A DNA stretch of 64,000 bases, from contig CALXRL010000052.1 in NCBI GenBank assembly GCA_944390735.1, positions 52,143 to 116,142 on the forward strand. The letters run 5' to 3'. Position 1 is the stretch's first letter, and each line of letters starts with the position of its first letter. The stretch comes from an uncultured Victivallales bacterium (GTDB lineage Bacteria; Verrucomicrobiota; Lentisphaeria; Victivallales; UBA1829). The translations under genes and the position numbers were made by a program. The notes beneath the pieces are model-generated. The model saw only the letters and a program-made list of their open reading frames with translations, was not told the origin of the DNA and searched no databases. Shown here one piece after another: positions 1-64,000 of this stretch.

Positions 1-3000
1 CGAATGTTCCTGCGAGATTTTTTCGGACATAATCCATAGCGGCTTCTATCGCCGTCATCCCGTTTCCTGCTTTAATTGCATTGGCTGGAACTTGTGCAAC
101 GGTTTCCTTTTTCAGCCGTTCCGCGGCTTCCTCTATTCTTGATTCTTCCTCATGTGCAGAGAGCTTCACATCATCGGTTTCTTTTTCTTCGACGTAAATA
201 TCAGCTTCCGCCTCGAATTCGGCGCCTTTGATGTAATCGCGAAGCGACGGTTTTTTCGAAATGCGGCGTGTTGATTTTTCATCTGTTTTCAGTTCCCGGA
301 TCAGTTCCGCCTGTTCCGCAATCGCCTTTTTGAGTTTTTCCTGATACGGGAAGCCTTTTGCGATCTCCTGATCGTTGTTATTGATCCGCGCCTGTATCAA
401 TGGGATTTCCTTCTTCAGATGATCCAGTTCTTCTTCCTTTGATGCGATCAGAGACGTAAGACTGTTCAGAAGTCCCGTTCCAGTTCCGATGTCGGGACTT
501 CCCTGCCGGATACTGGTTGGACCGAGATTTTCTTCCAGTTCGTAGCCAAGATTCTTGTACAAATCTTTTTCGCGGACATGGAATTTGAGTCCGATACCGT
601 TTAATTTCAGAGTAAACTGATGTCCATCCCGTTCATTGAGAGCGCGCTTGATCTGATGATCCAGCAGTTCAGCAATTTTTTTCCGATCCGCGTTCACGCG
701 GTTTCCGAGATACTCCAGCGAGATATTCTCCTTGAACGATACGTCACCATATATCCGGATGAACTCCTCGACCTTTTTGATGGCATTTTTATAAAAGTCA
801 AGATTTCGATACTGGACGATATTATCATTTTGCAGTTGTCGGATGTTCCGATTGCTCTGGTCTTTCAGGGCGTTGAGTTTTTTCACTTCAGCATCGACTT
901 CCACTTTCCGCATTGCCTTTGGATTTCCGGAAATCATTGCGGCGAAGGATGCGTAATCCATAGAGTCTTCAGATTCTTCCGCCTCCTGAGAACTGCCACC
1001 GCGTCCTCTCATAACGGACTTTATGAATTTGTCTTTTCTTGCCAGGGTCTGATAAAGTCCAGCGTCCAGGGTTTCTTCGACAGCATAATTTAATATTTCG
1101 ACAGGCGAGATGGTATTTCCCTGTCTGATGATTCGACCGTTTCTCTGCTCCATGTCAGCGGGCCGAGCGGGAGCATCCAGATGATGGAGACATGCCAGTC
1201 TTTCCTGCATGTTCACCCCGATGCCAAGACGCTCTGTTGAACCCATAATCACGCGGATTTCTCCGCGATTCACCTTTGCGAACGTCTCTTCTTTCTGTTT
1301 ATCGGTCTTGAGTTCCGTGGCAATCGCAATTTCCTCCGCTGGGATACCACGTTTGACCAGCTTCTGTTTGAGTTCCTCGTATGCATTGAATTTCCCGCCA
1401 GGAGTCTGGTACAAATCAAAGAACACCGCCTGAGCGCCCTTGACTTTTTCATATTCCTTATATTTCTTCGCAATTTCCTCTGCTGCCCGGTTCAGTTTTG
1501 ATCCGGGATCATCCGGAAGATTCTCGTCCACCAGACGCAAATCAATACTTGCTTTCTTTGCCAGAGTATGGACGATAAGGGGAACCGGATTTTTAATTTT
1601 CTCATCTTTCGGCAATCCTTCATACCACGAATAAAGATCAAGGAGGTAGTTCATAAATTTTTTCATTGACTCACTTCGTTTTATCTGAATCAACTGAGCG
1701 CCTCCGCCTTTTACAGGAGGACGAGGAACTCCCTTCAGATCTTCGGAAAGTATGATGTCAGCCACAGCGCCGAACATTTTTCCCAGTTCTTCAATATTGT
1801 TGTACTGCGCAAATCGTTCCACAATGCGGAATCGTCCGGCCGCATCAATTTCCATTCCCTGAACGGTCTGGGTAAACAGCGAAGCGAATCTGTCAAATGT
1901 TTCCACTCCGAAATCTTCCAGTGCTTTCGGGGAAAGATAGCGCACCATGTTCCAGATTTCTGTCAGGGTGTTTGTGATCGGGGTTCCGGTTGCGAAAAAG
2001 ATGTTTCTTCCTCCGGTCTTCTGCATTGTCTGCTGAATTTTCAAAAACAAGGAATACGCCCGTTTGGAACTTCCCTTGTCAAGCCCCTTCACATTCGGCA
2101 TTTTTGTTACAAATCCGTTCTTTTTATATGCGTGCGCCTCGTCAATGAAGATGGAATCGAATCCAAGTTCATCGAAATAAATCACATCATCTTTTTTTCG
2201 ATCTGCGAGAGCCTTGTTCCGTTCCTCGATTCTTTTTTTCTGTCTCTCGATATCTTTGATGATTCTTCGATTTTCATACGATCTTTCCGCCTTCAAATCC
2301 GCGATAATCTGTTCATAATCCTCAATAGCCTTGAGGTTCTGAGCCTGTTCGAACTCAGGCTTGTCCGGGATCTGATCGAAACTTGACTGTGCCATTACAA
2401 CGATATCCCAGTCGCCGGTTGCTGTTCTGCTCATGAAACGTTTTCGCTTTGCACCTTCCAGATCATTTTTGGATGCGGTGAGCACTCTTGCAGTCGGATA
2501 GAGCTTCATGATGCTTGCGGCGAACTGTTCCAACGTTGAATTCTGAACGACAATCAGGTTTTTGTGAGCCAGCTTCAACCGTTTCAGTTCCATTGCCGCT
2601 GTAATCATTTCATATGTTTTGCCGGCCCCGACGCAATGAGCGATCAACGTATTTCCCTCAAGACATCGAGACACGAGACGTTTCTGATGTTCGCGGAGTT
2701 TGAATTCCTTCCCATCCACATAATGGGCGGCGTTCGGATAGAAATCCATTTCCGGCAGCTCGTATTCCCGTTCTCTGTACACATTCATTTTTGAGTTGAA
2801 TTCTTCTTCAACAGCTTTAGCGGCCTCGGAATGGGTATTCACATAATCCTTGAATGACTGCATCATTTCCTCACGGACCTGCCGGGCCGCAAGGGAGGCT
2901 TCATTGTCTACAAGATTCTTGTCACCGACTTTCTGATAGACGATATGATTCTGAAGATTCAACGCTTTTTCCAGCACGTCGATTGCGTCGAAATTGCTTC

Positions 3001-6000
3001 CTCGGAATTTTGCTATGTCATTCCTTCTCCAGCAAGTCACGATCCAGCGGTCTGCCGCCTTGTTGTATTTGATTTTTGTTTCGACTCCGAATATGTCGTT
3101 GGCCCATGCACTGACAACCTTTTCGGGAATCCATGATGATCCCAGTTGAAATCCGATTGATCCGATCTCCTTCCGCGGCGGAAAGACTTTTTCGAGAGCC
3201 TCGACGTTTCTGAGCATTCCGTTTTCTTTTGCGATCCGGATTTTCTCAGCGATATTACCGGAAAGATATCTTCCGGCGCTTTCTATGGCGCCATTCTCCG
3301 GATTTTCGAAGAAGTTTCCTGATGCAAGGAGTTCTGCTCTTGCTTCTTCTTCCGTCATTCCTGTCAGCTCCGCAATGTATGCAGGTTGAACGGATCCGCG
3401 CATATTGACGGAAATTCTGGCGGCATCGGTTACATTTTCTGCACTTTGAGGTGTATTGACCCGGAACAGAGTCCGTTTCGTAAAAATGTCCGACTTTGAG
3501 TATACGGTCTTCTTCTTTCCGTTCTCTGCGATTTCCTTCTTGTTTTCGAGACCGCTGATTCTCAGATAATTTGGATCATCTTTCAGGATTCTGTGTTTTC
3601 TTGTATCGCTGATGTTTCCGAAATTTTTCAGATGAGCTTCATAAGCGGTATTCATCATTTTTCGGGCATGTTTCAGTTTTTCCGTTTCCCCGTCGCTTTC
3701 GAGCATCTCATGGATAACCGAATCGAATGCCCGTTTCAAACGGAGAAAGGATTTGACTTTTTCTGTCTCCCTTTCCGAAAGAGGTTTTCCGTTCTGAGTC
3801 AGTTCTTCCGTATTTCCGTCTACCGTCTGGAACAGCTTTCCGTTTTTTTCAAAGATTTCGAATTCTTTCCGTTCCTCATCCATGGAGGAATCGTCTATTT
3901 CTTCCGCAGATTTCTGTGCTCCGTAAATATTCGACCGGAGACGGTTGATTGCGTCCGGCAGTTGTTCCTCCAGTTTTCCGTTTGCAAGAAGCGTCTGGGA
4001 GTTTCCTCTGTACATGCTTCCTGTATTTGAAAGCTCTCCGAGCATCATTTCAGGATGACGGACAAAATATTCATTTACATGAACTTTTCCGGTTCCGTCG
4101 GAAGTATCTGTCTCCTGAGTATAGAGGAACGATTCTCCCTGAAAATCTGTTCCGTCCTTTTTGCGAAGGATCACAATGTCTGTAACGACGCTGGTTCCGG
4201 CATTTTTCTTGAATGCGTCTTCAGGAAGACGAATCGCTCCTACCAGGTCCGCTTTTCCGGAAAAGAATTCTCTTGCGGCGAGAGATGAATTGCTGTCAAG
4301 TGTTCCGGTGGATGTGACCGCCACCACCAGTCCGCCCGGTTTCACAGCATCGATTGCTCTTGCAAAGAAATAGTTGTGCAGACTGAATCTGGGATAATTT
4401 CTGTCATACGGTCCGTCTTTTGCGAATGGGAAATTCCCGATGACCATATCAAGGGAATTGTTCTTGACCTTTGTGTCCTGAAGTCCCCTGATTGTTACGT
4501 CGGCGAGAGGATAGAGTTTTTTCAGGATTCTTCCGCTGATGGAATCGAGTTCAACCGCGCGGAACTTTGTTTTTTCGTACAGAGAATCCGGGATAAGCCC
4601 CAGAAAATGCCCGACTCCGGCGCCGAACTCTCCGACTTTTCCTCCTTGGAATCCCAGGCGTTCAGCAAGACCCCACATATTGCGGATGACGCATCTGTCT
4701 GTATAATGGGCATTGATTGTGCTTGCGCGTGCGGCAGCGAACTCCTCCTCCGTCAGGAGTTTCTTCAACTCGTCATAATATTTGTTTCCGTATTCAAAAA
4801 CAGAAGGAAGCCCACCCCATCCGACATATCGCGCGAGCACCTTTTTTTCAGCATCCGTGGCATCCCTGTTTTCATTTTCGAGTTGTTTCAGGAGACGGAT
4901 TGCCTGGAGATTGGCATTTGTTTTTGCCGTGTCTCCTCCGGAGATGAGTTCATCCGTCTCCCGGATTCTGTGATTTGTCAGTGATTGGGTCTTCCGAACT
5001 TCGCCAGAAGTTTCAGCGGTATTCCCGGTTCCTCCGGAGCGTAATCCCTCTGGAACTCCTCTTCCGCCTTCTGATTTTCCAGCTTCTCCTGAAGTCCCAT
5101 CGGATTCGGTTCTTCCGGAAACGTCTTTTTCCACCACTGGTTGACGAACTGAACTTCCTGTTCTGTCCACCAGCTCTCTTTCAGATCGTAATCCCCGTTC
5201 CTCGTCACGGAGTCCATCGCGATTTCCTCCGCTCCTCCCGGTGGAAGATCCTGCTGATTCAGATTTTGCAGCAGACTCCATGCCTTTTCCGCCTTTTTCA
5301 GAAGATGGGTCAATATTTCTTCTGTCTGAATCAGATACAGCAGAGTTTCCTTTTCGTAGTCCGCCAGATGAATCAGCTGAGCCATTGCGAACTTGTCCTC
5401 CAGAACTCTTTCTGCTTTCGTCATTCTGCCCTCCTTTGTCTTGAACTCCCGTTTTCGGGATTTCTCCTACTATAACATGATCCCGGAGAAATTGCGAATC
5501 AGAGCTTGACTTTTCGTTTTCCAATGCTATTTTTGAATCAGAGGGGATGTCATTCATCCAGCTCTGACGTAGACCGGCTCCCAGATCGCGACGAGAAAAC
5601 GTAGGCGCGTTCTGCGTAGCTTCGGATTTGGTAGAGAACTGTCCGAACGCATCCGGTTTATTGATTTCCCATCCTGTCAACAGCCAGCTTTTCTTATTTC
5701 CATTCTCATCCAGACTCAGGATTGCTTCATACCCGTCTTTTACCAGATGAACCGTTTTATTGCCTGCCACATAACGTTCAATTTTCCCGTTTGCCAGTGC
5801 GTCGATCACATGAAGTAAGGTGTCTGTTCCGCGACGATATCCGATATGGAAAATTCCTTTTTTTTCATTTCCCCAGATCAGTGTAATATTATTTGTTCCG
5901 CCGTATTGTTCCAAATCGTTTCGCAGATTTGGTATTGTTTCCTCTTCGCTCCCTTCCACAATCTTCCGTAATGCGTCTAAAATAACGTTTTTTCTGTTTT

Positions 6001-9000
6001 CCGGAGGATTCGATACTCTTGTTTCCGCGTTTTCCGAGCGTTTTTCTACGACTTTTCTTGCAAATAGCGTTTCGATTTCGTCGATGGAGTTTCCTATGAC
6101 GGCGCGGATTTCCTGATCGAATTCTCCATCTTTATAGAGAGCGTCTTTCAAGAGTTTCAGCCAGGCGAGGAACCGTTCCAGCAGATTCGGCGTCTGCTCC
6201 CCGATTTTCCGGAGGAATGATTCTGTTCCCCCCACGCTTCCTGCGACATCGGCGATGAATTCCTCTTCCAGAGCGGCGTCATCCAGTTCGATGTAATTCC
6301 GGCTGGAATATCGTCTGTTGTAATTTTTTTTCCATTCTGCGAGCTGCTCTTCGGAAGCAAGGCGCATGACATTTTTCATCAGATTGTTGTAAGAATCCGG
6401 ATCATTCTCCCGAAGATCGTGAGTATATTCATGGAATGCAGCCGCCATCAGCGGCTTTTCGTTTTTTGTATTGAGATACAGTTTGCCTTTGTGATGGAAT
6501 CCGTCTGCCCGAAGAGTTCCCTTGAAAAATCTGACATTTTTGCCAAGTTCTTTGCGTAAGAACTCCGCCACGGCACGCTGCGAATCATCTTGCGGATCGA
6601 CAAATTCGACTTCCGCGCCATTGTAACGCTCTCGGAGAAGATGCTTCAGTCTAGTCTCTTCTTTTTCCTCTCTTGGCGTTTTCTGTGTTTCTGGTTCCGT
6701 AGTTGAAGCGGAGTCTTTTCCGGCAGTCTCCGTGTTTCTTTCCAGAATCTTCAGAGCTTCTTTTGCTTTTAGTACGCCGAGTTCCGCATCCTTGCGGACA
6801 CGATCCAGAGGCATCCGGAAATAAATGTTATCGTCCGAAGAGGTGGCCGCTTCCAGTTTTACGGTTTCAGCGGATTGTTCGTCCGGTCCATTTTCCGTTC
6901 TTCCAGAATCTCCGGCAGGATGTTCTATGGTTCTTTGTTGAAAGACTTCTGAAGAACCTCCCAGTGAATTTCCAGCTCCTTCCATTCGATTTCCCTGCTG
7001 TATGTTTTCCGGAACCTCTTTCTTCAATCCCAGCTCTTCCATCAGGATTTCTCGTTTTCCCGATCCTGCGAGATACCATTTATCCCATTCCGCCTGCTCT
7101 CTTAAAGCCTTTTTCAGGAGTTTTTCCGCGTCTTTTCCGACGTTCACTCCGAGTTTTCTTGCCGCGGCTGGATTTTTGATGGCGTCCCTGGCGGCATTGA
7201 CGGTTTCCCGGATTTCCCGGAGATGCTTTGCGGCCTGTTTCGACAACGATTTTTCGAGTTCAAGAGCGGACTCGTCGAAACCGAACAAATCGCCCTGTTC
7301 GGTTTTCGGGCGCTCTAGTGTTTTCAGAGCGTTGAGGAGCTGCCGCAATTCGTCCGTGTTCAACTCTTTTTCCTTGATTCCGACCGCTTCGATTGCCTCA
7401 TCCCCGCGAGCGATATTGGCGATTTCGGTGGCCTTTCCGTCCGGGATTTCCCCGTTTCGGTACGCGCTGTAAAGAGTGTTGCCGGCATAGCGTCCGATGG
7501 TATACCCCTGCCGTCCTTTTGCGCGGGCAAGGATTCCCTCTTTTTCGGCAGTATTTTCATCCATGTTTTCGCGGCGGACGAACTCCGCATAATCGCGGAC
7601 GTCCCCCTGCTCATCGCGGATATTGATGAGGATACCGTTTCTGCGGGCCTGATCTGCGGTTACGCCGTCGGCTTCCCGGTCGATGATGGCGTTGACGTTT
7701 TCGACGTTGTTTTTCCGAGCCAGATCGAATCGGTGATGCCCGTTAACGACAATTTTTTTCCCGTTCTTGTCTTCCCAGACGTAGAGATTTCCGGCGGTTT
7801 TGGGATCCCATGTTCCGCCGATTTTATTGGATTCGTCAACCCCGGAAACTTTGTCCGCTCTGCTTTTAAATTGGAACCGTTGCGGATCGATCTGCAAATC
7901 CTTAACCGGAATACTCTGGACCGAGTTCCCGCCGTTGACGCCGATTACATTTTTTGCCTGTTCTTCCGGCGACACTTCCTTGTCGGACGGATCGGAGGAA
8001 TCCGGAAACGGTTCCAGATTTTTCAGAGGTTTCATCCCATCCATCAGATTTTCTTTTCCCTGAGAGTCAGCGGCCGCGTCCTGTTGAATTTTTTTTGCTT
8101 CTGTGCTGTTCAGGACCCGTTTCAGATCGCGAGCTGTGTCTTTGCGGAATTTTGCAAGAGTTGCCGCAAATCCAGGCGCGCGCAGAATTGCCGGGGTGAT
8201 TCCGAATGAGACGGCCATCTGCATAAACTCTTGAGTGCTGGGCAGGGTCTGTTCGATTCGTTCTGCGAGAGTACCGTTGCTGTCGATACCTGCGACGCCG
8301 CGCAAAATATCTCCGACATACTCTTCCGCGATTTCTCCGACAGTTCCGTTCCATGCTTTTGTCCGGTTCAGAGTCCGGACGAGGCGCTGTGCCGGGAGCT
8401 TGCTCATGAGTTTCCGGTATCCCTGAACGACCTTTCTGCTGGCCCTGACGGGCAGCGCGAGTCGGAACAGTCCACCTGTTGCTTCGGAAACGACTTCGAT
8501 TCCGGTATCTGCAATTCCCGAGGACATTTCCGCACCGATATTGACATTGCGGTTGAAGGTTGGATTTCCCTGTTCATCCTCTCCGACAGTTGCGTTTGCG
8601 ATTCTCTGAGCGCCGGAAGCAAGTCCTTGAGTTGCGATCAGGGGAGAGGTTGCAGCAGTTGTTTTTGCGAAGTCCTTGAAAGCGTTTTTTGCAGACTTTC
8701 CGAAATTTCCCGGGTGGAATTTCATCAACCCTTTTGCGGTGTTTTTCCCGGCGGCTTTTGCGGCGCTTTTTCCGGCGGCTTTTGCGGCACCTTTTGCGAT
8801 TGCGCCGACGGTCCCACCAGTCAGAGCGAAATCCGCCATGAACGGCAGACTTTTTGCGGTGATTTCCCCTACGCCACCCATAAAAGAATTTCCGCGCAAC
8901 GCTTTTTCCTGTTCGTCATTGAGGAAGGCGTTGACGGTGTTCAAGTCGTTGTGATACGCGTTTTGGGCCCATGTTTCGATTTGTTGTTCGGGAGCATCGG

Positions 9001-9883
9001 GCTTTTGCCTTTTGAGTTCGGCGCGGTAATAATCGATGCCGAGTTCAGCCCGTTTTGCGGCTTGCGTCACTCCAATATTTTCAGCGAATCCAAAGGCGCC
9101 CCCGACGATCGGGATATTCTCCGAATCAGTGAACATTTCCCCGAAATTTTCCCAGAACCCTCGTTTTTCATTTGAAAGCTCAGCCGGATTGAGTCTGGTG
9201 ACGGAATCCCCGGGGTTCAGGTTCATACTTTTTCCGAGATTTTCGTCTTTAAGTCTGCGGTCGAGCAGGCTCTCGATTGTTTTATCGATTCCGGTCTCGG
9301 AAACGAGGCGGTTCCAGAAACTTTTTTTTGATAAGCTGTATGGTTTCAGGAGATTGATTTTGTTTCCGAGGGAACCAGCTCTTCTGCTGTTTTCCCCCAT
9401 CAGTTTCTGACGTTCGTCCTCCAGAGAATCGGCTTGCAGATTAAGCCCCCGGTCCCGGAGAATTTTCTGCTGGCCCTCGATATTGGCGATCCGTTCGGAA
9501 GCGGCGAGGATTTCGTCCGCGGCTCTGTGCTGTTCGCGGTTGAATCCGAGTTCTTTTGCTTTTCGGTAGTTTTCTTCAGCTTCCTTGAATTGGTCCAGGA
9601 AGAGATGATCCTTGTAGAGCTGCTTTCCGGTTGCGGTGTCGATATAGGCTCCGGATCCGGGGAAATATTTTGCTTTTCCGGAAGAGAGGAGATTTTCTGC
9701 ATATAATTTTGCCTGCCGGTCGTTTTCCTCTGCGGCGTTCCGCATATTGATGGAAAGGAGGGTGTCATCGAGGCCCTGAGTGGAGAAATTCTGATTGACC
9801 TGATCGAGAGCTTTTCTGGAAGCCTCCGGATCGAGCAAAAGGGAAGCCGTTTCTGACGGCGAGAAATCATTGAATATTGGCAT
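1..9883 (-). CDS. Giant polyvalent protein, DarB-like. Domain order: unknown N-terminal region, ParB-like nuclease, HExxH metallopeptidase-like module, low-complexity linker, N6-adenine DNA methyltransferase, SNF2/DEAH helicase, coiled-coil tail. At least 3,294 aa; the 3' end lies outside the window.
   Basis: Manual reverse-strand translation starts at ATG 9883-9881, with AAGGAG 7 nt upstream. I found no in-frame stop down to position 2. All motifs share one phase (first codon base = 1 mod 3): VNGHHRFDLA (G codon at 7741), HEYTH (6433-6419), MTase motif I GAGVGHF (~4626-4604), motif IV GNFPF (4438-4424), GAGKT (2629-2615), DEAH (2143-2132) and QRNGRIIRQGN (~1147-1114). The ORF is missing from the track, apparently because no stop lies inside the window. 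Confidence 0.9.
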   Translation of the reverse strand, partial: MPIFNDFSPSETASLLLDPEASRKALDQVNQNFSTQGLDDTLLSINMRNAAEENDRQAKLYAENLLSSGKAKYFPGSGAYIDTATGKQLYKDHLFLDQFKEAEENYRKAKELGFNREQHRAADEILAASERIANIEGQQKILRDRGLNLQADSLEDERQKLMGENSRRAGSLGNKINLLKPYSLSKKSFWNRLVSETGIDKTIESLLDRRLKDENLGKSMNLNPGDSVTRLNPAELSNEKRGFWENFGEMFTDSENIPIVGGAFGFAENIGVTQAAKRAELGIDYYRAELKRQKPDAPEQQIETWAQNAYHNDLNTVNAFLNDEQEKALRGNSFMGGVGEITAKSLPFMADFALTGGTVGAIAKGAAKAAGKSAAKAAGKNTAKGLMKFHPGNFGKSAKNAFKDFAKTTAATSPLIATQGLASGAQRIANATVGEDEQGNPTFNRNVNIGAEMSSGIADTGIEVVSEATGGLFRLALPVRASRKVVQGYRKLMSKLPAQRLVRTLNRTKAWNGTVGEIAEEYVGDILRGVAGIDSNGTLAERIEQTLPSTQEFMQMAVSFGITPAILRAPGFAATLAKFRKDTARDLKRVLNSTEAKKIQQDAAADSQGKENLMDGMKPLKNLEPFPDSSDPSDKEVSPEEQAKNVIGVNGGNSVQSIPVKDLQIDPQRFQFKSRADKVSGVDESNKIGGTWDPKTAGNLYVWEDKNGKKIVVNGHHRFDLARKNNVENVNAIIDREADGVTADQARRNGILINIRDEQGDVRDYAEFVRRENMDENTAEKEGILARAKGRQGYTIGRYAGNTLYSAYRNGEIPDGKATEIANIARGDEAIEAVGIKEKELNTDELRQLLNALKTLERPKTEQGDLFGFDESALELEKSLSKQAAKHLREIRETVNAARDAIKNPAAARKLGVNVGKDAEKLLKKALREQAEWDKWYLAGSGKREILMEELGLKKEVPENIQQGNRMEGAGNSLGGSSEVFQQRTIEHPAGDSGRTENGPDEQSAETVKLEAATSSDDNIYFRMPLDRVRKDAELGVLKAKEALKILERNTETAGKDSASTTEPETQKTPREEKEETRLKHLLRERYNGAEVEFVDPQDDSQRAVAEFLRKELGKNVRFFKGTLRADGFHHKGKLYLNTKNEKPLMAAAFHEYTHDLRENDPDSYNNLMKNVMRLASEEQLAEWKKNYNRRYSSRNYIELDDAALEEEFIADVAGSVGGTESFLRKIGEQTPNLLERFLAWLKLLKDALYKDGEFDQEIRAVIGNSIDEIETLFARKVVEKRSENAETRVSNPPENRKNVILDALRKIVEGSEEETIPNLRNDLEQYGGTNNITLIWGNEKKGIFHIGYRRGTDTLLHVIDALANGKIERYVAGNKTVHLVKDGYEAILSLDENGNKKSWLLTGWEINKPDAFGQFSTKSEATQNAPTFSRRDLGAGLRQSWMNDIPSDSKIALENEKSSSDSQFLRDHVIVGEIPKTGVQDKGGQNDESRKSSGGQVRNGSADSSGGLRKGNSAVSDSDRRNIDPSSEKGGKGMESAAKSESAGSSTGRSGGNRDGLRDEERGLRSERELVDRTGSSVRQPVVEKDVSGRTESDGTSGEAGKSEGGRGVPEGLRSGGTGNTAETSGEVRKTQSLTNHRIRETDELISGGDTAKTNANLQAIRLLKQLENENRDATDAEKKVLARYVGWGGLPSVFEYGNKYYDELKKLLTEEEFAAARASTINAHYTDRCVIRNMWGLAERLGFQGGKVGEFGAGVGHFLGLIPDSLYEKTKFRAVELDSISGRILKKLYPLADVTIRGLQDTKVKNNSLDMVIGNFPFAKDGPYDRNYPRFSLHNYFFARAIDAVKPGGLVVAVTSTGTLDSNSSLAAREFFSGKADLVGAIRLPEDAFKKNAGTSVVTDIVILRKKDGTDFQGESFLYTQETDTSDGTGKVHVNEYFVRHPEMMLGELSNTGSMYRGNSQTLLANGKLEEQLPDAINRLRSNIYGAQKSAEEIDDSSMDEERKEFEIFEKNGKLFQTVDGNTEELTQNGKPLSERETEKVKSFLRLKRAFDSVIHEMLESDGETEKLKHARKMMNTAYEAHLKNFGNISDTRKHRILKDDPNYLRISGLENKKEIAENGKKKTVYSKSDIFTKRTLFRVNTPQSAENVTDAARISVNMRGSVQPAYIAELTGMTEEEARAELLASGNFFENPENGAIESAGRYLSGNIAEKIRIAKENGMLRNVEALEKVFPPRKEIGSIGFQLGSSWIPEKVVSAWANDIFGVETKIKYNKAADRWIVTCWRRNDIAKFRGSNFDAIDVLEKALNLQNHIVYQKVGDKNLVDNEASLAARQVREEMMQSFKDYVNTHSEAAKAVEEEFNSKMNVYREREYELPEMDFYPNAAHYVDGKEFKLREHQKRLVSRCLEGNTLIAHCVGAGKTYEMITAAMELKRLKLAHKNLIVVQNSTLEQFAASIMKLYPTARVLTASKNDLEGAKRKRFMSRTATGDWDIVVMAQSSFDQIPDKPEFEQAQNLKAIEDYEQIIADLKAERSYENRRIIKDIERQKKRIEERNKALADRKKDDVIYFDELGFDSIFIDEAHAYKKNGFVTKMPNVKGLDKGSSKRAYSLFLKIQQTMQKTGGRNIFFATGTPITNTLTEIWNMVRYLSPKALEDFGVETFDRFASLFTQTVQGMEIDAAGRFRIVERFAQYNNIEELGKMFGAVADIILSEDLKGVPRPPVKGGGAQLIQIKRSESMKKFMNYLLDLYSWYEGLPKDEKIKNPVPLIVHTLAKKASIDLRLVDENLPDDPGSKLNRAAEEIAKKYKEYEKVKGAQAVFFDLYQTPGGKFNAYEELKQKLVKRGIPAEEIAIATELKTDKQKEETFAKVNRGEIRVIMGSTERLGIGVNMQERLACLHHLDAPARPADMEQRNGRIIRQGNTISPVEILNYAVEETLDAGLYQTLARKDKFIKSVMRGRGGSSQEAEESEDSMDYASFAAMISGNPKAMRKVEVDAEVKKLNALKDQSNRNIRQLQNDNIVQYRNLDFYKNAIKKVEEFIRIYGDVSFKENISLEYLGNRVNADRKKIAELLDHQIKRALNERDGHQFTLKLNGIGLKFHVREKDLYKNLGYELEENLGPTSIRQGSPDIGTGTGLLNSLTSLIASKEEELDHLKKEIPLIQARINNNDQEIAKGFPYQEKLKKAIAEQAELIRELKTDEKSTRRISKKPSLRDYIKGAEFEAEADIYVEEKETDDVKLSAHEEESRIEEAAERLKKETVAQVPANAIKAGNGMTAIEAAMDYVRKNLAGTF
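1114..2701 (-). other. SNF2/DEAH-box helicase domain (N and C lobes) of the giant protein
   Basis: LREHQKRLV...AHCVGAGKTYEM (motif I), FDSIFIDEAHAYKK (motif II), FATGTPITN (motif III), IMGSTERLGIGVNMQ and DMEQRNGRIIRQGN (motif VI). Confidence 0.9.
4037..4965 (-). other. N6-adenine DNA methyltransferase domain of the giant protein
   Basis: NHRIRETDELISGG...LARYVGWGGL leader. Motif I is VGEFGAGVGHFLG and motif IV is DMVIGNFPF. Downstream come HNYFFARAIDAVKPGGLVVAVTS and AIRLPEDAFKKNAGTSVVTDIVILRK. Confidence 0.85.
4978..5424 (-). CDS. Nested +1-frame ORF (148 aa) inside the linker-coding part of the giant gene. Hypothetical; translation unproven.
   Basis: It is listed in the ORF track. AAAGGAGGG lies 4 nt upstream of the ATG, and a TAG TAG pair sits 14 codons upstream in this frame. 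The product has a globular-looking composition (amphipathic helices, WWTEQEVQFVNQWWKK). The overlapped main frame is G/S/R/E low complexity. Confidence 0.35.
   Translation of the reverse strand: MTKAERVLEDKFAMAQLIHLADYEKETLLYLIQTEEILTHLLKKAEKAWSLLQNLNQQDLPPGGAEEIAMDSVTRNGDYDLKESWWTEQEVQFVNQWWKKTFPEEPNPMGLQEKLENQKAEEEFQRDYAPEEPGIPLKLLAKFGRPNH
6300..6560 (-). other. HExxH (zincin-like) module of the giant protein
   Basis: LMAAAFHEYTHDLRENDPDSY, with HEYTH at 6433-6419. The assignment rests on this motif alone. Confidence 0.4.
7600..7915 (-). other. ParB/sulfiredoxin-like nuclease domain of the giant protein (about aa 657-760)
   Basis: Translated sequence IPVKDLQIDPQRFQFKSRAD...LYVWEDKNGKKIVVNGHHRFDLARKNN, containing the (D/N)GHHR signature of ParB-like nuclease domains. 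Confidence 0.65.
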
Positions 9884-10136
9884 ATTGGATCTCCTTTTTG
9901 AATGATACGTGCCAATAAAAACGAGGAAAATGGAGATTTCAGACACGAAAGGAGTGCCAACGATAGCTCATTCTTTCGCGCGCGCGAATCAAAGGTTATC
10001 AGAACGGTATATCATCCTCCAGTCCATCGCACGTCATGTTAAATGCCAGGAGGAGAAGGGCTTCTCTTAAGAGTTCCGGCATTCGGACGAAGTTGAATTT
10101 TCTCTGAGAGAAATCATAAACAGCGAGGCCGCCGAT

Positions 10137-13100
10137 GTGCACTATGCGAATCCGCTGAACCGGGCGGATTCGTTGAAGCATTGGTGGATTGCTCCCGGAA
10201 CAGGGGCGAAAGCTCTGCCCGGGAACGGCATTGAAATCATTGCTTCCAAAGGAGCTGGAGGAAAATTTCAGGGTGTGGTCCGCGGAATTCCGGCGGAACC
10301 GCTGCGTGGAAAGTTTGTAAGAGTTTCGGTGGAGGCGAAAGCGGAAAACCTTCAGCCTGTCGGCAATACGAAAACCGGCGGCAAATTCATGTTTACGGTC
10401 CGGACCCCGAAAGAGACCTTCTATCCGCAGAAGAACCCGGATCTCGGAAGTTATGACTGGAAAACCTATTCTCTGGATTTTGACGTTCCCCGTGATTGTG
10501 ACAAAGTCGATTTCGGACTCGGAATCGAACATGCTTCCGGCAGGATTCTGTTCCGGAATCTCAAAGTGGAAATTCTGGCGTCCACTCCGAAAGTCGATGC
10601 CCACTATTTCAATGCTCTGAATCGCTCGAACTCTCTGGAAAACTGGTGGGTCGCGCCCGGGACAAAGGCGAAGGCGCTGCTCGGAACGGGAATCGAGATC
10701 ACCGCGCCGAAGGCGGCCAAGGGAAATTACCGTGGCGTGATCCGTGGAATTCCGGCGAAACCTCTTCAGGGGAAGCGGGTGCGCGTTTCGGTGGAGGCCA
10801 AGGCGGAAAACCTCCAGCCCGTCGGCGATACGAAAACCGGCGGAAAGTTCATGTTCACCCTCCAGACTCCGAAGGAGACCTTCTATCCGCAGCAGAACCC
10901 GGGAACCGGTACCTACGACTGGAAAACCTTCTCCATTGAATACACGGTTCCCCGCGACTGCAGCAAGGCCGATTTTGTCCTCGGCATCGAACGGGCTTCC
11001 GGAACCATTCTCTTCCGGAATCTGAAAGTGGAGATTCTGGACACCCTTCTGGATCTCTCCCCTTTGATGAACATGGGGTATGCCGATCCGAAAGCCGGGG
11101 ACGGAAAGGGCGGCTGGTCCGATCAGGGTCCCGACAACGATGCCGCCAAATTTGTCTTTACCCAGAAACGCTATGCCAATGTTCCGTTCAAGGCGGTGGA
11201 TCCTGCCGGAAACAACGGAAAAAGCGTGATGGCCTTCAAATCCAGCAATTTTTCCCAGGGACTTCCGGAAGCGGTGCTGAATCTGGAAAGCATCTCCGCC
11301 GAGGGCCGTTATCTTTATCTTCTTCATACTCTTACGTATGGCTCAAAGGACCGGATCGGGACAATCGAAGTGATCGGGAAAAACGGGAAAAAGCAGACCA
11401 TTGAAGTCAAAGGCGGCCGCGATGTCAATGACTGGTGGATGGCGCAGCCGGGGCCGAATGCGCATCCGGCGTCCATCTGGACCAATGCCAGCGGCGGAAT
11501 CGTGGGCGTGTTTGCCTCGGTTTTCCCGTTGAAGAAGGAGATCGGAGTGATCCGTTCGATCCGGTTTGTTCCCCGGTCCGAAACCTCCGTCTGGATTGTT
11601 CTTGCGGCGACCCTTTCCTTCAACGCCTATGAATTCCCGAAGGCGGAAATTGAAACGATGCAGGAAAACGCGGTCTGGAAAAAATTCCCCTTTCCGTCGC
11701 GTCTCGGTGTGATTCCCGGTTCGGCTTTGGATCTCGGAAAGGCGGAGCGCGCGCCGGCGGGAGCGTTCGGTCGTGTCATTGTCAATAAAGACGGAAAATT
11801 CGCATTTGAAAAGAATCCGGAAAAAGCGGTCCGCTTTTTCTCCGCTCTGTTCCCGAATGCGATCATCCAGCCGAACAGTTCCGCTGGAAAACGGGTCTTT
11901 CCGGACACGTTGTATTCGAAGTCTGTCCGCAATCAGAAAGAGAGAATCCGCGACTACATCCTCGCTTACCGTCACAAAGGCTACAACATGCTGCGGATGC
12001 ACATGATCGAAGGGGAACTTGCGGAACGCAAGGGGCTGGATTTCCCGAAAGATGTCTTTGACAATTTCTTCTATGCGATCAAATGTATGAAGGACAACGG
12101 GATTTATCTGAATCTGGATGTCGCCGCCAGCCATCTCGGCTACTATCCCGGCATCACCTGGGCGGACTGGACCTGGAGAAAGGATCACAAGGACGCCAAG
12201 AAATTCATCTATTTCGATCAGGATATCAGGGAGAACTGGAAAGCCGGAGCAAGAAAAGTGCTTCTGACCGTGAATCCGTATACGAAGATGCGCCTGATTG
12301 ACGATCCGGTACTGGTCTCTCTGATCGGCTTCAACGAACAGGAATTCGTGTTCAGCACCTCCCGGGAGATTCCGCAGGCGATGCCCCGCTGGAAGGAATT
12401 CCTCCGGAAAAAATACGGGTCCTTCGGAAAGCTGAAGGCGGCGTGGAACGTCAAGAACAACTGGAAAAATTTTGACGATCTCCCCGTTTTCCGCGGCAGC
12501 GACATGATGGAAACCTCTCCCCGCGGACGCGACGCCTATGAGTTCACAAGGATGATGGAACGGGAGATCTTCGATTTCTACCATTCCTATCTGCGGGAGC
12601 TTGGCTGGAAGGGTCCGGTCACGAATTTCAACATGGGGAAATCCATTCAGTACGTGATGGCTCGCGAACCTGCGGAATTTGTGGCAATGAACTCCTATCA
12701 TGCGCATCCGAGCAACTACATTCAGCCCGGATCGACCATCGACCAGAGCAGTTCCATCGCCACCTCCGCGAATGTCGCCCGGGGATTCTATGCGTATCAG
12801 ATGCCCGGCAAGCCCTATGTCATTACTGAACAGGGACATGTCTTCTGGAACCGCTACCGGTATGAACAGGCGTTTGTGACCGATGGCTACGGAGCGCTTC
12901 AGGGAGTGGACGGCATTACGGCATTCATCAGTCAGATGTATCCTCCGCACGGGAAAGTCATGCATCCGTTCGGAGGCGTCTACGACCCGATCATGTATGC
13001 CTGCGAGTTTCTTGCCTACTTCATCTACGCCCGCGGTGACGTGAGGGAAGGGGATGTGGCGTACCGTGTGGTCCTGAACGAACCCGAAGTGCTGGAAAAC

Positions 13101-13886
13101 TATGCCTATCGGTGGGGACTCGGATCGGAACAGACGCGTCTTCTTCTGCTCGGGCGCTTCTCCGTGGAGAGCACGAAAGACGGGAAGCCCGTCTTCCCGC
13201 TCCGGAAGAACGAAGTGGTGCTTAAACGCACCGGTGGCAGCGCGGTTCTGACCTCCGCGCTCGGCACGGCCGGATTCACCAGCATCATCGACGGCGGAAA
13301 ATCGGTGTTTGATCTGGATGCACTTGTGCGCGATCTGAAGAAGCGCGGCGTGATTCCGGCGTCCAACCGGACCCATGCGTCCGAGGAGATTTTCGAAAGC
13401 TGCACCGGGGAGCTGTATCTCGATGCGAAAAAGAAATTCATGAGCATCAATACGAAACGGCTCCAGGGCGTCTGCGCGCTGGCGGGAACGAAGGTGAAAC
13501 TGCCCTCGTTTGAAATCCGGGAGATGACCCGGAACGGAAATCTGGCCATTGTGTCGATCGACAACGCCCCCGGTCTGGAGCAGTCGAAGCATCTGATGCT
13601 GGTCTACGCCACCGATGCCCTGAATTCAGGCATGGTCTTCAACGACTCCTCGCGGCGGGTGATGCAGAAACTGGGCAAACTGCCGGTTCTGTTTGAGACG
13701 GGCGTCTTCTCCGTTGCCATTCGGAACGGCAATGCGGACCGTCTGAAGGTGTTTGCCGTCGACCTCAACGGACGCCGTCAGGGAGAGATTCCCGCCCGGG
13801 CGGAAAACGGTGTTCTGCATCTCCGGGTCGATACGGCAAAGCTGCCCGGCGGACCGGCGGTCTTTTTCGAAATTGCGGAAAAATAA
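10137..13886 (+). CDS. Large glycoside-hydrolase-like protein. It has two tandem CBM-like modules, a beta-sandwich region and a clan GH-A-like TIM barrel. Probably 5'-truncated.
   Basis: 1249-aa ORF with a GTG start and no signal peptide. It shares GDGKGGWSDQGPDND, YNMLRMH, GFNEQEF (NE acid/base-like) and VITEQG (nucleophile-like) with the paralog at 34882-38163, which does have a signal peptide. Confidence 0.8.
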   Translation: MHYANPLNRADSLKHWWIAPGTGAKALPGNGIEIIASKGAGGKFQGVVRGIPAEPLRGKFVRVSVEAKAENLQPVGNTKTGGKFMFTVRTPKETFYPQKNPDLGSYDWKTYSLDFDVPRDCDKVDFGLGIEHASGRILFRNLKVEILASTPKVDAHYFNALNRSNSLENWWVAPGTKAKALLGTGIEITAPKAAKGNYRGVIRGIPAKPLQGKRVRVSVEAKAENLQPVGDTKTGGKFMFTLQTPKETFYPQQNPGTGTYDWKTFSIEYTVPRDCSKADFVLGIERASGTILFRNLKVEILDTLLDLSPLMNMGYADPKAGDGKGGWSDQGPDNDAAKFVFTQKRYANVPFKAVDPAGNNGKSVMAFKSSNFSQGLPEAVLNLESISAEGRYLYLLHTLTYGSKDRIGTIEVIGKNGKKQTIEVKGGRDVNDWWMAQPGPNAHPASIWTNASGGIVGVFASVFPLKKEIGVIRSIRFVPRSETSVWIVLAATLSFNAYEFPKAEIETMQENAVWKKFPFPSRLGVIPGSALDLGKAERAPAGAFGRVIVNKDGKFAFEKNPEKAVRFFSALFPNAIIQPNSSAGKRVFPDTLYSKSVRNQKERIRDYILAYRHKGYNMLRMHMIEGELAERKGLDFPKDVFDNFFYAIKCMKDNGIYLNLDVAASHLGYYPGITWADWTWRKDHKDAKKFIYFDQDIRENWKAGARKVLLTVNPYTKMRLIDDPVLVSLIGFNEQEFVFSTSREIPQAMPRWKEFLRKKYGSFGKLKAAWNVKNNWKNFDDLPVFRGSDMMETSPRGRDAYEFTRMMEREIFDFYHSYLRELGWKGPVTNFNMGKSIQYVMAREPAEFVAMNSYHAHPSNYIQPGSTIDQSSSIATSANVARGFYAYQMPGKPYVITEQGHVFWNRYRYEQAFVTDGYGALQGVDGITAFISQMYPPHGKVMHPFGGVYDPIMYACEFLAYFIYARGDVREGDVAYRVVLNEPEVLENYAYRWGLGSEQTRLLLLGRFSVESTKDGKPVFPLRKNEVVLKRTGGSAVLTSALGTAGFTSIIDGGKSVFDLDALVRDLKKRGVIPASNRTHASEEIFESCTGELYLDAKKKFMSINTKRLQGVCALAGTKVKLPSFEIREMTRNGNLAIVSIDNAPGLEQSKHLMLVYATDALNSGMVFNDSSRRVMQKLGKLPVLFETGVFSVAIRNGNADRLKVFAVDLNGRRQGEIPARAENGVLHLRVDTAKLPGGPAVFFEIAEK
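10140..11042 (+). repeat. Intragenic tandem duplication: two 462-nt (154-aa) CBM-like modules
   Basis: HYANPLNRADSLKHWWIAPGTGAKAL...ILFRNLKVEIL aligns with HYFNALNRSNSLENWWVAPGTKAKAL...ILFRNLKVEIL. The HY codons at 10140 and 10602 are exactly 462 nt apart. Confidence 0.85.
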
Positions 13887-13945
13887 AGGTTCGATGGTTG
13901 CAAAATAAAATCCCCGTCTTATCTTATTATGAGAAGACGGGAAAC

Positions 13946-15016
13946 ATGATCCAGGAAACAGACAGTGTTATGGCAGAGAGAGCAAGTTCAACAGCGGAAT
14001 ACATGAAGATCCGGCGCTATGTGCTCAACCGGATCCACCGGGCGGGCGGAAAGGCGCTTCAGCTGCCGACCGCCCAGGAGCTCGCGAAACAGTTCGGGTG
14101 CAGCCGGCCCACCGTCAGCAAGGCGATGAAAACATTGACCGATGACGGCTATGTGATCGGCCGTCCCGGGATCGGCTCGTTCATCAACCCCAACATCGAG
14201 GGAAGCCAGAAGGGGGGGAACATGGATGGAATGCCGATCATCGGAATCATTTTCGGTGACGGGATGGTCGTGCATTACGAGATCTTTTTCGGAGCGGTCC
14301 TTGCCCGGGCCCTGGAAGAGGTGATTCATCGTCCGGCGGTTCTTCACATCATCAATCTGACTTCGACGAATCATGAGAAGATTGTCAAGGAGATTCTCGC
14401 GGAGGATCTGGACGGATTGATCTGGGAGGGACCGGTCGTCGATGCGAAAACCATTCTTTCTCTGCGTCGTCACGGTCTGCCCGTGGTTGTCATGAAGAGC
14501 GAGCCGCTCCCCGGATGCGACTGCGTCTACTTCGACATGGATCTGCTCGGCACGGAAATCGCCCGCCGTCTCCTTGCGGAAAAGCGGAAAAATGTCGTGT
14601 TTCTGGCGGATCGCAAGCCGTGGAATGCCGCCCGGCATTCCCTGCTCCGCACCTTTGCGGAGGCGGGGCACCCCTTGAATGAAAAACTTTTTCTGGACGG
14701 CTGTGAAACCGGACTTGCGCGTCTGCGGGAGTTCCTGGAGCTCGGGGTGCCGGTGGATGCCGTGGTCAATCCGCTCTTCCTGGTGGGAAAGGTGCTGGAT
14801 ATCTTTGATTCCCTCGGCATCGACCGCCGGGAGAAGTGCCGACTGGTCAACAATGGAATCTATCGGGAAAACGTTCCGGTGCCCGGCGGACTCTCCTATG
14901 AGCCGCCGATCCGCGAATATGTCGCGGCGGCCGTGAACCGGGTCTTCGCCCTGATTGCGGACAAGACGCTTCCGCCCGAACAGATTTCCATTCCGGTTCC
15001 GCTTGTGGAAAGCTGA
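13946..15016 (+). CDS. Transcriptional regulator with a GntR-type HTH and a LacI/PBP1-type sugar-binding domain
   Basis: YMKIRRYVLNRIHRAGGKALQLPTAQELAKQFGCSRPTVSKAMKTLTDDGYVIGRPGIGSFI, followed by a periplasmic-binding-like fold. The track's TTG start at 13898 overlaps a hairpin at 13912-13941. ATG 13946 or 13970 is more likely. Confidence 0.8.
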   Translation: MIQETDSVMAERASSTAEYMKIRRYVLNRIHRAGGKALQLPTAQELAKQFGCSRPTVSKAMKTLTDDGYVIGRPGIGSFINPNIEGSQKGGNMDGMPIIGIIFGDGMVVHYEIFFGAVLARALEEVIHRPAVLHIINLTSTNHEKIVKEILAEDLDGLIWEGPVVDAKTILSLRRHGLPVVVMKSEPLPGCDCVYFDMDLLGTEIARRLLAEKRKNVVFLADRKPWNAARHSLLRTFAEAGHPLNEKLFLDGCETGLARLREFLELGVPVDAVVNPLFLVGKVLDIFDSLGIDRREKCRLVNNGIYRENVPVPGGLSYEPPIREYVAAAVNRVFALIADKTLPPEQISIPVPLVES

Positions 15017-15123
15017 ATGTTTTTCCGGAACCGGTTCGCGGCGCGGAGGGATCCGGAGGAGAGCAAGATGGCGTTTTCCGCGTCGGCTGCTCCGCCGCCC
15101 GAGGAGGGGCGTATTGCCGGTTT

Positions 15124-15747
15124 TCAAAGGGCCCGCTGAACTCCGACCACCACCCCTTTCAGCGGGAGATCCTTCAGAGAGCACTCTTCTGTTTTTCCGC
15201 TGGCGTCGGTAAGCGAGAGATGATCGTCTTTCACTTCCGCGCAGCTTTTCAGAATGGACTCCCCATTTTCCTCCGTGACGAGAATATCGCCTTTTTTCAC
15301 GGACTGAGGATGTTTCTTCACGATGGCGATATCGCCGTCGAGGATGCCGAATTCCTTCATATCGCTGCCATGGACGCGGAGGGCGAAAAGATTGCGGCAG
15401 TCGGTATGGAGCGTTTTTTCAAACAGGGATGCGTCGCAGTAGAGCTCCTTTTGAACGCCCGAATAGAGTGAGGTGTCGCCTCCGTGACCGTCGTAGACCG
15501 GAATGGCGCGCAGTCCCGCCGGATGGCGCATTTTCCGTTTCGGCCCTGTCAGGGCGATGCTCCGCGCCTTCGAACTGCGGCTGATGCAGTTCTTTTTCTG
15601 AAGCGCCCGCAGATGGGCGAATACCGTTGACGTTTTGATCTGGAAATGTTCCGCGATTTCATACACCGTCGGCGACATTCCCTCCGCAGTGATGAAATCT
15701 TCAATATAAACGAGAATTCCGCGCTGTTTCTCCGTCAAGCCTTTCAT
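15124..15747 (-). CDS. lexA: LexA repressor (S24 peptidase family)
   Basis: N-terminal winged HTH (LTEKQRGILVYIEDFITAEGMSPTVYEIAEHF). C-terminal S24 domain with the Ser motif RVHGSDM and Lys in IAIVKK. The product is 207 aa. Confidence 0.9.
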   Translation of the reverse strand: MKGLTEKQRGILVYIEDFITAEGMSPTVYEIAEHFQIKTSTVFAHLRALQKKNCISRSSKARSIALTGPKRKMRHPAGLRAIPVYDGHGGDTSLYSGVQKELYCDASLFEKTLHTDCRNLFALRVHGSDMKEFGILDGDIAIVKKHPQSVKKGDILVTEENGESILKSCAEVKDDHLSLTDASGKTEECSLKDLPLKGVVVGVQRAL

Positions 15748-16048
15748 TGACGTTCCCCCCTGTGTTGCATGTTCTGTTTGTTCCTCCCATCCCGGCCGAA
15801 GACGGACGGCCGCGGACCCCCGGGAGTTCTGTTCGGTATCTGTAAACTAAATTAAACCGGAATTTACAAGATGCAAGTGTCAAACGCAAAAAAATCGATT
15901 TTTTTTTCGTCAAAAAAATGGAAGTCCCTGGCCGGTCACGGGATGTGATCCCCGGTCCCGGGGATGGAAACACGGAACCGCGATTTTCCGGGAGCGCGGC
16001 GGTGTTTGAAAAGACGGGGGAATAAAAACCTGTTTTTACGTGAAATTA

Positions 16049-16109
16049 CAGAAGAAAAGGAGAATCCCTTCTCCGGACGTGTTCCGCGGAAACGCCCGGA
16101 GAAGGATTC
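16049..16109 (-). terminator. Rho-independent terminator downstream of the FAD oxidoreductase gene
   Basis: On the minus strand GAATCCTTCTCCGG pairs with CCGGAGAAGGGATTC (one bulge), followed by TCCTTTTCTTCTG. Confidence 0.5.
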
Positions 16110-16136
16110 GGAAGGAAGACGATTTGTTTTTTCCCC

Positions 16137-17375
16137 TCAGAGTCCGACGTCGGCGAGATGGAGAGGAAATCCGAGTCCGCGCAGCTCCTTCTGAAGATGT
16201 GCGACATTCAGATCGGGCGGCTCGACTCTTTCGTCGATGGAGAGGGCGGCAGCCAGTCCCGCGACCTGTCCGGTCATGGCTGCGGAGGGGATGACGCGAG
16301 TGACTTCCCAGGCGTCGCCTGCGGCGGCGGAGCAGCGTCCCGCGGCGAGCAGTCCGCCGAGCCGGTTGGCCGGATAGAGGGTCCGGTAGGGAACCTCCCA
16401 GACGAATCCGGGCTTCCGCCAGTCGGCGAGCAGTCCGACGGAATCTTCGAAGAAGGTGGCATGTTCGTTGTCCCGGAGAACGTATTCGCCCTGGATGCAG
16501 CTGATCTTCCGGAATTGCGGCATGACCGGCAGTTTCAGGGCGTAGTTCGATTTCCGGTCGTACTTTCCGGACTCATACGCGGTCAGAAAATGTTCGCGGA
16601 GACAGTTGCGGGTGTGCAGTACAAATTCCGAGACTTTCCTTCCGGAGATTCCCCGGTAGGGAGCGGACCGCAGCTGTTCGCGGGTGAGTCCGGCACGCTG
16701 GAGTTCGCGGTCGGACATGCTGGTTTCCCCGTTTGCCCAGGCGCCGCAGGCGCAGACGGCAACGTTTTTTCCGAGATTCTGTCCCTCCGCATTGGCATCC
16801 TTCCGATATTCGATGGCCCAGATGGAGAGATAGTTGTCCGCTTCCAGACACGGGACTCCGGCCCGGCGGGCGAGAATCGAGCTTCCGCTTGCATCCACAA
16901 ACCGTTTCGCATGGAGGATGCCCCGTCCGCTTTCGTTTTCCACGACGGCTCCGGTGAGACGCGTTCCCTCGACCACGGCATCGCAGACCAGGGTGTCGAA
17001 CCAGATGTCGATTCCGGCATTCTGCACGACTTCGTCAAGAGCCAGCATGAATGCCGCCGGGGAGAAGATGCAGCGGAAGCGTTCCTCCTCCCGGGCGTTT
17101 TTCCCCTGTTTCCAGGTCTCCGGAATATCGCCGGGGCCGTACTGAATGCTTTTCCGGATGAGCTCCTCGCAGATACCGAAGGTGACCTGATGACCGTTCC
17201 CGTCACAGAGCGGCAGATAGATGTAGACCAGACCGCTGGTGGCAAGTCCTCCGAGAAGAATCGTCTTTTCCACGAGAACCGTTTTCTTGCCCGACCGCGC
17301 CGCCTGCAGAGCCGCAGCGACGCCCGCGATGCCGCCGCCGATCACGGCAACATCATAATTCACTTCAAAATCCAT
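16137..17375 (-). CDS. FAD-dependent oxidoreductase (FAD_oxidored-like family)
   Basis: MDFEVNYDVAVIGGGIAGVAAALQAARSGKKTVLVEKTILLGGLATSG is a dinucleotide-binding motif. I trimmed the track ORF (to 17660) to ATG 17375, because the upstream extension is R/P/G low complexity. Confidence 0.85.
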   Translation of the reverse strand: MDFEVNYDVAVIGGGIAGVAAALQAARSGKKTVLVEKTILLGGLATSGLVYIYLPLCDGNGHQVTFGICEELIRKSIQYGPGDIPETWKQGKNAREEERFRCIFSPAAFMLALDEVVQNAGIDIWFDTLVCDAVVEGTRLTGAVVENESGRGILHAKRFVDASGSSILARRAGVPCLEADNYLSIWAIEYRKDANAEGQNLGKNVAVCACGAWANGETSMSDRELQRAGLTREQLRSAPYRGISGRKVSEFVLHTRNCLREHFLTAYESGKYDRKSNYALKLPVMPQFRKISCIQGEYVLRDNEHATFFEDSVGLLADWRKPGFVWEVPYRTLYPANRLGGLLAAGRCSAAAGDAWEVTRVIPSAAMTGQVAGLAAALSIDERVEPPDLNVAHLQKELRGLGFPLHLADVGL

Positions 17376-17401
17376 GGTTTCCCCTTTTGTTTCGGATGAA
17401 T

Positions 17402-18166
17402 TTATGCTTGAACAGGTGTGGTTTCCAGTCTGATTTCCGCGGAGAGTTCCGGCAGGTTCCGCAGACGGTCGAGGACTTTCCCGATTTCCGTTTTTTCCGG
17501 CGGCGCCCATCCCCAGGTCAGGGCGGCGAAGAGTTTTCCGTCGGCATAGACGGGAACGCCGATCCGGGCGAACTGCGGTTTGTCCATCGGGTGCAGCGAG
17601 TATCCGTTTTTCCGGCAGAGCTCCACCGCATGACGGAGGCGCTCCTCCGTTCCCCAGCACGTCCGGAACTCCGGAGCGTTCCGGTTGCGTTCCATCAGCT
17701 CCCGCCTCTCCTGTTCCGGAAGAAAGGTGAAAAACACAATGCCTGCCACCGTGTCAAAAAGATGAAAGTCATATCGTCCGAATTTCAGCTGTTTTTCCCG
17801 CAGTCCCTTGTGGGCGATTCCTTCCATATGAAAGTCCCGGATCACGGAAACGGCAAGCGTGTGTTCGCGTCCGTTCCAGTCCAGATCCTCCGCCATCCGC
17901 TTCAGCTGCCGGAGATAGGCCGAGCGCAGACGGCACGCATTCAGGACCCCGATCCCTCTGCCCGGATAAAGCCGGTTTTCCGCATCCTTTTCCAGAAGAC
18001 CGCATCCCGCAAGGCTCGTGACCAGATTGTAGACGGTCGGATATTTCAGACCCACCGCCTCCGCCACCTCGCCGAGCGTCATCCCTTCCGGATGATCCGC
18101 GACGCGGTTCAGAATTTCCGCGCATCGTTCCACCGTTTGTACCATGACTGCCGTTCCTGTCTCCAT
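17402..18166 (-). CDS. IclR-family transcriptional regulator
   Basis: N-terminal HTH (VERCAEILNRVADHPEGMTLGEVAEAVGLKYPTVYNLVTSL) followed by an IclR-type effector domain. Length about 250 aa. Confidence 0.8.
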   Translation of the reverse strand: METGTAVMVQTVERCAEILNRVADHPEGMTLGEVAEAVGLKYPTVYNLVTSLAGCGLLEKDAENRLYPGRGIGVLNACRLRSAYLRQLKRMAEDLDWNGREHTLAVSVIRDFHMEGIAHKGLREKQLKFGRYDFHLFDTVAGIVFFTFLPEQERRELMERNRNAPEFRTCWGTEERLRHAVELCRKNGYSLHPMDKPQFARIGVPVYADGKLFAALTWGWAPPEKTEIGKVLDRLRNLPELSAEIRLETTPVQA

Positions 18167-18751
18167 GAGCTTTGGCCTCCGTCGGAGCCGACGGAAACTG
18201 CTGCCGCTTTTTTATCAATAATAAAAGAACTCTTTCTTGGTAATAAAATATATCATCTCCATTTTAAAAATCAAATTGGCTGGAGCGTTTTTCAAACGGA
18301 TTTTCCGGCAGTTGCAGACAGGAAGCTCCGGAGGGGAGGAGAAGAAGGGGGGCTCCGGGACGAAAATTTGACTTTCCTGAAAAGTGTGCTAAGGTGTGGA
18401 GAAAGCAATCCATACGAAAAGAGAGTATCTTTCTCATGAAATCGGAAAACAAGACGACACATTCCCCGGAACTGTCCTTCACGACGGTGTCCGATCCGCT
18501 TGCGGTGACGCGCGACTATGGGGGATGGAAGACAAGCGGCGTCTGTTTTCTGCCGGCGGCATCCCGTTCGGGATTTGCGGGATTGGCCGCATAGAAACAA
18601 ACGCCTTTTCTCCCCCGGAAAATCCTCGATAAGAAAGAAACTGCGGCGCAGAAGCACTGCGCGGCGGCGGATCTGTGCGGTCGTGTTGCGGCCCGGGATC
18701 TGTCCGCGAGGAAGACGGCGTGTCGCGCCGTCGGAGAGTTCAGGTGTTACA

Positions 18752-20143
18752 ATGATGAAGATGATATTTCGCAGAAATCCGGAACTGGCCAATTTTATTT
18801 CCTATACGGTTCCGGCGACGGTCGGCATGCTGCTGGCCGGAATTTATACGGTGGTGGATGGTCTGTTTGTCGGCTGGGGCGCGGGGGATGATGCGCTTGC
18901 GGCGATCAATGTGGCGTTTCCGTTTTCCTGTCTGTTCCTTGCGCTCGGTGAGATGCTGGGCAACGGGACGGGAATCACAATCGCCTACTGTCGCGGCCGA
19001 GGCAAAATGCTGACCGCCGGTTTGTTTTTCGGCAATCTGATTTCGATGATGATTCCGCTGGGGGTGCCGCTGACGCTGGCGTCGCCGCTTTACGGCAATC
19101 TGGTCGGGTTCATGGGGGCGGAGGAGCGGATTGCGGGAATGGCGGGCGAATATGCCGGAATCATCGGAGCGGGATGTCTGTTCCAGATCATCACCTCCTC
19201 TCTTCTGGCGGTGATGCGTCACGACCGGGCGCAGTTCCAGGCCATGTATATCATGCTGGCGGGACTGGCGGCCAATATTGTGCTGGATTACCTGCTGGTT
19301 CTGGTTTATCCGTTCGGCGTGAAGGGATCGGCCTGGGCGACGGTTGCGGCGCAGTGTCTGACGGCTCTGCTTGCGGTGATTTATTTTATAAGAGGAAAGT
19401 TTGAATTTGCGTTCCGGGTGAGGCATCTTCGTCCGTACGCCTCCATTTTCGGCAAGATCCTGCTGACGGGACTGCCCTCGTTCGGACTTCAGATGATGGG
19501 CGCGATGCTGATTCTTCTGCACAATATTCAGGCGCAGCGGTTCGGCGGGCTCCTGGCCGTGGCGGCCTATGCGATCGTCTCCTCCGTGACGACTCCGGTG
19601 ATGATGCTTTCCGAAGGAATCGGCCTTGGCATCCAGCCGCCGGTCAGTTTTCATCACGGGTGCGGAGAGGAGAGGCGGAAACTGGTGCTCCTGCGGTACG
19701 CCCTCACATGTTCCGGGGGAATCGGACTGCTGTTTGCTCTGGCGCTTCTCTTTGGAAATCGGCTGATTCCGGAGGCGTTCCATGCGACGCCCTCTCTGAC
19801 CGGTGTGACGGCGGAGGCCCTGATGATTTCGTCACTCTCCCTGATCCCGCTCGTGGTGTTCCAGATTTTCTGCGCCTATTTTCAGGCCGAGGGACGAAGT
19901 ACGCTGGCTTCCGTTCTGATCTACGGGGATTTCTGTGTCATGTTTCCCCTGGCACTGTTTGTGCTGCCGGAGTTCTTCGGACTCGCCGGAGTGTGGGCGG
20001 CGGTCCCGGTTTCCAAATGGATCATGCTGATGATCGCCGGAGGCGTCTGGATCGGATTGCGGGCAAAAAGAGGCGGGGAAGAGTCTCTGTTGTGTCATAA
20101 TGTCTCAGTTGGGCGCTGCGAATGGGACACGGACGGGCAATAA
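18752..20143 (+). CDS. MATE-family efflux transporter
   Basis: MMKMIFRRNPELANFISYTVPATVGMLLAGIYTVVDGLFVGWGAGDDALAAINVAFPF, with a 12-TM-like hydrophobic pattern. I trimmed the start from 18518 to ATG 18752. Confidence 0.85.
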   Translation: MMKMIFRRNPELANFISYTVPATVGMLLAGIYTVVDGLFVGWGAGDDALAAINVAFPFSCLFLALGEMLGNGTGITIAYCRGRGKMLTAGLFFGNLISMMIPLGVPLTLASPLYGNLVGFMGAEERIAGMAGEYAGIIGAGCLFQIITSSLLAVMRHDRAQFQAMYIMLAGLAANIVLDYLLVLVYPFGVKGSAWATVAAQCLTALLAVIYFIRGKFEFAFRVRHLRPYASIFGKILLTGLPSFGLQMMGAMLILLHNIQAQRFGGLLAVAAYAIVSSVTTPVMMLSEGIGLGIQPPVSFHHGCGEERRKLVLLRYALTCSGGIGLLFALALLFGNRLIPEAFHATPSLTGVTAEALMISSLSLIPLVVFQIFCAYFQAEGRSTLASVLIYGDFCVMFPLALFVLPEFFGLAGVWAAVPVSKWIMLMIAGGVWIGLRAKRGGEESLLCHNVSVGRCEWDTDGQ

Positions 20144-20275
20144 GGAATCGTGCAGGAGGGCGGTTCCGCCTGAATCCTTCCGCAGCGGAGGGCCGGAGAG
20201 AGGGGATTTGTCACTCCGGAAGCGGTTGGCAAGGGATATGCTAGACCAAGACATAAAAAAAAGGAGAACTGTGTT

Positions 20276-22876
<2,601 letters not shown>

Positions 22877-22889
22877 GCGGAGTTTTCCC

Positions 22890-22927
22890 GCGGGACGCAG
22901 AAGGTGCGTCCCGCAAACACTTTTTCT
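22890..22927 (+). terminator. Rho-independent terminator after clpB
   Basis: GCGGGACGC-agaaggt-GCGTCCCGC, followed by AAACACTTTTTCTCG. Confidence 0.6.
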
Positions 22928-22938
22928 CGTTCCCCCGA

Positions 22939-22966
22939 TTGAAAAATCGCTTTGGAACGCTACATT
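22939..22966 (+). promoter_or_regulatory. Candidate sigma70-type promoter for grpE-dnaJ-smpB
   Basis: TTGAAA (22939-22944), a 16-nt spacer, then TACATT (22961-22966), ending 14 nt before the grpE ATG. Confidence 0.35.
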
Positions 22967-22980
22967 AGGGACTGCATACA

Positions 22981-23682
22981 ATGATGGAGAATCACGAAAC
23001 ACGGTACGGCGGAAACGCCGAAAATAGAACAGAAAAAAACGGTGAGACAATGGCATCCGCAGAACAGGAAAAAAACAGGAAGGCCGCCGGAAAAGAGGAA
23101 AAAGGAAACGCGAAGCACCAGGAGGGGCGCGCTCCCGAAGGAAAAAACGAGGGCCGCAAGGCGGAATCGGCGGCAAAGGAGTCCGCAGCGGAAGCGCAGA
23201 CCAAATGCGAAACGAAACTCCGCGAACTGGAGGCGAAACTCAAGGAGGCGGATGACAAATATCTCCGCGCCGTCGCGGAAATGGACAATACGCGCAAAAG
23301 AACCGCCAAGGAAATGGAAACGCTGCGCTTGAACGTGATGATGGATACCATTACGCCGTTTCTTCAGGTGTTCGATCATTTTTCGATGGCCGTGGCGGCT
23401 TCCTCCACGTCGAACAATTTGAAATCGCTTCTGGATGGAATGAAGATGATTCAGAATGAATTCGACAAGGCGTTTTCCGAGCTCGGCGTGGTCAAGATCG
23501 ACGCGGTCGGAAAGGATTTCGATCCGAATCTGCATGAGGCGGTTTCGCAGGAGGCGTCCGACACGGTGCCCGCGGGCAAGGTGATCCGGCAGTGGAGCTT
23601 CGGCTACAAAACGCCGCTGCGTCTGCTGAAACCGGCTATGGTGGTGGTCAGTTCCGGGCCCCAGCAGAAAAAAGAAGAGTGA
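22981..23682 (+). CDS. grpE: Nucleotide exchange factor GrpE, with a K/E/A-rich N-terminal extension
   Basis: KYLRAVAEMDNTRKRTAKEME...FDPNLHEAVSQE...GYKTPLRLLKPAMVVVS. Confidence 0.93.
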   Translation: MMENHETRYGGNAENRTEKNGETMASAEQEKNRKAAGKEEKGNAKHQEGRAPEGKNEGRKAESAAKESAAEAQTKCETKLRELEAKLKEADDKYLRAVAEMDNTRKRTAKEMETLRLNVMMDTITPFLQVFDHFSMAVAASSTSNNLKSLLDGMKMIQNEFDKAFSELGVVKIDAVGKDFDPNLHEAVSQEASDTVPAGKVIRQWSFGYKTPLRLLKPAMVVVSSGPQQKKEE

Positions 23683-23713
23683 TCCGGAACAGCAACTTTT
23701 GGGATAACGGAAA

Positions 23714-24898
23714 ATGGCAGGAAACGAAGATTATTATAAAATACTGGGACTGACGAAGTCCGCAACAGCCGAGGAAATCAAGAAGGCATACCGTAAGCTT
23801 GCCGTGAAATATCATCCCGATAAAAATCCGGGGAACAAAGCGGCCGAGGAGAAATTCAAGAAGGTCTCCGAAGCGTACGAAGTGCTCAGCGATCCCAAGA
23901 AGCGCGCCGATTACGACCAGTTCGGTTCCGACTACTTCCGGGCCGGCGGTGCGGGGGGCGCGGGCGGAACGGGCGGATTCAGCGGAGCGGGCGGCGCTCA
24001 GAATTTCCGCGATCCGTATGAAATGTTCAGCCAGATGTTCGGCGGTGCGGGGGGCGCGGGCGGAGCCAGTTTCTTCGAGGATATGCTCGGCGGACGCGGC
24101 AGATCCCGTCGCGGAAGATCGCGCGGACAGCCCGGGGCCAATCTTCAGTATACGCTGGAGATCTCGCTGGACGAGGCGTTCACCGGAACCGAAAAGACCT
24201 TCAAGTTCGCCAAACAGGATCCCTGCGGCGTATGCGGCGGAAGCGGTGCGGATCCCTCCGCGCCCAAGGTGACGTGTCCGCAGTGCGGCGGGCAGGGACA
24301 GGTGCAGACCGGTCTTTTCGGCATGACCCAGACGTGTCCGCAGTGCGGAGGAAGCGGGCAGATTTCGCAGGCTTCCTGCAAGGCGTGCGGCGGTCAGGGA
24401 CGCGTCCGGGTGGAACGGGAACTCAAGGTCCGCATTCCCGCCGGCGTGGACAACGGCTCCAAACTCCGGATCGCGCATGAGGGCGAGGCCGGAACCAACG
24501 GCGGAGCGCAGGGAGATCTGTATGTGGTCATTCAGCTCCGGCCGCATCCGGTGTTCAAACGCGACGGCTTGAATTTGATCTGCGAACTCCCGATTCCGCT
24601 GGATACCGCCATTTCCGGCGGCGTGGTTTCCGTGCCGACCATGGCGGGAACCCGTGTTCGGATGAAGGTGCCGGAAGGCACGCAGAGCGGCGCCACCCTG
24701 CGGATCAAAGGCAAGGGCTTCCCCGCGCTGAAAGGCGGAGACCGGGGTGATCAGCTCATCAAGCTGCATGTGGAAACACCGGTTCATCTGACCAAGCAGC
24801 AGAAGGATCTGCTGACCTATTTCAAGAACGCCCTGACACCGGCCAATCAGCCGATGATTCCGGAATTCGAATCCAAGGCGAAACATTATATGGCGTAA
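23714..24898 (+). CDS. dnaJ: Molecular chaperone DnaJ
   Basis: J domain [35 protein letters not shown], a G/F-rich region, and four CxxCxGxG zinc-finger repeats. Confidence 0.97.
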
Positions 24899-24903
24899 TT
24901 GGA

Positions 24904-25377
24904 ATGGCAAAGAAAGAAAAATACAGCGGAGATGAACCGCTTGCCAGAAACCGGAAGGCCTGGCACGACTACGAGATCATTGATTCGATCGAAGCCGGTG
25001 TGGAACTGGTGGGCACGGAAGTGAAAAGCTGCCGTGCCCATTCGGTGTCTCTTGGCGAATCGTTTGCGAAAATCGACAAAGGACAGGTGTTTGTCTTCGG
25101 TATGCACATTGCTCCGTATGCGGAGGGAAACCGCTTCAACCACATGCCGCTGCGGACGCGGCGGCTGCTGCTGCATAAGAAGGAGATCCTGAAAATCGCC
25201 CAGAAAGTGAAGGAACGCGGCATTGCCCTGGTCCCGCTGAAACTCTATCTGAAAAACGGACGCATCAAAATGGAGCTGGGGCTCGCCCGGGGAAAAACCT
25301 TCGGCGACAAGCGTGAAACGCTCCGGAAAAAGCAGGACGAGATGGATACGCGCCGCTCCGTGGCCCGCTATTCCTGA
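24904..25377 (+). CDS. smpB: SsrA-binding protein SmpB
   Basis: NRKAWHDYEIIDSIEAGVELVGTEVKS...RTRRLLLHKKEI...LVPLKLYLKNGRIKMELGLARGK. Confidence 0.95.
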   Translation: MAKKEKYSGDEPLARNRKAWHDYEIIDSIEAGVELVGTEVKSCRAHSVSLGESFAKIDKGQVFVFGMHIAPYAEGNRFNHMPLRTRRLLLHKKEILKIAQKVKERGIALVPLKLYLKNGRIKMELGLARGKTFGDKRETLRKKQDEMDTRRSVARYS

Positions 25378-25422
25378 GATTCCCTGCGGATTTGAAAGAA
25401 GAAACCACCCCGGATTGTGACG

Positions 25423-26844
25423 ATGGATTTGCAGCAGACAACTCGACTGGATACAGGAAAAAACTGCGGAATGAAACATGTTCTGCAGGTGGCTTTTCCT
25501 CTGATTATGGCGGCCGCGGGACACGCGGTGAATCTCTTCAGCGACCGTGTGATGCTTGCACGGTATTCGGCGGAGGCCGTAAGTGCGGCGATGCCGGCGG
25601 GAATGACAAGTTTTTCCATCTCCTGCGTATTTGTCGGCATTGTGAGTTATGCGAACACCTTTGTGGCGCAGTACACGGGGGCGGGAGCAGAGAAACGGGT
25701 GGGGGTGTCGATCTGGCAGGCCGTCGGGTTTGCGCTGATCGGCGGACTGCTGCTGGCAAGCGGATGGTTCTGGGGGGATGCGTTGCTGAAACTGTTTCAG
25801 CATCCGGAGAATGTCTACCGGCAGGAGTGCATCTATTTCCGGGTGCTGGCTCTCGGGGCGTGGATTCCGCTCTGCATCGGGGCGTTCAGCGCGTTCTGGA
25901 GCGGCCGCGGGAAAACGCTGGCTGTGATGCTGATTAATTTCATCATGGTGGCGAGCAACATTCCGCTGAACTACATGTTCATCTACGGCAACTGGGGCTC
26001 GCCGGAACTGGGAATCCGAGGGGCCGCCTATGGAACGATTCTGGCCGGACTCATCGGACTGGGACTTTTTCTGACGCTGTTCTTCCGGAGGGAAAACCGG
26101 AGGCGCTATGCCACCTGGCCGCCGAAATTCGAATGGGATCTCTGGAAACGTCTGGTCCGGTACGGAACGCCGAACGGCATTCAGCTTCTGATCGAGATCT
26201 CCTCCTTCAACATTTTCATCGTTCTGCTGGGAAACGTGGGGGCGAGTGATCTGGAGAACATGCACATTCAGGAGGCGGCGACGATCGCATTCTCCCTGAA
26301 TGCCATGGCCTTTATTCCGATGCTTGGACTGGGACAGACCGTTTCCATTCTGGTCGGGCAGTCCGTGGGAGCCGGGGTTCCGGCCGCCGCGCGACGTGCG
26401 GTTCTGAACGCCCGTCTCCTTGTCATGTGGTATATGGGACTTATGACCCTGTTTTTTGCCTTCTGGCCCGATCCGGCCATGGCGCTCTTCTATCGCGCGG
26501 GGGATCCGGGACAGGTCGAAACGATGGAACTGGCCCGCTATTTCCTGAAATTCATTGCGGCATTCACGTTTTTTGACGGCATTCAGATGCTGTATGTTTC
26601 CGCAATCAAAGGCGCGGGCGACACGGCGTTCGCCATGTGGGGAAGCGTCCTGATCGGATGGCTGGTCTGGATTGTGCCGAGCCTGATTGCTATCAAGCTG
26701 CGTGCGCCGGTCTCTTTTTTCTGGAGCATTCTGGTGCTTTACACCTTTGTGGTGGCGGCAGTGTTTTATCTGCGTTTCCGGCAGGGAAAATGGCGGAAAA
26801 TGAGCGTGATTGAACGCAATCTGATTCCCCGTCCGGCCGAGTGA
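25423..26844 (+). CDS. MATE-family efflux transporter
   Basis: HVLQVAFPLIMAAAGHAVNLFSDRVMLARYSAEAVSAAMPAG, with a 12-TM pattern. The start is ambiguous among GTG 25417, ATG 25423 and ATG 25471. Confidence 0.85.
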   Translation: MDLQQTTRLDTGKNCGMKHVLQVAFPLIMAAAGHAVNLFSDRVMLARYSAEAVSAAMPAGMTSFSISCVFVGIVSYANTFVAQYTGAGAEKRVGVSIWQAVGFALIGGLLLASGWFWGDALLKLFQHPENVYRQECIYFRVLALGAWIPLCIGAFSAFWSGRGKTLAVMLINFIMVASNIPLNYMFIYGNWGSPELGIRGAAYGTILAGLIGLGLFLTLFFRRENRRRYATWPPKFEWDLWKRLVRYGTPNGIQLLIEISSFNIFIVLLGNVGASDLENMHIQEAATIAFSLNAMAFIPMLGLGQTVSILVGQSVGAGVPAAARRAVLNARLLVMWYMGLMTLFFAFWPDPAMALFYRAGDPGQVETMELARYFLKFIAAFTFFDGIQMLYVSAIKGAGDTAFAMWGSVLIGWLVWIVPSLIAIKLRAPVSFFWSILVLYTFVVAAVFYLRFRQGKWRKMSVIERNLIPRPAE

Positions 26845-27014
26845 GACCATCCGCATGCGGGAGGGAAGAACGGAGGGACCCTGCGTTTCAACGGAGAATA
26901 ATTTTTTATTTTTCCGCTTGTATCTTTTCCGGGCGGAGACTATTGTACAATGTCGTTGATACGGAGTGGGTTCAGAATGGATGCAGAGTACAGAAAAGAG
27001 CCGGAGCGGAAACG

Positions 27015-30000
27015 GTGACGGAGAAGATCCCCAGTCAGAAATCCCTGTTTTCCGCACCGGAGAAATACCGGGCGCACCATATTCTGGGTGCGGGCGGAAT
27101 GAAGGTGGTCATCCAGTCGGATGACATCAACGCCTGCCGGGAAGTCGCCATGGCGATTTCAAAGGATTCCTCTCAGGAGAGTTATGAACGGTTCTTGAAC
27201 GAGGCCCGCATTACCGCGTCGCTGGAGCATCCGAACATCGTGCCGGTGCATGAAATCGGCCGGAGCAAAACCGGAGCACCCTATTTCACGATGAAGCTGG
27301 TGCATGGATGCACGCTGGAACACATTCTGAAAAAGCTCAAGGAGAAGGATCCGGAATATGAGCGGAAATACCCTCTCCGCGCCCTGCTTGAAATTTTTCT
27401 GAAGGTCTGCGACGGGATTGCGTTTGCGCATTCGAAAGGGATCATTCATCTGGATCTGAAACCGGACAACATTCAGGTGGGCGATTACGGAGAAGTGCTC
27501 GTGCTGGACTGGGGACTTGCCCGGAAAATCGAGGAGGAACAGTCCGACGGCAATGACGTTCCCGAAATTCCTCTTCTGAAAGCGACCCGCATGACCATGG
27601 ACGGCATCGTCAAAGGGACCCCGGAATACATGGCTCCGGAACAGGCCGCCGGGCGGAACAGCCGGCGCGGGCGCAGAACCGACATCTACTCGCTGGGCGC
27701 GATTCTCTACTCCATGCTGATCTTGAACAAACCGTTTGCCGGGGAGAATACGCGGGAGATCATCCGGAACGTTCTGGAGGGGAACATCATTCCTCCGCAT
27801 TCGTTTTCATCGGAGGGCAGACGCATTCCCCAGGCGCTGGAGTTTGTGATTTACAAGGCGATGGAGCGAAATCCCTCCCGCCGCTACGCCTCGGTGGCGG
27901 ATCTGAAAGCCGATGTGGTCTCCTATATGAACGGCTATGCGACGGTGGCGGAGGATGCGGGATTCTTCACCAATCTTCTGCTCTGGCTGAAGCGGAAAAA
28001 GGTGCAGATCTACGTGGTCTGCTCCCTGATTCTGACCATTCTGATTTCAGCGGCGTTTCTCGGAACGCATCTCTATTACCGGCAGCAGGAGAAACTGGTC
28101 TACGGGACCGTGGTCCGGGCGCGGATCGCGGCGGAACAGACGATCGCCGGACTCGAGGAGCGGATTTACAAGGAGTCCGCCAGCGAATGGAAGCTGAAGT
28201 TCGAGGATGTGTTCTCCGACGCCTATCTCTATGACCGCTGGGGATTTTTCTTCGGCAGGGACCGCTTCCTTTCCATGAATCAGGCGAAACGCTATGTGAA
28301 ACCGGTTCCCGGAGGACTTCGGGTGTTTTCCTCCGCGGGGGGACTGAATATGATCTTCCGCGAAAATCTGGCGGGCAGCGAGATGCGCCTCCTGATCGAA
28401 CTCTCCTGGGAGTCCTATCGGCAGGGAAGCATTCTGCTGGTCAGCCTGAACAATGACAATTTTGAATCCGGTTATCTGTTTGCCGTGATGCCGGGGGAGG
28501 AGCCCTGTGTGGCGGTCATGCGTGGTTCGACGCATGAGATTCTGGCGGAACATCCCGTCGAGTTTGAACAAAATGAGATCTGCAAGTTCGACATGATCCT
28601 TCTGCCGGAGCGTTATGGAACCACGCTTAAAATGGGATTCAACGGACGGGAGCTGATTCATTATCGCGATCCCGCGGGACACACCGTGATGTCGCGCGAG
28701 GTGTCGCCGTGCGTTCTCTCCTTTACGAACTCGTCGCTGATTCTGCGGAGCGTGAAGCTGATGACGCTGGGAACTCCGATCAAGGTCGATCTGCTCGACA
28801 TTGCCTCCCGTCAGCTTCGCAAGGGGAACTACGAGGTGGCCAAAGAGCTCTATGTGGAAGCGGAGGAGTCCGCATCCTCGCCGGAGCGGCGGATGCAGGC
28901 GGCGGAGGGACTGCGGCTTTCGAATCTGCTTTCCAATTACAAGAGCCGGATCCCCGAATGGCGGGAGCGCCTGACGAAGGCCTGGCCCGGGGCGTCGATC
29001 TCCATTGGAATCGAGCAGGAGGGGGTTGTGCTGACCGCTTCGGGGAAAACCGTCGCCGATCTTTCCGTCCTGCGGGGAATGCCGCTTTCGACGCTCCGTC
29101 TCTCGGATGCGGGAATTCAAAATCTGGAAAGTCTGCGCGGCATGAAGATCCGGAACCTGTCGCTGGTGCGCTGTGCGGTGTCCGATCTTTCCCCGCTGGA
29201 GGAGAAGACGCTCCGCTCGCTGCGGGCGGATTCGATTCCCCTGACAACGTTTCCGGCGTGGAAGACAAAGTCGCTGACTCGTCTCTCGCTGATCAACTGC
29301 GCAGTGGAGTCCCTGGAGAGTCTGCGCGATCTGCGATTGCAGGTGCTGGACCTCCGTCGGAATGGAATTCGCGACCTCTCTCCTCTGAAGTCAATGCGCT
29401 TGAAGGAGTTGAATATCGCCTGCAACCGGATCGCTTCGCTGGAACCGCTGAGGCGGATGCCGCTGGAAAAACTGGACTGTTCGGAAAATGAGGTGGAGTC
29501 GCTGGAACCGCTCCGGGGAAGAAAGCTGCGGGAGCTGAATGCTTCCGGAAACCGGATCGCCGATCTTTCCCCGCTGACGGGTATGCCGCTGGAAAAACTG
29601 GATTTGAATTTCAACCGGATCTCATCGCTTGATCCGCTGAGACACTCTTCGGGACTCCGGCGTCTGATGGTCATCGGCAATGCGATTTCTGATCTGGAGG
29701 CCTGCGAGGAGCTGGGAAATCTGCAAAGGCTCTCGCTGGATTACAATCAAGTCACGTCGCTTGCTCCGCTGCGGAACGGGAAAAATCTGCGGGTGCTTTC
29801 CTGTTCCGCCAATCGGATCGCTTCGCTTGCGCCGCTGCGGCGTTTGACGCAGCTGCGGGAACTGAACTGCTCGGACAATCCGGTGTCCTCGCTCGATGGA
29901 GTGGAGACTCTTCCGCTGAACCGTTTTTATGCCGTGAACACCCAGATTGAGGATTTCGGGGCATTTCTCCGGAATCCGCCCCGGCATTTCCTGTTCGGGA

Positions 30001-30479
30001 ACGATTCCTGGCCGATCGCCCTCTGGAAGAACCTTCTGGAGTCGCTGCCCGGAGAAATGGATTCCCTGAGGAAATCCCTGCGGGCGCTGATCGCCTGCAA
30101 GGAGGGGGATGGACGTACGCTGCGGGTCCTGGCAACCGAGATCAACGGAAGATTTTACCTGTCGATTCCCATGTTCGCAAATTATGCGTCGGCGCGGAGG
30201 ATTGCGGCTCAGTTCGGCGCCCGTCTCCCCTCCTGGAAAACGCCGCTGGAGCGGGGAATTCTGATGCGCGGGATTGAAATTCCGTTCTGGCTGGGGTTGC
30301 GTCAGTCGGGAAGAGATCTGATTCTGGATGATGGAACGGTGGTCCATCGAGCCATCGGATTTTCTCCGGAACGCAAATACGGATGCATGTTTGCTCCGTA
30401 TCTTTCCCGGAGCGGCGCGTTGTTCAGCAGGAATCCCGCGATTCGCCTTCCTCTGGTGCTGGAATGGCCCTCCCGGTGA
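27015..30479 (+). CDS. Membrane Ser/Thr protein kinase with an extracytoplasmic leucine-rich-repeat ectodomain and an unassigned C-terminal domain
   Basis: Kinase motifs are GAGGMKVV, HLDLKPDN, DWGLA and GTPEYMAPE. One TM segment (VQIYVVCSLILTILISAAFLG). About 15 LRRs of ~22 aa (LxxLxLxxNxIxDLSPL). There is no in-frame ATG upstream of the kinase domain, so GTG 27015 is chosen. TTG ~26943 and GTG 26841 are alternatives. Confidence 0.85.
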   Translation: MTEKIPSQKSLFSAPEKYRAHHILGAGGMKVVIQSDDINACREVAMAISKDSSQESYERFLNEARITASLEHPNIVPVHEIGRSKTGAPYFTMKLVHGCTLEHILKKLKEKDPEYERKYPLRALLEIFLKVCDGIAFAHSKGIIHLDLKPDNIQVGDYGEVLVLDWGLARKIEEEQSDGNDVPEIPLLKATRMTMDGIVKGTPEYMAPEQAAGRNSRRGRRTDIYSLGAILYSMLILNKPFAGENTREIIRNVLEGNIIPPHSFSSEGRRIPQALEFVIYKAMERNPSRRYASVADLKADVVSYMNGYATVAEDAGFFTNLLLWLKRKKVQIYVVCSLILTILISAAFLGTHLYYRQQEKLVYGTVVRARIAAEQTIAGLEERIYKESASEWKLKFEDVFSDAYLYDRWGFFFGRDRFLSMNQAKRYVKPVPGGLRVFSSAGGLNMIFRENLAGSEMRLLIELSWESYRQGSILLVSLNNDNFESGYLFAVMPGEEPCVAVMRGSTHEILAEHPVEFEQNEICKFDMILLPERYGTTLKMGFNGRELIHYRDPAGHTVMSREVSPCVLSFTNSSLILRSVKLMTLGTPIKVDLLDIASRQLRKGNYEVAKELYVEAEESASSPERRMQAAEGLRLSNLLSNYKSRIPEWRERLTKAWPGASISIGIEQEGVVLTASGKTVADLSVLRGMPLSTLRLSDAGIQNLESLRGMKIRNLSLVRCAVSDLSPLEEKTLRSLRADSIPLTTFPAWKTKSLTRLSLINCAVESLESLRDLRLQVLDLRRNGIRDLSPLKSMRLKELNIACNRIASLEPLRRMPLEKLDCSENEVESLEPLRGRKLRELNASGNRIADLSPLTGMPLEKLDLNFNRISSLDPLRHSSGLRRLMVIGNAISDLEACEELGNLQRLSLDYNQVTSLAPLRNGKNLRVLSCSANRIASLAPLRRLTQLRELNCSDNPVSSLDGVETLPLNRFYAVNTQIEDFGAFLRNPPRHFLFGNDSWPIALWKNLLESLPGEMDSLRKSLRALIACKEGDGRTLRVLATEINGRFYLSIPMFANYASARRIAAQFGARLPSWKTPLERGILMRGIEIPFWLGLRQSGRDLILDDGTVVHRAIGFSPERKYGCMFAPYLSRSGALFSRNPAIRLPLVLEWPSR

Positions 30480-30544
30480 TATCCCGTGCGGGGAAACGAT
30501 GATCCGGGCGGGCGGTGCCGAAAGGAATCTCCGAACTTCCAAAC

Positions 30545-32308
30545 TCAGAACGAGTGCATGTCGTAGAGTTTTTTGTAGTAGCCGTTCTTTGCGATCAGTT
30601 CCGCGTGGGTTCCGCTTTCGATGAGGGTGCCGTTCTTGAGGCAGTAGATCAGATCCACGTGCTTGACGGTGGAAAGCCGGTGCGCAATGATGATCGCGGT
30701 CCGTCCTTTGCAGAGGGTCTCCATCGACTGGCGGACCAGCTCTTCGGATTCGTTGTCGAGTGCGCTGGTGGCCTCGTCGAAGATGAGAATCGGCGGATTC
30801 TTCAGGAACACACGGGCGATGGAGATGCGCTGACGCTGGCCTCCGGAAAGTTTGACTCCCCGTTCCCCGGTCTGCGTGTCGAGTCCGTCCGGGAGCGCGG
30901 AAACGAAGTCCAGCACATTGGCCTCGCGGGCGGCTTCGAGCACATCGGCTTCGGAGGCGCCGGGGCGTCCGAAGAGAATGTTCTCCCGGATGGTCGCGTC
31001 AAAGAGAAAGGGCGACTGCTGCACAATGCCGATTTGTGACCGGAGATCCCGCTGCCGGTATTTCCGGACGTCGATGCCGTCAATCTCAATGCTTCCTTCG
31101 GAGACATCGTAAAACCGGGGGATCAGCGCCGCGATGGTGGATTTTCCCGCTCCGGATTCCCCGACCAGGGCAATCGTGGTTCCCGCTTTCACTTCAAAAG
31201 ATACGTGGTTGATGACATCCGCATCCGGCCGCGAAGGATAGGAGAAGGAGACATCGCGGAAACGGATCGTTCCCCGGATCCTGTCCGGCGAGACGGCGTC
31301 CGGCGCATCCTTGAGATCGGGATTCTCCAGCATGACCTCCTGGAAACGTTCAAACGCCGAGGACGCCTGCTGGAACTGTTCCGTAAAACTCAACGCCCGC
31401 ATCATCGGCATTGTAATGTACCGGGAATACATGAAAAACGCGATGATCTGCGGGAAATCCGCTTTTTCATAGTAGGCAAGCAGCGCGCCCGCTCCGATGA
31501 ACAGAAGCGAATAAGACTGCATCAGGAATTTTTCGCCCGCGTGGAATGACGCCAGCGTCGAATAGACCGCCTCCTTCGCAGAGAGAAACGAGGTGTTCAC
31601 CTTCTTGAATTTGACGATTTCCATCCCTTCGTTTGTGAAGGATTTGACTTCGCGAACCCCCTGAATGGAGTTTTCCACACTGCGGTTGATCTCCGCGATT
31701 TTCTCCCGGACGCTCCGGAAGCCACGGCGCATCCGGGTCTGGAAGATCGAACCCCAGACAATGATGAAGGGCAGCGGAATCAGCGTGATGGCCGCCAGAA
31801 GCGGATTGATGCTGAACATGACGATAAAAGCGCCCGTCAGAGTCAGGGTCGAGATCAGGAGATCCTCCGGCGCATGATGCGCCGTCTCCGCAAGCATCGT
31901 CAGATCGTTGGAGATGCGGGACATGATGTGTCCCGTTTTGGTCCGGTCAAAATAGTTGAACGAGAGCTTCTGAATATGGGAGAACAGATCCTTCCGCATG
32001 TCGGCTTCCATGCGGGCTCCGAGAATATGTCCCCATCGCAGACTCACGTATTCCGCGCCGCTGATCATGGCGGTCAGAAGGAAGAGCAGCGCCGCCGCGA
32101 TCAGGAGATTCCGAAGCTCCATTCGCGGCAGATAGTCGTTGAAGACCCGGTAAACGACCATCGGCAGAAGAATCGTCAGACCCGACTGCGTCAGAATGGA
32201 GATGAGATCCGCAACCGCCAGTTTTTTGTAGGGCCCGTAGTACGAAACAAAGACCTTGACGTTGCGCCACGCATCCGTGAACGATGGTTTTTTACCGGGT
32301 TCCCGCAT
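30545..32308 (-). CDS. ABC exporter with fused permease and ATPase (MsbA-like type I exporter)
   Basis: Six-TM N-terminal half, Walker A GESGAGKST, signature LSGGQRQRISIAR and Walker B ILIFDEATSALD. I trimmed the start to ATG 32308, which lies 1 nt after the fabK stop. Confidence 0.9.
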   Translation of the reverse strand: MREPGKKPSFTDAWRNVKVFVSYYGPYKKLAVADLISILTQSGLTILLPMVVYRVFNDYLPRMELRNLLIAAALLFLLTAMISGAEYVSLRWGHILGARMEADMRKDLFSHIQKLSFNYFDRTKTGHIMSRISNDLTMLAETAHHAPEDLLISTLTLTGAFIVMFSINPLLAAITLIPLPFIIVWGSIFQTRMRRGFRSVREKIAEINRSVENSIQGVREVKSFTNEGMEIVKFKKVNTSFLSAKEAVYSTLASFHAGEKFLMQSYSLLFIGAGALLAYYEKADFPQIIAFFMYSRYITMPMMRALSFTEQFQQASSAFERFQEVMLENPDLKDAPDAVSPDRIRGTIRFRDVSFSYPSRPDADVINHVSFEVKAGTTIALVGESGAGKSTIAALIPRFYDVSEGSIEIDGIDVRKYRQRDLRSQIGIVQQSPFLFDATIRENILFGRPGASEADVLEAAREANVLDFVSALPDGLDTQTGERGVKLSGGQRQRISIARVFLKNPPILIFDEATSALDNESEELVRQSMETLCKGRTAIIIAHRLSTVKHVDLIYCLKNGTLIESGTHAELIAKNGYYKKLYDMHSF

Positions 32309-32309
32309 G

Positions 32310-33335
32310 TCAGGAGAGCTTCGATTTGACCAGTTCGAGCTCTTTCTCGGCATCTGTGACGAGTTCGTGAATCAGCTCCCGGATCGGAACGATCTTGTCG
32401 ACGAGTCCGACGGACTGCCCCGCCATCAGCGAGCCATGATCCACATCCCCCTCAATGACCGCCTTCCGGAGTGCGCCGACCCAGAAACGCTCCACCTGTT
32501 CCTGCGCCTCCTGACGATGGATCTCTCCGGCCTCAAGCTGCTTCAGAAGACTGAGCTGCAGCTTGCCGAACTGTTCCATTCCCTTGTTCTTGAGCGAACG
32601 GACGGAAACCACCGGAAGTTTCGAATCGAACTGCGGCGTTGCAATGGCGTCGCGAGCGTTGGCCTTGCTGAAGACCTCTTTGAATTTCGGATGCGCCTTG
32701 CACTCCTCCGTCATGACGAACCGGGTTCCCAGCTGGGCGCCCGCGGCACCCATCAGGAGGGTGTGGGCGATCATTTTTCCGGTGGCAATGCCGCCTGCGC
32801 AGAACATCGGGATCTGATCGGCGAACCGGAAAAGAACCTGCTGCATCAGCACCACCGAGGAGACGTGACCGATGTGGCCGCCCGCTTCGCTTCCTTCCAG
32901 AATGATGGCGTCCGCGCCGAATTTAATCATCCGCTCCGCAATGGAGATGGTCGAGGCGAAGCAGAGGACTTTGGCTCCGGTCGCCTTGGCGGCCGCGACC
33001 TCTTTTTCCTTCGGGAAACTTCCGGCGAAGACGATATACGGTACCTTCACATCCTTCAGCATTGCCAGATGCTCCTGATAGGCCGGCGCGATGGTGATCA
33101 GATTCACCGCAAAGGAACGGTTCGTGAGCGACTTCACCTGTTCAATCTGCTGCCGGAGAATCTCCGTGGGAGCGTTTCCGCCTGCGAGACAGCCGAAGCA
33201 CCCCGCGTTGCTGACCGAGGCGACCAGATTCGGTTCCGACACCCAAGTCATGGCGCCGCAGATGATGGGATATTCCGTTCCGAGGAAGTCGTTGCCCCGT
33301 TTCATCAGGGGCGTGAGATATTTCAGCTCTGACAT
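32310..33335 (-). CDS. fabK: Enoyl-ACP reductase II (FabK-like; NPD/nitronate monooxygenase fold)
   Basis: YPIICGAMTWV, GGNAPTE, ILEGSEAGGHIG, AGGIATG, GTRFVMTEECKAHPKFKE and GDVDHGSLMAGQSVGLV. These match my recollection of the FabK signature blocks. Confidence 0.75.
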   Translation of the reverse strand: MSELKYLTPLMKRGNDFLGTEYPIICGAMTWVSEPNLVASVSNAGCFGCLAGGNAPTEILRQQIEQVKSLTNRSFAVNLITIAPAYQEHLAMLKDVKVPYIVFAGSFPKEKEVAAAKATGAKVLCFASTISIAERMIKFGADAIILEGSEAGGHIGHVSSVVLMQQVLFRFADQIPMFCAGGIATGKMIAHTLLMGAAGAQLGTRFVMTEECKAHPKFKEVFSKANARDAIATPQFDSKLPVVSVRSLKNKGMEQFGKLQLSLLKQLEAGEIHRQEAQEQVERFWVGALRKAVIEGDVDHGSLMAGQSVGLVDKIVPIRELIHELVTDAEKELELVKSKLS

Positions 33336-33375
33336 TGCTTCTCCTTTATTCGTTACATAAGCAAGTAGTTGTGGA

Positions 33376-33404
33376 AATATAGCATTTCAACGCGCTTTTT
33401 TCAA
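33376..33404 (-). promoter_or_regulatory. Candidate promoter for the fabK-ABC operon
   Basis: On the minus strand: TTGAAA (33404-33399), a 17-nt spacer, then TATATT (33381-33376). Confidence 0.3.
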
Positions 33405-33504
33405 TTCGGTGTCCGCACAGGGACGGCAAGGAAGACTCATTTTTCCGAATATTTTTCTGTCCTTCCCCGGATGCCGTTCCGGAGAATGCGGATCCGCCGC
33501 TTTG

Positions 33505-34692
33505 TCAGACGGTTCCGCCGTTTTTTTTCGGGGGCTGATCCGCATGGGTCCCGAACAGGGATCGGATTGCGTCCTCCAGGGATTCCGCGATTTTCATCGA
33601 CACGGTTTTGCAGGGACGGATGGCCCCTTTCGGACAATGCTCCTGACAGCAGTAGCAGCGGATGCAGTTGGGCAGATCGAAGACCGGTTTGCCGTTGACC
33701 AGTTTCAGGGAGTGCGGGGGACACATTCGGACGCAGAGTCCGCATCCGACGCAGAGATCGGCATCCAGTTTCGGTTTCGAGACGACAAAATCGCGCATCA
33801 CATTTTTCAGAAACGGCGGCAGTGTGACGCCCCATTCCGCCAGAATCCCCGGCGGATCGGGTCGTTTCAAAGGGAGCAGATCGGGGATCTCGCCATGGTT
33901 TTCGTATTCCGGCAGGAGTCCCCGTTCCGCGGCGTTCCGCAGAAGAAGCAGATCAGGGACTCCGAGCCGTTCCGCGGCGGAGGCGTCCAGAGCGAGCGCA
34001 TCCGGAGAGCCCGCCAGAAATCCGCGAAACGCGGGCGTCCCGCTTCCCGGACCGTTGCCTTCCATGCAGACGACCGCATCCAGAAGGTTGAACTGCGGAT
34101 GAAGCGTGAGATAAAGGTCGAGCAGCATGTCGGCAAACTCCGAAAAGTTTCTGCCGACCGCCAGATGCCATCCCATCCGTTCACTTCCCTTTACGAAGCC
34201 GAAGAGATTTTTCACGCAGAGCGTCAGCGTCATCATGGCATGAGTTTTCGCCTTGGCAATATTGACCACCGCATCGAATCCGAGGTGTTCCGCGGCAAGC
34301 TCCAGATTGTGAAACCGGACCTGTTCGGGTACGGGGAGTCGCCGATAATCCGTGAAGTTTGCGGAGGAGACCTGGAGCTTTTTCAGTTCTTCGTCGATTC
34401 CCATGGCGTGGAGGATGGAGGGCGCGGTCTGCACCGCCGGATTTTCCAGAATGGCGACTTTGGAGGCGCCCGCATCCAGAAACAGTTTTGCGGTTTCGAC
34501 GATGACGGCTGGGTGGACGCAGGCAATATCCTCCTTGCGTCTCCATGCAAGGAGATTGGGTTTCAGCATGATCCGTTTTCCGGAGACGCCACCCGCGTTT
34601 TGAAGTTGATCCTGAAAGACTTTTTCGAGAGCCGTTCTGAGAGTTCCCGTTTCATAGTCGGGAGATTTTGCATAGTAGACGTGGTATTTCAT
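33505..34692 (-). CDS. DUF362-domain protein with a C-terminal 2x[4Fe-4S] ferredoxin domain
   Basis: The pattern KRIMLKPNLL...VHPAVI...AKAKTHAMMTLTLCVKNLFG...MEGNGP is DUF362-like. The C-terminus has CVGCGLCVRMCP and CIRCYCCQEHCP. Confidence 0.8.
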   Translation of the reverse strand: MKYHVYYAKSPDYETGTLRTALEKVFQDQLQNAGGVSGKRIMLKPNLLAWRRKEDIACVHPAVIVETAKLFLDAGASKVAILENPAVQTAPSILHAMGIDEELKKLQVSSANFTDYRRLPVPEQVRFHNLELAAEHLGFDAVVNIAKAKTHAMMTLTLCVKNLFGFVKGSERMGWHLAVGRNFSEFADMLLDLYLTLHPQFNLLDAVVCMEGNGPGSGTPAFRGFLAGSPDALALDASAAERLGVPDLLLLRNAAERGLLPEYENHGEIPDLLPLKRPDPPGILAEWGVTLPPFLKNVMRDFVVSKPKLDADLCVGCGLCVRMCPPHSLKLVNGKPVFDLPNCIRCYCCQEHCPKGAIRPCKTVSMKIAESLEDAIRSLFGTHADQPPKKNGGTV

Positions 34693-34780
34693 ATCCGTTC
34701 CGCTGGCCGGAGGCCGTTTTTTTGCTGTAATCTATCTTGGAAAGGGCGGTTTTGCAAACGGGAAGTGCTGCGCGGATCGG

Positions 34781-34815
34781 AAAAAATCCCGGGGGAAGCC
34801 GAAGCTTCCTCCGGG
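34781..34815 (-). terminator. Rho-independent terminator after the 1093-aa glycoside-hydrolase gene
   Basis: On the minus strand: CCCGGAGGAAGC-ttcg-GCTTCCCCCGGG, followed by ATTTTTTCC. Confidence 0.55.
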
Positions 34816-34881
34816 AAGGAGAGAAGAGCAAACCGTCGGATACGGTGCCCGGGGGGGAGGGCGCCGGTTCCCATTCATTGC

Positions 34882-37800
34882 TCAGTGGAGAAGTTCATAG
34901 GCAAAGACGATTTTGTCTGCACAGAAAGTGTCCGCTGTGAAAAGGAGCATTCCGTTTGTGTGCTTGAATGGAATTTCCTTCAGACGTCTTCCGGAACAGT
35001 CGAGCGCATAGAGCTTTTTCGGAGGACGGTTCAGCTTCAGAGAGAAATCCGCCCGGCCTCTGCGTGCAAGAACCGGACCGTCGCCTTCCTTCAGGAGAAT
35101 CTGCATTTTTTCAGAGGAGAATTCCGTTTTTTCGACTTTGACATCGGTCAGGTGAAGCAGAAGGATCCGTCTGGAATCCGCCAGCGTCCGGTTGTCGAGC
35201 GCGATGGCGGAGGCGACACAGAAATTCCGGTCGGTTTTCACGGCAAGCCGATGACCGGAAACCGATTTCCCTCCGGGGATGACAAGCGCTTCGCTGCGTT
35301 GGTTCAGCGCAGTGAATGTCTGTTTTTTGAAATCGGCGGTCAGTTCACCGGTGCTGCTTCGGTAGATGCGGTTTTTCAGATCAGCTTCACGGGAAGTGAG
35401 AATTTTGTCGGAAAGCAGTTTCCCAAGGAATTTTTCCGCAGAGTTTTTCTTCCATATGTCGAACAGATGTGCCTTCGGAGGAATGGAGAATGTGCCGTTT
35501 TCCCGAGGGGACAGAGAACCGACCTGTCCGAAAAGCATCAGGTCGCAGAACCATTCCGGATAGTCGAACAGGAAGGGGTCCTTCCAGCTTGATTCCGGAA
35601 TTTCCGCTGCGAATTTCTCGTCGGATGCGCGGATGTCCCCGCGAAGGAAAAATGCCATGCCGATACGCTCTCCCAGCAGACGTGGAGGGTCATTGACAAC
35701 ATCAAACGCCGGGATCAGCGGTTTGTCTCCCAGCATGTTGACCGCGCTGTGCGAATAGGCAAAGCGGTAAATGGCATCCCAGTCCTGCATGGCGGCATAG
35801 GCTCCGAAAATCGGGGCGCCTTCCGCCCGGTAGCTGTTGGGATAGCAGAAGTCGAATTCCGTAACCGTAAACGGCTTGCCGAAGATCCGGGTCGGCGCAA
35901 TTCCTTTCGGGACACGCATCCGGACCGCCAGAACACTGCAGTTGTTAAGCTGAGTCGGGAGGCTCCATGCTTTGCCGAGAAACTGCGGATGATCCCAGTA
36001 AATGTGATTGTCCACATAGTCATACTGCGCGCGCTGAAGCGTGGTGTTCGGCAGAGAGATGTAGTTCTGGTCCGTCAGCGGCATTTTGACTCCGAGTTTG
36101 CGGACAAACGCGGCACGGTCCTCCCATGATTTCTGATATACGTCAAGGAGAAACCTGCGGTATTCCGCGTTTTTGTTCTGTTCCGTGATGGTCGTGTTCG
36201 TTGCTGTGCACCATTCCCGGAACTTTGCATCATAGAGATTTTTCAGATCCTGCGATGCGTTGCGGATGTTGTAAAGAATCGTGTTCTCGTTGATGAGGCT
36301 GAGCCCGATGAAGACGGGATCGTCTTTCCAGGCAAAGCCGGTATACGGATTGACATGATTCAGAAGGGCGGCGGAGAATTTCTTCAGATTGTCCGCAACT
36401 TCCGGATGGATCATCGCGGCCAGTTTGTAGTCCCCCTGAAATCCGGGGAGGGTCTTGAACTCGTTCTTCCGGATCGGACGCGCGGTGAAAAGATCAAGCG
36501 TAATATAAATTCCCCGTTTTTTAAGACAGAAGACAAGATACTCGAGTTTATCCAGCTGTTTCATGTCAATTGTGGCGCTGTCCGCGGCATTTTTCAGAAT
36601 CAGATCGCGGTCAAAGTGATGAAGGCGGATTGCATTGTAGCCAATGCGCGCAAGCCGCTCCGCAATCAGTTCCGCCTCCTCTCTGCTGAGGTAGTTCGCC
36701 CAGAACGCGAGATTGGCCCCATAGAAGCGCTGGCGCTTTCCCGGACGTTTTTCAAATTCAAAATGTCCGTCCGAAGTCGTTTTGATCCTGCCGTATTTTC
36801 CAGCGGGAGCGTCCAGCAGGAACGAGAAGTCAAGTGCGCTGCCCTTTTCCACAGAGCGGTCCGTTTCCACGACTCTCCATTCGGCGTTTCGCATCACAAT
36901 GTATTTTTTCTCCTTCCGGACAGGAAGAACCACCTTCTGCGGAGAGCTCGTCGCCGCTGTGATGAGCCACACCGATTTCCCGGCGGAGCGGAAAACAAGG
37001 CGCTTCAAGGGGCGTGCCGGTATTTCAAAGCGGCTCATGTAAAGTCCGACGGGACTTTCATTATTGAATTCGTTCCAGAGGAGGAGCGCATTCGGCTTCG
37101 CGGTCGGCATCCACCAGTTGCCGACATCCAGGTCGGATTTGACTTCCCTGCGGAATGTGGTGCCATCCGTGTATTCAAAGAGAATGTCGCCGATAACCGA
37201 TGGCTTTTTCGTCGGCCAGGCAATGGCATGAAGCAGAAAGAGCGTTCCGATGCTCCTGCCGTTCAGATTCACCGATGCGGTACGTGGAAAATACATCCGG
37301 TCTCCTCCGGCGAGAACAATACAGGATTTCCCATTGTTCTTTTCCGGATCAAGTATCGTGAAAAAAAGCGGTTTTGCCGCGAGTTTTCCCGGCTTGAGAA
37401 TCCGCAGGTCATTGGAAGGACCCTGGTCGGTCCATCCGCCCTTGCGGTCGCCTGCAATTTCGTCACGGAAGCCCATGTTGGCGCTTTGTTTCAGATCCAG
37501 CGTTTCGAATTTGTACGGTTCAAACTTCAAGCTGATTTCCTGTGAGCTCTGCTTCAGCCGTGGGGTCGTTTCGGGAAACAGCAGGCGCAGGGAGAACATC
37601 TCCTGTTTGAACTGCCGGACATCCAGAAGCTGAACTCGGGTCGGTTTCTTCAGAGAGATTGTCAGAATTCCGGTGTCCAGCGGAAGGCGGAGTTTTTCAA
37701 TATCGTTTGCCGTGAACAGCGATCCGGTGCGATAGGTTTCCGGCAGTTCGACCTCTTTGCCGCCGATTCCGATCTTTTTCCCCGCGTTGTTCCATGCGGG

Positions 37801-38163
37801 CAGTTCTATTTGAATGGCGCAGAGAGCCGTCGGAACCGGCTGATCCGCTTTCAGCGTGTAAGAGAGACGGAGATTGTTTCGATCTCCGGTCTCCATGATC
37901 TCCAGAAGATTGATTTTCCTGTCAATGCCGCGCAGATTCCAGATTCCGGAATAAAGGTTTCGTTTTCCTCCGTTTTCCCGGCGGAACTGGAATTCATGTC
38001 CCCGCTGCCGGTTGGGGTACCATTTGTCGCTCCAGTGATGGAGCTGGAAAACCGTGCTTCCGTCGATTTTCAGGGTGCCGTCCTTGGCAATGTCGTATTG
38101 TCCCTGGAGTGAGGCGGCAAGACCGCATGCAATCAGGAGAGTCGAGATTGTTTTCTTCAACAT
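34882..38163 (-). CDS. Secreted glycoside-hydrolase-like protein (clan GH-A-like TIM barrel), paralog of 10137-13886
   Basis: Signal peptide MLKKTISTLLIACGLAASLQG. Shared motifs are GDRKGGWTDQGPSND, GYNAIRLHH, SLINENT and FTVTEFDF. Confidence 0.85.
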   Translation of the reverse strand: MLKKTISTLLIACGLAASLQGQYDIAKDGTLKIDGSTVFQLHHWSDKWYPNRQRGHEFQFRRENGGKRNLYSGIWNLRGIDRKINLLEIMETGDRNNLRLSYTLKADQPVPTALCAIQIELPAWNNAGKKIGIGGKEVELPETYRTGSLFTANDIEKLRLPLDTGILTISLKKPTRVQLLDVRQFKQEMFSLRLLFPETTPRLKQSSQEISLKFEPYKFETLDLKQSANMGFRDEIAGDRKGGWTDQGPSNDLRILKPGKLAAKPLFFTILDPEKNNGKSCIVLAGGDRMYFPRTASVNLNGRSIGTLFLLHAIAWPTKKPSVIGDILFEYTDGTTFRREVKSDLDVGNWWMPTAKPNALLLWNEFNNESPVGLYMSRFEIPARPLKRLVFRSAGKSVWLITAATSSPQKVVLPVRKEKKYIVMRNAEWRVVETDRSVEKGSALDFSFLLDAPAGKYGRIKTTSDGHFEFEKRPGKRQRFYGANLAFWANYLSREEAELIAERLARIGYNAIRLHHFDRDLILKNAADSATIDMKQLDKLEYLVFCLKKRGIYITLDLFTARPIRKNEFKTLPGFQGDYKLAAMIHPEVADNLKKFSAALLNHVNPYTGFAWKDDPVFIGLSLINENTILYNIRNASQDLKNLYDAKFREWCTATNTTITEQNKNAEYRRFLLDVYQKSWEDRAAFVRKLGVKMPLTDQNYISLPNTTLQRAQYDYVDNHIYWDHPQFLGKAWSLPTQLNNCSVLAVRMRVPKGIAPTRIFGKPFTVTEFDFCYPNSYRAEGAPIFGAYAAMQDWDAIYRFAYSHSAVNMLGDKPLIPAFDVVNDPPRLLGERIGMAFFLRGDIRASDEKFAAEIPESSWKDPFLFDYPEWFCDLMLFGQVGSLSPRENGTFSIPPKAHLFDIWKKNSAEKFLGKLLSDKILTSREADLKNRIYRSSTGELTADFKKQTFTALNQRSEALVIPGGKSVSGHRLAVKTDRNFCVASAIALDNRTLADSRRILLLHLTDVKVEKTEFSSEKMQILLKEGDGPVLARRGRADFSLKLNRPPKKLYALDCSGRRLKEIPFKHTNGMLLFTADTFCADKIVFAYELLH

Positions 38164-38184
38164 GAAATAAGACCTTTCGCTCTA

Positions 38185-38970
38185 TCAGTTTTTCCAGTTT
38201 CCATTATACGGACGTGTCGCATCGGGATAATAGAAGTAAGGTGCGAGTTCATTTTCATTGCCCCAGCGGGAGTAGTGCTGCTGGTTGTTGGCGGCGACAT
38301 GACCATCCACCGTCAGGTAGTTGTGGGTTCCTCCATGCGGAAAGATCGCAAGGCTGCATCGCCAGTTGCGTCCGGCCAGATCCATGGAGTTGTCGCTGTT
38401 GATCATGACGGAGGAGGGCGATTTGACTTTCCCCATCCGGAGCCACGGATTGAGTCCGGGACTCAGATAAATGTTTTGTCCATATCCGCCGTAACCGATT
38501 TCATAGAGATTTTCATCGGTCCAGATTGTCGCGGGATCTCCTCCAATCTTGGCCCCCAGCTGGTACGCCGGACAGAGCGGAACCGAGTAATAAATCTCCG
38601 GTTTCGGCCGTTTTCCGAAAAATCCGCCGTTGCCTTCGTAGAGTCCCCGGTTGTGTTTCATCAGAAACAGTGCCGGAGCATAGCTTCCAAGCGCAATCGG
38701 CCAGCGGATGCACAATCCTTCTCCATATGCGCCGAAGGAGGCGTAGCTGCTGTTTTCAATTCGCGCCGGGGAAATGAAATCCTGATTGTCCGCGGAATAC
38801 AGATGCTGTGCGGCTCCCATCTGCTTCAGCTGGCTGATGCAGGATGCGCTTTGCGCTTTGACTTTTGCCTGGTTCAGGGCCGGAAGCAGAAGTCCGGCAA
38901 GAATTGCGATAATCGCAATGACGACCAGAAGTTCTATCAGTGTGAAATTTTGGACTCTTCGTTGCATCAA
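38185..38970 (-). CDS. Prepilin-type N-terminal cleavage/methylation protein with H-X9-DG motif (DUF1559-like)
   Basis: [24 protein letters not shown] is a type IV pilin-like leader. The C-terminal [13 protein letters not shown] fits H-X9-DG. Confidence 0.9.
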
Positions 38971-40088
38971 AGCTCTCCTTTTCTTTGGTTTCCATTGATT
39001 TTTGCAACTGTTTTGCGTTCAATCAGACGGCAAGGCAGAAATTCCTGATGCCTGCCGTGGTACTTCTCCTCAAGCAGAATCTCCGCCGCGCGAACCCCGA
39101 TTTCCCGGAATGGCTGCCGCACCGTGGTCAGATGAAACGTGGCGGCAAATATTTCATCATCAAACCCAATGATGGACAGATCGTCGGGAACGGTCTTCCC
39201 CAGTTTGCCCAGTTCGTCCATGACGTTGAGGGCAAGAAAGTCATGGGAACAGATGATCGCCGTCGGCGGATCGGGAAGAGCCAGCAGTTCATGGATCCGC
39301 TGTCTGCCCTGTTCGTGAAGAGGAACATTCTCAATGACCGTATGAAGCTCCGGAATCAGCGGAAGTCCCTGGCGGCGGAGTTCATCACAGATCCCGCTGA
39401 ACCGCTGATCCGCCGTATAGACACTGCTGAAAACCCGGATGCTCCCGATCCGCCGATGTCCCGATTCAACAAGATAACGGACAATTTCCCGTTCCGCCGT
39501 ATAGCCGTCGCTTCCCACAAAGTTCCCGCGGATGACGCCGTTTTCCGCCACCGGCGAATCCACCACCACATATTTGATTCCCGTCTGGTCGAGACCGTCC
39601 AGAATCCGGCTGTTGATGTCGTAATAATTCGGCAGAATGACCGGGGAAAACAAAATGCCGGCACAGGAATCCGGCTCAATCCGTTCCAGAACCTGCCTGA
39701 CTTTTTCCTGCGAGTCCGCGATGTTGTAAACAGCCAGCTCAAGTCCGTGACGGAACAGTACGGATTCCATCCCTTCCAGAAGCTGAAAATTGAATTCGCC
39801 TTTCCGCATGGACACAAGAAAAAGAACTTTCGTCTTTTCCGCCGTCGGAACCTTTCCCGAACGATCGCTTGTCACTCCGTTCGAAACAAAACTGCCGACT
39901 CCCGGCCGCTGTTCCAGAATGCCTTCCGCCACCAGCTCCCGAAGTCCGCTGCGGACCGTTCCGCGCGAAACATTCAGCTCCTCCGCCAGTTCGTGTTCCG
40001 TCGGCAGACGGTTCCCCGCCGTATACTTCCCCTCCGAAATCATGCGCCGGATTCCGCTGATGACTTTTGTCCGCTGTGTCTTCTGCAT
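38967..40088 (-). CDS. Transcriptional regulator with a GntR-type HTH and a LacI/PBP1-type sugar-binding domain
   Basis: [61 protein letters not shown], plus a PBP1-like C-terminal domain. Its stop overlaps the start of the pilin-like gene. Confidence 0.85.
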
Positions 40089-40187
40089 CTCTTTTCCTGT
40101 TTTTCATTTCTCTTTTACATTATACAATATTTCCCAGAAAAAACAAGATGGAAAAGACAAAAATGTTTAATTTTTTTATAATAGTTG

Positions 40188-40199
40188 TACAATATTGTA
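40188..40199. promoter_or_regulatory. Candidate GntR-type operator (perfect palindrome) upstream of the regulator-pilin-hydrolase operon
   Basis: TACAATATTGTA at 40188-40199. A second TACAATATT copy lies at 40123-40131. Both are in the AT-rich 5' region of gene 38967-40088. Confidence 0.3.
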
Positions 40200-40206
40200 T
40201 AACTTG

Positions 40207-40279
40207 AAGAAAGAAAAAAGGACGGAAAGACATCGTACCGGCGTTCTGCCGGGGGGAGAGGGAGAGTGTCTTTCCGTCC
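40207..40279 (-). terminator. Rho-independent terminator after the HlyD-family gene
   Basis: On the minus strand GGACGGAAAGACA (RC of 40267-40279) pairs with TGTCTTTCCGTCC (RC of 40220-40232). An inner CCGGCAGAACGCCGG hairpin is present. TTTTTTCTTTCTTC follows. Confidence 0.6.
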
Positions 40280-40285
40280 GGGGGG

Positions 40286-41749
40286 TTATTTTGAATCCGG
40301 CTTTGCCGGGGAGGCGGATGCTGGATCGTTCGTATTTTTGCCGGAGTCCGGTTCCTTTTTATCTCTGACCGGCAGGGATTTTTTCTCGCTGATCCGGTAG
40401 ACAGGATTTTCTTCCTTCCTGCCGGGAACAGATTTCTTTTCGATTGGGATCGGCAGAGTTTTTTTGTCATCCATTCGGAGCGCAGGAGCTGCCTTCTTGT
40501 CAGGCTCGGATTTTTTCCCGTCCGCGGCGGTTGCCGAAGGGAGCTTCTCCGCAGGGTGCGCCGCGCTTGTTCCGGTATCTTTCCCGGCGGATTCCCGATT
40601 CGGGGAAGCGGGAAGAATGCGCTGGAATTTTTTACGGAAATCCAGTCCGTGCCGCTGGAGATAGTCCTTGCTCCGGATGCCGAGAAGCGCGAAGATGATG
40701 CGTTCGCGGCCGGTGATGATGGTAATCTCGCAGCCGGAACCGAAACGCAACGGCTGGGGCTCCCCGGTCAGAATGATCTTGACCGGATAATAGTTCTGCC
40801 CGTTGATTTCCACGGGAAGCTGATAGATCAGATCGACTTTCCCGTGAAAATAACCGTAGTCCAGATAATTGTACTGCTTGCTGGTGATTCGCGCGGGCTG
40901 ACCGGGCTCAACCTTGAAAATCTGTTTTTCATTGATGAGGGCGATCACTTTTTTGTTCTGGTTGGCGGCGAACTTGATGATGACGTCCCCTTTTTCATAA
41001 TATCCGCCGGGTCTGGGGGGAATGTCCGTGAGGATTCCCGCGTCGGGCGCGCGCATGACATAGTCTTCAAGATGCCGTTCGGCCATGGCCAGCTCATCCA
41101 GTTTGCCGGCCCGCTTCTGGCGGAGAAGATCCAGTTCCTGTTTTGCCTTGTCGAGAATTTCCGTGGCCATGCCGTCCTGAAGTTTCTGCCAGTCCTCTTC
41201 GAGTCTCTGCACCGTCATGGTGTTGCCGAGGTGCTCCATTTCGATTTTGAGGAATTCGCGGCGGGAGATGACTTTCTGTCCGTAGAGTTTTTTGTAGACC
41301 TCCACTTCATGCTGCGACCGGGTGAGGCGCTCCCTGGCCTCTTTCAGCTGGAGTCGCGTATGGCGGTAATAGGCGGGAAGCGGATCCTTCTGAAGAAGTT
41401 TGAAGTCCTTCTCTTTGACGGCAATGGTGAGTTCGAGTTCCTTGAGCTGGTTTTTCAGCACGGTGATGCGGTCGCGCTGATTGCGGTCGTCGAATTCGAG
41501 GAGTTTTTCTCCGCGCTCGACAAATTCCCCTTCGTGGCGGATAATCCGGACGGTCCGTGCGCTGACCAGCGCCTTCAGATCGTAGTCGCGGATTCCGGTG
41601 ACGGTTCCGTTGCCCATCACCTCGTCGTCCATATACCCGAACAGCATAAAGGAGAACATGATGATGACCAGGACCAGAATGACATAGACGATTCTCCGGA
41701 ATACCTTCAGCTGTTCCCGGATACGGATTCTGTTCTGCTGCAGATTCAT
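40286..41749 (-). CDS. HlyD-family membrane-fusion/secretion protein with a K/P/S-rich disordered C-terminal tail
   Basis: N-terminal TM segment (IVYVILVLVIIMFSFMLFG), a lipoyl/barrel-sandwich hybrid (GTVTGIRDYDLKALVSARTVRIIRHEGEFVERGEKLLEFD) and a long coiled coil. Confidence 0.85.
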   Translation of the reverse strand: MNLQQNRIRIREQLKVFRRIVYVILVLVIIMFSFMLFGYMDDEVMGNGTVTGIRDYDLKALVSARTVRIIRHEGEFVERGEKLLEFDDRNQRDRITVLKNQLKELELTIAVKEKDFKLLQKDPLPAYYRHTRLQLKEARERLTRSQHEVEVYKKLYGQKVISRREFLKIEMEHLGNTMTVQRLEEDWQKLQDGMATEILDKAKQELDLLRQKRAGKLDELAMAERHLEDYVMRAPDAGILTDIPPRPGGYYEKGDVIIKFAANQNKKVIALINEKQIFKVEPGQPARITSKQYNYLDYGYFHGKVDLIYQLPVEINGQNYYPVKIILTGEPQPLRFGSGCEITIITGRERIIFALLGIRSKDYLQRHGLDFRKKFQRILPASPNRESAGKDTGTSAAHPAEKLPSATAADGKKSEPDKKAAPALRMDDKKTLPIPIEKKSVPGRKEENPVYRISEKKSLPVRDKKEPDSGKNTNDPASASPAKPDSK

Positions 41750-41767
41750 GATGGTGCCTCCCGTTTC

Positions 41768-43552
41768 CTAGTGCGCGATTGCCATTTTGCGCTGCGTCTG
41801 GTAAAGTTCCTTGTAGGTGCCCTCCTGAGCCATGAGCTCGTCGTGGGTTCCCTGCTGGACGATCCTTCCGTTTTCCAGAACAATGATCTTGTCCGCGTTC
41901 TGGATGGTGGAGAGTCGATGCGCGATGATGATGGTGGTCTTGCCTTCCATCAGGCGGTCGAGGGCCTCCTGCACCAGGTATTCGGAGACGGTGTCGAGGG
42001 CGCTGGTCGCTTCGTCAAGAATCAGAATGGCGGGATTTTTCAGGATCGCGCGGGCAATCGCAAGGCGCTGCTTCTGGCCTCCGGAAAGACTGGCGCCGTT
42101 TTCGCCGATGATGGTGTCATAGCCTTCCGGCAGCGTTTCCACAAACTCTTCCACATTGGCAAGACGGGCGGCGTTTTCGATCTCCTCCTCGGTGGCGTCC
42201 TCCTTCGCATAGGCGATGTTCTCCCGGATGGAGCCGGAGAAGAGGAACGGTTCCTGAAGCACCACGCCGATGTGCCGGCGGTAGGCTTCAAATCCGAGTT
42301 TTCGAATGTCCAGATTATCCACTTTGATGACTCCCGAGGTGACATCGTAGAAACGGAGAAGCAGATTGGTGATTGTCGATTTTCCGGAGCCGCTGGGACC
42401 GACCAGCGCGACTTTCTCGCCGGGCCGGATGGTCAGCGAGAAATCGTTGATGACCGGCGGCTGATCCTTGCCGTAGCTGAATACCACATGTTTGAACTCG
42501 ATGTTTCCGGTCAGTTTCGAGGGCTGAATCGGATTCGGCGCCTCCTTGATTTCCGGCATTGTGTTCAGCAGGTGGACGATACGGCTGGCGCCCACCAGTC
42601 CCTGAGCGAATGTCACGGAAAGTCCGGAAAGAACGTTGATCGGCTGGAGCATCATCGCCACATAACTGTAAAACGCGACGAATTCGCCGATGGATACCGT
42701 GCCGATCTGCACATAACGGATTCCCATTCCGATCGTTGCCAGATAGGTCAGCACCGTCAGCATGTCAAAGATGGCCCAGAGATAGACTCCGTCCACGGTG
42801 ACGCGCATCTGCAGATCCACCAGCGGCCGCAGATTCTGGAAGAAGTGGAGATTTTCCGAATGTTCCTTGGCAAAGGATTTGACCACTTTCACTCCTGAAA
42901 GCGTTTCCGAGAGATTGGCGGAGATTTCCGAAACCTTTTCCTGCATCATCATGGAGTCGTTCTTCATGATCTTGCGGAAATGGCGGAAGTTCAGGTAATG
43001 AATCGGGATGGTGCAGAGAACCAGCAGTCCCATCTGCCAGTTGAGGAACAGTAGCAGAAGCGCGATGAGCATCAGCTGGAAGACCTGTTCGCCCGCTTGG
43101 GAAATCACGCGCATGAGCATGTTCAGCAGTCCGACGTCGCTGATGACGTTGGAGATCAGCTTTCCGGTCCGGTACTCCTCGTAGAATTTCAGCGAGAGGC
43201 TCTGAAGATGGCGGAAGACTTTCTGGCGGATGTCCACGATCAGCCGGATTCCCGTGTAGTCCACCAGATAGGAGGCGACATATCGCAGAAGCATGCGCAT
43301 CAGATAAATGATGATCATGGATCCGCTCAAAATCCAGAACAGCACATAGTCTGCGTTCGGCAGGATCCGGTCGATGGCGATCTTGAGCATCCACGGCATT
43401 GTGAGACCGATCATGTTGAAGATGATCATGGTCCCCGTGGCGGCGAACAGCAGACTGCGGTACTGCCAGAAAATCGGCCAGACCTTGTCCATGGATTGTT
43501 TTTCATACCTGGCGACCAGTTCTTCCCGGTTGAGATCGGGACCCTTTTTCAT
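41768..43552 (-). CDS. ABC exporter with fused permease and ATPase
   Basis: Walker A GPSGSGKST, signature LSGGQKQRLAIARA and Walker B ILILDEATSALD. No C39 peptidase domain at the N-terminus. Confidence 0.9.
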   Translation of the reverse strand: MKKGPDLNREELVARYEKQSMDKVWPIFWQYRSLLFAATGTMIIFNMIGLTMPWMLKIAIDRILPNADYVLFWILSGSMIIIYLMRMLLRYVASYLVDYTGIRLIVDIRQKVFRHLQSLSLKFYEEYRTGKLISNVISDVGLLNMLMRVISQAGEQVFQLMLIALLLLFLNWQMGLLVLCTIPIHYLNFRHFRKIMKNDSMMMQEKVSEISANLSETLSGVKVVKSFAKEHSENLHFFQNLRPLVDLQMRVTVDGVYLWAIFDMLTVLTYLATIGMGIRYVQIGTVSIGEFVAFYSYVAMMLQPINVLSGLSVTFAQGLVGASRIVHLLNTMPEIKEAPNPIQPSKLTGNIEFKHVVFSYGKDQPPVINDFSLTIRPGEKVALVGPSGSGKSTITNLLLRFYDVTSGVIKVDNLDIRKLGFEAYRRHIGVVLQEPFLFSGSIRENIAYAKEDATEEEIENAARLANVEEFVETLPEGYDTIIGENGASLSGGQKQRLAIARAILKNPAILILDEATSALDTVSEYLVQEALDRLMEGKTTIIIAHRLSTIQNADKIIVLENGRIVQQGTHDELMAQEGTYKELYQTQRKMAIAH

Positions 43553-44064
43553 TTTCTTGTACCTCCGTACAGGTTTTTCTGATGGTTCTTGCCGTCGCGG
43601 ACGGTTTTGTTCCAGTTTTCCGGGAATCTTTCACGGAAAAAGCGAAACTGCCAGAAGTCCGCGTGCTTGTCCAAAAAATCCGAAAACGGAAACAGTCCGC
43701 CAGCATACATGGGTGACGTCCTGTCTGCAGAAATCTTCTGCGGGTTTTGGATTTATTGAAGGAGCATAGCGACTTATGGCAGTTTCGCCGGAACGCCGTT
43801 GAGACTCATTTTCGTACCAGGAAGGAAAACGTCTCGTTAGTGGCAATATATTCCTCTATCCGGCTCTTGCAAGAGCAAATTCTGAAAAAAAACGATTTTT
43901 TTCTGAAATCGTTTTTTCAAGAACAATATCAAGCAAAACGGGACAAATGAGAGCAAACGTTCCGCCGGATTCCGGATCCCATGCAATCCCGCGACAAAGA
44001 CAGAAACTCCCGGATCGAAAAAAATTTTGGCAGACGGAAAATTGCGGAGAGAAAAAGGAGAAAA

Positions 44065-44138
44065 TGGCTGCCCAATAAGGATTCGAACCTCAACAAACTG
44101 AACCAGAATCAGTTGTGCTACCGTTACACCATTGGGCA
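44065..44138 (-). tRNA. tRNA-Gln (anticodon CUG), CCA encoded
   Basis: 74 nt: TGCCCAA-TG-GTGT-AACGGTA-GCAC-A-ACTGA-TTCTGGT-TCAGT-TTGT-TGAGG-TTCGAAT-CCTTA-TTGGGCA-G-CCA. All four stems pair. The U1:A72 pair and G73 are typical of bacterial tRNA-Gln. Confidence 0.9.
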
Positions 44139-44158
44139 TTGGTTTTGCAATGTACATT

Positions 44159-44186
44159 AATGTATCATTTTTTTGAGAATTGTCAA
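44159..44186 (-). promoter_or_regulatory. Candidate promoter of tRNA-Gln
   Basis: On the minus strand: TTGACA (44186-44181), a 16-nt spacer, then TACATT (44164-44159), about 20 nt upstream of the tRNA 5' end. Confidence 0.4.
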
Positions 44187-44283
44187 ATCAGATTTCAAAA
44201 AAAATTTTTTTTTCTTTTGATTCAAGGATTTGTTGGATCAGCTTTGCGGAGGCGCCGTCTGCCGGATTGCGGTCCGGGAGCGG

Positions 44284-45822
44284 TCATTTGCCTGCTTTTG
44301 TGTAGAGCGGTTCCGCTTTCTTCTGAACAAGATACCGGTGAAGCGTAAAGGTGCGCCATTGGTTGAGATCTTTGCCGAGCTGGAGATACAGCTCCTGAAT
44401 CCGGTCCTCTCCGTATTCGGTCGGCGGGATTTCGATTCCTTTTTCCTCCGCCTTCAGAAGCGCCGGAAGCGCGGGATATCCCAGCGAACAGAGGTAGGGG
44501 ACGTCCAGCGGAACCGGCCGCAGGCCTTCTTTCGTGACCGGAACCGCCTCCCGGCAGTGTGCCAGATTGTATTCGGCTATATGTCCCCGGATATCGCAGA
44601 GCATGACAAACAGCAGAAGCACCAGCAGGGCGGCTCCGTTGGTCCAGACCAGCCAGTTCAAACTCCGGTTCTTCCAGATTTTCCAGAGAATCAGACAGAG
44701 ACCGCAGGCGACCAGCAGCATCCAGAGTCCCGCCGCCACCCGAAGTTCGGTCAGACTGTATACGGCAATGTATTTTCCCAGCCGCAGCAGGGAGGACGCC
44801 ACCAGAAACACGTTTTGAAGCAGCCACACGTAGACTAGAATTCTGGCCCATTTCCAGCCGGCGCCGGTGCTTTGTCTGCGGAAGGCGATCAGCGTCAGCA
44901 GACCGGCCAGCAGCGCGGTCAGGATCAGCGGATAGGCGCCGCGATGCGCGTATTCGGCATAGCTCATACCGGCGGGAAGTGCCGCTCCCGACCAGAGATA
45001 TTCGATGTCAAGCACATTCTGAAGCAGGAAGAGAAGATTGAACAGAATCAGTGCCCGCGTCATGATGCGGGCCAGAAGATCGTCCGTGGATTTCCCGAGT
45101 TCGACCTGATAGGTGCATACGGCAAGGTTGCTGTCCCAGATTTCGCGGAACCGTTTCCAGAGCGTCAAACCGCTCAGCGAGGTCGTGAACAGAAAAACAC
45201 AGAACCAGAAGAACAGGCGGGAAAGACGCGGCAGTTCGATTTTCCGGCAGAACTCGATGACATTCCCGAGACCTCTGTCAATGATCGGATTGGCGCTCGC
45301 AAACAGCAGCAGAAACAGAAGCGTGAACAGAACCGGCAGAAACCAGAGAAACGCTCCCCGCATGAATCGGATCAGCAGCGGGCGGCTCGTCCCGACCTTT
45401 TCCAAAGCGACGCGGATCTGGTAGTACCAGTCAAAGAGGACGGAGCTAGCGAGAAGCAGAAGATCCCTCAGCCATTTTCCCGCCCGGGTCTCCCACCCCG
45501 TGCCGCGGGAAACCATCCGGAAGGAATACAGCGCAAACAGCGGAAGCGCAATGCTGTAAAAATTCACCGAATAGAGCAGCCCGAGTCCGCAGAGGAAAAA
45601 GACAAATCCCCAGAGCAGACGGAAATTCAACGGCATGAAATCCAGATGGTGCGGCAGCGAGAAAATCAGAAGCAGCAGATAGAAAATCAGAAACGGAACG
45701 CTCCCGATGGAGGAGGTCTCGCTCCGGTAAAACAGGATGTCCGCCAGAACGATCAGCAGAATGACCATCGGAATCCGGAACTGATCCGGAAGCAGCAGAT
45801 TGAAGCGGTATGTGAATTTCAT
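44284..45822 (-). CDS. Polytopic membrane protein (DUF4153/DUF4173-like)
   Basis: MKFTYRFNLLLPDQFRIPMVILLIVLADILFY..., with at least 10 hydrophobic segments. AGGAGA lies 7 nt upstream of ATG 45822. I trimmed the track ORF (to 46290) because its N-terminal extension is H/R/Q low complexity. Confidence 0.7.
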   Translation of the reverse strand: MKFTYRFNLLLPDQFRIPMVILLIVLADILFYRSETSSIGSVPFLIFYLLLLIFSLPHHLDFMPLNFRLLWGFVFFLCGLGLLYSVNFYSIALPLFALYSFRMVSRGTGWETRAGKWLRDLLLLASSVLFDWYYQIRVALEKVGTSRPLLIRFMRGAFLWFLPVLFTLLFLLLFASANPIIDRGLGNVIEFCRKIELPRLSRLFFWFCVFLFTTSLSGLTLWKRFREIWDSNLAVCTYQVELGKSTDDLLARIMTRALILFNLLFLLQNVLDIEYLWSGAALPAGMSYAEYAHRGAYPLILTALLAGLLTLIAFRRQSTGAGWKWARILVYVWLLQNVFLVASSLLRLGKYIAVYSLTELRVAAGLWMLLVACGLCLILWKIWKNRSLNWLVWTNGAALLVLLLFVMLCDIRGHIAEYNLAHCREAVPVTKEGLRPVPLDVPYLCSLGYPALPALLKAEEKGIEIPPTEYGEDRIQELYLQLGKDLNQWRTFTLHRYLVQKKAEPLYTKAGK

Positions 45823-45978
45823 AGCGTCTCTCCTGTTTTCTCCCTGTACGGAGTTAAGAATAATCCGGATTCCGGGAAAAATCAACAGCGTCTGATCAAA
45901 TTTATTGATTTTTTTATTTGACGAGCTTCCGATTGCGTGGTATTTTCCCCGGCAGCGATTGAGAAAGGATGCGGAACA

Positions 45979-47457
45979 ATGCAGTGGTGGGAACATGTGG
46001 AAGTGATTGTGTACGGCGGCTGGATCCTGCTGCTGCTCATGGCGGCGGTGGCCTGCGCGCTGGATGTGCTGCGCAATCAGGGGGACGAACCGCAGAGGAC
46101 CTCGCTGTGGCTTACGGTGATTATCGCATTTCCGGCGTTCGGGGTGCTGCTGTATCTGCTGACGGGGCGGAGCAGAAAGGCTTCCATGGGGCGGCGCGTG
46201 GCGGATTCGGCCAGCGACTTTCTTGCGAAGATCAAGGCGCATCCCAAACTGGATACCTATTATTCGAGTCTGTCGAGCTGGATTGTTCACAGCGGATCCG
46301 TCGCGGAGAGAACGCTTGACCGTACGCTGGACACCTGCTCAGTGAAAGGCAACGCCGTGAAACTTCTGCGCGACGGGACCGCGGCCTATCCCGCGATGCT
46401 GGAAGCGATCCACTCGGCGCGTGTTTCGATTTTTCTTCAGAGCTTTATCATTGCCGACGATGAGATCGGTCACTACATTCTGAAGACTCTGGAGGACCGC
46501 GCCAGAGAGGGCATTGATGTGAAAATCCTGTACGACAGTTTCGGGAGTTTTTTCTCCTCCTTCTACCGGATGTTCAACAAATACGGGCGCGGGATTGAGA
46601 ATTTCAAGATTCGTCCGTTCTCTCTTGCGAACAGTCTGACGCGCTGGCGGTTTCAGATGCGCAATCACAGAAAACTGCTGGTGGTGGACGGACGAATCGG
46701 CTTTCTCGGAGGAGTGAACATCAGCGAGGGGAATGTCCCGGTGCGACGGAAAGGGGAGAGCGCGATTCACGACCTGCATTGCCGACTGGAGGGACCGGTC
46801 GTCGGCGAGCTGGAGATGTCGTTCCTGCGCGACTGGTTTTATGCGTCGAAGGAACCGGAGGAGGAGATTCTGAAAACGGCGGTGTTTCCGCCGCCGGCTC
46901 CCTGCGGCGACTGCACGATCCGGGTGGTCTGTTCCGGATGGGGCCAGTGCTACGAAGGCAGTGAAAAGGTGTTTTACACGGCGGTTTCCACGGCGGAGAG
47001 GAGCATCTGGATCATCAGTCCGTATTTTGTGCCGGATACGCCGTTCATCATGGCGCTCCGGATGGCGGCCGCGCGCGGGGTGGATGTCCGGGTGATTGTG
47101 CCGCTGAACAACAATCATTTCTATGTGAAGCTGGCGTCCCGGAGTTTTTACGAATCGCTGCTGGAGGACGGGGTCCGGATTTTTGAACGGCGCGGAGTTT
47201 TTGTTCATGCGAAGGCGATGCTGGTGGATTCCGAATGGGCGCTGGTCGGTTCCAGCAATTGCGATGTCCGGAGTTTCCGGCTCAATTTCGAGCTCGACAC
47301 CGTGGTGCGCGGAGAGAGTTTTCTTCGGCAGCTGAAGTCGGAACTGGAACGGGAGCTTGCCGCGTCCGACGAGGTGACGCTGGAGCAGATCTATGCGAAA
47401 AAGGGAGCCGTTCGCGCCGCCGAAAATCTCTGTGCTCTTCTGACTCCGCTTCTCTGA
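45979..47457 (+). CDS. cls: Cardiolipin synthase (PLD superfamily)
   Basis: Two N-terminal TM segments and two HKD motifs (HRKLLVVDGRIGFLGGVNI and HAKAMLVDSEWALVGSSN). Start trimmed to ATG 45979. Confidence 0.9.
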   Translation: MQWWEHVEVIVYGGWILLLLMAAVACALDVLRNQGDEPQRTSLWLTVIIAFPAFGVLLYLLTGRSRKASMGRRVADSASDFLAKIKAHPKLDTYYSSLSSWIVHSGSVAERTLDRTLDTCSVKGNAVKLLRDGTAAYPAMLEAIHSARVSIFLQSFIIADDEIGHYILKTLEDRAREGIDVKILYDSFGSFFSSFYRMFNKYGRGIENFKIRPFSLANSLTRWRFQMRNHRKLLVVDGRIGFLGGVNISEGNVPVRRKGESAIHDLHCRLEGPVVGELEMSFLRDWFYASKEPEEEILKTAVFPPPAPCGDCTIRVVCSGWGQCYEGSEKVFYTAVSTAERSIWIISPYFVPDTPFIMALRMAAARGVDVRVIVPLNNNHFYVKLASRSFYESLLEDGVRIFERRGVFVHAKAMLVDSEWALVGSSNCDVRSFRLNFELDTVVRGESFLRQLKSELERELAASDEVTLEQIYAKKGAVRAAENLCALLTPLL

Positions 47458-47570
47458 GCGGCCGGAGATTTCCTTGTTCCGCCGTTTGGGAAGGGATCCG
47501 ATTCGGCTGCTTCTCTGAACGGCCGGAAATTTACTTGTTCCGCCGTTGGTAGATGGTACCGATGCAGCCG
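47446..47570. repeat. Imperfect ~60-bp tandem duplication across the convergent 3' ends of cls and the secreted hypothetical gene
   Basis: CCGCTTCTCTGAGCGGCCGGAGATTTCCTTGTTCCGCCGTT (from 47446) aligns with CTGCTTCTCTGAACGGCCGGAAATTTACTTGTTCCGCCGTT (from 47506). That is 37 of 41 identical at a 60-nt offset. Weaker similarity continues for about 20 nt. Confidence 0.55.
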
Positions 47571-48229
47571 CCGTTTTTGGTCGGCGAGAATCCGAGGATG
47601 AGCAGCGAGGGCGGATCCTGTTTCAGAAAGACCTCTCCGCTTCCACGCAGCGAATCCTGATGTTCCTTTGTGACACTGTTCCATCCGGCGTTTTTCAGGG
47701 CGGAGGCCAGGATGGGGAGGGTCTGTTCCACTCCGAAATCCGAGGAGAACGCTCCATAGACCGCATTCCGGTTGGGGAATTCCATCACGGCGATCGGCTT
47801 GGCTCCCGGCGGAAGCGGAAAATCCGCGGGCCAGTTCGAGGGCTTGAGCTTCTCCGCCGGCAGATCCATGGAGAATTCTATGGTCGGATAGATCCCTTCG
47901 ATCGAGAGCAGATAGAGACGGCGCCGGATGCCGTTCTTCCGTTTGATTTCCACCAGCAGGGAGTTCGCGTTTGCCGCGAACCGGGCGTCCGGATAGAGCT
48001 TTCGGAGATTTTTATAGCAGACATCCAGAGGATTCCGGACCAGCGAGACGCCCATTTCCAGCGAGTGCCCGTCCACCACGACTTTTTCGGACCAGAGACG
48101 GGCGGGGTTCAGCGCCTCCTGCCTGTCGCCTCCTTCGCCGGAGGAGAACGGCCAGAGCGAAAAGACCTCCGCCGACAGCGGAAGCGCAAATCCGACAGCT
48201 GTCAGAAAAAGAATCGCGGGCAGTTTCAT
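47531..48229 (-). CDS. Secreted hypothetical protein
   Basis: Signal peptide MKLPAILFLTAVGFALPLSAEV. GGAGAG lies 8 nt upstream of ATG 48229. I recognised no family. Confidence 0.6.
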   Translation of the reverse strand: MKLPAILFLTAVGFALPLSAEVFSLWPFSSGEGGDRQEALNPARLWSEKVVVDGHSLEMGVSLVRNPLDVCYKNLRKLYPDARFAANANSLLVEIKRKNGIRRRLYLLSIEGIYPTIEFSMDLPAEKLKPSNWPADFPLPPGAKPIAVMEFPNRNAVYGAFSSDFGVEQTLPILASALKNAGWNSVTKEHQDSLRGSGEVFLKQDPPSLLILGFSPTKNGGCIGTIYQRRNK

Positions 48230-48332
48230 CGTTTGGCTCTCCATGGAAAAATTGATGCTTCCGGGAACAATAGCACTGTTTTTTTCGTTTGCAACTTCTC
48301 TTGCGAAATTTGGGTGTTCGGGAGGAAAAGGG

Positions 48333-48602
48333 TCAGCGGCGGTATCCGGTTTCCCTTCCTGCGGTCTGCCGGTTCCGGACCGCCTGGATCCAGTGGGAGA
48401 TCAGGGGCGAGAGAATGAAGTCCTCCAGATCGTTGCTGAATTCCAGTTTCGTATTGCAGTAGGGACAGGTGGAAAACGCTTCGATGTCCGCGGGCAGCAG
48501 CTGTTCTCCGCAGGTCGGACAGATCAGAAGTTTTTCTTCCGGATTGCCCGCGGGATCGGGATGAACATATTGGTATTTCGATGTGGTCTGCTGTTTTGTC
48601 AT
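48333..48602 (-). CDS. Small zinc-ribbon protein (hypothetical)
   Basis: 89 aa with CPTC...CPYC (a CxxC-x16-CxxC pattern). There is no obvious Shine-Dalgarno. Confidence 0.45.
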   Translation of the reverse strand: MTKQQTTSKYQYVHPDPAGNPEEKLLICPTCGEQLLPADIEAFSTCPYCNTKLEFSNDLEDFILSPLISHWIQAVRNRQTAGRETGYRR

Positions 48603-48707
48603 GAGGAAAAGATAACGTGCATTGGGATAAAATCAACCGGAAAAGCGTATTTTTCCGCGGAAGGGAACGCTCCCGCGGTCTTTCGGGGACCGCGGGACGG
48701 GGAACGG

Positions 48708-49976
48708 TCAGACGAGCACGATCCGTTTCAGATTCTTTTTCCCGGCCTTCAGAATGAGGGCTCCGTCCTGGAAATCGGCCGCGGTCACGGTGCAGTCGGC
48801 GCTTTCGATGCGGCGGTCCCCGAGATAGGCGCCTCCGCCCTGAATGAGACGGCGCGCATCGCCGTTGGATTTGCAGAGACCGGAATCGGCAAGCAGTTTG
48901 ACGATCCAGATCCCCTCCGCAGGCAGGGCGAGATGATAGGTCGGCAGATCATCAAGACCGGCGGATGCGTCGGGTTTGACCTCGCGGATCCGGCTGGAGG
49001 TCGGGATGGAGCCGTCCTTGTCGGCGAATCCGAACTTGGTGCAGGCGGCGAGATACGCCCTGGCCGCCTCGTCAAATCCGTGGGCAAGCGAGGTGGCCTC
49101 GAAGGCGAGCACCTCTTTCGCGCGGTTGATGGACGCGCTGCACAGGGACTGAATCTCATCCAGCGGGAGCGCGGTGAAATAGCCCATGAGTTTCCGGACA
49201 TCGGCGTCATCGACATTGCGCCAGAACTGATAGTAGTCGAAGACGCTGGTCTTGTTTTTGTCGAGCCAGACGGCTCCGCCGACGGATTTTCCGAACTTTT
49301 TCCCCTGACTGTTCAGCAGCAGCGGCATGGTCAGTCCATGCACCTCCTGCTGGGAGAGGCGGCGGACCAGGTCGATGCCCGCTGCGATATTTCCCCACTG
49401 ATCCTGTCCGCCGAGTTCGAGCGTGCAGCTGTAGTCGCGGTTCAGAATGTAGTAGTCATATGACTGGAGAAGCATGTAGCTGAACTCCATGAAGGTGATT
49501 CCGGTTTCCATCCGCAGCTTGACGGATTCCGCGGTCAGCATTTTGTTGACGCTGAATTTGGAGCCGATGTCACGGAGAAAATCGAGATATTTCATTTCGC
49601 CGAGCCAGTCGAGGTTGTTGGCCATGATGACGTTGTCATAGGGCAGGAAGCGCTTGAGCTGTTCGCCGATTGCGGCGCAGTTCTGTGCCACTTTCTCCCT
49701 GGTCAGGATCGGTCTTGCCTCCTGTTTTCCGGAGGGATCGCCGACCAGTCCGGTTGCTCCGCCGACGAGGGCGATGGGGCGGTGTCCCGCCTTCTGAAGC
49801 CAGCGCATCGCCATGACGGGAAGCAGGTGGCCCACATGGAGACTGTCTCCGGTCGGATCGAAGCCCACATAATAAGTGATCGGACCCTCGGACAGAGCTT
49901 TTGCAAGTGCTTTCTCGTCGGTCGACTGATAGACGAAACCGCGAGCCTTCAGATCTTCCCATAGATTTGCTGACAT
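48708..49976 (-). CDS. tyrS: Tyrosine--tRNA ligase
   Basis: HIGH-type motif (GDSLHVGHLLP), the KMSKS-type motif KFGKS, and a C-terminal S4 domain. Confidence 0.97.
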   Translation of the reverse strand: MSANLWEDLKARGFVYQSTDEKALAKALSEGPITYYVGFDPTGDSLHVGHLLPVMAMRWLQKAGHRPIALVGGATGLVGDPSGKQEARPILTREKVAQNCAAIGEQLKRFLPYDNVIMANNLDWLGEMKYLDFLRDIGSKFSVNKMLTAESVKLRMETGITFMEFSYMLLQSYDYYILNRDYSCTLELGGQDQWGNIAAGIDLVRRLSQQEVHGLTMPLLLNSQGKKFGKSVGGAVWLDKNKTSVFDYYQFWRNVDDADVRKLMGYFTALPLDEIQSLCSASINRAKEVLAFEATSLAHGFDEAARAYLAACTKFGFADKDGSIPTSSRIREVKPDASAGLDDLPTYHLALPAEGIWIVKLLADSGLCKSNGDARRLIQGGGAYLGDRRIESADCTVTAADFQDGALILKAGKKNLKRIVLV

Positions 49977-50167
49977 CGTTTCACCTTATTATGTTGATTG
50001 TTTGGAGAATCAATAATATAAAGCCCTTTCGGGAAAGAAACAAGTCTTTTTCTGTATTTTCATCGGGAATTCCGGGACTCCCTCTGGATTTTCCGCATCC
50101 TTTTGCGTCATTTCCCGTGCGGGAAGGACGAGGCGCCACGGGGAAGGAATCCGGAGGGGAGGAGTCT

Positions 50168-52096
50168 TTATTCCTTGATTTCCAGAATGAGCATGGTGAC
50201 ATCGTCGGACTGTTCGGTGTCGCCGGCGAATTCGCGGACGCTGTCCATCACCCGTTTCAGGTCGCCGCGCAGATGCGTCTGCTTGCAGGCGGCGCGGTTC
50301 ATGACGGCGAGCAGACGTTTTTCTCCGAAGATTTCGCCCTTGCTGTTGACCGCTTCGGTGACGCCGTCGGTGTAGCAGAAGAGGCGGTCGCCCTTCCGGA
50401 GACGGAGTTTTCTTGCATGATATTCGCGGTTTTCCTGAATGCCGAGCGCGAATCCCTTGTCGAGCCGGAGCCAGTCGTAGAAGGTGCCTTCGCGCTTGAG
50501 AAGGGGCGGATTATGTCCGCCGTTGACATAGTGCAGAACCTTTGTGCTCAGATCGTAGATGCCGAAGAACATGGTCACGAACATGCAGACGTCGTTGTTT
50601 TCGCAGAGGGCCTTGTTGGTGCGTTCGATAATTTTGGCTGCGCCGTATCCGCTGAGGGCGTTGTTCTTGAGGGTTGTCTTTGCGCTCATCATGAACATGG
50701 CGGCGGGGATGCCCTTTCCGGAGACGTCGGCAATGACGAAGGCGATGCGGTTGGGATCGATCATGAAAAAGTCGTAGAAGTCGCCGGCGACCTCCTTGGC
50801 CGCGTGCATTTCGGCATAGAGGTCGAACTGTTCGATTTTGTCCGGGAAGGGGGGAAAGCGGTTGGGAAGAATGTCGCGCTGGATCTGGGCGGCGACTTCC
50901 AGTTCGCTGGTGATCCGTTCCCGGGAGGAGGTCTCTTTGGCAAGACGGTCGATATACTCCTTGAGATTGTCGGACATCCGGTTGAAGGTGCGCGCAAGCG
51001 ATCCGATTTCATCCTTCGACGATTCGGAAATGCGATGGTCCAGATTCCCCTGACCGAGGCGTGTGATCTCGCGCATCAGATTGCGGATGGGCGCGGTGAT
51101 GTAGCGCGAAACGATAATCAGTGCGCAATAGAGCATCAGCAGCGAGAAGGTCACAAAAAGCGTGACAAAGATCCTGTTGTGCAGATTGATGAGCGCGAAG
51201 AGTTCCGCCGCCGGCACCTGCACGGAGAGCATCATGCCGTTGCGGAGAACGCGGGCGAAGGAGTAGTACTGCGCCCCGTGAAGTTTGAACGGAATGACGG
51301 CGACTTCCGATTTGGTCGCCTTTTTCAGATTCCGGTACCAGGGGGCGTAGCGGAGGGAGCGTCCGGTCATTTTTTCGCTCCGGCCCGGACTGTACGTGTT
51401 GGCCAGAATGTAGTCGTGTTCCGGATCGCACATGAAAACGAAGCTGTTGCCGGTGGGTTTGATCTGTGTGATGGCCCGGATGACGTTCTGAAGCCGCCAG
51501 TCGATGGTGGCCAGTCCCACGCGTTCCCCTTCGGCGTTGTAGATGCCGGTTCCGACGGTGATGACAAGGGATTTGGTGCCTTCGGTGTCCAGATAGGGCG
51601 GCGACCATTTCACATCACCGCGTTTTTTCAGTCCCCGGATGAGGAGGCGGTACCAGCTCTGCTGAAGATAGCTGGTGATTTCCATGCTGTAATGACTGTC
51701 CAGCATCGGAATGCTGCTGTTGCTGCGGCAGGCGTAGAAGCTGACCGCCTTGCGCGAGGGATCCAGACGGTACGGATCGAACCAGATGCCTCCGCCCGCC
51801 GCGGTCGGAAACGTGCGGATGTTGTTCAGGACAATCGTGTTGCCGATTTTCTGCGAGCGGTCGGTGTAGAGATAGAAGACCGATCCGGCATTCGCCAGCG
51901 AGAGCGCATCCTGTTCCATTTCCGTGATGTACGTATTGATGCGTTCGCTTTTGTACTGCACGGTCGCCGCCAGTTCGTTGATCCGCAGTTTCCGGTAGTT
52001 GGTGGTCGTGTTGACCGCGTAGAAACTGAAGGCAAAGCTCATGATGAGCAGAAACGAGATGACAACAAGAAAAATTTTAGCCCGGATGGAACGCAT
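50168..52096 (-). CDS. Membrane sensor phosphatase with Cache-like ectodomain, HAMP and PP2C/SpoIIE domains (RsbU-like)
   Basis: TM segment (IFLVVISFLLIMSFAFSFYAV), a periplasmic Cache-like region and a second TM segment. HAMP (ITAPIRNLMREITRLGQGNLDHRI). PP2C motifs (GDFYDF, VIADVSGKGIPAAMFM, GGHNPP, YTDGVTEA). Confidence 0.85.
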   Translation of the reverse strand: MRSIRAKIFLVVISFLLIMSFAFSFYAVNTTTNYRKLRINELAATVQYKSERINTYITEMEQDALSLANAGSVFYLYTDRSQKIGNTIVLNNIRTFPTAAGGGIWFDPYRLDPSRKAVSFYACRSNSSIPMLDSHYSMEITSYLQQSWYRLLIRGLKKRGDVKWSPPYLDTEGTKSLVITVGTGIYNAEGERVGLATIDWRLQNVIRAITQIKPTGNSFVFMCDPEHDYILANTYSPGRSEKMTGRSLRYAPWYRNLKKATKSEVAVIPFKLHGAQYYSFARVLRNGMMLSVQVPAAELFALINLHNRIFVTLFVTFSLLMLYCALIIVSRYITAPIRNLMREITRLGQGNLDHRISESSKDEIGSLARTFNRMSDNLKEYIDRLAKETSSRERITSELEVAAQIQRDILPNRFPPFPDKIEQFDLYAEMHAAKEVAGDFYDFFMIDPNRIAFVIADVSGKGIPAAMFMMSAKTTLKNNALSGYGAAKIIERTNKALCENNDVCMFVTMFFGIYDLSTKVLHYVNGGHNPPLLKREGTFYDWLRLDKGFALGIQENREYHARKLRLRKGDRLFCYTDGVTEAVNSKGEIFGEKRLLAVMNRAACKQTHLRGDLKRVMDSVREFAGDTEQSDDVTMLILEIKE

Positions 52097-52098
52097 TG

Positions 52099-52506
52099 CT
52101 ACACCATCAGAGTTGTGATGTTGCAGCAATTGCGGTATTCATATTTCATGGATTCGGATTTTTCCTGTACGAGCAGCAGTCCGAGCCCGCCGACGGCGCG
52201 CTTCTCTATGGAGAGCGTGGTGTCGATCTTTTCGACGCGGGAGGGATCGAAGGGACGGGCGTTGTCTTTGATCTGGAGCGTGATCCGGTTGGTTTCGGTG
52301 TCGGCGGAAAGACGGATGAAAATTTCAATTTTCCCGCCGCCTCCGTATTTCTGCGTGTTCGTGACCAGCTCCTCGACGATCAGTTCAATGGTGAAGAGTT
52401 TGTTCTGAGGAAGACGGTGCGTCGCGAAGAACGATTCCAGATTCCGGTTGAACGGGATGAAATCGAACTCCCCGGCGGACACGTGAAATGTGAATTCTGC
52501 TGTCAT
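52099..52506 (-). CDS. Anti-sigma-factor-type Ser kinase (RsbW/SpoIIAB-like HATPase)
   Basis: 135 aa. EELVTNTQKYG is the N box, and DNARPFDP...GGLGLLLV are the G boxes. Its stop lies 2 nt before the phosphatase start. Confidence 0.75.
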   Translation of the reverse strand: MTAEFTFHVSAGEFDFIPFNRNLESFFATHRLPQNKLFTIELIVEELVTNTQKYGGGGKIEIFIRLSADTETNRITLQIKDNARPFDPSRVEKIDTTLSIEKRAVGGLGLLLVQEKSESMKYEYRNCCNITTLMV

Positions 52507-52642
52507 GAGGCTCTTTCCTTCCTGCGGTGACTTGTGAATTATTATAACTCCGTTGCGGGAATAGTCAAGTCCGCGGGCGATTTTCCCGCGATTCTTTCCG
52601 GCGCATTTCTCTTCCGGGCGGAAAAATCTCGGAGGTTCCGAC

Positions 52643-52670
52643 TTGACGGAAGGGGTTTCCGTGATACATT
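52643..52670 (+). promoter_or_regulatory. Candidate promoter of the lipid-biosynthesis operon
   Basis: TTGACG (52643-52648), a 16-nt spacer, then TACATT (52665-52670), ending 49 nt upstream of ATG 52720. Confidence 0.4.
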
Positions 52671-52719
52671 AATTTTGTCGTTTTCAGCAGGGGGGAGAAT
52701 CGGTTGGGAGAGATGAAAC

Positions 52720-53442
52720 ATGGGAAAAACAGCGCTGGTGATCGGCGCCGGACGGGGAATCGGAAAAGCGATCGCCCTGCGCCTGGCGCGCGATGGATTT
52801 GATCTGGTGGGAACTGCCAGTCGCGATGCGGCGTCGCTGGCGGAGGTGAGAAAAGGAACGGAGGAGGCGGGAAGACGGTTCACGGGACTGGTCTTTTCCG
52901 TGGAGGACCGCGCCGCCGCGGCGGAGGCGCTGACCGGCTGTTTCGGGGAGGATGCGCCGGAGGTGATCGTTTACAATGCGGGAATTGCGCGGGACAATCT
53001 GTTTGTGTTCATGTCGCCGGAGGAGTGGGACGCGGTGATCCGGACGAATCTGGACGGATTTTACAACACGGTCCAGCCGCTCCTGATGGGGATGATGGCG
53101 CGCCGCAGCGGGCGGATCGTGGCGATCAGCAGCGCTTCGGGACAGACGGGTCAGGGGGGACAGGTCAATTATTCCGCCTCGAAAGCGGGGCTGATCGGCG
53201 CGGTGAAAGCGCTGGCGCGGGAGGTCGGGCGCAAGAACATTCTGGTCAACGCGGTGGCGCCCGGATTCATTGAAACGGCCATGACGGCCGATCTGCCGCG
53301 GGAGAAAATCCTGCCGCTGATTCCGCTGAACCGGTCCGGACATCCGGAGGAGGTGGCGGGTGTGGTGTCGTTTCTCTGCGGTCCCGACTCCGCCTATATT
53401 CAGGGACAGGTGCTGGCGGTCAACGGCGGACTTGTCATGTAA
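52720..53442 (+). CDS. 3-oxoacyl-ACP reductase (SDR; FabG/ApeQ-like)
   Basis: TALVIGAGRGIGKAIA (TGxxxGxG), NAGI, the YSASKAG catalytic YxxxK, and NAVAPGFIET. Confidence 0.9.
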   Translation: MGKTALVIGAGRGIGKAIALRLARDGFDLVGTASRDAASLAEVRKGTEEAGRRFTGLVFSVEDRAAAAEALTGCFGEDAPEVIVYNAGIARDNLFVFMSPEEWDAVIRTNLDGFYNTVQPLLMGMMARRSGRIVAISSASGQTGQGGQVNYSASKAGLIGAVKALAREVGRKNILVNAVAPGFIETAMTADLPREKILPLIPLNRSGHPEEVAGVVSFLCGPDSAYIQGQVLAVNGGLVM

Positions 53443-53460
53443 GGCAGTTGGAGAGATCTG

Positions 53461-54954
53461 TTGGAAAAGGAATACGATTATCTGGTGGTCGGCAGCGGCG
53501 TGACCGGAATGACGATCAGTCTGCTGCTGGCCGACTGCGGTTTCCGGGTGCTGCTGCTGGAAAAGAGTGCGGTGATCGGCGGAAGCATGCAGCGTTTCCA
53601 CCGGTGCGGAATTCCGTTTGACACGGGGTTCCATTTTACGGCGGCGCTGACCGGCTGCATGGGGGACATGGTGCGGATGCTGAAGTTTTCTCCCGGACTT
53701 GAAACGATTCCGATCCGGACGAATTTGTATCTGGCGGACCGGAAGAAACTGTTTCATCTTCCGCGGGGGCGTTCCCGGGTGCGCGACTATTTCTGTTCGC
53801 TGTATCCGGCGGAGGCGGAGAAGATCCGGCGCTATTTCGAGACCGAGAAGCGGATCTTTGAAAACACGCCGCTCTTCAATCTGCGGGAGGACGGGTTTGC
53901 CATGTCCGGAATCCAGCAGGAGGATTTTCTCTCTTTGAAGACGTATCTGGATTCGCTTGGCATATCCGGGGAGGTGCGCAGTCTTCTTGCCAGTTTCACG
54001 AGCTGTCACGGGACTCCCTGCGGGGAGATCTCCCTGGCGAATCACTGCCGGGTGAGTTTCGGTTTGCTGGATGACCTGGTGCGGGTGAAAGGCAGCGGGG
54101 GAGCGTTTGTCGAGGCGTTCCGGAGACGCGCGGCGGAGCTGGGAATCGAGATCCGGACGCGCTGCACGATCGAAGAGTGCATTCCTTCGGAGCGTCTCCG
54201 CTGTCACAGGGTTCATCTGACGGATGGAAGCACGGTTTCGTTCCGGGACTGCGTCATGACGATTCATCCTCTTGCGGTGGCGGAACTTCTGCCGGAGCGG
54301 TTCCGTTCGGGACTCTTTCTGGAGCGGATTCGGGAATTTGAGGAGGGGTGCGGCTTTTTCACGCTGTTCGGCGTTCTGGAGGGTCCGTGTGAAACGTTCC
54401 GTCAGGAGCTGACCTCCAGTTTTTCGACCTCGGACATCGACAAGGTCATGACGCCGGATCACCCGGACGCCACGGCGACCGGCATCATGCTGACGGAGGA
54501 GACCGGGCTCGACGGCGCGCAATACCGGACCGTGACCGCGTTCGAAAACGTGTTCGCTCCCGAAACGGCGCAGTGGAATGCAACGCGCACGGGAAGGCGG
54601 GGAACGGAATATGACCGCTACAAGCAGCGGAAGGTCCGGGAGATGGAACGGAAGATCTATGAACTCTATCCGGAGTTTGAAGGGAGGCTTCGCATTCTGG
54701 ATTCGGCGTCGATGCTGACGTACCGGGATTATCTTTCGCCCTGCGGTTCCGCGTATGGGATCCGTCAGAAGATGGGGCAGCACAATCTGTTCGGGAAACT
54801 GCCGATCCGCAATTTTTATGTCGCGGGACAGAGTGCGCTTCTTCCGGGGGCGATGGGGGCGATGCTTTCGGCGTTTGTGATCTGGCGGAAGATGGTCGGA
54901 GAGAAGCTCTATCTTCGGAAAATCAACGAGGTTGCGGAAAGGGACGAGCCATGA
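53461..54954 (+). CDS. NAD(P)/FAD-dependent oxidoreductase, phytoene-desaturase (CrtI)-like
   Basis: YDYLVVGSGVTGMTISLLLADCGFRVLLLEKSAVIGGS. The C-terminus has the FYVAGQSALLPGAMGAMLSA FAD-binding tail. TTG start with GGAGAG 7 nt upstream. Confidence 0.8.
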   Translation: MEKEYDYLVVGSGVTGMTISLLLADCGFRVLLLEKSAVIGGSMQRFHRCGIPFDTGFHFTAALTGCMGDMVRMLKFSPGLETIPIRTNLYLADRKKLFHLPRGRSRVRDYFCSLYPAEAEKIRRYFETEKRIFENTPLFNLREDGFAMSGIQQEDFLSLKTYLDSLGISGEVRSLLASFTSCHGTPCGEISLANHCRVSFGLLDDLVRVKGSGGAFVEAFRRRAAELGIEIRTRCTIEECIPSERLRCHRVHLTDGSTVSFRDCVMTIHPLAVAELLPERFRSGLFLERIREFEEGCGFFTLFGVLEGPCETFRQELTSSFSTSDIDKVMTPDHPDATATGIMLTEETGLDGAQYRTVTAFENVFAPETAQWNATRTGRRGTEYDRYKQRKVREMERKIYELYPEFEGRLRILDSASMLTYRDYLSPCGSAYGIRQKMGQHNLFGKLPIRNFYVAGQSALLPGAMGAMLSAFVIWRKMVGEKLYLRKINEVAERDEP

Positions 54955-56201
54955 GCGGAAGCGGAAGAAGACGAGTGGTGATTACGGGAGCGGGAGTGGT
55001 CTCTTCGCTGGGCGCCACGCCGGAGGAGTTGTATGAGAATCTTGCCGCGGGCTGGTGCGGTGTGCGGCGGATGAGCGAATGGAAGGAGACGTCCGCTCCG
55101 CTGGCGGCTCCGGCGGTCCTGAGGGAGAATGTGGAGAAGACGATTCCCCGGATTTTCCGCCGCTCCATGGGACGGGTGGGACTGTATTCGGCGCTGGCGG
55201 CACGGGCCGCGGCGGAGGATGCGGAGCTTTCCGGGGAGTTCCTGGCGGGCGGGGAGTGCGGATGCGTCATCGGATCCACAATGGGCGGATCCGGAAGCAT
55301 TGCCGAGACGTTCCGTCTGCTGCTTTCGGGCAGGGGGGAGGAGATTCCGGCGACGCAGTTTTTCAAATGCGTCTCCCATACGGCGTCGTTCAATGCGGCG
55401 AATCTGCTTCGGATCTGCGGGGTGGTGGAGTCGCCGTCGGCGGCATGCGCATCGGGGCTTCAGGCGGTGGGGCTGGCGCGCGATCTGATCGCGGGGGGCG
55501 TGCAGAAGGCGGTGATCTGCGGCGGGGCGGAGGAGCTCTCGCCGGAGGTGAACGCCTCGTTTGATCTGATCTACGCTTCCGCGAACGCCGCGGAGGGGGA
55601 GAGCCGGGAGGAAAAAACAACCGGGGAGCCGCGCCCGTTTGACGCCGCGCGGCGCGGACTGGTCTGCGGAGACGGCGCGGGAATTCTGGTTCTGGAGGAG
55701 CTGGAACATGCTCTGGCGCGCGGGGCGCGGATCTATGGGGAGGTGATCGGGTTTGCCACCTGCGGATGCGGATCGGGATTGAGTCAGTCGGATGCGTCGG
55801 CGATTCTGCGCTGTCTGGAACTGGTGTGCCGGGATGCGGGGATCGCTCCGGAAGCGATCGACTATGTCAGCGCCCATGCGACGGCAACCGTGCAGGGGGA
55901 CCGCGAAGAGGCGGCCGCATTGCGGACCTTTTTCGGAGCCCGGGTTCCGGTGAGCAGTCTGAAGGGGCATCTCGGGCATACGCTCGGAGCGTCCGGGGCG
56001 CTGGAACTGATTGTTTCCCTGCTGATGATGCGGCGTTCGGAAATTCTGCCGACACTGCATCTGGAACAGATTGCGGAGGATTGCGGAGGGCTTGATCTTC
56101 CCCGGGAGATCCGTCGGCGCGAAATCGGGGTTTTCCTGAAAAACTGCTTTGCTTTTGGCGGGATCAATGCTACATTACTTTGTTCAAAATTCAAGAGATA
56201 G
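54951..56201 (+). CDS. Beta-ketoacyl-ACP synthase (KAS I/II type; ApeO/ApeR-like)
   Basis: RVVITGAGVVSSLG, active-site Cys in PSAACASG, and His residues in SAHATAT and GHLGHTLGASG. The ATGA start overlaps the upstream stop. Confidence 0.92.
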   Translation: MSGSGRRRVVITGAGVVSSLGATPEELYENLAAGWCGVRRMSEWKETSAPLAAPAVLRENVEKTIPRIFRRSMGRVGLYSALAARAAAEDAELSGEFLAGGECGCVIGSTMGGSGSIAETFRLLLSGRGEEIPATQFFKCVSHTASFNAANLLRICGVVESPSAACASGLQAVGLARDLIAGGVQKAVICGGAEELSPEVNASFDLIYASANAAEGESREEKTTGEPRPFDAARRGLVCGDGAGILVLEELEHALARGARIYGEVIGFATCGCGSGLSQSDASAILRCLELVCRDAGIAPEAIDYVSAHATATVQGDREEAAALRTFFGARVPVSSLKGHLGHTLGASGALELIVSLLMMRRSEILPTLHLEQIAEDCGGLDLPREIRRREIGVFLKNCFAFGGINATLLCSKFKR

Positions 56202-56254
56202 AGCTGGAACAGCTGACGCGTTTCCGCGCGGCGGCAGAGTGCGAAAGACCGATT

Positions 56255-56539
56255 ATGACAAGAGAAGAAATTGTAAATGCTGTGAATTCGACCTTTACCG
56301 AGATGCTGGAGGTGCCGGCGGAGGAGCTTTCTCCGGAAAAAGAGATCTTCAAGGATCTCGGACTTGACAGTCTGGATATGGTGGACCTGATGATCGGACT
56401 TCAGCGGAAATTCGGAATCTCCCTGCGTCAGAACGAGGAGATCCGGAAGATTGTGACGCTGGGGGATGTGTACGCGTTCTTTGAGAAGCTGGAGGCGAAA
56501 CGCCGGGAATCGGCCGCCTCCTCCTCCGGCGGGGAGTGA
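56255..56539 (+). CDS. Acyl carrier protein
   Basis: FKDLGLDSLDMVDLMIGLQRKFG carries the DSL phosphopantetheine site. 94 aa from ATG 56255. Confidence 0.9.
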   Translation: MTREEIVNAVNSTFTEMLEVPAEELSPEKEIFKDLGLDSLDMVDLMIGLQRKFGISLRQNEEIRKIVTLGDVYAFFEKLEAKRRESAASSSGGE

Positions 56540-56549
56540 CGCGGGGACC

Positions 56550-57290
56550 GTGCTTACGTTCGCTGTATACACGCAGGTTCTGCTTCTGACGATTCTGTAC
56601 TGCATGGCGGCGTGTCCCTTTCTGCTGTTGTTTCTGCTGCTGAACTGCGGCTCGGTGCGGCGGATGCGGGCGGTGGTCCGGTTTTTTATTTTATGGTATG
56701 GGAAGACGGTGATTTTTCTCGGGTGGTATCCCTATGTCCGTGTCCGGTTTGAGAACGTTTCGGGAAAGCCGGCGCGGGGGGGGATCTACATCTGCAATCA
56801 CCGGTCGTCTTCGGATCCGTTTCTGGTGGCGGCGTTCACGCTGGGGCGGCCGCCGGCGCAGGTGGTGAACCGATGGCCGATGCGTCTGCCTTTTTTCGGT
56901 TTTTTTGCGCGGCTTGGCGGATATCTTGATGTTACGGCTCATTCGTACGAGGAGGCGCGGGAGTGGGCGCGGGAAATGGTGAATGCCGATGTTCCGGTGG
57001 TGGTGTTCCCGGAAGGGACCCGGTCGGGAAGCCGGAAGATGAATCAGTTTCACGGAACCTTTTTCCGGATCGCCAGGGAGCTGGACTGCCGGCTGGTACC
57101 GGTGGCGATTACGGGCAACGAGCATTGTCCGGACCGGGATTTCCGGATGTCGTGCGGACGGGTGCGGGTCCGTCTGCTGCCGGAAGTGGAGCGGAGGATC
57201 GTCCGGGAGACGCCGCCGTTTCAGCTGAAGAATCTCGTGCGCCGGATTCTGATGGAGCAGACGCGGAAAATGGATGAGGCTGCTGAATGA
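56550..57290 (+). CDS. Lysophospholipid/1-acylglycerol-3-phosphate acyltransferase family protein (LPLAT; ApeD-like)
   Basis: N-terminal TM segment, the HX4D motif NHRSSSD, and VVVFPEGTRS. GTG 56550 is the likely start, 10 nt after the ACP stop. Confidence 0.85.
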   Translation: MLTFAVYTQVLLLTILYCMAACPFLLLFLLLNCGSVRRMRAVVRFFILWYGKTVIFLGWYPYVRVRFENVSGKPARGGIYICNHRSSSDPFLVAAFTLGRPPAQVVNRWPMRLPFFGFFARLGGYLDVTAHSYEEAREWAREMVNADVPVVVFPEGTRSGSRKMNQFHGTFFRIARELDCRLVPVAITGNEHCPDRDFRMSCGRVRVRLLPEVERRIVRETPPFQLKNLVRRILMEQTRKMDEAAE

Positions 57291-58585
57291 ATACATTTGA
57301 ATTTCTTCCGGAGAATGATTTTCTTCCGCCGGAGGCGCTCCGTGCGATGCAGGAACGGTATCTGCGGGAGCACCTGGAGTACTGCCGGACTCATTCGCCG
57401 TATTACCGGAACCTTCTGGGAGAGCGGGATTTCTCGGCGTTTCCGCTGGAGAGTCTGTCGGAACTTCCGTTGACGGACAAGAGGGATCTGGCAACTCACC
57501 TTGACGAGTTTCTGGCGTGTCCCTGGGAGGAGATTGAGGATATTGTCTTTTCCTCCGGAACGACGGGGACGCCCTGCCGGGTGGCGTATTCGGGCAGTGA
57601 CATGAAGCGTCTGACATACAATGAGCGCCGTTGTTTTCATGCGGCGGGGCTGACCGCGTCGGACCGGGTGCTGCTGACCTGCACGCTGGACCGCTGTTTT
57701 GTCGCCGGACTGGCGTATTATCTCGGAGTGCGCGCGGTCGGCGCGGCGGCGATCCGCAACGGACTGAACACGATCGAGAGTCATATCGAGGTGATGAAAT
57801 CGCTGCATCCGACGGCCATTGTGGGGGTGCCCTCCTTTCTGCGTCATCTGGGACTGGAGATGCGCAAGCGCGGAATTGACCTGTCGTCCGTCAGACGTCT
57901 GATCTGCATCGGGGAACCGATCCGGGATGAGACGTTGCGTCTGTCGGGTCTCGGGGAGCAGCTCGGAGAGATCTGGAAGGCTCCGATTCATTCGACGTAT
58001 GCGTCGTCGGAGATTGTTTCGAGTTTCTGCGAGTGCACGGCAACCTGCGGCGGGCATCTGATTGCCGATCTGGCGATTGTCGAAATCGTGGATGAGAAAG
58101 GGCGTGTCCTGCCGGAGGGGGAGATCGGCGAAGTGACGGTCACTCCGATGCGGGTGACGGGGATGCCGCTGATCCGGTTCCGAACCGGGGACATCAGTTT
58201 TCTGATCCGGGAACGGTGTGCGTGCGGACGCTGGTCGCCGCGTCTGGGGCCGATTCTGGGGCGGCGGGCCCACATGCTCAAGTGTCGCGGGACGACGTTA
58301 TATCCTCAGGTGCTGTATTCGGTGCTGGATCAGTCGCCGGAGGTTGCCGAATATTACGTTGTTGCATCGGGGGAGAATTTATCCGACCGGGTGGAGGCGG
58401 TGGTGGCGCTGAAGGTGCCGGGCTCTTCCACGGAGGCTCTTGCGGAGCGGCTCAAGGCAAAATGCCGTCTGCGGGTGCCGATCCGGGAGGTTCCGCTCGA
58501 AGAGGCGAGAAAACAGATCTTTTCGGTCTCCCGCAAGCCGGTCCGCTTCGTGGATCTGCGCAGGAAATCCAATCTGAATCTTTGA
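57287..58585 (+). CDS. Phenylacetate-CoA ligase-like (PaaK / coenzyme F390 synthetase family) adenylate-forming enzyme
   Basis: LPLTDKRDL...FSSGTTGTP (P-loop-like AMP motif)...TYASSE...FRTGD. The ATGA start overlaps the upstream stop. Confidence 0.85.
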   Translation: MNTFEFLPENDFLPPEALRAMQERYLREHLEYCRTHSPYYRNLLGERDFSAFPLESLSELPLTDKRDLATHLDEFLACPWEEIEDIVFSSGTTGTPCRVAYSGSDMKRLTYNERRCFHAAGLTASDRVLLTCTLDRCFVAGLAYYLGVRAVGAAAIRNGLNTIESHIEVMKSLHPTAIVGVPSFLRHLGLEMRKRGIDLSSVRRLICIGEPIRDETLRLSGLGEQLGEIWKAPIHSTYASSEIVSSFCECTATCGGHLIADLAIVEIVDEKGRVLPEGEIGEVTVTPMRVTGMPLIRFRTGDISFLIRERCACGRWSPRLGPILGRRAHMLKCRGTTLYPQVLYSVLDQSPEVAEYYVVASGENLSDRVEAVVALKVPGSSTEALAERLKAKCRLRVPIREVPLEEARKQIFSVSRKPVRFVDLRRKSNLNL

Positions 58586-58598
58586 GGGGAAGTTGGAG

Positions 58599-60065
58599 AT
58601 GGAGCTTTTATCGCGGTTTGATTTTTCGGAGGAGGAGATCCGCGCGCTTCCTCCCGGACGGCTCCTTTCCATGGAGATCGAGTTCACGCGGAAGTGCAAC
58701 TACCGCTGTCCCTACTGCTACGCCGTGGAAACGGATTCGGATGGTGCGGACGCCGCGGACGAAATGACGGAGGAGGAGATTCGTTCCGCGATCCGTCAGG
58801 CGTCGGAACTCGGGGCCCGGAAGATTGTGGTTCTCGGGGGCGAGCCGCTGGTCTATCCGCGTCTGAATGAGATGATTGACTTGATTTCCGATCTCGGAAT
58901 GGGGTGCGAGATTTTCACGAACGGCGGACTGATGACGCCGGAACGGGCGGCATTTTTCTTTTCGCGCGGCTGCCGGGTAGTGGTGAAGCTCAATACCTTC
59001 AAGCCGGAGATTCACGACCGCATGACCGGACGGAAAAACTCTCTTTCGCTTGCCCTGGGCGCTCTGGAAATGCTCCGCGCAGCGGGGTACCGCCATTTGA
59101 AGAAAATGCTCGGGGCGGCGACCGTGCTCAGTTCGCTGAACATCGACGAAGCGGTCGGGATGTGGAAATTTCTGCGGGATCATAACATCGAACCCTATTT
59201 CGAGTGCATTACGCCGCAGGGACGGCTGCTGGAACATCGGACTCTTCTTCCGGAACCGGAAAAAGTGAAGAGGGTTTTCGAGGAGATTGCCGCGCTGGAC
59301 GAACAGTACGGACATCACTGGAAACCGCAGCCGCCGCTGGTGGGGCAGCGCTGTTTCCGGCACTGCTACTCCTGCGTGGTGGAGAGCCGGGGAACGGTGG
59401 TGCCCTGCGTCGGATTGAACGAGCCGATCGGGTCCATCCGTGAAAAACCGCTCCGGGAGATTCTGCTGGACAGCATGATTCTTCGCAAGCTGAAGAACTA
59501 TCGGAAATACATCAAGTCGCCGTGCCGGGAGTGTTCGGACTTCGATCACTGTTACGGGTGCCGGGGCGCCGCCTGGCAGATGACGGGGGATTATCTGGCC
59601 GCGGATCCCACCTGCTGGAAGAATGCGGCGAAGGAGAAGAAGATTGCGGTGCTGCCGGTCGATGCGCGTGCGTACATTCCGCATAAGCCGCCGGTTGCGA
59701 TGGTGTCGGAGATTGTGCACATCGCCGATTCGGGCGGAGACATCCGGTCGGTGATCGCGGAGGAGTGCGTGTTTGCCGATGAACACGGCGTGCTCGACAA
59801 TGCGGCTCTCATTGAGCTGGCCGCCCAGTCGGTTGCCGCCTTGAACGGATTCATGACGCCGGGGAGCATTCCGGATGGGATGCTGGTGGAGGTGAACCGG
59901 TTTTCCTGTCACGCCCCCGTGAAAACCGGAGAATGCGTGACAACCAGATTCGTCACCACGACGGAGTTCCTGCCGTGGCATATCATTGATTTCGAGATCT
60001 TCGGCGGGGATGGAAAACGGAAAGCGGAAGGAGTGCTGAAACTGTGCGTGCCGGACGAAAAGTGA
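58599..60065 (+). CDS. Radical SAM enzyme with SPASM domain, fused to a C-terminal hotdog (ApeI/FabZ-like dehydratase-type) domain
   Basis: CNYRCPYC (CX3CX2C) and GGEPLV. The SPASM cysteines are CVVESRGTVVPC and CRECSDFDHCYGC, plus DPTC. The C-terminal ~135 aa is YIPHKPPVAMVSEIVHI...LIELAAQSVAALNGF...GMLVEVNRFSCHAPVKTGE. Confidence 0.85.
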   Translation: MELLSRFDFSEEEIRALPPGRLLSMEIEFTRKCNYRCPYCYAVETDSDGADAADEMTEEEIRSAIRQASELGARKIVVLGGEPLVYPRLNEMIDLISDLGMGCEIFTNGGLMTPERAAFFFSRGCRVVVKLNTFKPEIHDRMTGRKNSLSLALGALEMLRAAGYRHLKKMLGAATVLSSLNIDEAVGMWKFLRDHNIEPYFECITPQGRLLEHRTLLPEPEKVKRVFEEIAALDEQYGHHWKPQPPLVGQRCFRHCYSCVVESRGTVVPCVGLNEPIGSIREKPLREILLDSMILRKLKNYRKYIKSPCRECSDFDHCYGCRGAAWQMTGDYLAADPTCWKNAAKEKKIAVLPVDARAYIPHKPPVAMVSEIVHIADSGGDIRSVIAEECVFADEHGVLDNAALIELAAQSVAALNGFMTPGSIPDGMLVEVNRFSCHAPVKTGECVTTRFVTTTEFLPWHIIDFEIFGGDGKRKAEGVLKLCVPDEK

Positions 60066-60679
60066 TTCTGTCGATCCTGCTGATCCTCTCTGCGGCATTG
60101 TCCTGCGTCGCGGGGGAGGGCGCGGAAGAGATCCTGCAAAAGATCCGCCGAAAGATGGGGGCTGTTTCCACGCTTCAGGCGGAGTTCGTGCAGAAAAAGC
60201 GGATCGCCTCCCTGAAGCACACCTTGATGATTCGCGGGGAGCTGGCGCTGGACCGGAAGGGAAAAATGGCGTGGAGAGTGCACTCCCCGATGCGCTACGT
60301 CTGTCTGATCGACGGAAACTCCCTGACGCAGTGGGATGAGGATTCGGATTCGGTCCTGAAACTGGATGTCTCGAAAAATCCGGCGCTCCAGGTGCTGTCG
60401 AAGTCGATGACCCGCTATTTCGGCGGGCGGTTCGACGAGATGGCCGATGAGTTTTCCATTTCGCTTCAGGGGCCTCTTTCTCTTCGGCTTGTTCCGCGGA
60501 AGGAGTCCATGATTTCGCGGTTCATCCGGGAAATCGAGGTGGAAACCTCTCCGGATTACAGTTTTATTACCCGGGTCGTGATCCGCGAGGTCGGCGGGGA
60601 TGAATCCGTGATCGAATACAGCAATGTCCGAAGGAATCAACCCGTACCGGAGTCGACATGGCGGGCAGGGGCAAACTGA
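60044..60679 (+). CDS. LolA-like lipoprotein-carrier family protein (ApeL-like)
   Basis: Signal peptide VILSILLILSAALSCVAG. STLQAEFVQKKRIASLKHTLMIRGELALDRKGKMAWRVHSPMRYVCLIDGNSLTQWD fits the LolA pattern. GTG start with GGAAGGAG 9 nt upstream. Confidence 0.75.
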   Translation: MRAGRKVILSILLILSAALSCVAGEGAEEILQKIRRKMGAVSTLQAEFVQKKRIASLKHTLMIRGELALDRKGKMAWRVHSPMRYVCLIDGNSLTQWDEDSDSVLKLDVSKNPALQVLSKSMTRYFGGRFDEMADEFSISLQGPLSLRLVPRKESMISRFIREIEVETSPDYSFITRVVIREVGGDESVIEYSNVRRNQPVPESTWRAGAN

Positions 60680-63600
60680 GGAATCTTCCGGGGCGCTTCG
60701 TCCTGCTGGCGGCGAGGCATCCGCTGGCGGTCCGGGCGCTGGTTGCGCTTCTGTTTCTTGCGGGGGCCTGGCTGATTTTCCGGGGACATTTTTCCAATGA
60801 TATCGCTTCGATGCTGCCGGATGGTTCGCGTTCCGCGAAAAGTTATACCGAAATCAACCGGAGCGGAATGTTCCATAAAGTGATCCTTTCGTTTTCCCGG
60901 AAGGACGGCCGCTCTTTTCATGAAATCTCTCCGGGAGGGATGCTGGACCGGATCGCCGCGGAGCTGACGCTTCTTCCACAGGTAAGACGGGTCGAGTATC
61001 AGTATCTTTCCGGGGATCCGGCGGAACAGTTGAGGAATCTGGTGCTCTGGATGCCGCAGCTGACCTCTCCATCGGACCTCAAAACGGGCAGGGAGGAAAT
61101 CGAAAAGACGGTGCGCGGATTGTTCCGGCGGATGCTTCTTCCATCCTCTGTCGGGCAGGTTCCGCTGATGCGTTCGGATCCGTTCAGCCTGAACGGAGTG
61201 CTGTTTCAGAGACTGCGGGAGTTCCAGTCCGTGACGGGCCTGCGCGTTTCTCCAAACACGCCGTATCTGATAACCGAGGACGGAAAACAGGCGATGATGC
61301 TTCTGGATACCGGAGTTCCGGTTTCCGATGCCGTGAATGCGCGGACTCTTCTGGCTTCCGTTCATGCGGTTTTGAACAGGTGTCTGCCGGAGGAGGTTGC
61401 CTGCGATGTGATCAGCGCGCACCGGCGTGCCGTTTGGAACGAGAGCGTTCTGCGGGGGGACGTGAAAACGGTCTGCTGGATGTCCACCATTCTGTTTGCC
61501 GTGCTTTTCATTGTCTTCTACCGTTGCGATGTGCGGAGTTTTCTGATTCCTCTGATTCCCGTTCTGGCTTCCGCGATCGTGCTTGGATGGATGACTCCGG
61601 TATTCGAGAATGTGCTGTTTTTTGTGGTCGGAATGGGTGGTGTTGTCATCAGCCTTGCGGTGGACTACGGGATTCACACCTACGCCGTGATGACGGGAGG
61701 CGGAGGTTTTTTGCGTCTGATCCGGATTGTCCCGGCGCTCTGTGCGGGGGCGCTGACGTCGATTGCCGCGTTTCTGCTGTTTTCGTTTTCGAAGACGGAA
61801 GGAATCCGGCAGCTGGGATTTTTTTCGGGAGCGAGTCTTCTGCTGAGTCTTCTGCTGATGCTGTTGCTTCTGCCGTCGATTCTGTCGGGGGGAAAACGGC
61901 ACGACATCCGTTTTCGCGCGCCGGAGTTTCCGGTCCGCCGTCCGCGGACGGCCGTTTTCATCTGGCTGGCGCTTCTTCTCTGCTGTGTCTGTACGCTTCC
62001 CGCCTTGAAGTTCCATTCCGATGTCCGGCAGTTTGACGTCTCGCCGAAGACGTTCGACGAGGAGGAAAAACGGGTTTCCGCGGGATTCTTTTCCGAACCG
62101 CGTCCGGCGATGCTGCTGTTTCAGGGGAGGGATGCCGAGTCGGTCCGCTGCGAGGCGGAGAAGATTCTTTCCGTTCTCCGGGGGAAGACGGAAGGATCGT
62201 TTTCCTCCCCGACGGATCTGTATCCGAGTCGTGAGACGCGGGAAAAAAATCTTTCGCAATGGCGTGCTTTTCTCCGTTCCGGGGAGTGGGCGAACCTGCG
62301 GACGGAATTGAATTCTTCCGGCAGTCGTGCCGGATTCCGTGAAGAGTTCTTCAACCCGTTTTATGACGGGATCCGGCAGGGGACGGAGCATCCGCCGAAG
62401 TCTCCGCCGCGCCTGCTGGAGCCTCTGCTGAATCGCTTTGAGGTACGGAACGGAGAGTTCTTTACGCTTGCGGTGCTCTTTCCGGATCGTCCGGAGCTGG
62501 TGGAAGCGGTGGAGTCTCTGACTCAAAGAACGGTGGTTTCGCAGAACGGATTGGCGGAGCGGATGTCTGAAGACGTTTCCCGTGGAATGGTTCTGCCGGG
62601 AGTGCTGGCCGTGCTGCTGGTCGTGCTGATTACCCGCGCCTTCTTCCGGGGCTCGGCGGATACGCTGACGGCGCTCGTTCCCGTGCTGACCAGTCTGGTG
62701 GTGACGGGCGCGGTGTTTGCGCTTTGCGGCATGGCGGTCAATCTCTCGGTCCTGATTGCGGCAATCATTCTCTGCGGACTTTCTGTCGATTACGGGATCT
62801 TCATGACCGGTTCCCTGCGGAACGGCTGTGTGGATAACGGAATTTTCAATGCTGTGACCCTTTCCGCCGTGACCTCCGCGGCGGGTGGCGCGACCGTGAT
62901 CTTCACGCGCCATCCGATGCTGCGGGACGCGGGACTGACGCTGATGATCGGCATCACGGTCGCATGGCTGACCGGCGTGCTGGTCGTGCCTGCTATGAAG
63001 AGTCTGAAAGGAAAAACGGTGGGAAAGACGGCGATTCTGCTCTCGTTCTGTGCGTTATTTGGACTCCTCTGCACCTCCTGCGCGTTTGAGCCGTTTGAGT
63101 ATGAAGTTCCGGAAGGCCGCCCCGAAATCGGATCCATTGCGGATGGAATGCCGCCGGAGGCGGTGATTGAGGCCTCGGTGGTCGGGGAGTACCGCTTTTC
63201 CAAACTCTCGCTGCTGAGCCTGACCCGGATCGACCTTCGGACCGGCCGGATTCATGTCGCCGGACTGACTCCCGCGGGCATGAAGATTTTTGATCTCAGC
63301 GGGACCGCGGAACATCCCGGCGAATGCCGCTGGATTCCCGGGAAATACTGGGAGGGACACGAGGAACAGGCCTCGCGCAGAATCCTTTCCGACATCTCCG
63401 CAATTTATCGGAATCTCCTTCCGGAACACTTTGAAAAATACAAGTTTACCGATGACGGAAAAAAACTTGTTGTCCGCGAAGGAGATATCCGCTATGTATT
63501 CGCGGGAGCGCCGCCGCATCTGATCGAAAAGACCATCTCCGAAAACGGCTCACCCGTTCTGCGGATCCGCTATTACAAATGGAGCGACGGATTCCCGATG

Positions 63601-63684
63601 AACATCTCACTGGAAAATTTGAAATATCATTATCGTCTTGCAATCCGGACTCTGTCCGTGGAAAGGGGAAATCATGAACGTTAG
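60658..63684 (+). CDS. MMPL/RND-superfamily exporter (ApeM-like), fused in frame to a C-terminal lipoprotein-like module (ApeN/DUF3261-like by position)
   Basis: Two 6-TM bundles separated by large loops. At 62995 an in-frame MKSLKGKTVGKTAILLSFCALFGLLCTSC segment looks like a complete lipoprotein signal peptide. A ~200-aa soluble domain follows it. Confidence 0.85.
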   Translation: MAGRGKLRNLPGRFVLLAARHPLAVRALVALLFLAGAWLIFRGHFSNDIASMLPDGSRSAKSYTEINRSGMFHKVILSFSRKDGRSFHEISPGGMLDRIAAELTLLPQVRRVEYQYLSGDPAEQLRNLVLWMPQLTSPSDLKTGREEIEKTVRGLFRRMLLPSSVGQVPLMRSDPFSLNGVLFQRLREFQSVTGLRVSPNTPYLITEDGKQAMMLLDTGVPVSDAVNARTLLASVHAVLNRCLPEEVACDVISAHRRAVWNESVLRGDVKTVCWMSTILFAVLFIVFYRCDVRSFLIPLIPVLASAIVLGWMTPVFENVLFFVVGMGGVVISLAVDYGIHTYAVMTGGGGFLRLIRIVPALCAGALTSIAAFLLFSFSKTEGIRQLGFFSGASLLLSLLLMLLLLPSILSGGKRHDIRFRAPEFPVRRPRTAVFIWLALLLCCVCTLPALKFHSDVRQFDVSPKTFDEEEKRVSAGFFSEPRPAMLLFQGRDAESVRCEAEKILSVLRGKTEGSFSSPTDLYPSRETREKNLSQWRAFLRSGEWANLRTELNSSGSRAGFREEFFNPFYDGIRQGTEHPPKSPPRLLEPLLNRFEVRNGEFFTLAVLFPDRPELVEAVESLTQRTVVSQNGLAERMSEDVSRGMVLPGVLAVLLVVLITRAFFRGSADTLTALVPVLTSLVVTGAVFALCGMAVNLSVLIAAIILCGLSVDYGIFMTGSLRNGCVDNGIFNAVTLSAVTSAAGGATVIFTRHPMLRDAGLTLMIGITVAWLTGVLVVPAMKSLKGKTVGKTAILLSFCALFGLLCTSCAFEPFEYEVPEGRPEIGSIADGMPPEAVIEASVVGEYRFSKLSLLSLTRIDLRTGRIHVAGLTPAGMKIFDLSGTAEHPGECRWIPGKYWEGHEEQASRRILSDISAIYRNLLPEHFEKYKFTDDGKKLVVREGDIRYVFAGAPPHLIEKTISENGSPVLRIRYYKWSDGFPMNISLENLKYHYRLAIRTLSVERGNHER

Positions 63685-64000
63685 AACGTATATTGCGGAA
63701 CATCTGGCGGAGATTGTCCATGCCGGATCGGAAGCGGAGGCTTCCATTGTTTTCGGAAAGGATTTTCCGGTGTTTCAGGGACACTTCCCCGGAAATCCGA
63801 CTCTTCCCGGCGTCTGCGAACTGATCTGTGTCGAGGTCCTGCTGGAGAAACTATTCGGCAGAACTTCAGCCCTGACGGATCTTTCCAAAGCGAAATTCTT
63901 CTCTCCGGTTGCTCCGGAGGAACCTTTGAAAATCGTACTTTCCGGCCTTCCTGCGAAGTCGGAGGAGCTGTCCGGAGCGGAGTTGTCCGCGCGTCTTGTT
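63674..64000 (+). CDS. FabZ/FabA-like 3-hydroxyacyl-ACP dehydratase (ApeI/ApeP-like), partial; runs off the window
   Basis: Manual translation from ATG 63674 gives MNVRTYIAEHLAEIVHAGSEAEASIVFGKDFPVFQGHFPGNPTLPGVCELICVEVL..., which contains the GHFPxxPxxPGV hotdog signature. It is not in the ORF track because there is no stop inside the window. It overlaps the MMPL stop by 11 nt. Confidence 0.8.
   Translation, partial: MNVRTYIAEHLAEIVHAGSEAEASIVFGKDFPVFQGHFPGNPTLPGVCELICVEVLLEKLFGRTSALTDLSKAKFFSPVAPEEPLKIVLSGLPAKSEELSGAELSARLV

Follow-up and report, generated by a model that had tools for sequence, protein, structure and literature searches.

Inside the giant polyvalent gene of the window (the whole 64,000-nt stretch of DNA analyzed here), we found what is very probably a conserved dual-coding segment, i.e., a small gene nested on the same strand, with both reading frames kept open by selection. 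Judging from the sequence comparisons presented below, this 148-codon gene would be translated from its own Shine-Dalgarno (SD) sequence and ATG into a folded, all-helical protein, and ribosomes traveling along the giant gene would decode this DNA in a frame set one base earlier, producing a disordered, aromatic-free G/S/R/E tether that joins variable N-terminal modules to a methyltransferase. The linker would be the derived, overprinted reading and the small gene the older one; most likely, the upstream modules became fused to the methyltransferase gene by out-of-frame read-through of the small gene. An earlier note on this DNA had listed several options, among them true overprinting and the origin of the linker from an old gene read out of frame. 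These two are views of one and the same history, and both are upheld here by a foldable protein family that is real and includes free-standing members, nesting in nine lineages, substitutions that follow the nested frame, and a main frame that is held open against expectation. Our literature search found no published description of this nested arrangement. The features discussed are collected in Table 1.

Table 1. Coordinates of the nested gene, the linker, and the flanking parts of the giant gene
Feature	Position	Strand	Basis or remark
Giant polyvalent gene	2..9883	(-)	>3,294 codons; open frame and translation
SD sequence AAGGAG of the giant gene	9891..9896	(-)	7 nt before ATG 9883
Conserved module directly upstream of the linker, IWGNEKKG...WLLTGWEINKPDAFG	5483..5995	(-)	BLASTP
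TAG TAG in the nested frame, upstream limit of the +1 open stretch	5467..5472	(-)	14 codons before the ATG
SD sequence AAAGGAGGG of the nested gene	5429..5437	(-)	4 nt before ATG 5424
Nested +1-frame gene (putative)	4978..5424	(-)	148 codons plus TGA (4980-4978)
Main-frame linker of the giant protein	4976..5470	(-)	Translation, composition, and off-frame-like codon usage
Start of the methyltransferase module, NHRIRETDELISGGDTAKTNANLQAIRLLKQLENENRDATDAEKKVLARYVGWGG...	3998..4975	(-)	Alignments to N12-class methylase homologues

The giant gene has a complete 5′ end at its ATG, and its 3′ end lies beyond the left edge of the window. Its product is ordered as N-terminal modules, linker, N6-adenine methyltransferase module, and SNF2 helicase. 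Pfam profiles for SNF2-rel, ResIII, and Helicase_C scored above the cut-offs, and those for Eco57I (methylase type) and LPD14 remained below threshold, the latter being a weak, N-terminal match. ParB-like and zincin-like HExxH motifs were read by eye at the N terminus, and homologue searches and alignments matched the protein to N12-class methylases. Repressor and replication-initiator-like genes lie nearby. This is the makeup of a polyvalent protein, that is, a multidomain giant of mobile elements that carries DNA-modifying, helicase, and other conflict domains. The module directly upstream of the linker shares 45 to 70% identity with P0012, P0018, P0020, and P0029-P0052 over query residues 3-173 and is also present in many other polyvalent architectures. 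On the other side of the linker, the methyltransferase module begins 2 nt past the TGA of the nested gene.

From stop to stop, the +1 frame is open for 162 codons, 148 of them downstream of ATG 5424, and two long ORFs on the same strand (>3,294 and 148 codons) cover the same DNA, as in overprinted genes. The nested product includes the peptide stretch VLEDKFAMAQLIHLADYEK. The strong SD sequence followed by four nucleotides and an ATG, as well as the TAG TAG that bounds the +1 ORF upstream, had been described in the earlier note, and both are in place (Table 1). In the main frame, AAAGGAGGG is read as K-G-G. The heptamer AAGGAGG occurs twice in the 9,966 nt of the giant gene; the second copy, at 4647, was rejected as a start signal, having no start codon downstream. 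A scan of the 10-kb gene for strong SD sequences with a start codon and an ORF of at least 30 codons returned the start of the giant gene, that of the nested gene, and two Met codons internal to the nested ORF (5385 and 5217) with weaker GGAGGA motifs in front of them. Outside the nested ORF, the start of the giant gene itself was the only other such site. Furthermore, each complete nested ORF among the homologues has an SD-like motif (GGAG or AAGGAG) ∼4 to 9 nt ahead of its ATG, which is conserved. By these sequence signals the nested gene has a translation start of its own, which suggests that it may be translated independently of the giant gene.

Codon usage pointed in the same direction. 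The overlap is the only place in the giant gene where an off-frame codon likelihood exceeds that of the main frame. The synonymous-codon score of the +1 frame was 0.099, against 0.121 ± 0.038 in true-frame windows and at most 0.057 in off-frame windows, and it lay above 3000 of 3000 simulations of main-frame-only coding. The main frame scored 0.040 in the overlap, unusually low among true frames (P = 0.018). The excess of TCT, TCA, TTA, and CTA codons noticed earlier in this frame is real, and the frame-specific scoring then proposed as a check favors the +1 frame rather than the main frame. A nested frame with true-like usage and a main frame with off-frame-like usage were seen in the window and in five other lineages (L026, L030, L025, L040, and L044). 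Other long off-frame stretches, at 8573..8069, 8915..8576, and 3575..3257, were rejected as lacking codon support.

The nested product belongs to an unannotated protein family that is hard to find. Pfam and PHROGs gave no significant match for the 148-residue sequence, and neither NCBIfam nor a PDB sequence search nor Foldseek searches against the PDB and BFVD returned any match for the protein. Similarly, annotated phage and plasmid collections yielded nothing in tblastn searches with the nested product, P0056, and P0058, and a word-indexed protein search retrieved solely the nested protein itself. Relatives were detected solely with phmmer, run exhaustively over 1.84 billion representatives, which identified P0054-P0061 at E values of 4e-15 to 7e-7 and 31 to 43% identity, the relatives as a whole spanning 30 to 43%; the database search suggested in the earlier note thus did find relatives, all of them from metagenomic contigs. 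Family members are encoded by genes of 99 to 159 codons and share the motifs L.HLAEF.KE.LL.LI, LPPGG, and EWT..E...N.WW..TFP.E.NP. The globular character attributed earlier to the +1 product was also borne out, in that an AlphaFold model built on a 9-sequence alignment is all-helical, with eight helices, a pLDDT of 89, and a pTM of 0.78. Four members are free-standing (P0057 in L020, P0060 in L023, P0064 in L048, and P0065 in L046) and reside in unrelated gene neighborhoods; these copies have 1 to 5 stops in the frame equivalent to that of the giant gene.

Two family members align their N-terminal helices with positions 23-68 of the 111-position TnpV profile (PF14198; E values of 5.5e-6 and 4e-4). 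The bit scores, 26.8 for P0059 (the best) and 20.7 for P0056, fall below the Pfam gathering cut-off of 27 and the alignment spans ∼45 residues only, so that membership in TnpV was rejected; the profile matched neither the window protein nor 8 other family members. The N-terminal half of the family may at most be described as borderline TnpV-like. TnpV of Tn4451/Tn4453-type transposons has been postulated, from its similarity to lambda Xis, to be related to excision (PMC3158075). The resemblance is that of a small helical mobile-element protein, whereas the conserved C-terminal half of the present family (EWT...WW..TFP.E.NP) lies outside the aligned region.

A search for related loci, which included a back-translated motif scan, showed the same nesting in eight further lineages (L018/19, L025/29, L026/27, L030, L040-42, L043, L044, and L045). 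In each, the same linker, rich in G/S/R/E and located just upstream of the methyltransferase sequence "NHRI...", is overlapped in the +1 frame by a family member, and the giant ORFs reach >4,464 codons. The homologue alignment called for in the earlier note revealed conservation of the +1 frame across nine lineages, although the nested proteins have diverged to 23 to 43% identity. Both frames are free of stops over the overlap in 9/9 lineages. All complete nested ORFs have their own ATG and SD sequence, with a nested-frame stop 1 to 42 codons upstream, and they end 2 to 98 nt before the methyltransferase module ("NHRI"). The N termini of nested L026 and free-standing P0060 coincide. The frame relation recurs in >15 contigs from different projects and assemblers, and two independent ENA contigs carry a gene for the same 148-residue product.

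The pattern of substitutions by codon position is that of purifying selection on the nested frame. The overlaps of L030 and L025 differ at 7 nucleotides, 6/7 of them at nested codon position 3; the differences change 2 nested amino acids vs 7 main-frame amino acids (P = 0.004). Between L043 and L045, differences at main-frame positions 1/2/3 were distributed as 37/29/25 inside the overlap vs 15/19/75 outside (chi-square P = 2e-8), and across seven lineages, in a codon alignment that took the nested protein as its guide, the nucleotide identities were 0.51, 0.57, and 0.43 at nested positions 1, 2, and 3, respectively. The main-frame linker, which contains ...GLRDEERGLR..., is G/S/R/E-rich, with 84% disorder-promoting residues and zero aromatics; translation and composition agree with the low complexity ascribed to it earlier. 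It shows almost no amino-acid constraint, and it holds 0 stops in the window vs 6.4 expected (P = 4e-4). All nested lineages likewise have 0 stops in the main frame vs 2.7 to 10.9 expected, with P values per lineage from <2e-4 to 0.044 that are not fully independent, as the nine lineages share ancestry. These patterns indicate that it is the protein encoded by the nested frame whose sequence is under purifying selection; selection on the main frame acts mainly to keep stop codons out.

Among the alternatives, it is improbable that the small gene is real but a relic, i.e., that a three-gene array (N-terminal gene, small gene, and methyltransferase gene) fused recently or neutrally and only one frame functions now, be it that translation of the nested gene has ceased or that the read-through linker is accidental. 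An older independent gene would fit the free-standing relatives and the genome-like codon usage of the nested frame, and a main-frame linker almost free of amino-acid constraint would also be expected. However, neither frame is broken in any of the 9 lineages, despite the divergence of their nested proteins given above, over which a relic would have decayed whichever frame it occupied; moreover, substitutions still spare the nested amino acids, and the main frame lacks the stops expected in it. Recoding is a very unlikely reading. It supposes that the giant protein incorporates the helical domain in-line, by a +1 shift into the nested frame and a shift back out, for instance by a hop over the TGA via the repeated AATCAC. 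The repeat of AATCAC 11 nt apart and the A4 run, both remarked on in the earlier note, are indeed present, the former spanning the nested stop and the latter preceding the nested start, and the helical domain sits exactly between two modules. Nonetheless, recoding would call for two shifts across a stretch in which the zero frame is nowhere interrupted, and it does not require the main frame to be kept stop-free, as it is. The ATG and SD sequence are kept at every complete nested ORF, behind an upstream stop, and the first Met is shared with free-standing homologues. The distance of the nested stop from "NHRI" varies among lineages in unrelated sequence contexts, with no common entry or exit motif and no shared slippery or hop sequence. 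The AATCAC "hop" and A4 "shift" signals were rejected as not conserved in a recoding role, GAAAAC-AAGGAG being homologous DNA around the SD sequence. The recoding option raised earlier is accordingly abandoned.

It is extremely unlikely that the open frame is due to chance or is a by-product of main-frame conservation or composition, with similarity in the +1 frame mirroring conserved linker DNA. The segment is purine-rich and T-poor (T about 15 to 18%), which depletes stops and raises the odds of both GGAG motifs and an open +1 frame. Accordingly, when linker amino acids were held, the +1 frame stayed open for at least 162 codons in 1 to 15% of synonymous shuffles, and openness taken alone is weak evidence. 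An antisense ORF, at 4975..5475 on the (+) strand, is open as well; it was rejected because it matches the rare TTA, CTA, and TCA codons of the nested frame and its openness is not conserved. What speaks against chance, and led us to discard this option of the earlier note, is the existence of free-standing homologues in which the main frame is closed, the high-confidence predicted fold, a substitution periodicity that is that of the nested frame, a +1 codon score above all 3000 main-only simulations, and the repetition of the codon-usage switch in five other lineages. An assembly or sequencing artefact, in which two compensating indels would hide a helical domain that is truly in frame in the giant protein, has a next to negligible probability. 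The one point in its favor is that the window may be a metagenome assembly; the identical product on two independent ENA contigs and the recurrence of the frame relation across projects and assemblers oppose it. The nested frame is, in addition, bounded by stops on both sides, and a fully open zero frame would arise by chance with a P of about 4e-4.

A selected, dual-coding segment as favored here has partial precedents. In Bacillus subtilis, the giant surfactin synthetase gene, srfA, contains comS in a different frame; comS comprises 46 codons, overlaps a folded enzymatic domain, and is cotranscribed with srfA. In both cases, a very large multimodule bacterial gene harbors, in another frame, a small gene that has its own start. 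Unlike comS, the nested gene described here has 99 to 159 codons across the family, its product is a folded domain, the host frame over it is a disordered, nearly unconstrained linker, and the older of the two frames seems to be the nested one. Phage examples include lambda Rz1 in Rz (+1 frame) and phiX174 B in A and E in D, which are similarly same-strand, out-of-frame, and fully nested genes on a mobile element. Classically, it is usually the short nested ORF of such a phage pair that is new, whereas here the small gene would be ancestral and the reading of the long gene novel, serving as an interdomain tether made by gene fusion. A disordered or biased product, as expected for an overprinted frame, is a further likeness to viral overprinting (treated in general in PMC8227390, PMC6195259, and bioRxiv 10.1101/229690). 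Polyvalent proteins of phages and conjugative elements (Iyer et al. 2017, PMC5512222) share with the present one the multidomain giant size, the methyltransferase and SNF2 modules, and the shuffled, variable N-terminal modules. When that text was searched for terms on overlapping or nested genes, linkers, and TnpV, none turned up, and the embedded gene goes beyond what the class description covers.

We infer that the small gene came first from its genome-like codon usage, globular fold, free-standing relatives, and TnpV-like motif. A family of polyvalent giants has likely long used the other frame of an embedded, independently translated small gene as a nearly constraint-free linker; the nested protein could serve the methyltransferase/SNF2 module as a dedicated partner or regulator, its synthesis possibly tuned by ribosome traffic over the giant ORF. 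If so, the linker DNA would be "paid for" by a second, folded protein, and two genes would have been joined by out-of-frame read-through of the gene between them, gaining a disordered linker while keeping the middle gene. Few long overlapping genes on one strand are on record for bacteria and their mobile elements, and these are frequently contested; the comparative evidence here is unusually clean, with nine lineages, free-standing controls, frame-specific substitutions, and a confident fold. The system offers a natural test case for the sequence freedom of a disordered linker and for internal initiation inside a heavily translated ORF. Gene finders either left the small gene out or split the giant gene there, so that the family, probably near-invisible in databases, is under-represented and the giants are truncated there.

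The 148-codon +1-frame ORF over the linker that precedes the methyltransferase module of the giant gene was found exactly as laid out in the earlier note, from the upstream TAG TAG and AAAGGAGGG-N4-ATG to the TGA, together with the two AATCAC hexamers 11 nt apart and the A4 run. There are two copies of AAGGAGG in 9,966 nt, and a strong Shine-Dalgarno (SD) motif plus start codon heading an ORF of at least 30 codons was detected only at the giant start, the nested start, and two Met codons within the nested ORF, the latter preceded by weaker GGAGGA motifs. The second AAGGAGG (4641..4647, minus strand) lies within the methyltransferase main-frame codons for Q-G-G-K and was discarded as a start signal, having no start codon in reach.

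Positions of the nested ORF, its start signals, and the giant-gene modules flanking it
Feature	Position	Strand	Remarks
Nested ORF	ATG 5424 to TGA 4980-4978	-	148 codons; stop to stop, 162 codons
TAG TAG	5472-5467	-	
Nested SD AAAGGAGGG	5437-5429	-	4-nt spacer to ATG
Giant gene frame	open from 9967 to window's left edge	-	ATG 9883 behind AAGGAG; >3,294 codons
Methyltransferase module (NHRIRETDELISGGD...YVGWGG)		-	begins 2 nt past nested stop
Module (IWGNEKKG...WLLTGWEINKPDAFG) directly upstream of linker	5483..5995	-	

The open +1 frame was not decisive by itself: when synonymous codons were shuffled with the linker amino acids fixed, 1 to 15% of the shuffles kept this frame open over 162 codons or more, an effect of the segment's low T content. 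Codon statistics were decisive. In 50-codon windows along the entire giant gene, the nested frame was favored over the main frame at 5503-5113 only. The score based solely on synonymous codons was 0.099 for the nested frame and 0.040 for the main frame in the overlap; elsewhere, true-frame windows scored 0.121±0.038 and off-frame windows -0.050±0.046 (maximum, 0.057). Simulated main-frame-only coding yielded a +1 score of -0.009±0.030, and 0 of 3,000 simulations reached the observed value. The main-frame excess of TCT, TCA, TTA, and CTA remarked on in the earlier note proved real; the nested frame makes little use of TTA, CTA, and TCA. An antisense ORF (4975..5475, plus strand), codon-aligned with the nested frame, is also open over the overlap for 166 codons, but related lineages carry 0 to 2 stops in this frame, making it a by-product rather than a third gene. 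At one other spot only, two windows near 6073-6043 (minus strand), codon likelihood put an off-frame (+2) slightly ahead (by 0.03 to 0.08 per codon), probably as noise in an A-rich stretch. Further off-frame open stretches in the +2 frame of the giant gene (8573..8069, 8915..8576, and 3575..3257, minus strand; 168, 113, and 106 codons) received no codon-usage support in the sliding-window test.

A word-indexed protein search matched the nested product only to itself, on two ENA contigs. Exhaustive phmmer comparison with 1.84 billion representatives uncovered eight small relatives (P0054-P0061; E values of 4e-15 to 7e-7, 31 to 43% identity), sharing the motifs L.HLAEF.KE.LL.LI, LPPGG, and EWT..E...N.WW..TFP.E.NP; every relative in this analysis is metagenomic. 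From nine sequences only, AlphaFold predicted a domain of eight helices (pLDDT, 89; pTM, 0.78). Hydrophobic residues account for 36 to 44% of the nested frame and 12 to 24% of the main frame across seven lineages, and aromatic residues for about 9% and about 0%, respectively; disorder-promoting residues in the window make up 59% and 84%. The window's nested protein falls within no Pfam or NCBIfam family, and neither fold searches of PDB and BFVD nor a PDB sequence search returned a match. Two family members fell just under the Pfam TnpV cutoff (26.8 versus 27 bits), over profile positions 23 to 68 only; TnpV is merely postulated to be Xis-like (PMC3158075).

Some relatives are free-standing. 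P0057 (L020, 5543..6760), a chromosomal protein of 405 aa, bears the family domain at its C terminus and a hydrophobic, putatively membrane-spanning stretch near its N terminus; it is encoded among ordinary chromosomal genes (MreC, PBP2, and GH97). P0060 (L023/24), P0064 (L048), and P0065 (L046) are 144-aa products of free-standing genes. The free-standing genes have 1 to 5 stops in the frame equivalent to that of the giant gene. P0065 directly follows genes for an 891-aa SNF2 helicase and a SACS/HATPase protein of >2,465 aa on a stretch (L046, 1..20435) that also carries HTH, PycTM, HipA_C, and integrase (rve) genes and looks like a defense or mobile island.

Every other member with usable DNA is nested as in the window (L018/19, L025/29, L026/27, L030, L040-42, L043, L044, and L045; P0054, on a 608-bp contig, was left out of this comparison). 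In these eight lineages the family ORF is always +1 relative to a through-running frame, whose G/S/R/E-rich linker ends in NHRIG.DD..GGD.SKIKANL...YVGWGGL; giant ORFs reach >3,490, >3,641, and >4,464 codons. All complete nested ORFs have an ATG preceded by a GGAG or AAGGAG-type motif and an in-frame stop 1 to 42 codons upstream, and they end 2 to 98 nt ahead of NHRI, the start of the methyltransferase module. Modules N-terminal to the linker vary among lineages, so the nested gene and the methyltransferase move as one unit; identities of the nested protein and of the methyltransferase start are correlated (rho, 0.48; P=0.03). The family ORF was not found in the distant methyltransferase homologues L001-L017, where disordered stretches precede the methyltransferase. 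In the Logan and ENA contigs L040-L045, gene finders had broken up the giant ORF where the small gene lies: the small ORF was called, and the giant gene was restarted beyond it, in some cases with an overlap of 49 to 58 nt. Automatic calls thus leave the clade's database proteins N-terminally truncated and conceal the fusion.

Amino-acid constraint acts on the nested frame, the main frame being constrained mainly to stay open, as indicated by substitution pattern, codon usage, and stop avoidance. The close relatives L030 and L025 differ at seven sites in the overlap, six of them third positions of nested codons and none a second position; the outcome is 2 nested versus 7 main-frame amino-acid changes (P=0.004). 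Between L043 and L045, differences at main-frame positions 1/2/3 number 37/29/25 in the overlap versus 15/19/75 in the flanking methyltransferase (P=2e-8). An alignment of seven lineages, built with the nested protein as guide, gave nucleotide identities of 0.51/0.57/0.43 for nested positions 1/2/3. The window's codon pattern, true-frame-like in the nested frame and off-frame-like in the main frame, recurs in L026, L030, L025, L040, and L044 (in L044, 0.255 and -0.912). Main-frame stops are absent from every nested lineage versus 2.7 to 10.9 expected from the nested protein and local codon usage (per-lineage P from below 2e-4 to 0.044, the lineages not being independent). Conserved-looking linker motifs such as QPVVE.NVSGR.ES are the shadow of the nested N.WW..TFP.E.NP.

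These data bear on the other explanations for the overlap, two of which the earlier note had raised. A chance open frame, or a by-product of main-frame conservation, is excluded by the free-standing homologues, the confidently predicted fold, the substitution periodicity, and the codon simulations; an assembly artifact is likewise excluded, since the arrangement recurs in >15 independent contigs. Recoding, with a shift into the nested frame and back out, is disfavored: ATG and SD are conserved, nested-frame stops lie upstream, the N termini match those of free-standing members, exits are variable and lack shared motifs, and the zero frame is stop-free. A relic with a single live frame is unlikely, as neither frame has been broken in any of these lineages, although their nested proteins are only 23 to 43% identical.

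Both reading frames are thus maintained: purifying selection acts on the small protein, which is predicted to fold, and the disordered reading in the main frame is kept free of stops. The family, the conserved nesting, and the nested-frame substitutions bear out the overprinted gene envisaged in the earlier note. In a scheme drawn from sequence only, the small protein would be made by internal initiation on the giant-gene mRNA, at the SD and ATG of the small gene, and ribosomes of the giant gene would read on in frame 0, so that the methyltransferase-helicase is tethered to the N-terminal modules. Of the two readings, the small gene appears to be the older: its codon usage resembles that of the genome, its fold is globular, it has relatives that are free-standing or TnpV-like, and its partner frame is disordered. 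Fusion of upstream modules to a small gene-methyltransferase pair through out-of-frame read-through is the probable origin of the arrangement, in line with the earlier suggestion of a linker derived from an old gene. The small protein could conceivably serve the methyltransferase/SNF2 module as a partner or regulator, a tentative guess based on its constant adjacency to that module and the location of P0065 beside a SNF2 helicase.

Same-strand nested genes and overprinting are already known as a class, with comS in srfA, Rz1 in Rz, and phiX174 B in A as examples. Three features set the present system apart from these cases: the overlap is long (99 to 159 codons), it is the nested gene that is constrained and seems to be ancestral, and what the host frame encodes is an almost unconstrained linker between domains of a polyvalent protein. 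Overprinting in viruses generally is treated in PMC8227390, PMC6195259, and 10.1101/229690. Literature searches found no published description of a gene nested in a polyvalent linker, and in the paper defining polyvalent proteins (PMC5512222) a term search showed that neither overlapping genes nor linkers nor TnpV are mentioned.

The giant gene product is a mobile-element polyvalent protein in the sense of PMC5512222, with SNF2/ResIII/Helicase_C above Pfam cutoffs and Eco57I-type methylase and LPD14 matches below threshold. The module directly upstream of the linker, without a Pfam match in the window, is a shuffled module of polyvalent proteins, found at 45 to 70% identity in ~25 other proteins with varying partner domains (PF18760, PF18798, PF09979, PF06381, and PF18825). 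Divergent from the giant gene are two plus-strand ORFs, 10137..13886 (1,249 aa, no family match) and 13898..15016 (PHROG matches, replication-initiator or DnaD-like), followed by a cI/LexA-like repressor ORF at 15124..15747 (minus strand). Beyond ~16.1 kb, genes appear chromosomal (FAD oxidoreductase, ABC transporters, and DUF4153), which suggests that an integrated element has its edge near 15.8 to 16.1 kb. The sole tRNA of the window, tRNA-Gln(CTG) at 44065..44138 (minus strand), is distant from this edge, and AT skew changes sign at ~9.8 kb.

Follow-up and report, generated by a model that had tools for sequence, protein, structure and literature searches.

A ten-gene operon in an uncultured Victivallales bacterium as a likely reduced relative of the aryl-polyene/flexirubin pathway

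The window analysed here, a 64,000-nucleotide stretch of a contig from an uncultured Victivallales bacterium, contains a set of ten genes (52720-~64048) that we read, with a probability of about 60%, as a complete, self-contained operon and a reduced, anaerobe-specific relative of the aryl-polyene (APE)/flexirubin pathway. Such pathways make an outer-membrane lipid by means of a highly reducing type II polyketide/fatty-acid-like system. The operon described here probably makes a modified short polyene-type lipid that is exported to the outer membrane. The first-pass annotation presented it as an undescribed system, which was too strong, as the cluster family was described bioinformatically as a 'ladderane/PUFA candidate' by Rattray 2009 (PMC2649909) and a radical-SAM enzyme of its relatives has a curated model (TIGR04072). 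The cluster is an uncharacterised aryl-polyene-type variant, noticed before by bioinformatics and widespread in anaerobes.

A complete ten-gene operon

The ten genes are all encoded on the + strand (as are all features below unless stated) and are tightly packed at 52720-64000. Pfam and NCBIfam confirmed the domains proposed for them, in order a ketoreductase (KR), a CrtI-fold flavoenzyme, a ketosynthase (KS), an acyl carrier protein (ACP), an LPLAT acyltransferase, a PaaK-type ligase, a radical SAM/SPASM-hotdog fusion, a LolA-like carrier, an MMPL-DUF3261 fusion and an ApeI-like dehydratase. The proposed overlapping junctions were confirmed, and measure 4 nt for flavoenzyme/KS and LPLAT/ligase, 22 nt for radical SAM/LolA and LolA/MMPL, and 11 nt for MMPL/ApeI; the remaining junctions are gaps of 10-80 nt.

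The cluster had been taken to be truncated by the window end, which is wrong. On a contig with an identical MMPL-DUF3261 protein (L001), used to read the 3' end, the last gene (124 aa) stops 48 nt past the window end, at position 64048; beyond it come an rsmD-like gene and guaA, both convergent. On the 5' side the neighbours are HATPase_c_2 and dCache/HAMP/SpoIIE genes in divergent orientation. The operon is complete, and the genes that border it on either side are unrelated to it. The 213-nt intergenic region before the first gene holds a promoter-like site (TTGACG-16-TACATT with TG, 52643..52670), which is a consensus match only, and a divergent promoter-like site on the - strand (52568-52541). 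Such matches are no more numerous in this region than expected from shuffling, and the position suits an operon start. The nine complete genes are all full length, with dN/dS values of 0.05-0.19 in comparisons with the loci L006 and L007, and the operon genes of the window lineage are under purifying selection. Their order is not due to chance, as it recurs in ~80 loci from several phyla.

Biosynthetic and export proteins shared with aryl-polyene and flexirubin clusters

The KR (52720..53442, 240 aa) is a 3-oxoacyl-ACP reductase of the SDR type (ApeQ/FlxB-like; adh_short_C2, E 2.5e-49) with a dN/dS of 0.10. It scored 276 bits against the FabG model NF004200 (cutoff 273) and second, with 259 bits, against the flexirubin model FlxB, under the cutoff of 340.

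The sole KS of the operon (54951..56201, 416 aa) had its best PDB sequence matches in 7f27 (291 bits), taken as AbApeR from the published AbApeR residue numbering, and 4ewg (275 bits), which is PpApeR (PMC8358021). The same search gave 229 bits for FabF and ~200 bits for FabB, and the XdApeO (6qsp) and AbApeO (7f28) chains were not among the best 60 matches listed, the lowest of which had 149 bits. The catalytic residues Cys166, His309 and His343 are present, and the aryl-stacking Tyr135 and Phe202 of AbApeR align with Phe137 and Phe204. Judged by bit scores rather than by a tree, the KS is ApeR-like, and not a housekeeping FabF/FabB. ApeR is the initiating KS and alone produces short polyenes, with up to 4 double bonds in vitro (PMC8358021; PMC8253772).

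The single ACP (56282..56539, 85 aa; gene call on L001) matches PP-binding (E 1.9e-9), carries a DSL motif with Ser30 and has a dN/dS of 0.07. It is followed by a 246-aa ApeD-like LPLAT, a lysophospholipid/glycerol-phosphate acyltransferase (56550..57290; PF01553, E 6e-20), with the motifs H84xxxxD89 and FPEGTRS. The PaaK-type adenylating enzyme (57287..58585, 432 aa), a FlxY/ApeH-like acyl-ACP or CoA ligase, has FlxY as its top named model (387 bits over the whole length, cutoff 520); PaaK models gave 123-164 bits and PaaK structures E 2e-36. No gene for starter formation (TAL, chorismate lyase) is conserved near the loci of the family.

Three export functions are encoded by two genes. The ApeL-like periplasmic lipid carrier (60044..60679, 211 aa; LolA, E 5e-13) begins with a signal/lipobox-like sequence, and its top named model is LolA2_flexi (77.6 bits, cutoff 125). 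The next protein (1008 aa) joins an RND/MMPL-type, HAE3-like and ApeM-like transporter part (60658..63225; HAE3 TIGR00921 E 3e-16, HpnN-like E 6e-14, MMPL 16 bits and under cutoff) to a C-terminal LolB-like, ApeN-like DUF3261 module (63226..63684; PF11659, 29.9-33.8 bits, over the cutoff of 22.3). This module was found in 35 loci by tblastn and is a stand-alone gene in a 16-locus group typified by a Nitrospirota locus. LolA, MMPL and DUF3261 make up the APE transport triad (PMC8253772).

The KS, the ligase and this triad support the earlier assignment to aryl-polyene/flexirubin-type envelope-lipid clusters. With the APE clusters (apeA-R) of E. coli CFT073, Xenorhabdus doucetiae and Acinetobacter baumannii, the operon shares an adenylating enzyme, a dedicated ACP, the ApeR-type KS, the SDR ketoreductase, the LPLAT, a two-subunit ApeI/ApeP-type hotdog dehydratase, the export set, and co-directional, overlapping genes. 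In contrast to them, it has one ACP instead of two, a radical SAM/SPASM enzyme fused to an ApeP-like subunit that has lost its catalytic His, and an added CrtI-fold flavoenzyme; ApeO:ApeC KS-CLF, thioesterase, glycosyltransferase, SAM methyltransferase and ApeG are missing, and the hosts of window-type clusters are strict anaerobes. The absence of thioesterase, glycosyltransferase, methyltransferase and KS/CLF from the window, as well as the radical SAM enzyme in the ApeP slot and the inserted flavoenzyme, had been pointed out before and were borne out. Flexirubin clusters (Flx; Bacteroidota) have the logic of a type II PKS plus export in common with the operon, whereas the window ligase, KR and LolA-like protein all score under the equivalog cutoffs, tyrosine ammonia-lyase and dialkylresorcinol (DarA/DarB) genes are absent, and the radical SAM enzyme and flavoenzyme are extra. 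No gene-for-gene match to any characterised pathway was found.

The radical SAM/hotdog fusion, its putative dehydratase partner and the flavoenzyme

The fusion consists of a radical SAM and SPASM part (58599..59648, residues 1-350; Radical_SAM E 5e-26, SPASM E 1e-7) and an ApeP-like hotdog part (59649..60065, residues 351-488). C33, C37 and C40 (CxxxCxxC) and seven SPASM cysteines are invariant across 24 homologues. Against named models, the radical SAM part scored far under all cutoffs (AhbD 110 of 500; also NirJ2 and PqqE). In a confident AF2 model the fusion forms a single compact body (pLDDT 91.6, pTM 0.90), and the fold matches of its radical SAM part are generic SPASM enzymes (PqqE, SkfB, anSME, SuiB), which do not indicate the chemistry.

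The best PDB match of the hotdog part is 6qsr_B (E 0.019), taken as XdApeP since a 6qsr_B fragment scores 110 bits on PF22817. This family is listed for the hotdog part by precomputed Pfam, and our own hmmscan gave sub-threshold hits, in relatives only. The catalytic Glu (E406, in IE..AQ) is invariant across the family, whereas the His of GH[LF]P, catalytic in FabZ/ApeP, is replaced by V/E/I/C/F. The last gene of the operon (63674..64000 in the window, extending to 64048) encodes the ApeI-like/FabZ-like subunit, for which precomputed Pfam lists PF22818; our own scan gave FabA (E 3e-4) and ApeI-like (E 4e-3), both sub-threshold, and its PDB matches include 3esi (E 2e-5) and 6qsr_A, XdApeI (E 2e-3). 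Here the pattern is reversed, with GHFP (His37) invariant in 54 orthologues and a variable residue at the FabZ Glu position. This complementarity is seen in the sequences and implies one composite dehydratase site in a putative complex of the fusion and the ApeI-like protein. The radical SAM/SPASM enzyme would then be physically part of, and tethered to, the dehydratase.

The FAD-dependent oxidoreductase with a CrtI/amine-oxidase fold (53461..54954, 497 aa; NAD_binding_8, Amino_oxidase) is distant from characterised enzymes, with no PDB match in a sequence search. Its AF2 model (pLDDT 88) had the gamma-carotenoid desaturase 4rep as top fold match (TM 0.72, ~15% identity). The taxonomic spread of its homologues (n=559) is that of the fusion family. 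As an enoyl reductase, the flavoenzyme could abolish a polyene.

Family distribution, proposed pathway and alternative products

The fusion family has 779 matches and occurs in at least 539 species-level genomes, all from anaerobes and none from anammox bacteria. The genes are strongly co-conserved, with their order kept across ~80 loci from Lentisphaerota, Nitrospirota, Omnitrophota, Verrucomicrobiota, Kiritimatiellales and Geobacteraceae. Most relatives, including the cultured Victivallis vadensis, have six more genes directly downstream, for a thioesterase, a KS with a small CLF-like partner, two B12-radical-SAM enzymes and a GT2 glycosyltransferase. A B12-radical-SAM enzyme from relatives scores over the cutoff of TIGR04072 'rSAM_ladder_B12'. 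For the second KS, AmcF is the nearest match, at 200 bits along the full length; together with its partner (no Pfam match), this KS resembles the KS-CLF pairs of the ishigamide (Iga11/12) and cispentacin (AmcF/AmcG) systems, which are without the export genes and the radical SAM fusion of the window. In the favoured reading the 16-gene form is ancestral, and the gut lineage of the window has shed the six genes. That this lineage can do without them argues for early, head-group-proximal roles of the SPASM enzyme and the flavoenzyme.

By homology, the FlxY/ApeH-like ligase would adenylate a starter, a carboxylic acid that is most likely aromatic, and load it onto the ACP. The ApeR-like KS, the KR and the heterodimeric dehydratase may then add a few malonyl units with no enoyl reduction, giving a short conjugated enoyl or polyenoyl chain. 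In the composite dehydratase, the ApeI-like protein would supply His and the radical-SAM-fused hotdog Glu for ACP-bound intermediates. The radical SAM/SPASM domain and the flavoenzyme are predicted to alter either the chain tethered to the ACP or its head group, with two-electron oxidation, desaturation/isomerisation or C-C bond formation as candidate chemistries. The LPLAT would move the acyl chain onto a lysolipid-type acceptor, and by analogy with ApeL, ApeM and ApeN the LolA-like, RND/MMPL and LolB-like DUF3261 proteins would carry the lipid to the outer membrane.

In an unlikely alternative, the cluster yields an omega-substituted fatty acid, either largely saturated or specifically unsaturated, or else a polyunsaturated chain made anaerobically, rather than a conjugated aryl-polyene pigment. 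The flavoenzyme would then serve as an enoyl reductase, a saturase or a desaturase, and the radical SAM enzyme as a desaturase. A FabI-type reductase is absent while the flavoenzyme is always present, its homologues bear the label 'all-trans-retinol 13,14-reductase' in some sources, CrtI is not replaced by Kuste3336 or Kuste3607 (PMC4790861), and anaerobic PUFA synthesis was proposed for homologous clusters by Rattray 2009. However, the KS, the two dehydratase subunits, the ligase and the export genes all belong to the APE/flexirubin type, the flavoenzyme fold is matched best by a carotenoid desaturase, and the cluster has never been tied to a PUFA-type product. We also doubt that the operon is half of a pathway whose thioesterase, KS-CLF, B12-radical-SAM and glycosyltransferase genes lie elsewhere in the genome, giving the product of the 16-gene clusters. 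The directly downstream position of these genes in most relatives would fit, and the inspected span was 64 kb of the window genome and 20 kb per related MAG contig. None of genes 11-16 is in the 64-kb window, though, and the ten-gene border recurs in lineages 63-92% identical with differing flanking genes; 12-gene intermediates (L010-L012) fit stepwise loss rather than relocation. A decaying, productless remnant that has already lost its elongating KS-CLF and its tailoring genes would also lack the six genes, but is highly improbable given the selection on the operon, the intact genes with their catalytic motifs, and the retention of the ten-gene form over deep divergence (to 63% radical SAM protein identity), as in L008, L009 and L013, which are 63-66% identical with intact genes and different genomic flanks.

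The link drawn in the first-pass annotation to earlier ladderane proposals is true homology, while a product with cyclobutane or other radical-cyclised rings is very unlikely, the least probable of the readings. The clusters of Kuenenia stuttgartiensis (kuste3335-3352) and Desulfotalea psychrophila (DP1853-1860), likewise without established function, are homologous to the window family. The N-terminal 123 aa of Kuste3343 share 42% identity with the radical SAM enzyme (first 128 residues compared), the N-termini of Kuste3344 and Kuste3336 are 34% and 24% identical to the ligase and the flavoenzyme, respectively, the FabG-like reductase Kuste3341 shows a 27% match, and Kuste3342 matches a relative's B12-radical-SAM enzyme. 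The tethering of a radical enzyme to a chain-processing dehydratase would also suit such chemistry. Against it, the family occurs in the non-anammox species counted above, Desulfotalea makes no ladderanes despite its syntenic cluster (PMC2649909), and ladderane synthesis is now placed in the anammox-specific kuste3603-3608 (bioRxiv 10.64898/2026.05.19.726425), from which the window family is distinct. The window lineage also lacks the elongating KS and the B12-radical-SAM enzymes. Unlike the Kuenenia and Desulfotalea clusters, the window has no B12-radical-SAM enzymes, SAM methyltransferases, extra KSs or glycosyltransferase. Unexplained 'ladderane' BGC calls reported in non-anammox anaerobes (PMC9902471) are possibly clusters of the window's kind.

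The operon and its relation to aryl polyene pathways

Ten co-directional genes occupy 52720-64000 of the window on the + strand, and Pfam and NCBIfam confirmed each domain named there by the first-pass annotation. They encode an SDR ketoreductase (gene 1, 52720-53442), an FAD amine-oxidase/CrtI-like protein (gene 2, 53461-54954), a ketosynthase (KS; gene 3, 54951-56201), an ACP (gene 4, 56282-56539), an LPLAT acyltransferase (gene 5, 56550-57290), a PaaK-type adenylating enzyme (gene 6, 57287-58585), a radical SAM/SPASM protein with a C-terminal hotdog domain (gene 7, 58599-60065; hereafter, the fusion), a LolA-like protein (gene 8, 60044-60679), an RND/MMPL-like transporter with a C-terminal DUF3261 module (gene 9, 60658-63684) and a FabZ/ApeI-like dehydratase (gene 10, starting at 63674). 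Five junctions overlap (by 4, 4, 22, 22 and 11 nt), and the remaining gaps are 10-80 nt. The catalytic motifs are intact, including KS Cys166/His309/His343, ACP Ser30, LPLAT HX4D, and the radical SAM CX3CX2C motif and seven SPASM cysteines of gene 7. A promoter-like site, identified by consensus match only, lies in the intergenic region upstream of gene 1.

The cluster had been described as truncated by the window end, which proved wrong in substance. The whole cluster is present on metagenome contig L001, which encodes an identical MMPL-DUF3261 protein, and its last gene (124 aa) ends 48 nt past the window. Beyond that gene, rsmD-like and guaA genes run convergently, and on the upstream side HATPase_c_2 and dCache/HAMP/SpoIIE genes run divergently, thus the operon is a discrete ten-gene unit.

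The best PDB matches of the window KS were AbApeR (7f27, 291 bits) and PpApeR (4ewg, 275 bits), versus 229 bits for FabF and about 200 bits for FabB; on the fabF model it scored 280 bits (cutoff 494). The XdApeO (6qsp) and AbApeO (7f28) chains were absent among the 60 KS matches listed (lowest 149 bits). The structure 4ewg was named PpApeR in an earlier study, and 7f27 agrees with the AbApeR residue numbering used there (PMC8358021). At the positions of the aryl-stacking residues Tyr135 and Phe202 of AbApeR, the window KS has Phe137 and Phe204. [quoted passage not shown] The window KS is nearer to the ApeR structures than to FabF/FabB by bit scores, not by a tree, and is predicted to be an ApeR-type (FabB-like, homodimeric) initiating ketosynthase.

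The ligase matched the FlxY model over its full length (387 bits, cutoff 520), with PaaK models next, and PaaK structures with an E value of 2e-36. A single ACP is encoded two genes upstream, the LPLAT gene lying between them, and by gene content the ligase is a putative ApeH-type adenylating enzyme with a dedicated ACP. The export set is complete, comprising LolA (E 5e-13), an HAE3/MMPL-type transporter (E 3e-16) and DUF3261 (33.8 bits, above cutoff). The KS, the ligase and the export set together support the APE-like interpretation of the first-pass annotation. No PDB relative of the flavoenzyme was found by sequence search. The closest fold to its AF2 model (pLDDT 88) is the gamma-carotenoid desaturase 4rep (TM 0.72), followed by NicA2, plant PDS and CrtI at about 15% identity.

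Known systems differ from the operon in several respects. The ApeO:ApeC KS-CLF heterodimer of APE clusters has no counterpart in the operon or in the 64 kb; relatives have a second KS (KS2) and a 200-aa partner without a Pfam match downstream. From the APE lipid-anchoring set ApeD/ApeJ/ApeK only the LPLAT (ApeD) is present, and the subunit resembling ApeP is fused to the radical SAM enzyme and lacks the catalytic His. A flexirubin cluster proper is ruled out by scores under the cutoff for all three flexirubin models (FlxY 387/520, FlxB 259/340, LolA2_flexi 78/125) and by the lack of Dar or TAL genes. Housekeeping FAS II is ruled out by the KS and the export genes; no FabD, FabH or FabI was found in the operon.

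The best-supported reading is a naturally minimised APE/flexirubin-type outer-membrane-lipid pathway. Such a highly reducing type II PKS pathway would end in an outer-membrane lipid, and the dehydratase-tethered radical SAM enzyme and the CrtI-fold flavoenzyme would represent its adaptation to anaerobes. Initiation (ligase, ACP and ApeR-like KS) and the reductive cycle would be kept in the minimised form, together with both unusual redox enzymes, a single acyltransferase and the machinery for export. The flavoenzyme may serve as a desaturase, isomerase or saturase.

Relatives and the reduced form in the window lineage

The radical SAM-hotdog fusion family had 779 matches below 1e-5 among the scored candidates, and all but three of the 120 matches listed have Radical_SAM, SPASM and ApeP-like domains, most being ~480 aa. 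A copy of the fusion was found in 539 GTDB species-level genomes, and the 559 homologues of the flavoenzyme have the same taxonomic spread. A profile search with the fusion against 1.84 billion representatives returned 1,051 proteins below 1e-30; the best 150 listed include full-length fusions, unfused ~350-aa forms and proteins in which the module is joined to other domains. Uncultured Victivallales/Lentisphaeria MAGs hold the closest loci (91-92% identity), and several remoter relatives with the reduced cluster (59-66% identity) stem from MAG collections of human gut or rumen. Among the carriers further away are the cultured Victivallis vadensis DSM 14823 and Oligosphaera ethanolica DSM 24202, as well as Nitrospirota/Thermodesulfovibrionales, Omnitrophota, Verrucomicrobiota, Kiritimatiellales, Geobacteraceae and Ratteibacteria. 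Anaerobes predominate in these groups.

A tblastn search of the fetched loci with the window proteins detected the order KR-FAD-KS-ACP-LPLAT-ligase-rSAM/hotdog-LolA-MMPL(DUF3261)-ApeI in nearly every locus of sufficient length. In most relatives six further genes (genes 11-16) follow the ApeI-like gene, and the 16-gene order is kept across phyla. The V. vadensis locus (L024), at about 51.7-69.0 kb of NZ_QEKH01000012, encodes a 4HBT-type thioesterase, KS2 (381 aa; best named model cispentacin AmcF, 200 bits), a 200-aa protein in the chain-length-factor position directly after KS2, two B12-binding radical SAM proteins and a GT2-DUF2062 glycosyltransferase; the B12-radical SAM/KS2 region spans 15417-21350 of that locus. 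The 200-aa partner of KS2 had no Pfam match, and its PDB search returned noise only. One of the B12-binding proteins matched TIGR04072 (rSAM_ladder_B12; 474 bits, cutoff 360), a model titled 'lipid biosynthesis B12-binding/radical SAM protein', and members of this family are present in most relatives. In the window and in V. vadensis the MMPL-type transporter carries DUF3261 as a C-terminal fusion; in 16 loci typified by that of a Nitrospirota genome (L044, 14513-15178) DUF3261 is a separate gene. Clustering of ~1,200 ORFs from the loci gave no further conserved neighbours, in particular no starter-acid pathway.

In the window lineage (L001, L006-L009 and L013; radical SAM proteins 63-92% identical) the cluster stops at the ApeI-like gene, and in two other loci (L010 and L011) only the thioesterase and KS2 are kept beyond it. 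L005 breaks off inside the MMPL gene, and L012 runs out of contig beyond the ApeI-like gene. MAGs of the ten-gene lineage include CAJKAR01, CASEYW01, URKJ01, CASFTV01 and DDJH01. None of genes 11-16 was found elsewhere in the 64-kb window, in agreement with the earlier observation that the window has no second KS/CLF, thioesterase or glycosyltransferase; relatives do have the 4HBT thioesterase and the GT2 glycosyltransferase. The ten-gene form is flanked by differing contexts in L008, L009 and L013, and the nine complete window genes are full length with dN/dS of 0.05-0.19 versus L006 and L007. Selection therefore keeps the reduced operon in place, and it is not a wreck. The window form has lost KS-CLF elongation, B12-dependent tailoring, the thioesterase and glycosylation, a pattern suggesting early or head-group-proximal chemistry as the task of the SPASM enzyme and the flavoenzyme. 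For heterologous expression the minimised operon offers a convenient construct, and it separates these two enzymes from the B12-dependent steps.

The radical SAM fusion and the Kuenenia clusters

Against every named family the radical SAM part of the fusion fell far short of the cutoff (AhbD 110/500, then NirJ2 and PqqE). AF2 modelled the fusion confidently as one body (pTM 0.90), and the fold neighbours are generic SPASM enzymes only (PqqE, SkfB, anSME, SuiB and MoaA), giving no clue to the chemistry. The best PDB match of the fused hotdog domain was XdApeP (6qsr_B, E 0.019), a chain confirmed as ApeP-like by Pfam (110 bits), and those of the ApeI-like protein were 3esi and XdApeI (6qsr_A, E 0.002 for XdApeI). 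Precomputed Pfam assignments give PF22817 and PF22818 for the hotdog pair; our own scans were sub-threshold, and a Pfam scan of the isolated hotdog domain had no match.

The active site of the FabA/FabZ family combines a His from one subunit with an acidic residue from the other. Across 24 aligned members, the fused hotdog has V/E/I/C/F in place of the GH(L/F)P His, and the Glu in its IE..AQ motif (E406) never varies. In the ApeI-like protein GHFP is invariant among 54 orthologues, and the FabZ Glu position is unconserved. From this split, and from the architecture of the FabZ site, we infer an obligate heterodimer with one composite site, which would place the radical SAM enzyme in a dehydratase complex handling ACP-bound intermediates. 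Functional coupling in the cluster is supported by other fusions. In other organisms the SPASM module is fused to B12-radical SAM proteins in either order (P0265 and P0380, 807 and 803 aa), and P0095 (727 aa) joins the whole radical SAM-hotdog protein to LolA; P0243 (720 aa) is similar to P0095 in length only. SPASM fusions to TIR-GAF, Fer2, DUF3050 and ABC ATPase domains belong to remoter SPASM families and were set aside.

A tentative and rather doubtful extension is that the fusion and the ApeI-like protein form one composite enzyme, the radical part of which would act directly on ACP-tethered enoyl/polyenoyl intermediates, with the hotdog providing half of the dehydratase site and substrate docking. 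If true, radical-modified lipids of a new class would be common in the outer membranes of gut and environmental anaerobes. Such chemistry would then also explain the Kuste3343/DP1855 enzymes, and possibly 'ladderane' BGC calls outside anammox bacteria.

The first-pass annotation had named the cluster its best candidate for an undescribed system. A wholly undescribed system is not supported, as homologous FAS-like clusters were reported in 2009 by Rattray et al. (PMC2649909). These are common to Kuenenia (kuste3335-3352), Desulfotalea, Geobacter and Pelobacter, and encode SAM-radical enzymes, phytoene-dehydrogenase-like proteins, a 'phenylacetyl-CoA ligase' and an unknown membrane protein (PMC2649909). 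We compared translated N-terminal fragments of the Kuenenia proteins, taken from S2 Table of Javidpour 2016, with the window and V. vadensis proteins. The Kuste3343 fragment is 42% identical to the window radical SAM protein from residue 1 (E 2e-29), that of Kuste3342 39% identical to the V. vadensis TIGR04072 protein, that of Kuste3344 34% identical to the window ligase (E 5e-18) and that of Kuste3336 24% identical to the window flavoenzyme (E 7e-10), indicating that the window cluster is homologous to kuste3335-3352. The Kuenenia/Desulfotalea cluster shares with the window a Kuste3343/DP1855-type SPASM radical SAM enzyme beside a PaaK-like ligase and an amine-oxidase-like flavoenzyme, whereas its TIGR04072 B12-binding radical SAM protein is absent from the window.

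This homology bears out one part of the earlier ladderane speculation. Ladderane synthesis as the function of the cluster is very unlikely given the distribution of the family and the literature. Desulfotalea carries such a cluster without having ladderanes (PMC2649909). Javidpour et al. reported no new fatty acids, did not detect Kuste3342 or Kuste3343 protein, and found that CrtI was not replaced by Kuste3336 (PMC4790861). Ladderane synthesis is now placed in the anammox-specific kuste3603-3608 cluster (bioRxiv 10.64898/2026.05.19.726425). The antiSMASH 'ladderane' calls in many non-anammox phyla, reported as unexplained (PMC9902471), could be anaerobe-type APE-like clusters homologous to kuste3335-3352 and not the anammox-specific cluster.

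Literature searches on radical SAM in APE clusters, on TIGR04072 and on arylpolyene/ladderane in Geobacter and Lentisphaerae found no characterised product or enzyme of the family. The cluster family is uncharacterised, widespread and open to experiment, and with V. vadensis DSM 14823 and O. ethanolica DSM 24202 in culture a direct search for its product is feasible. It would be a further widespread case, located in the cell envelope of strict anaerobes, in at least 539 species of several phyla, including human-gut Victivallales.

Surroundings of the operon in the window

Two divergent genes upstream of the operon encode an RsbW-like HATPase_c_2 kinase (52099-52506, - strand) and a dCache/HAMP/SpoIIE phosphatase (50168-52129, - strand), and together (50168-52506) they look like a partner-switching signalling pair. 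Of the relatives, just the closest two, L006 and L007, have the pair conserved beside the cluster, which makes a regulatory link to the operon possible. An 835-aa ORF without Pfam match (49901-52408, + strand) is probably a spurious antisense ORF. Three very long - strand ORFs over the cluster genes (52684-54783, 699 aa; 60637-62913, 758 aa; 58608-60098, 496 aa) were regarded not as genes but as the artefact that GC-rich coding sequence usually produces.

A PLD-type, cardiolipin-synthase-like gene with two PLDc_2 domains and PLDc_N (45937-47457, + strand) lies 5 kb upstream of the cluster; the ORFs beside it (44872-45921, 47531-48244 and 48243-49463) had no Pfam match. Further upstream, an HlyD-type membrane-fusion protein and an ABC transporter (ABC_membrane + ABC_tran) make up a pair at 40286-43552 (- strand), and a tRNA gene (44068-44138, - strand) is the sole Rfam match in the window. 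Positions 1-10000 have a GC content of 0.46-0.51, versus about 0.57 in the rest of the window, a strongly negative AT skew (-0.22 to -0.31) and few long ORFs, and may be a foreign or non-coding-rich segment.
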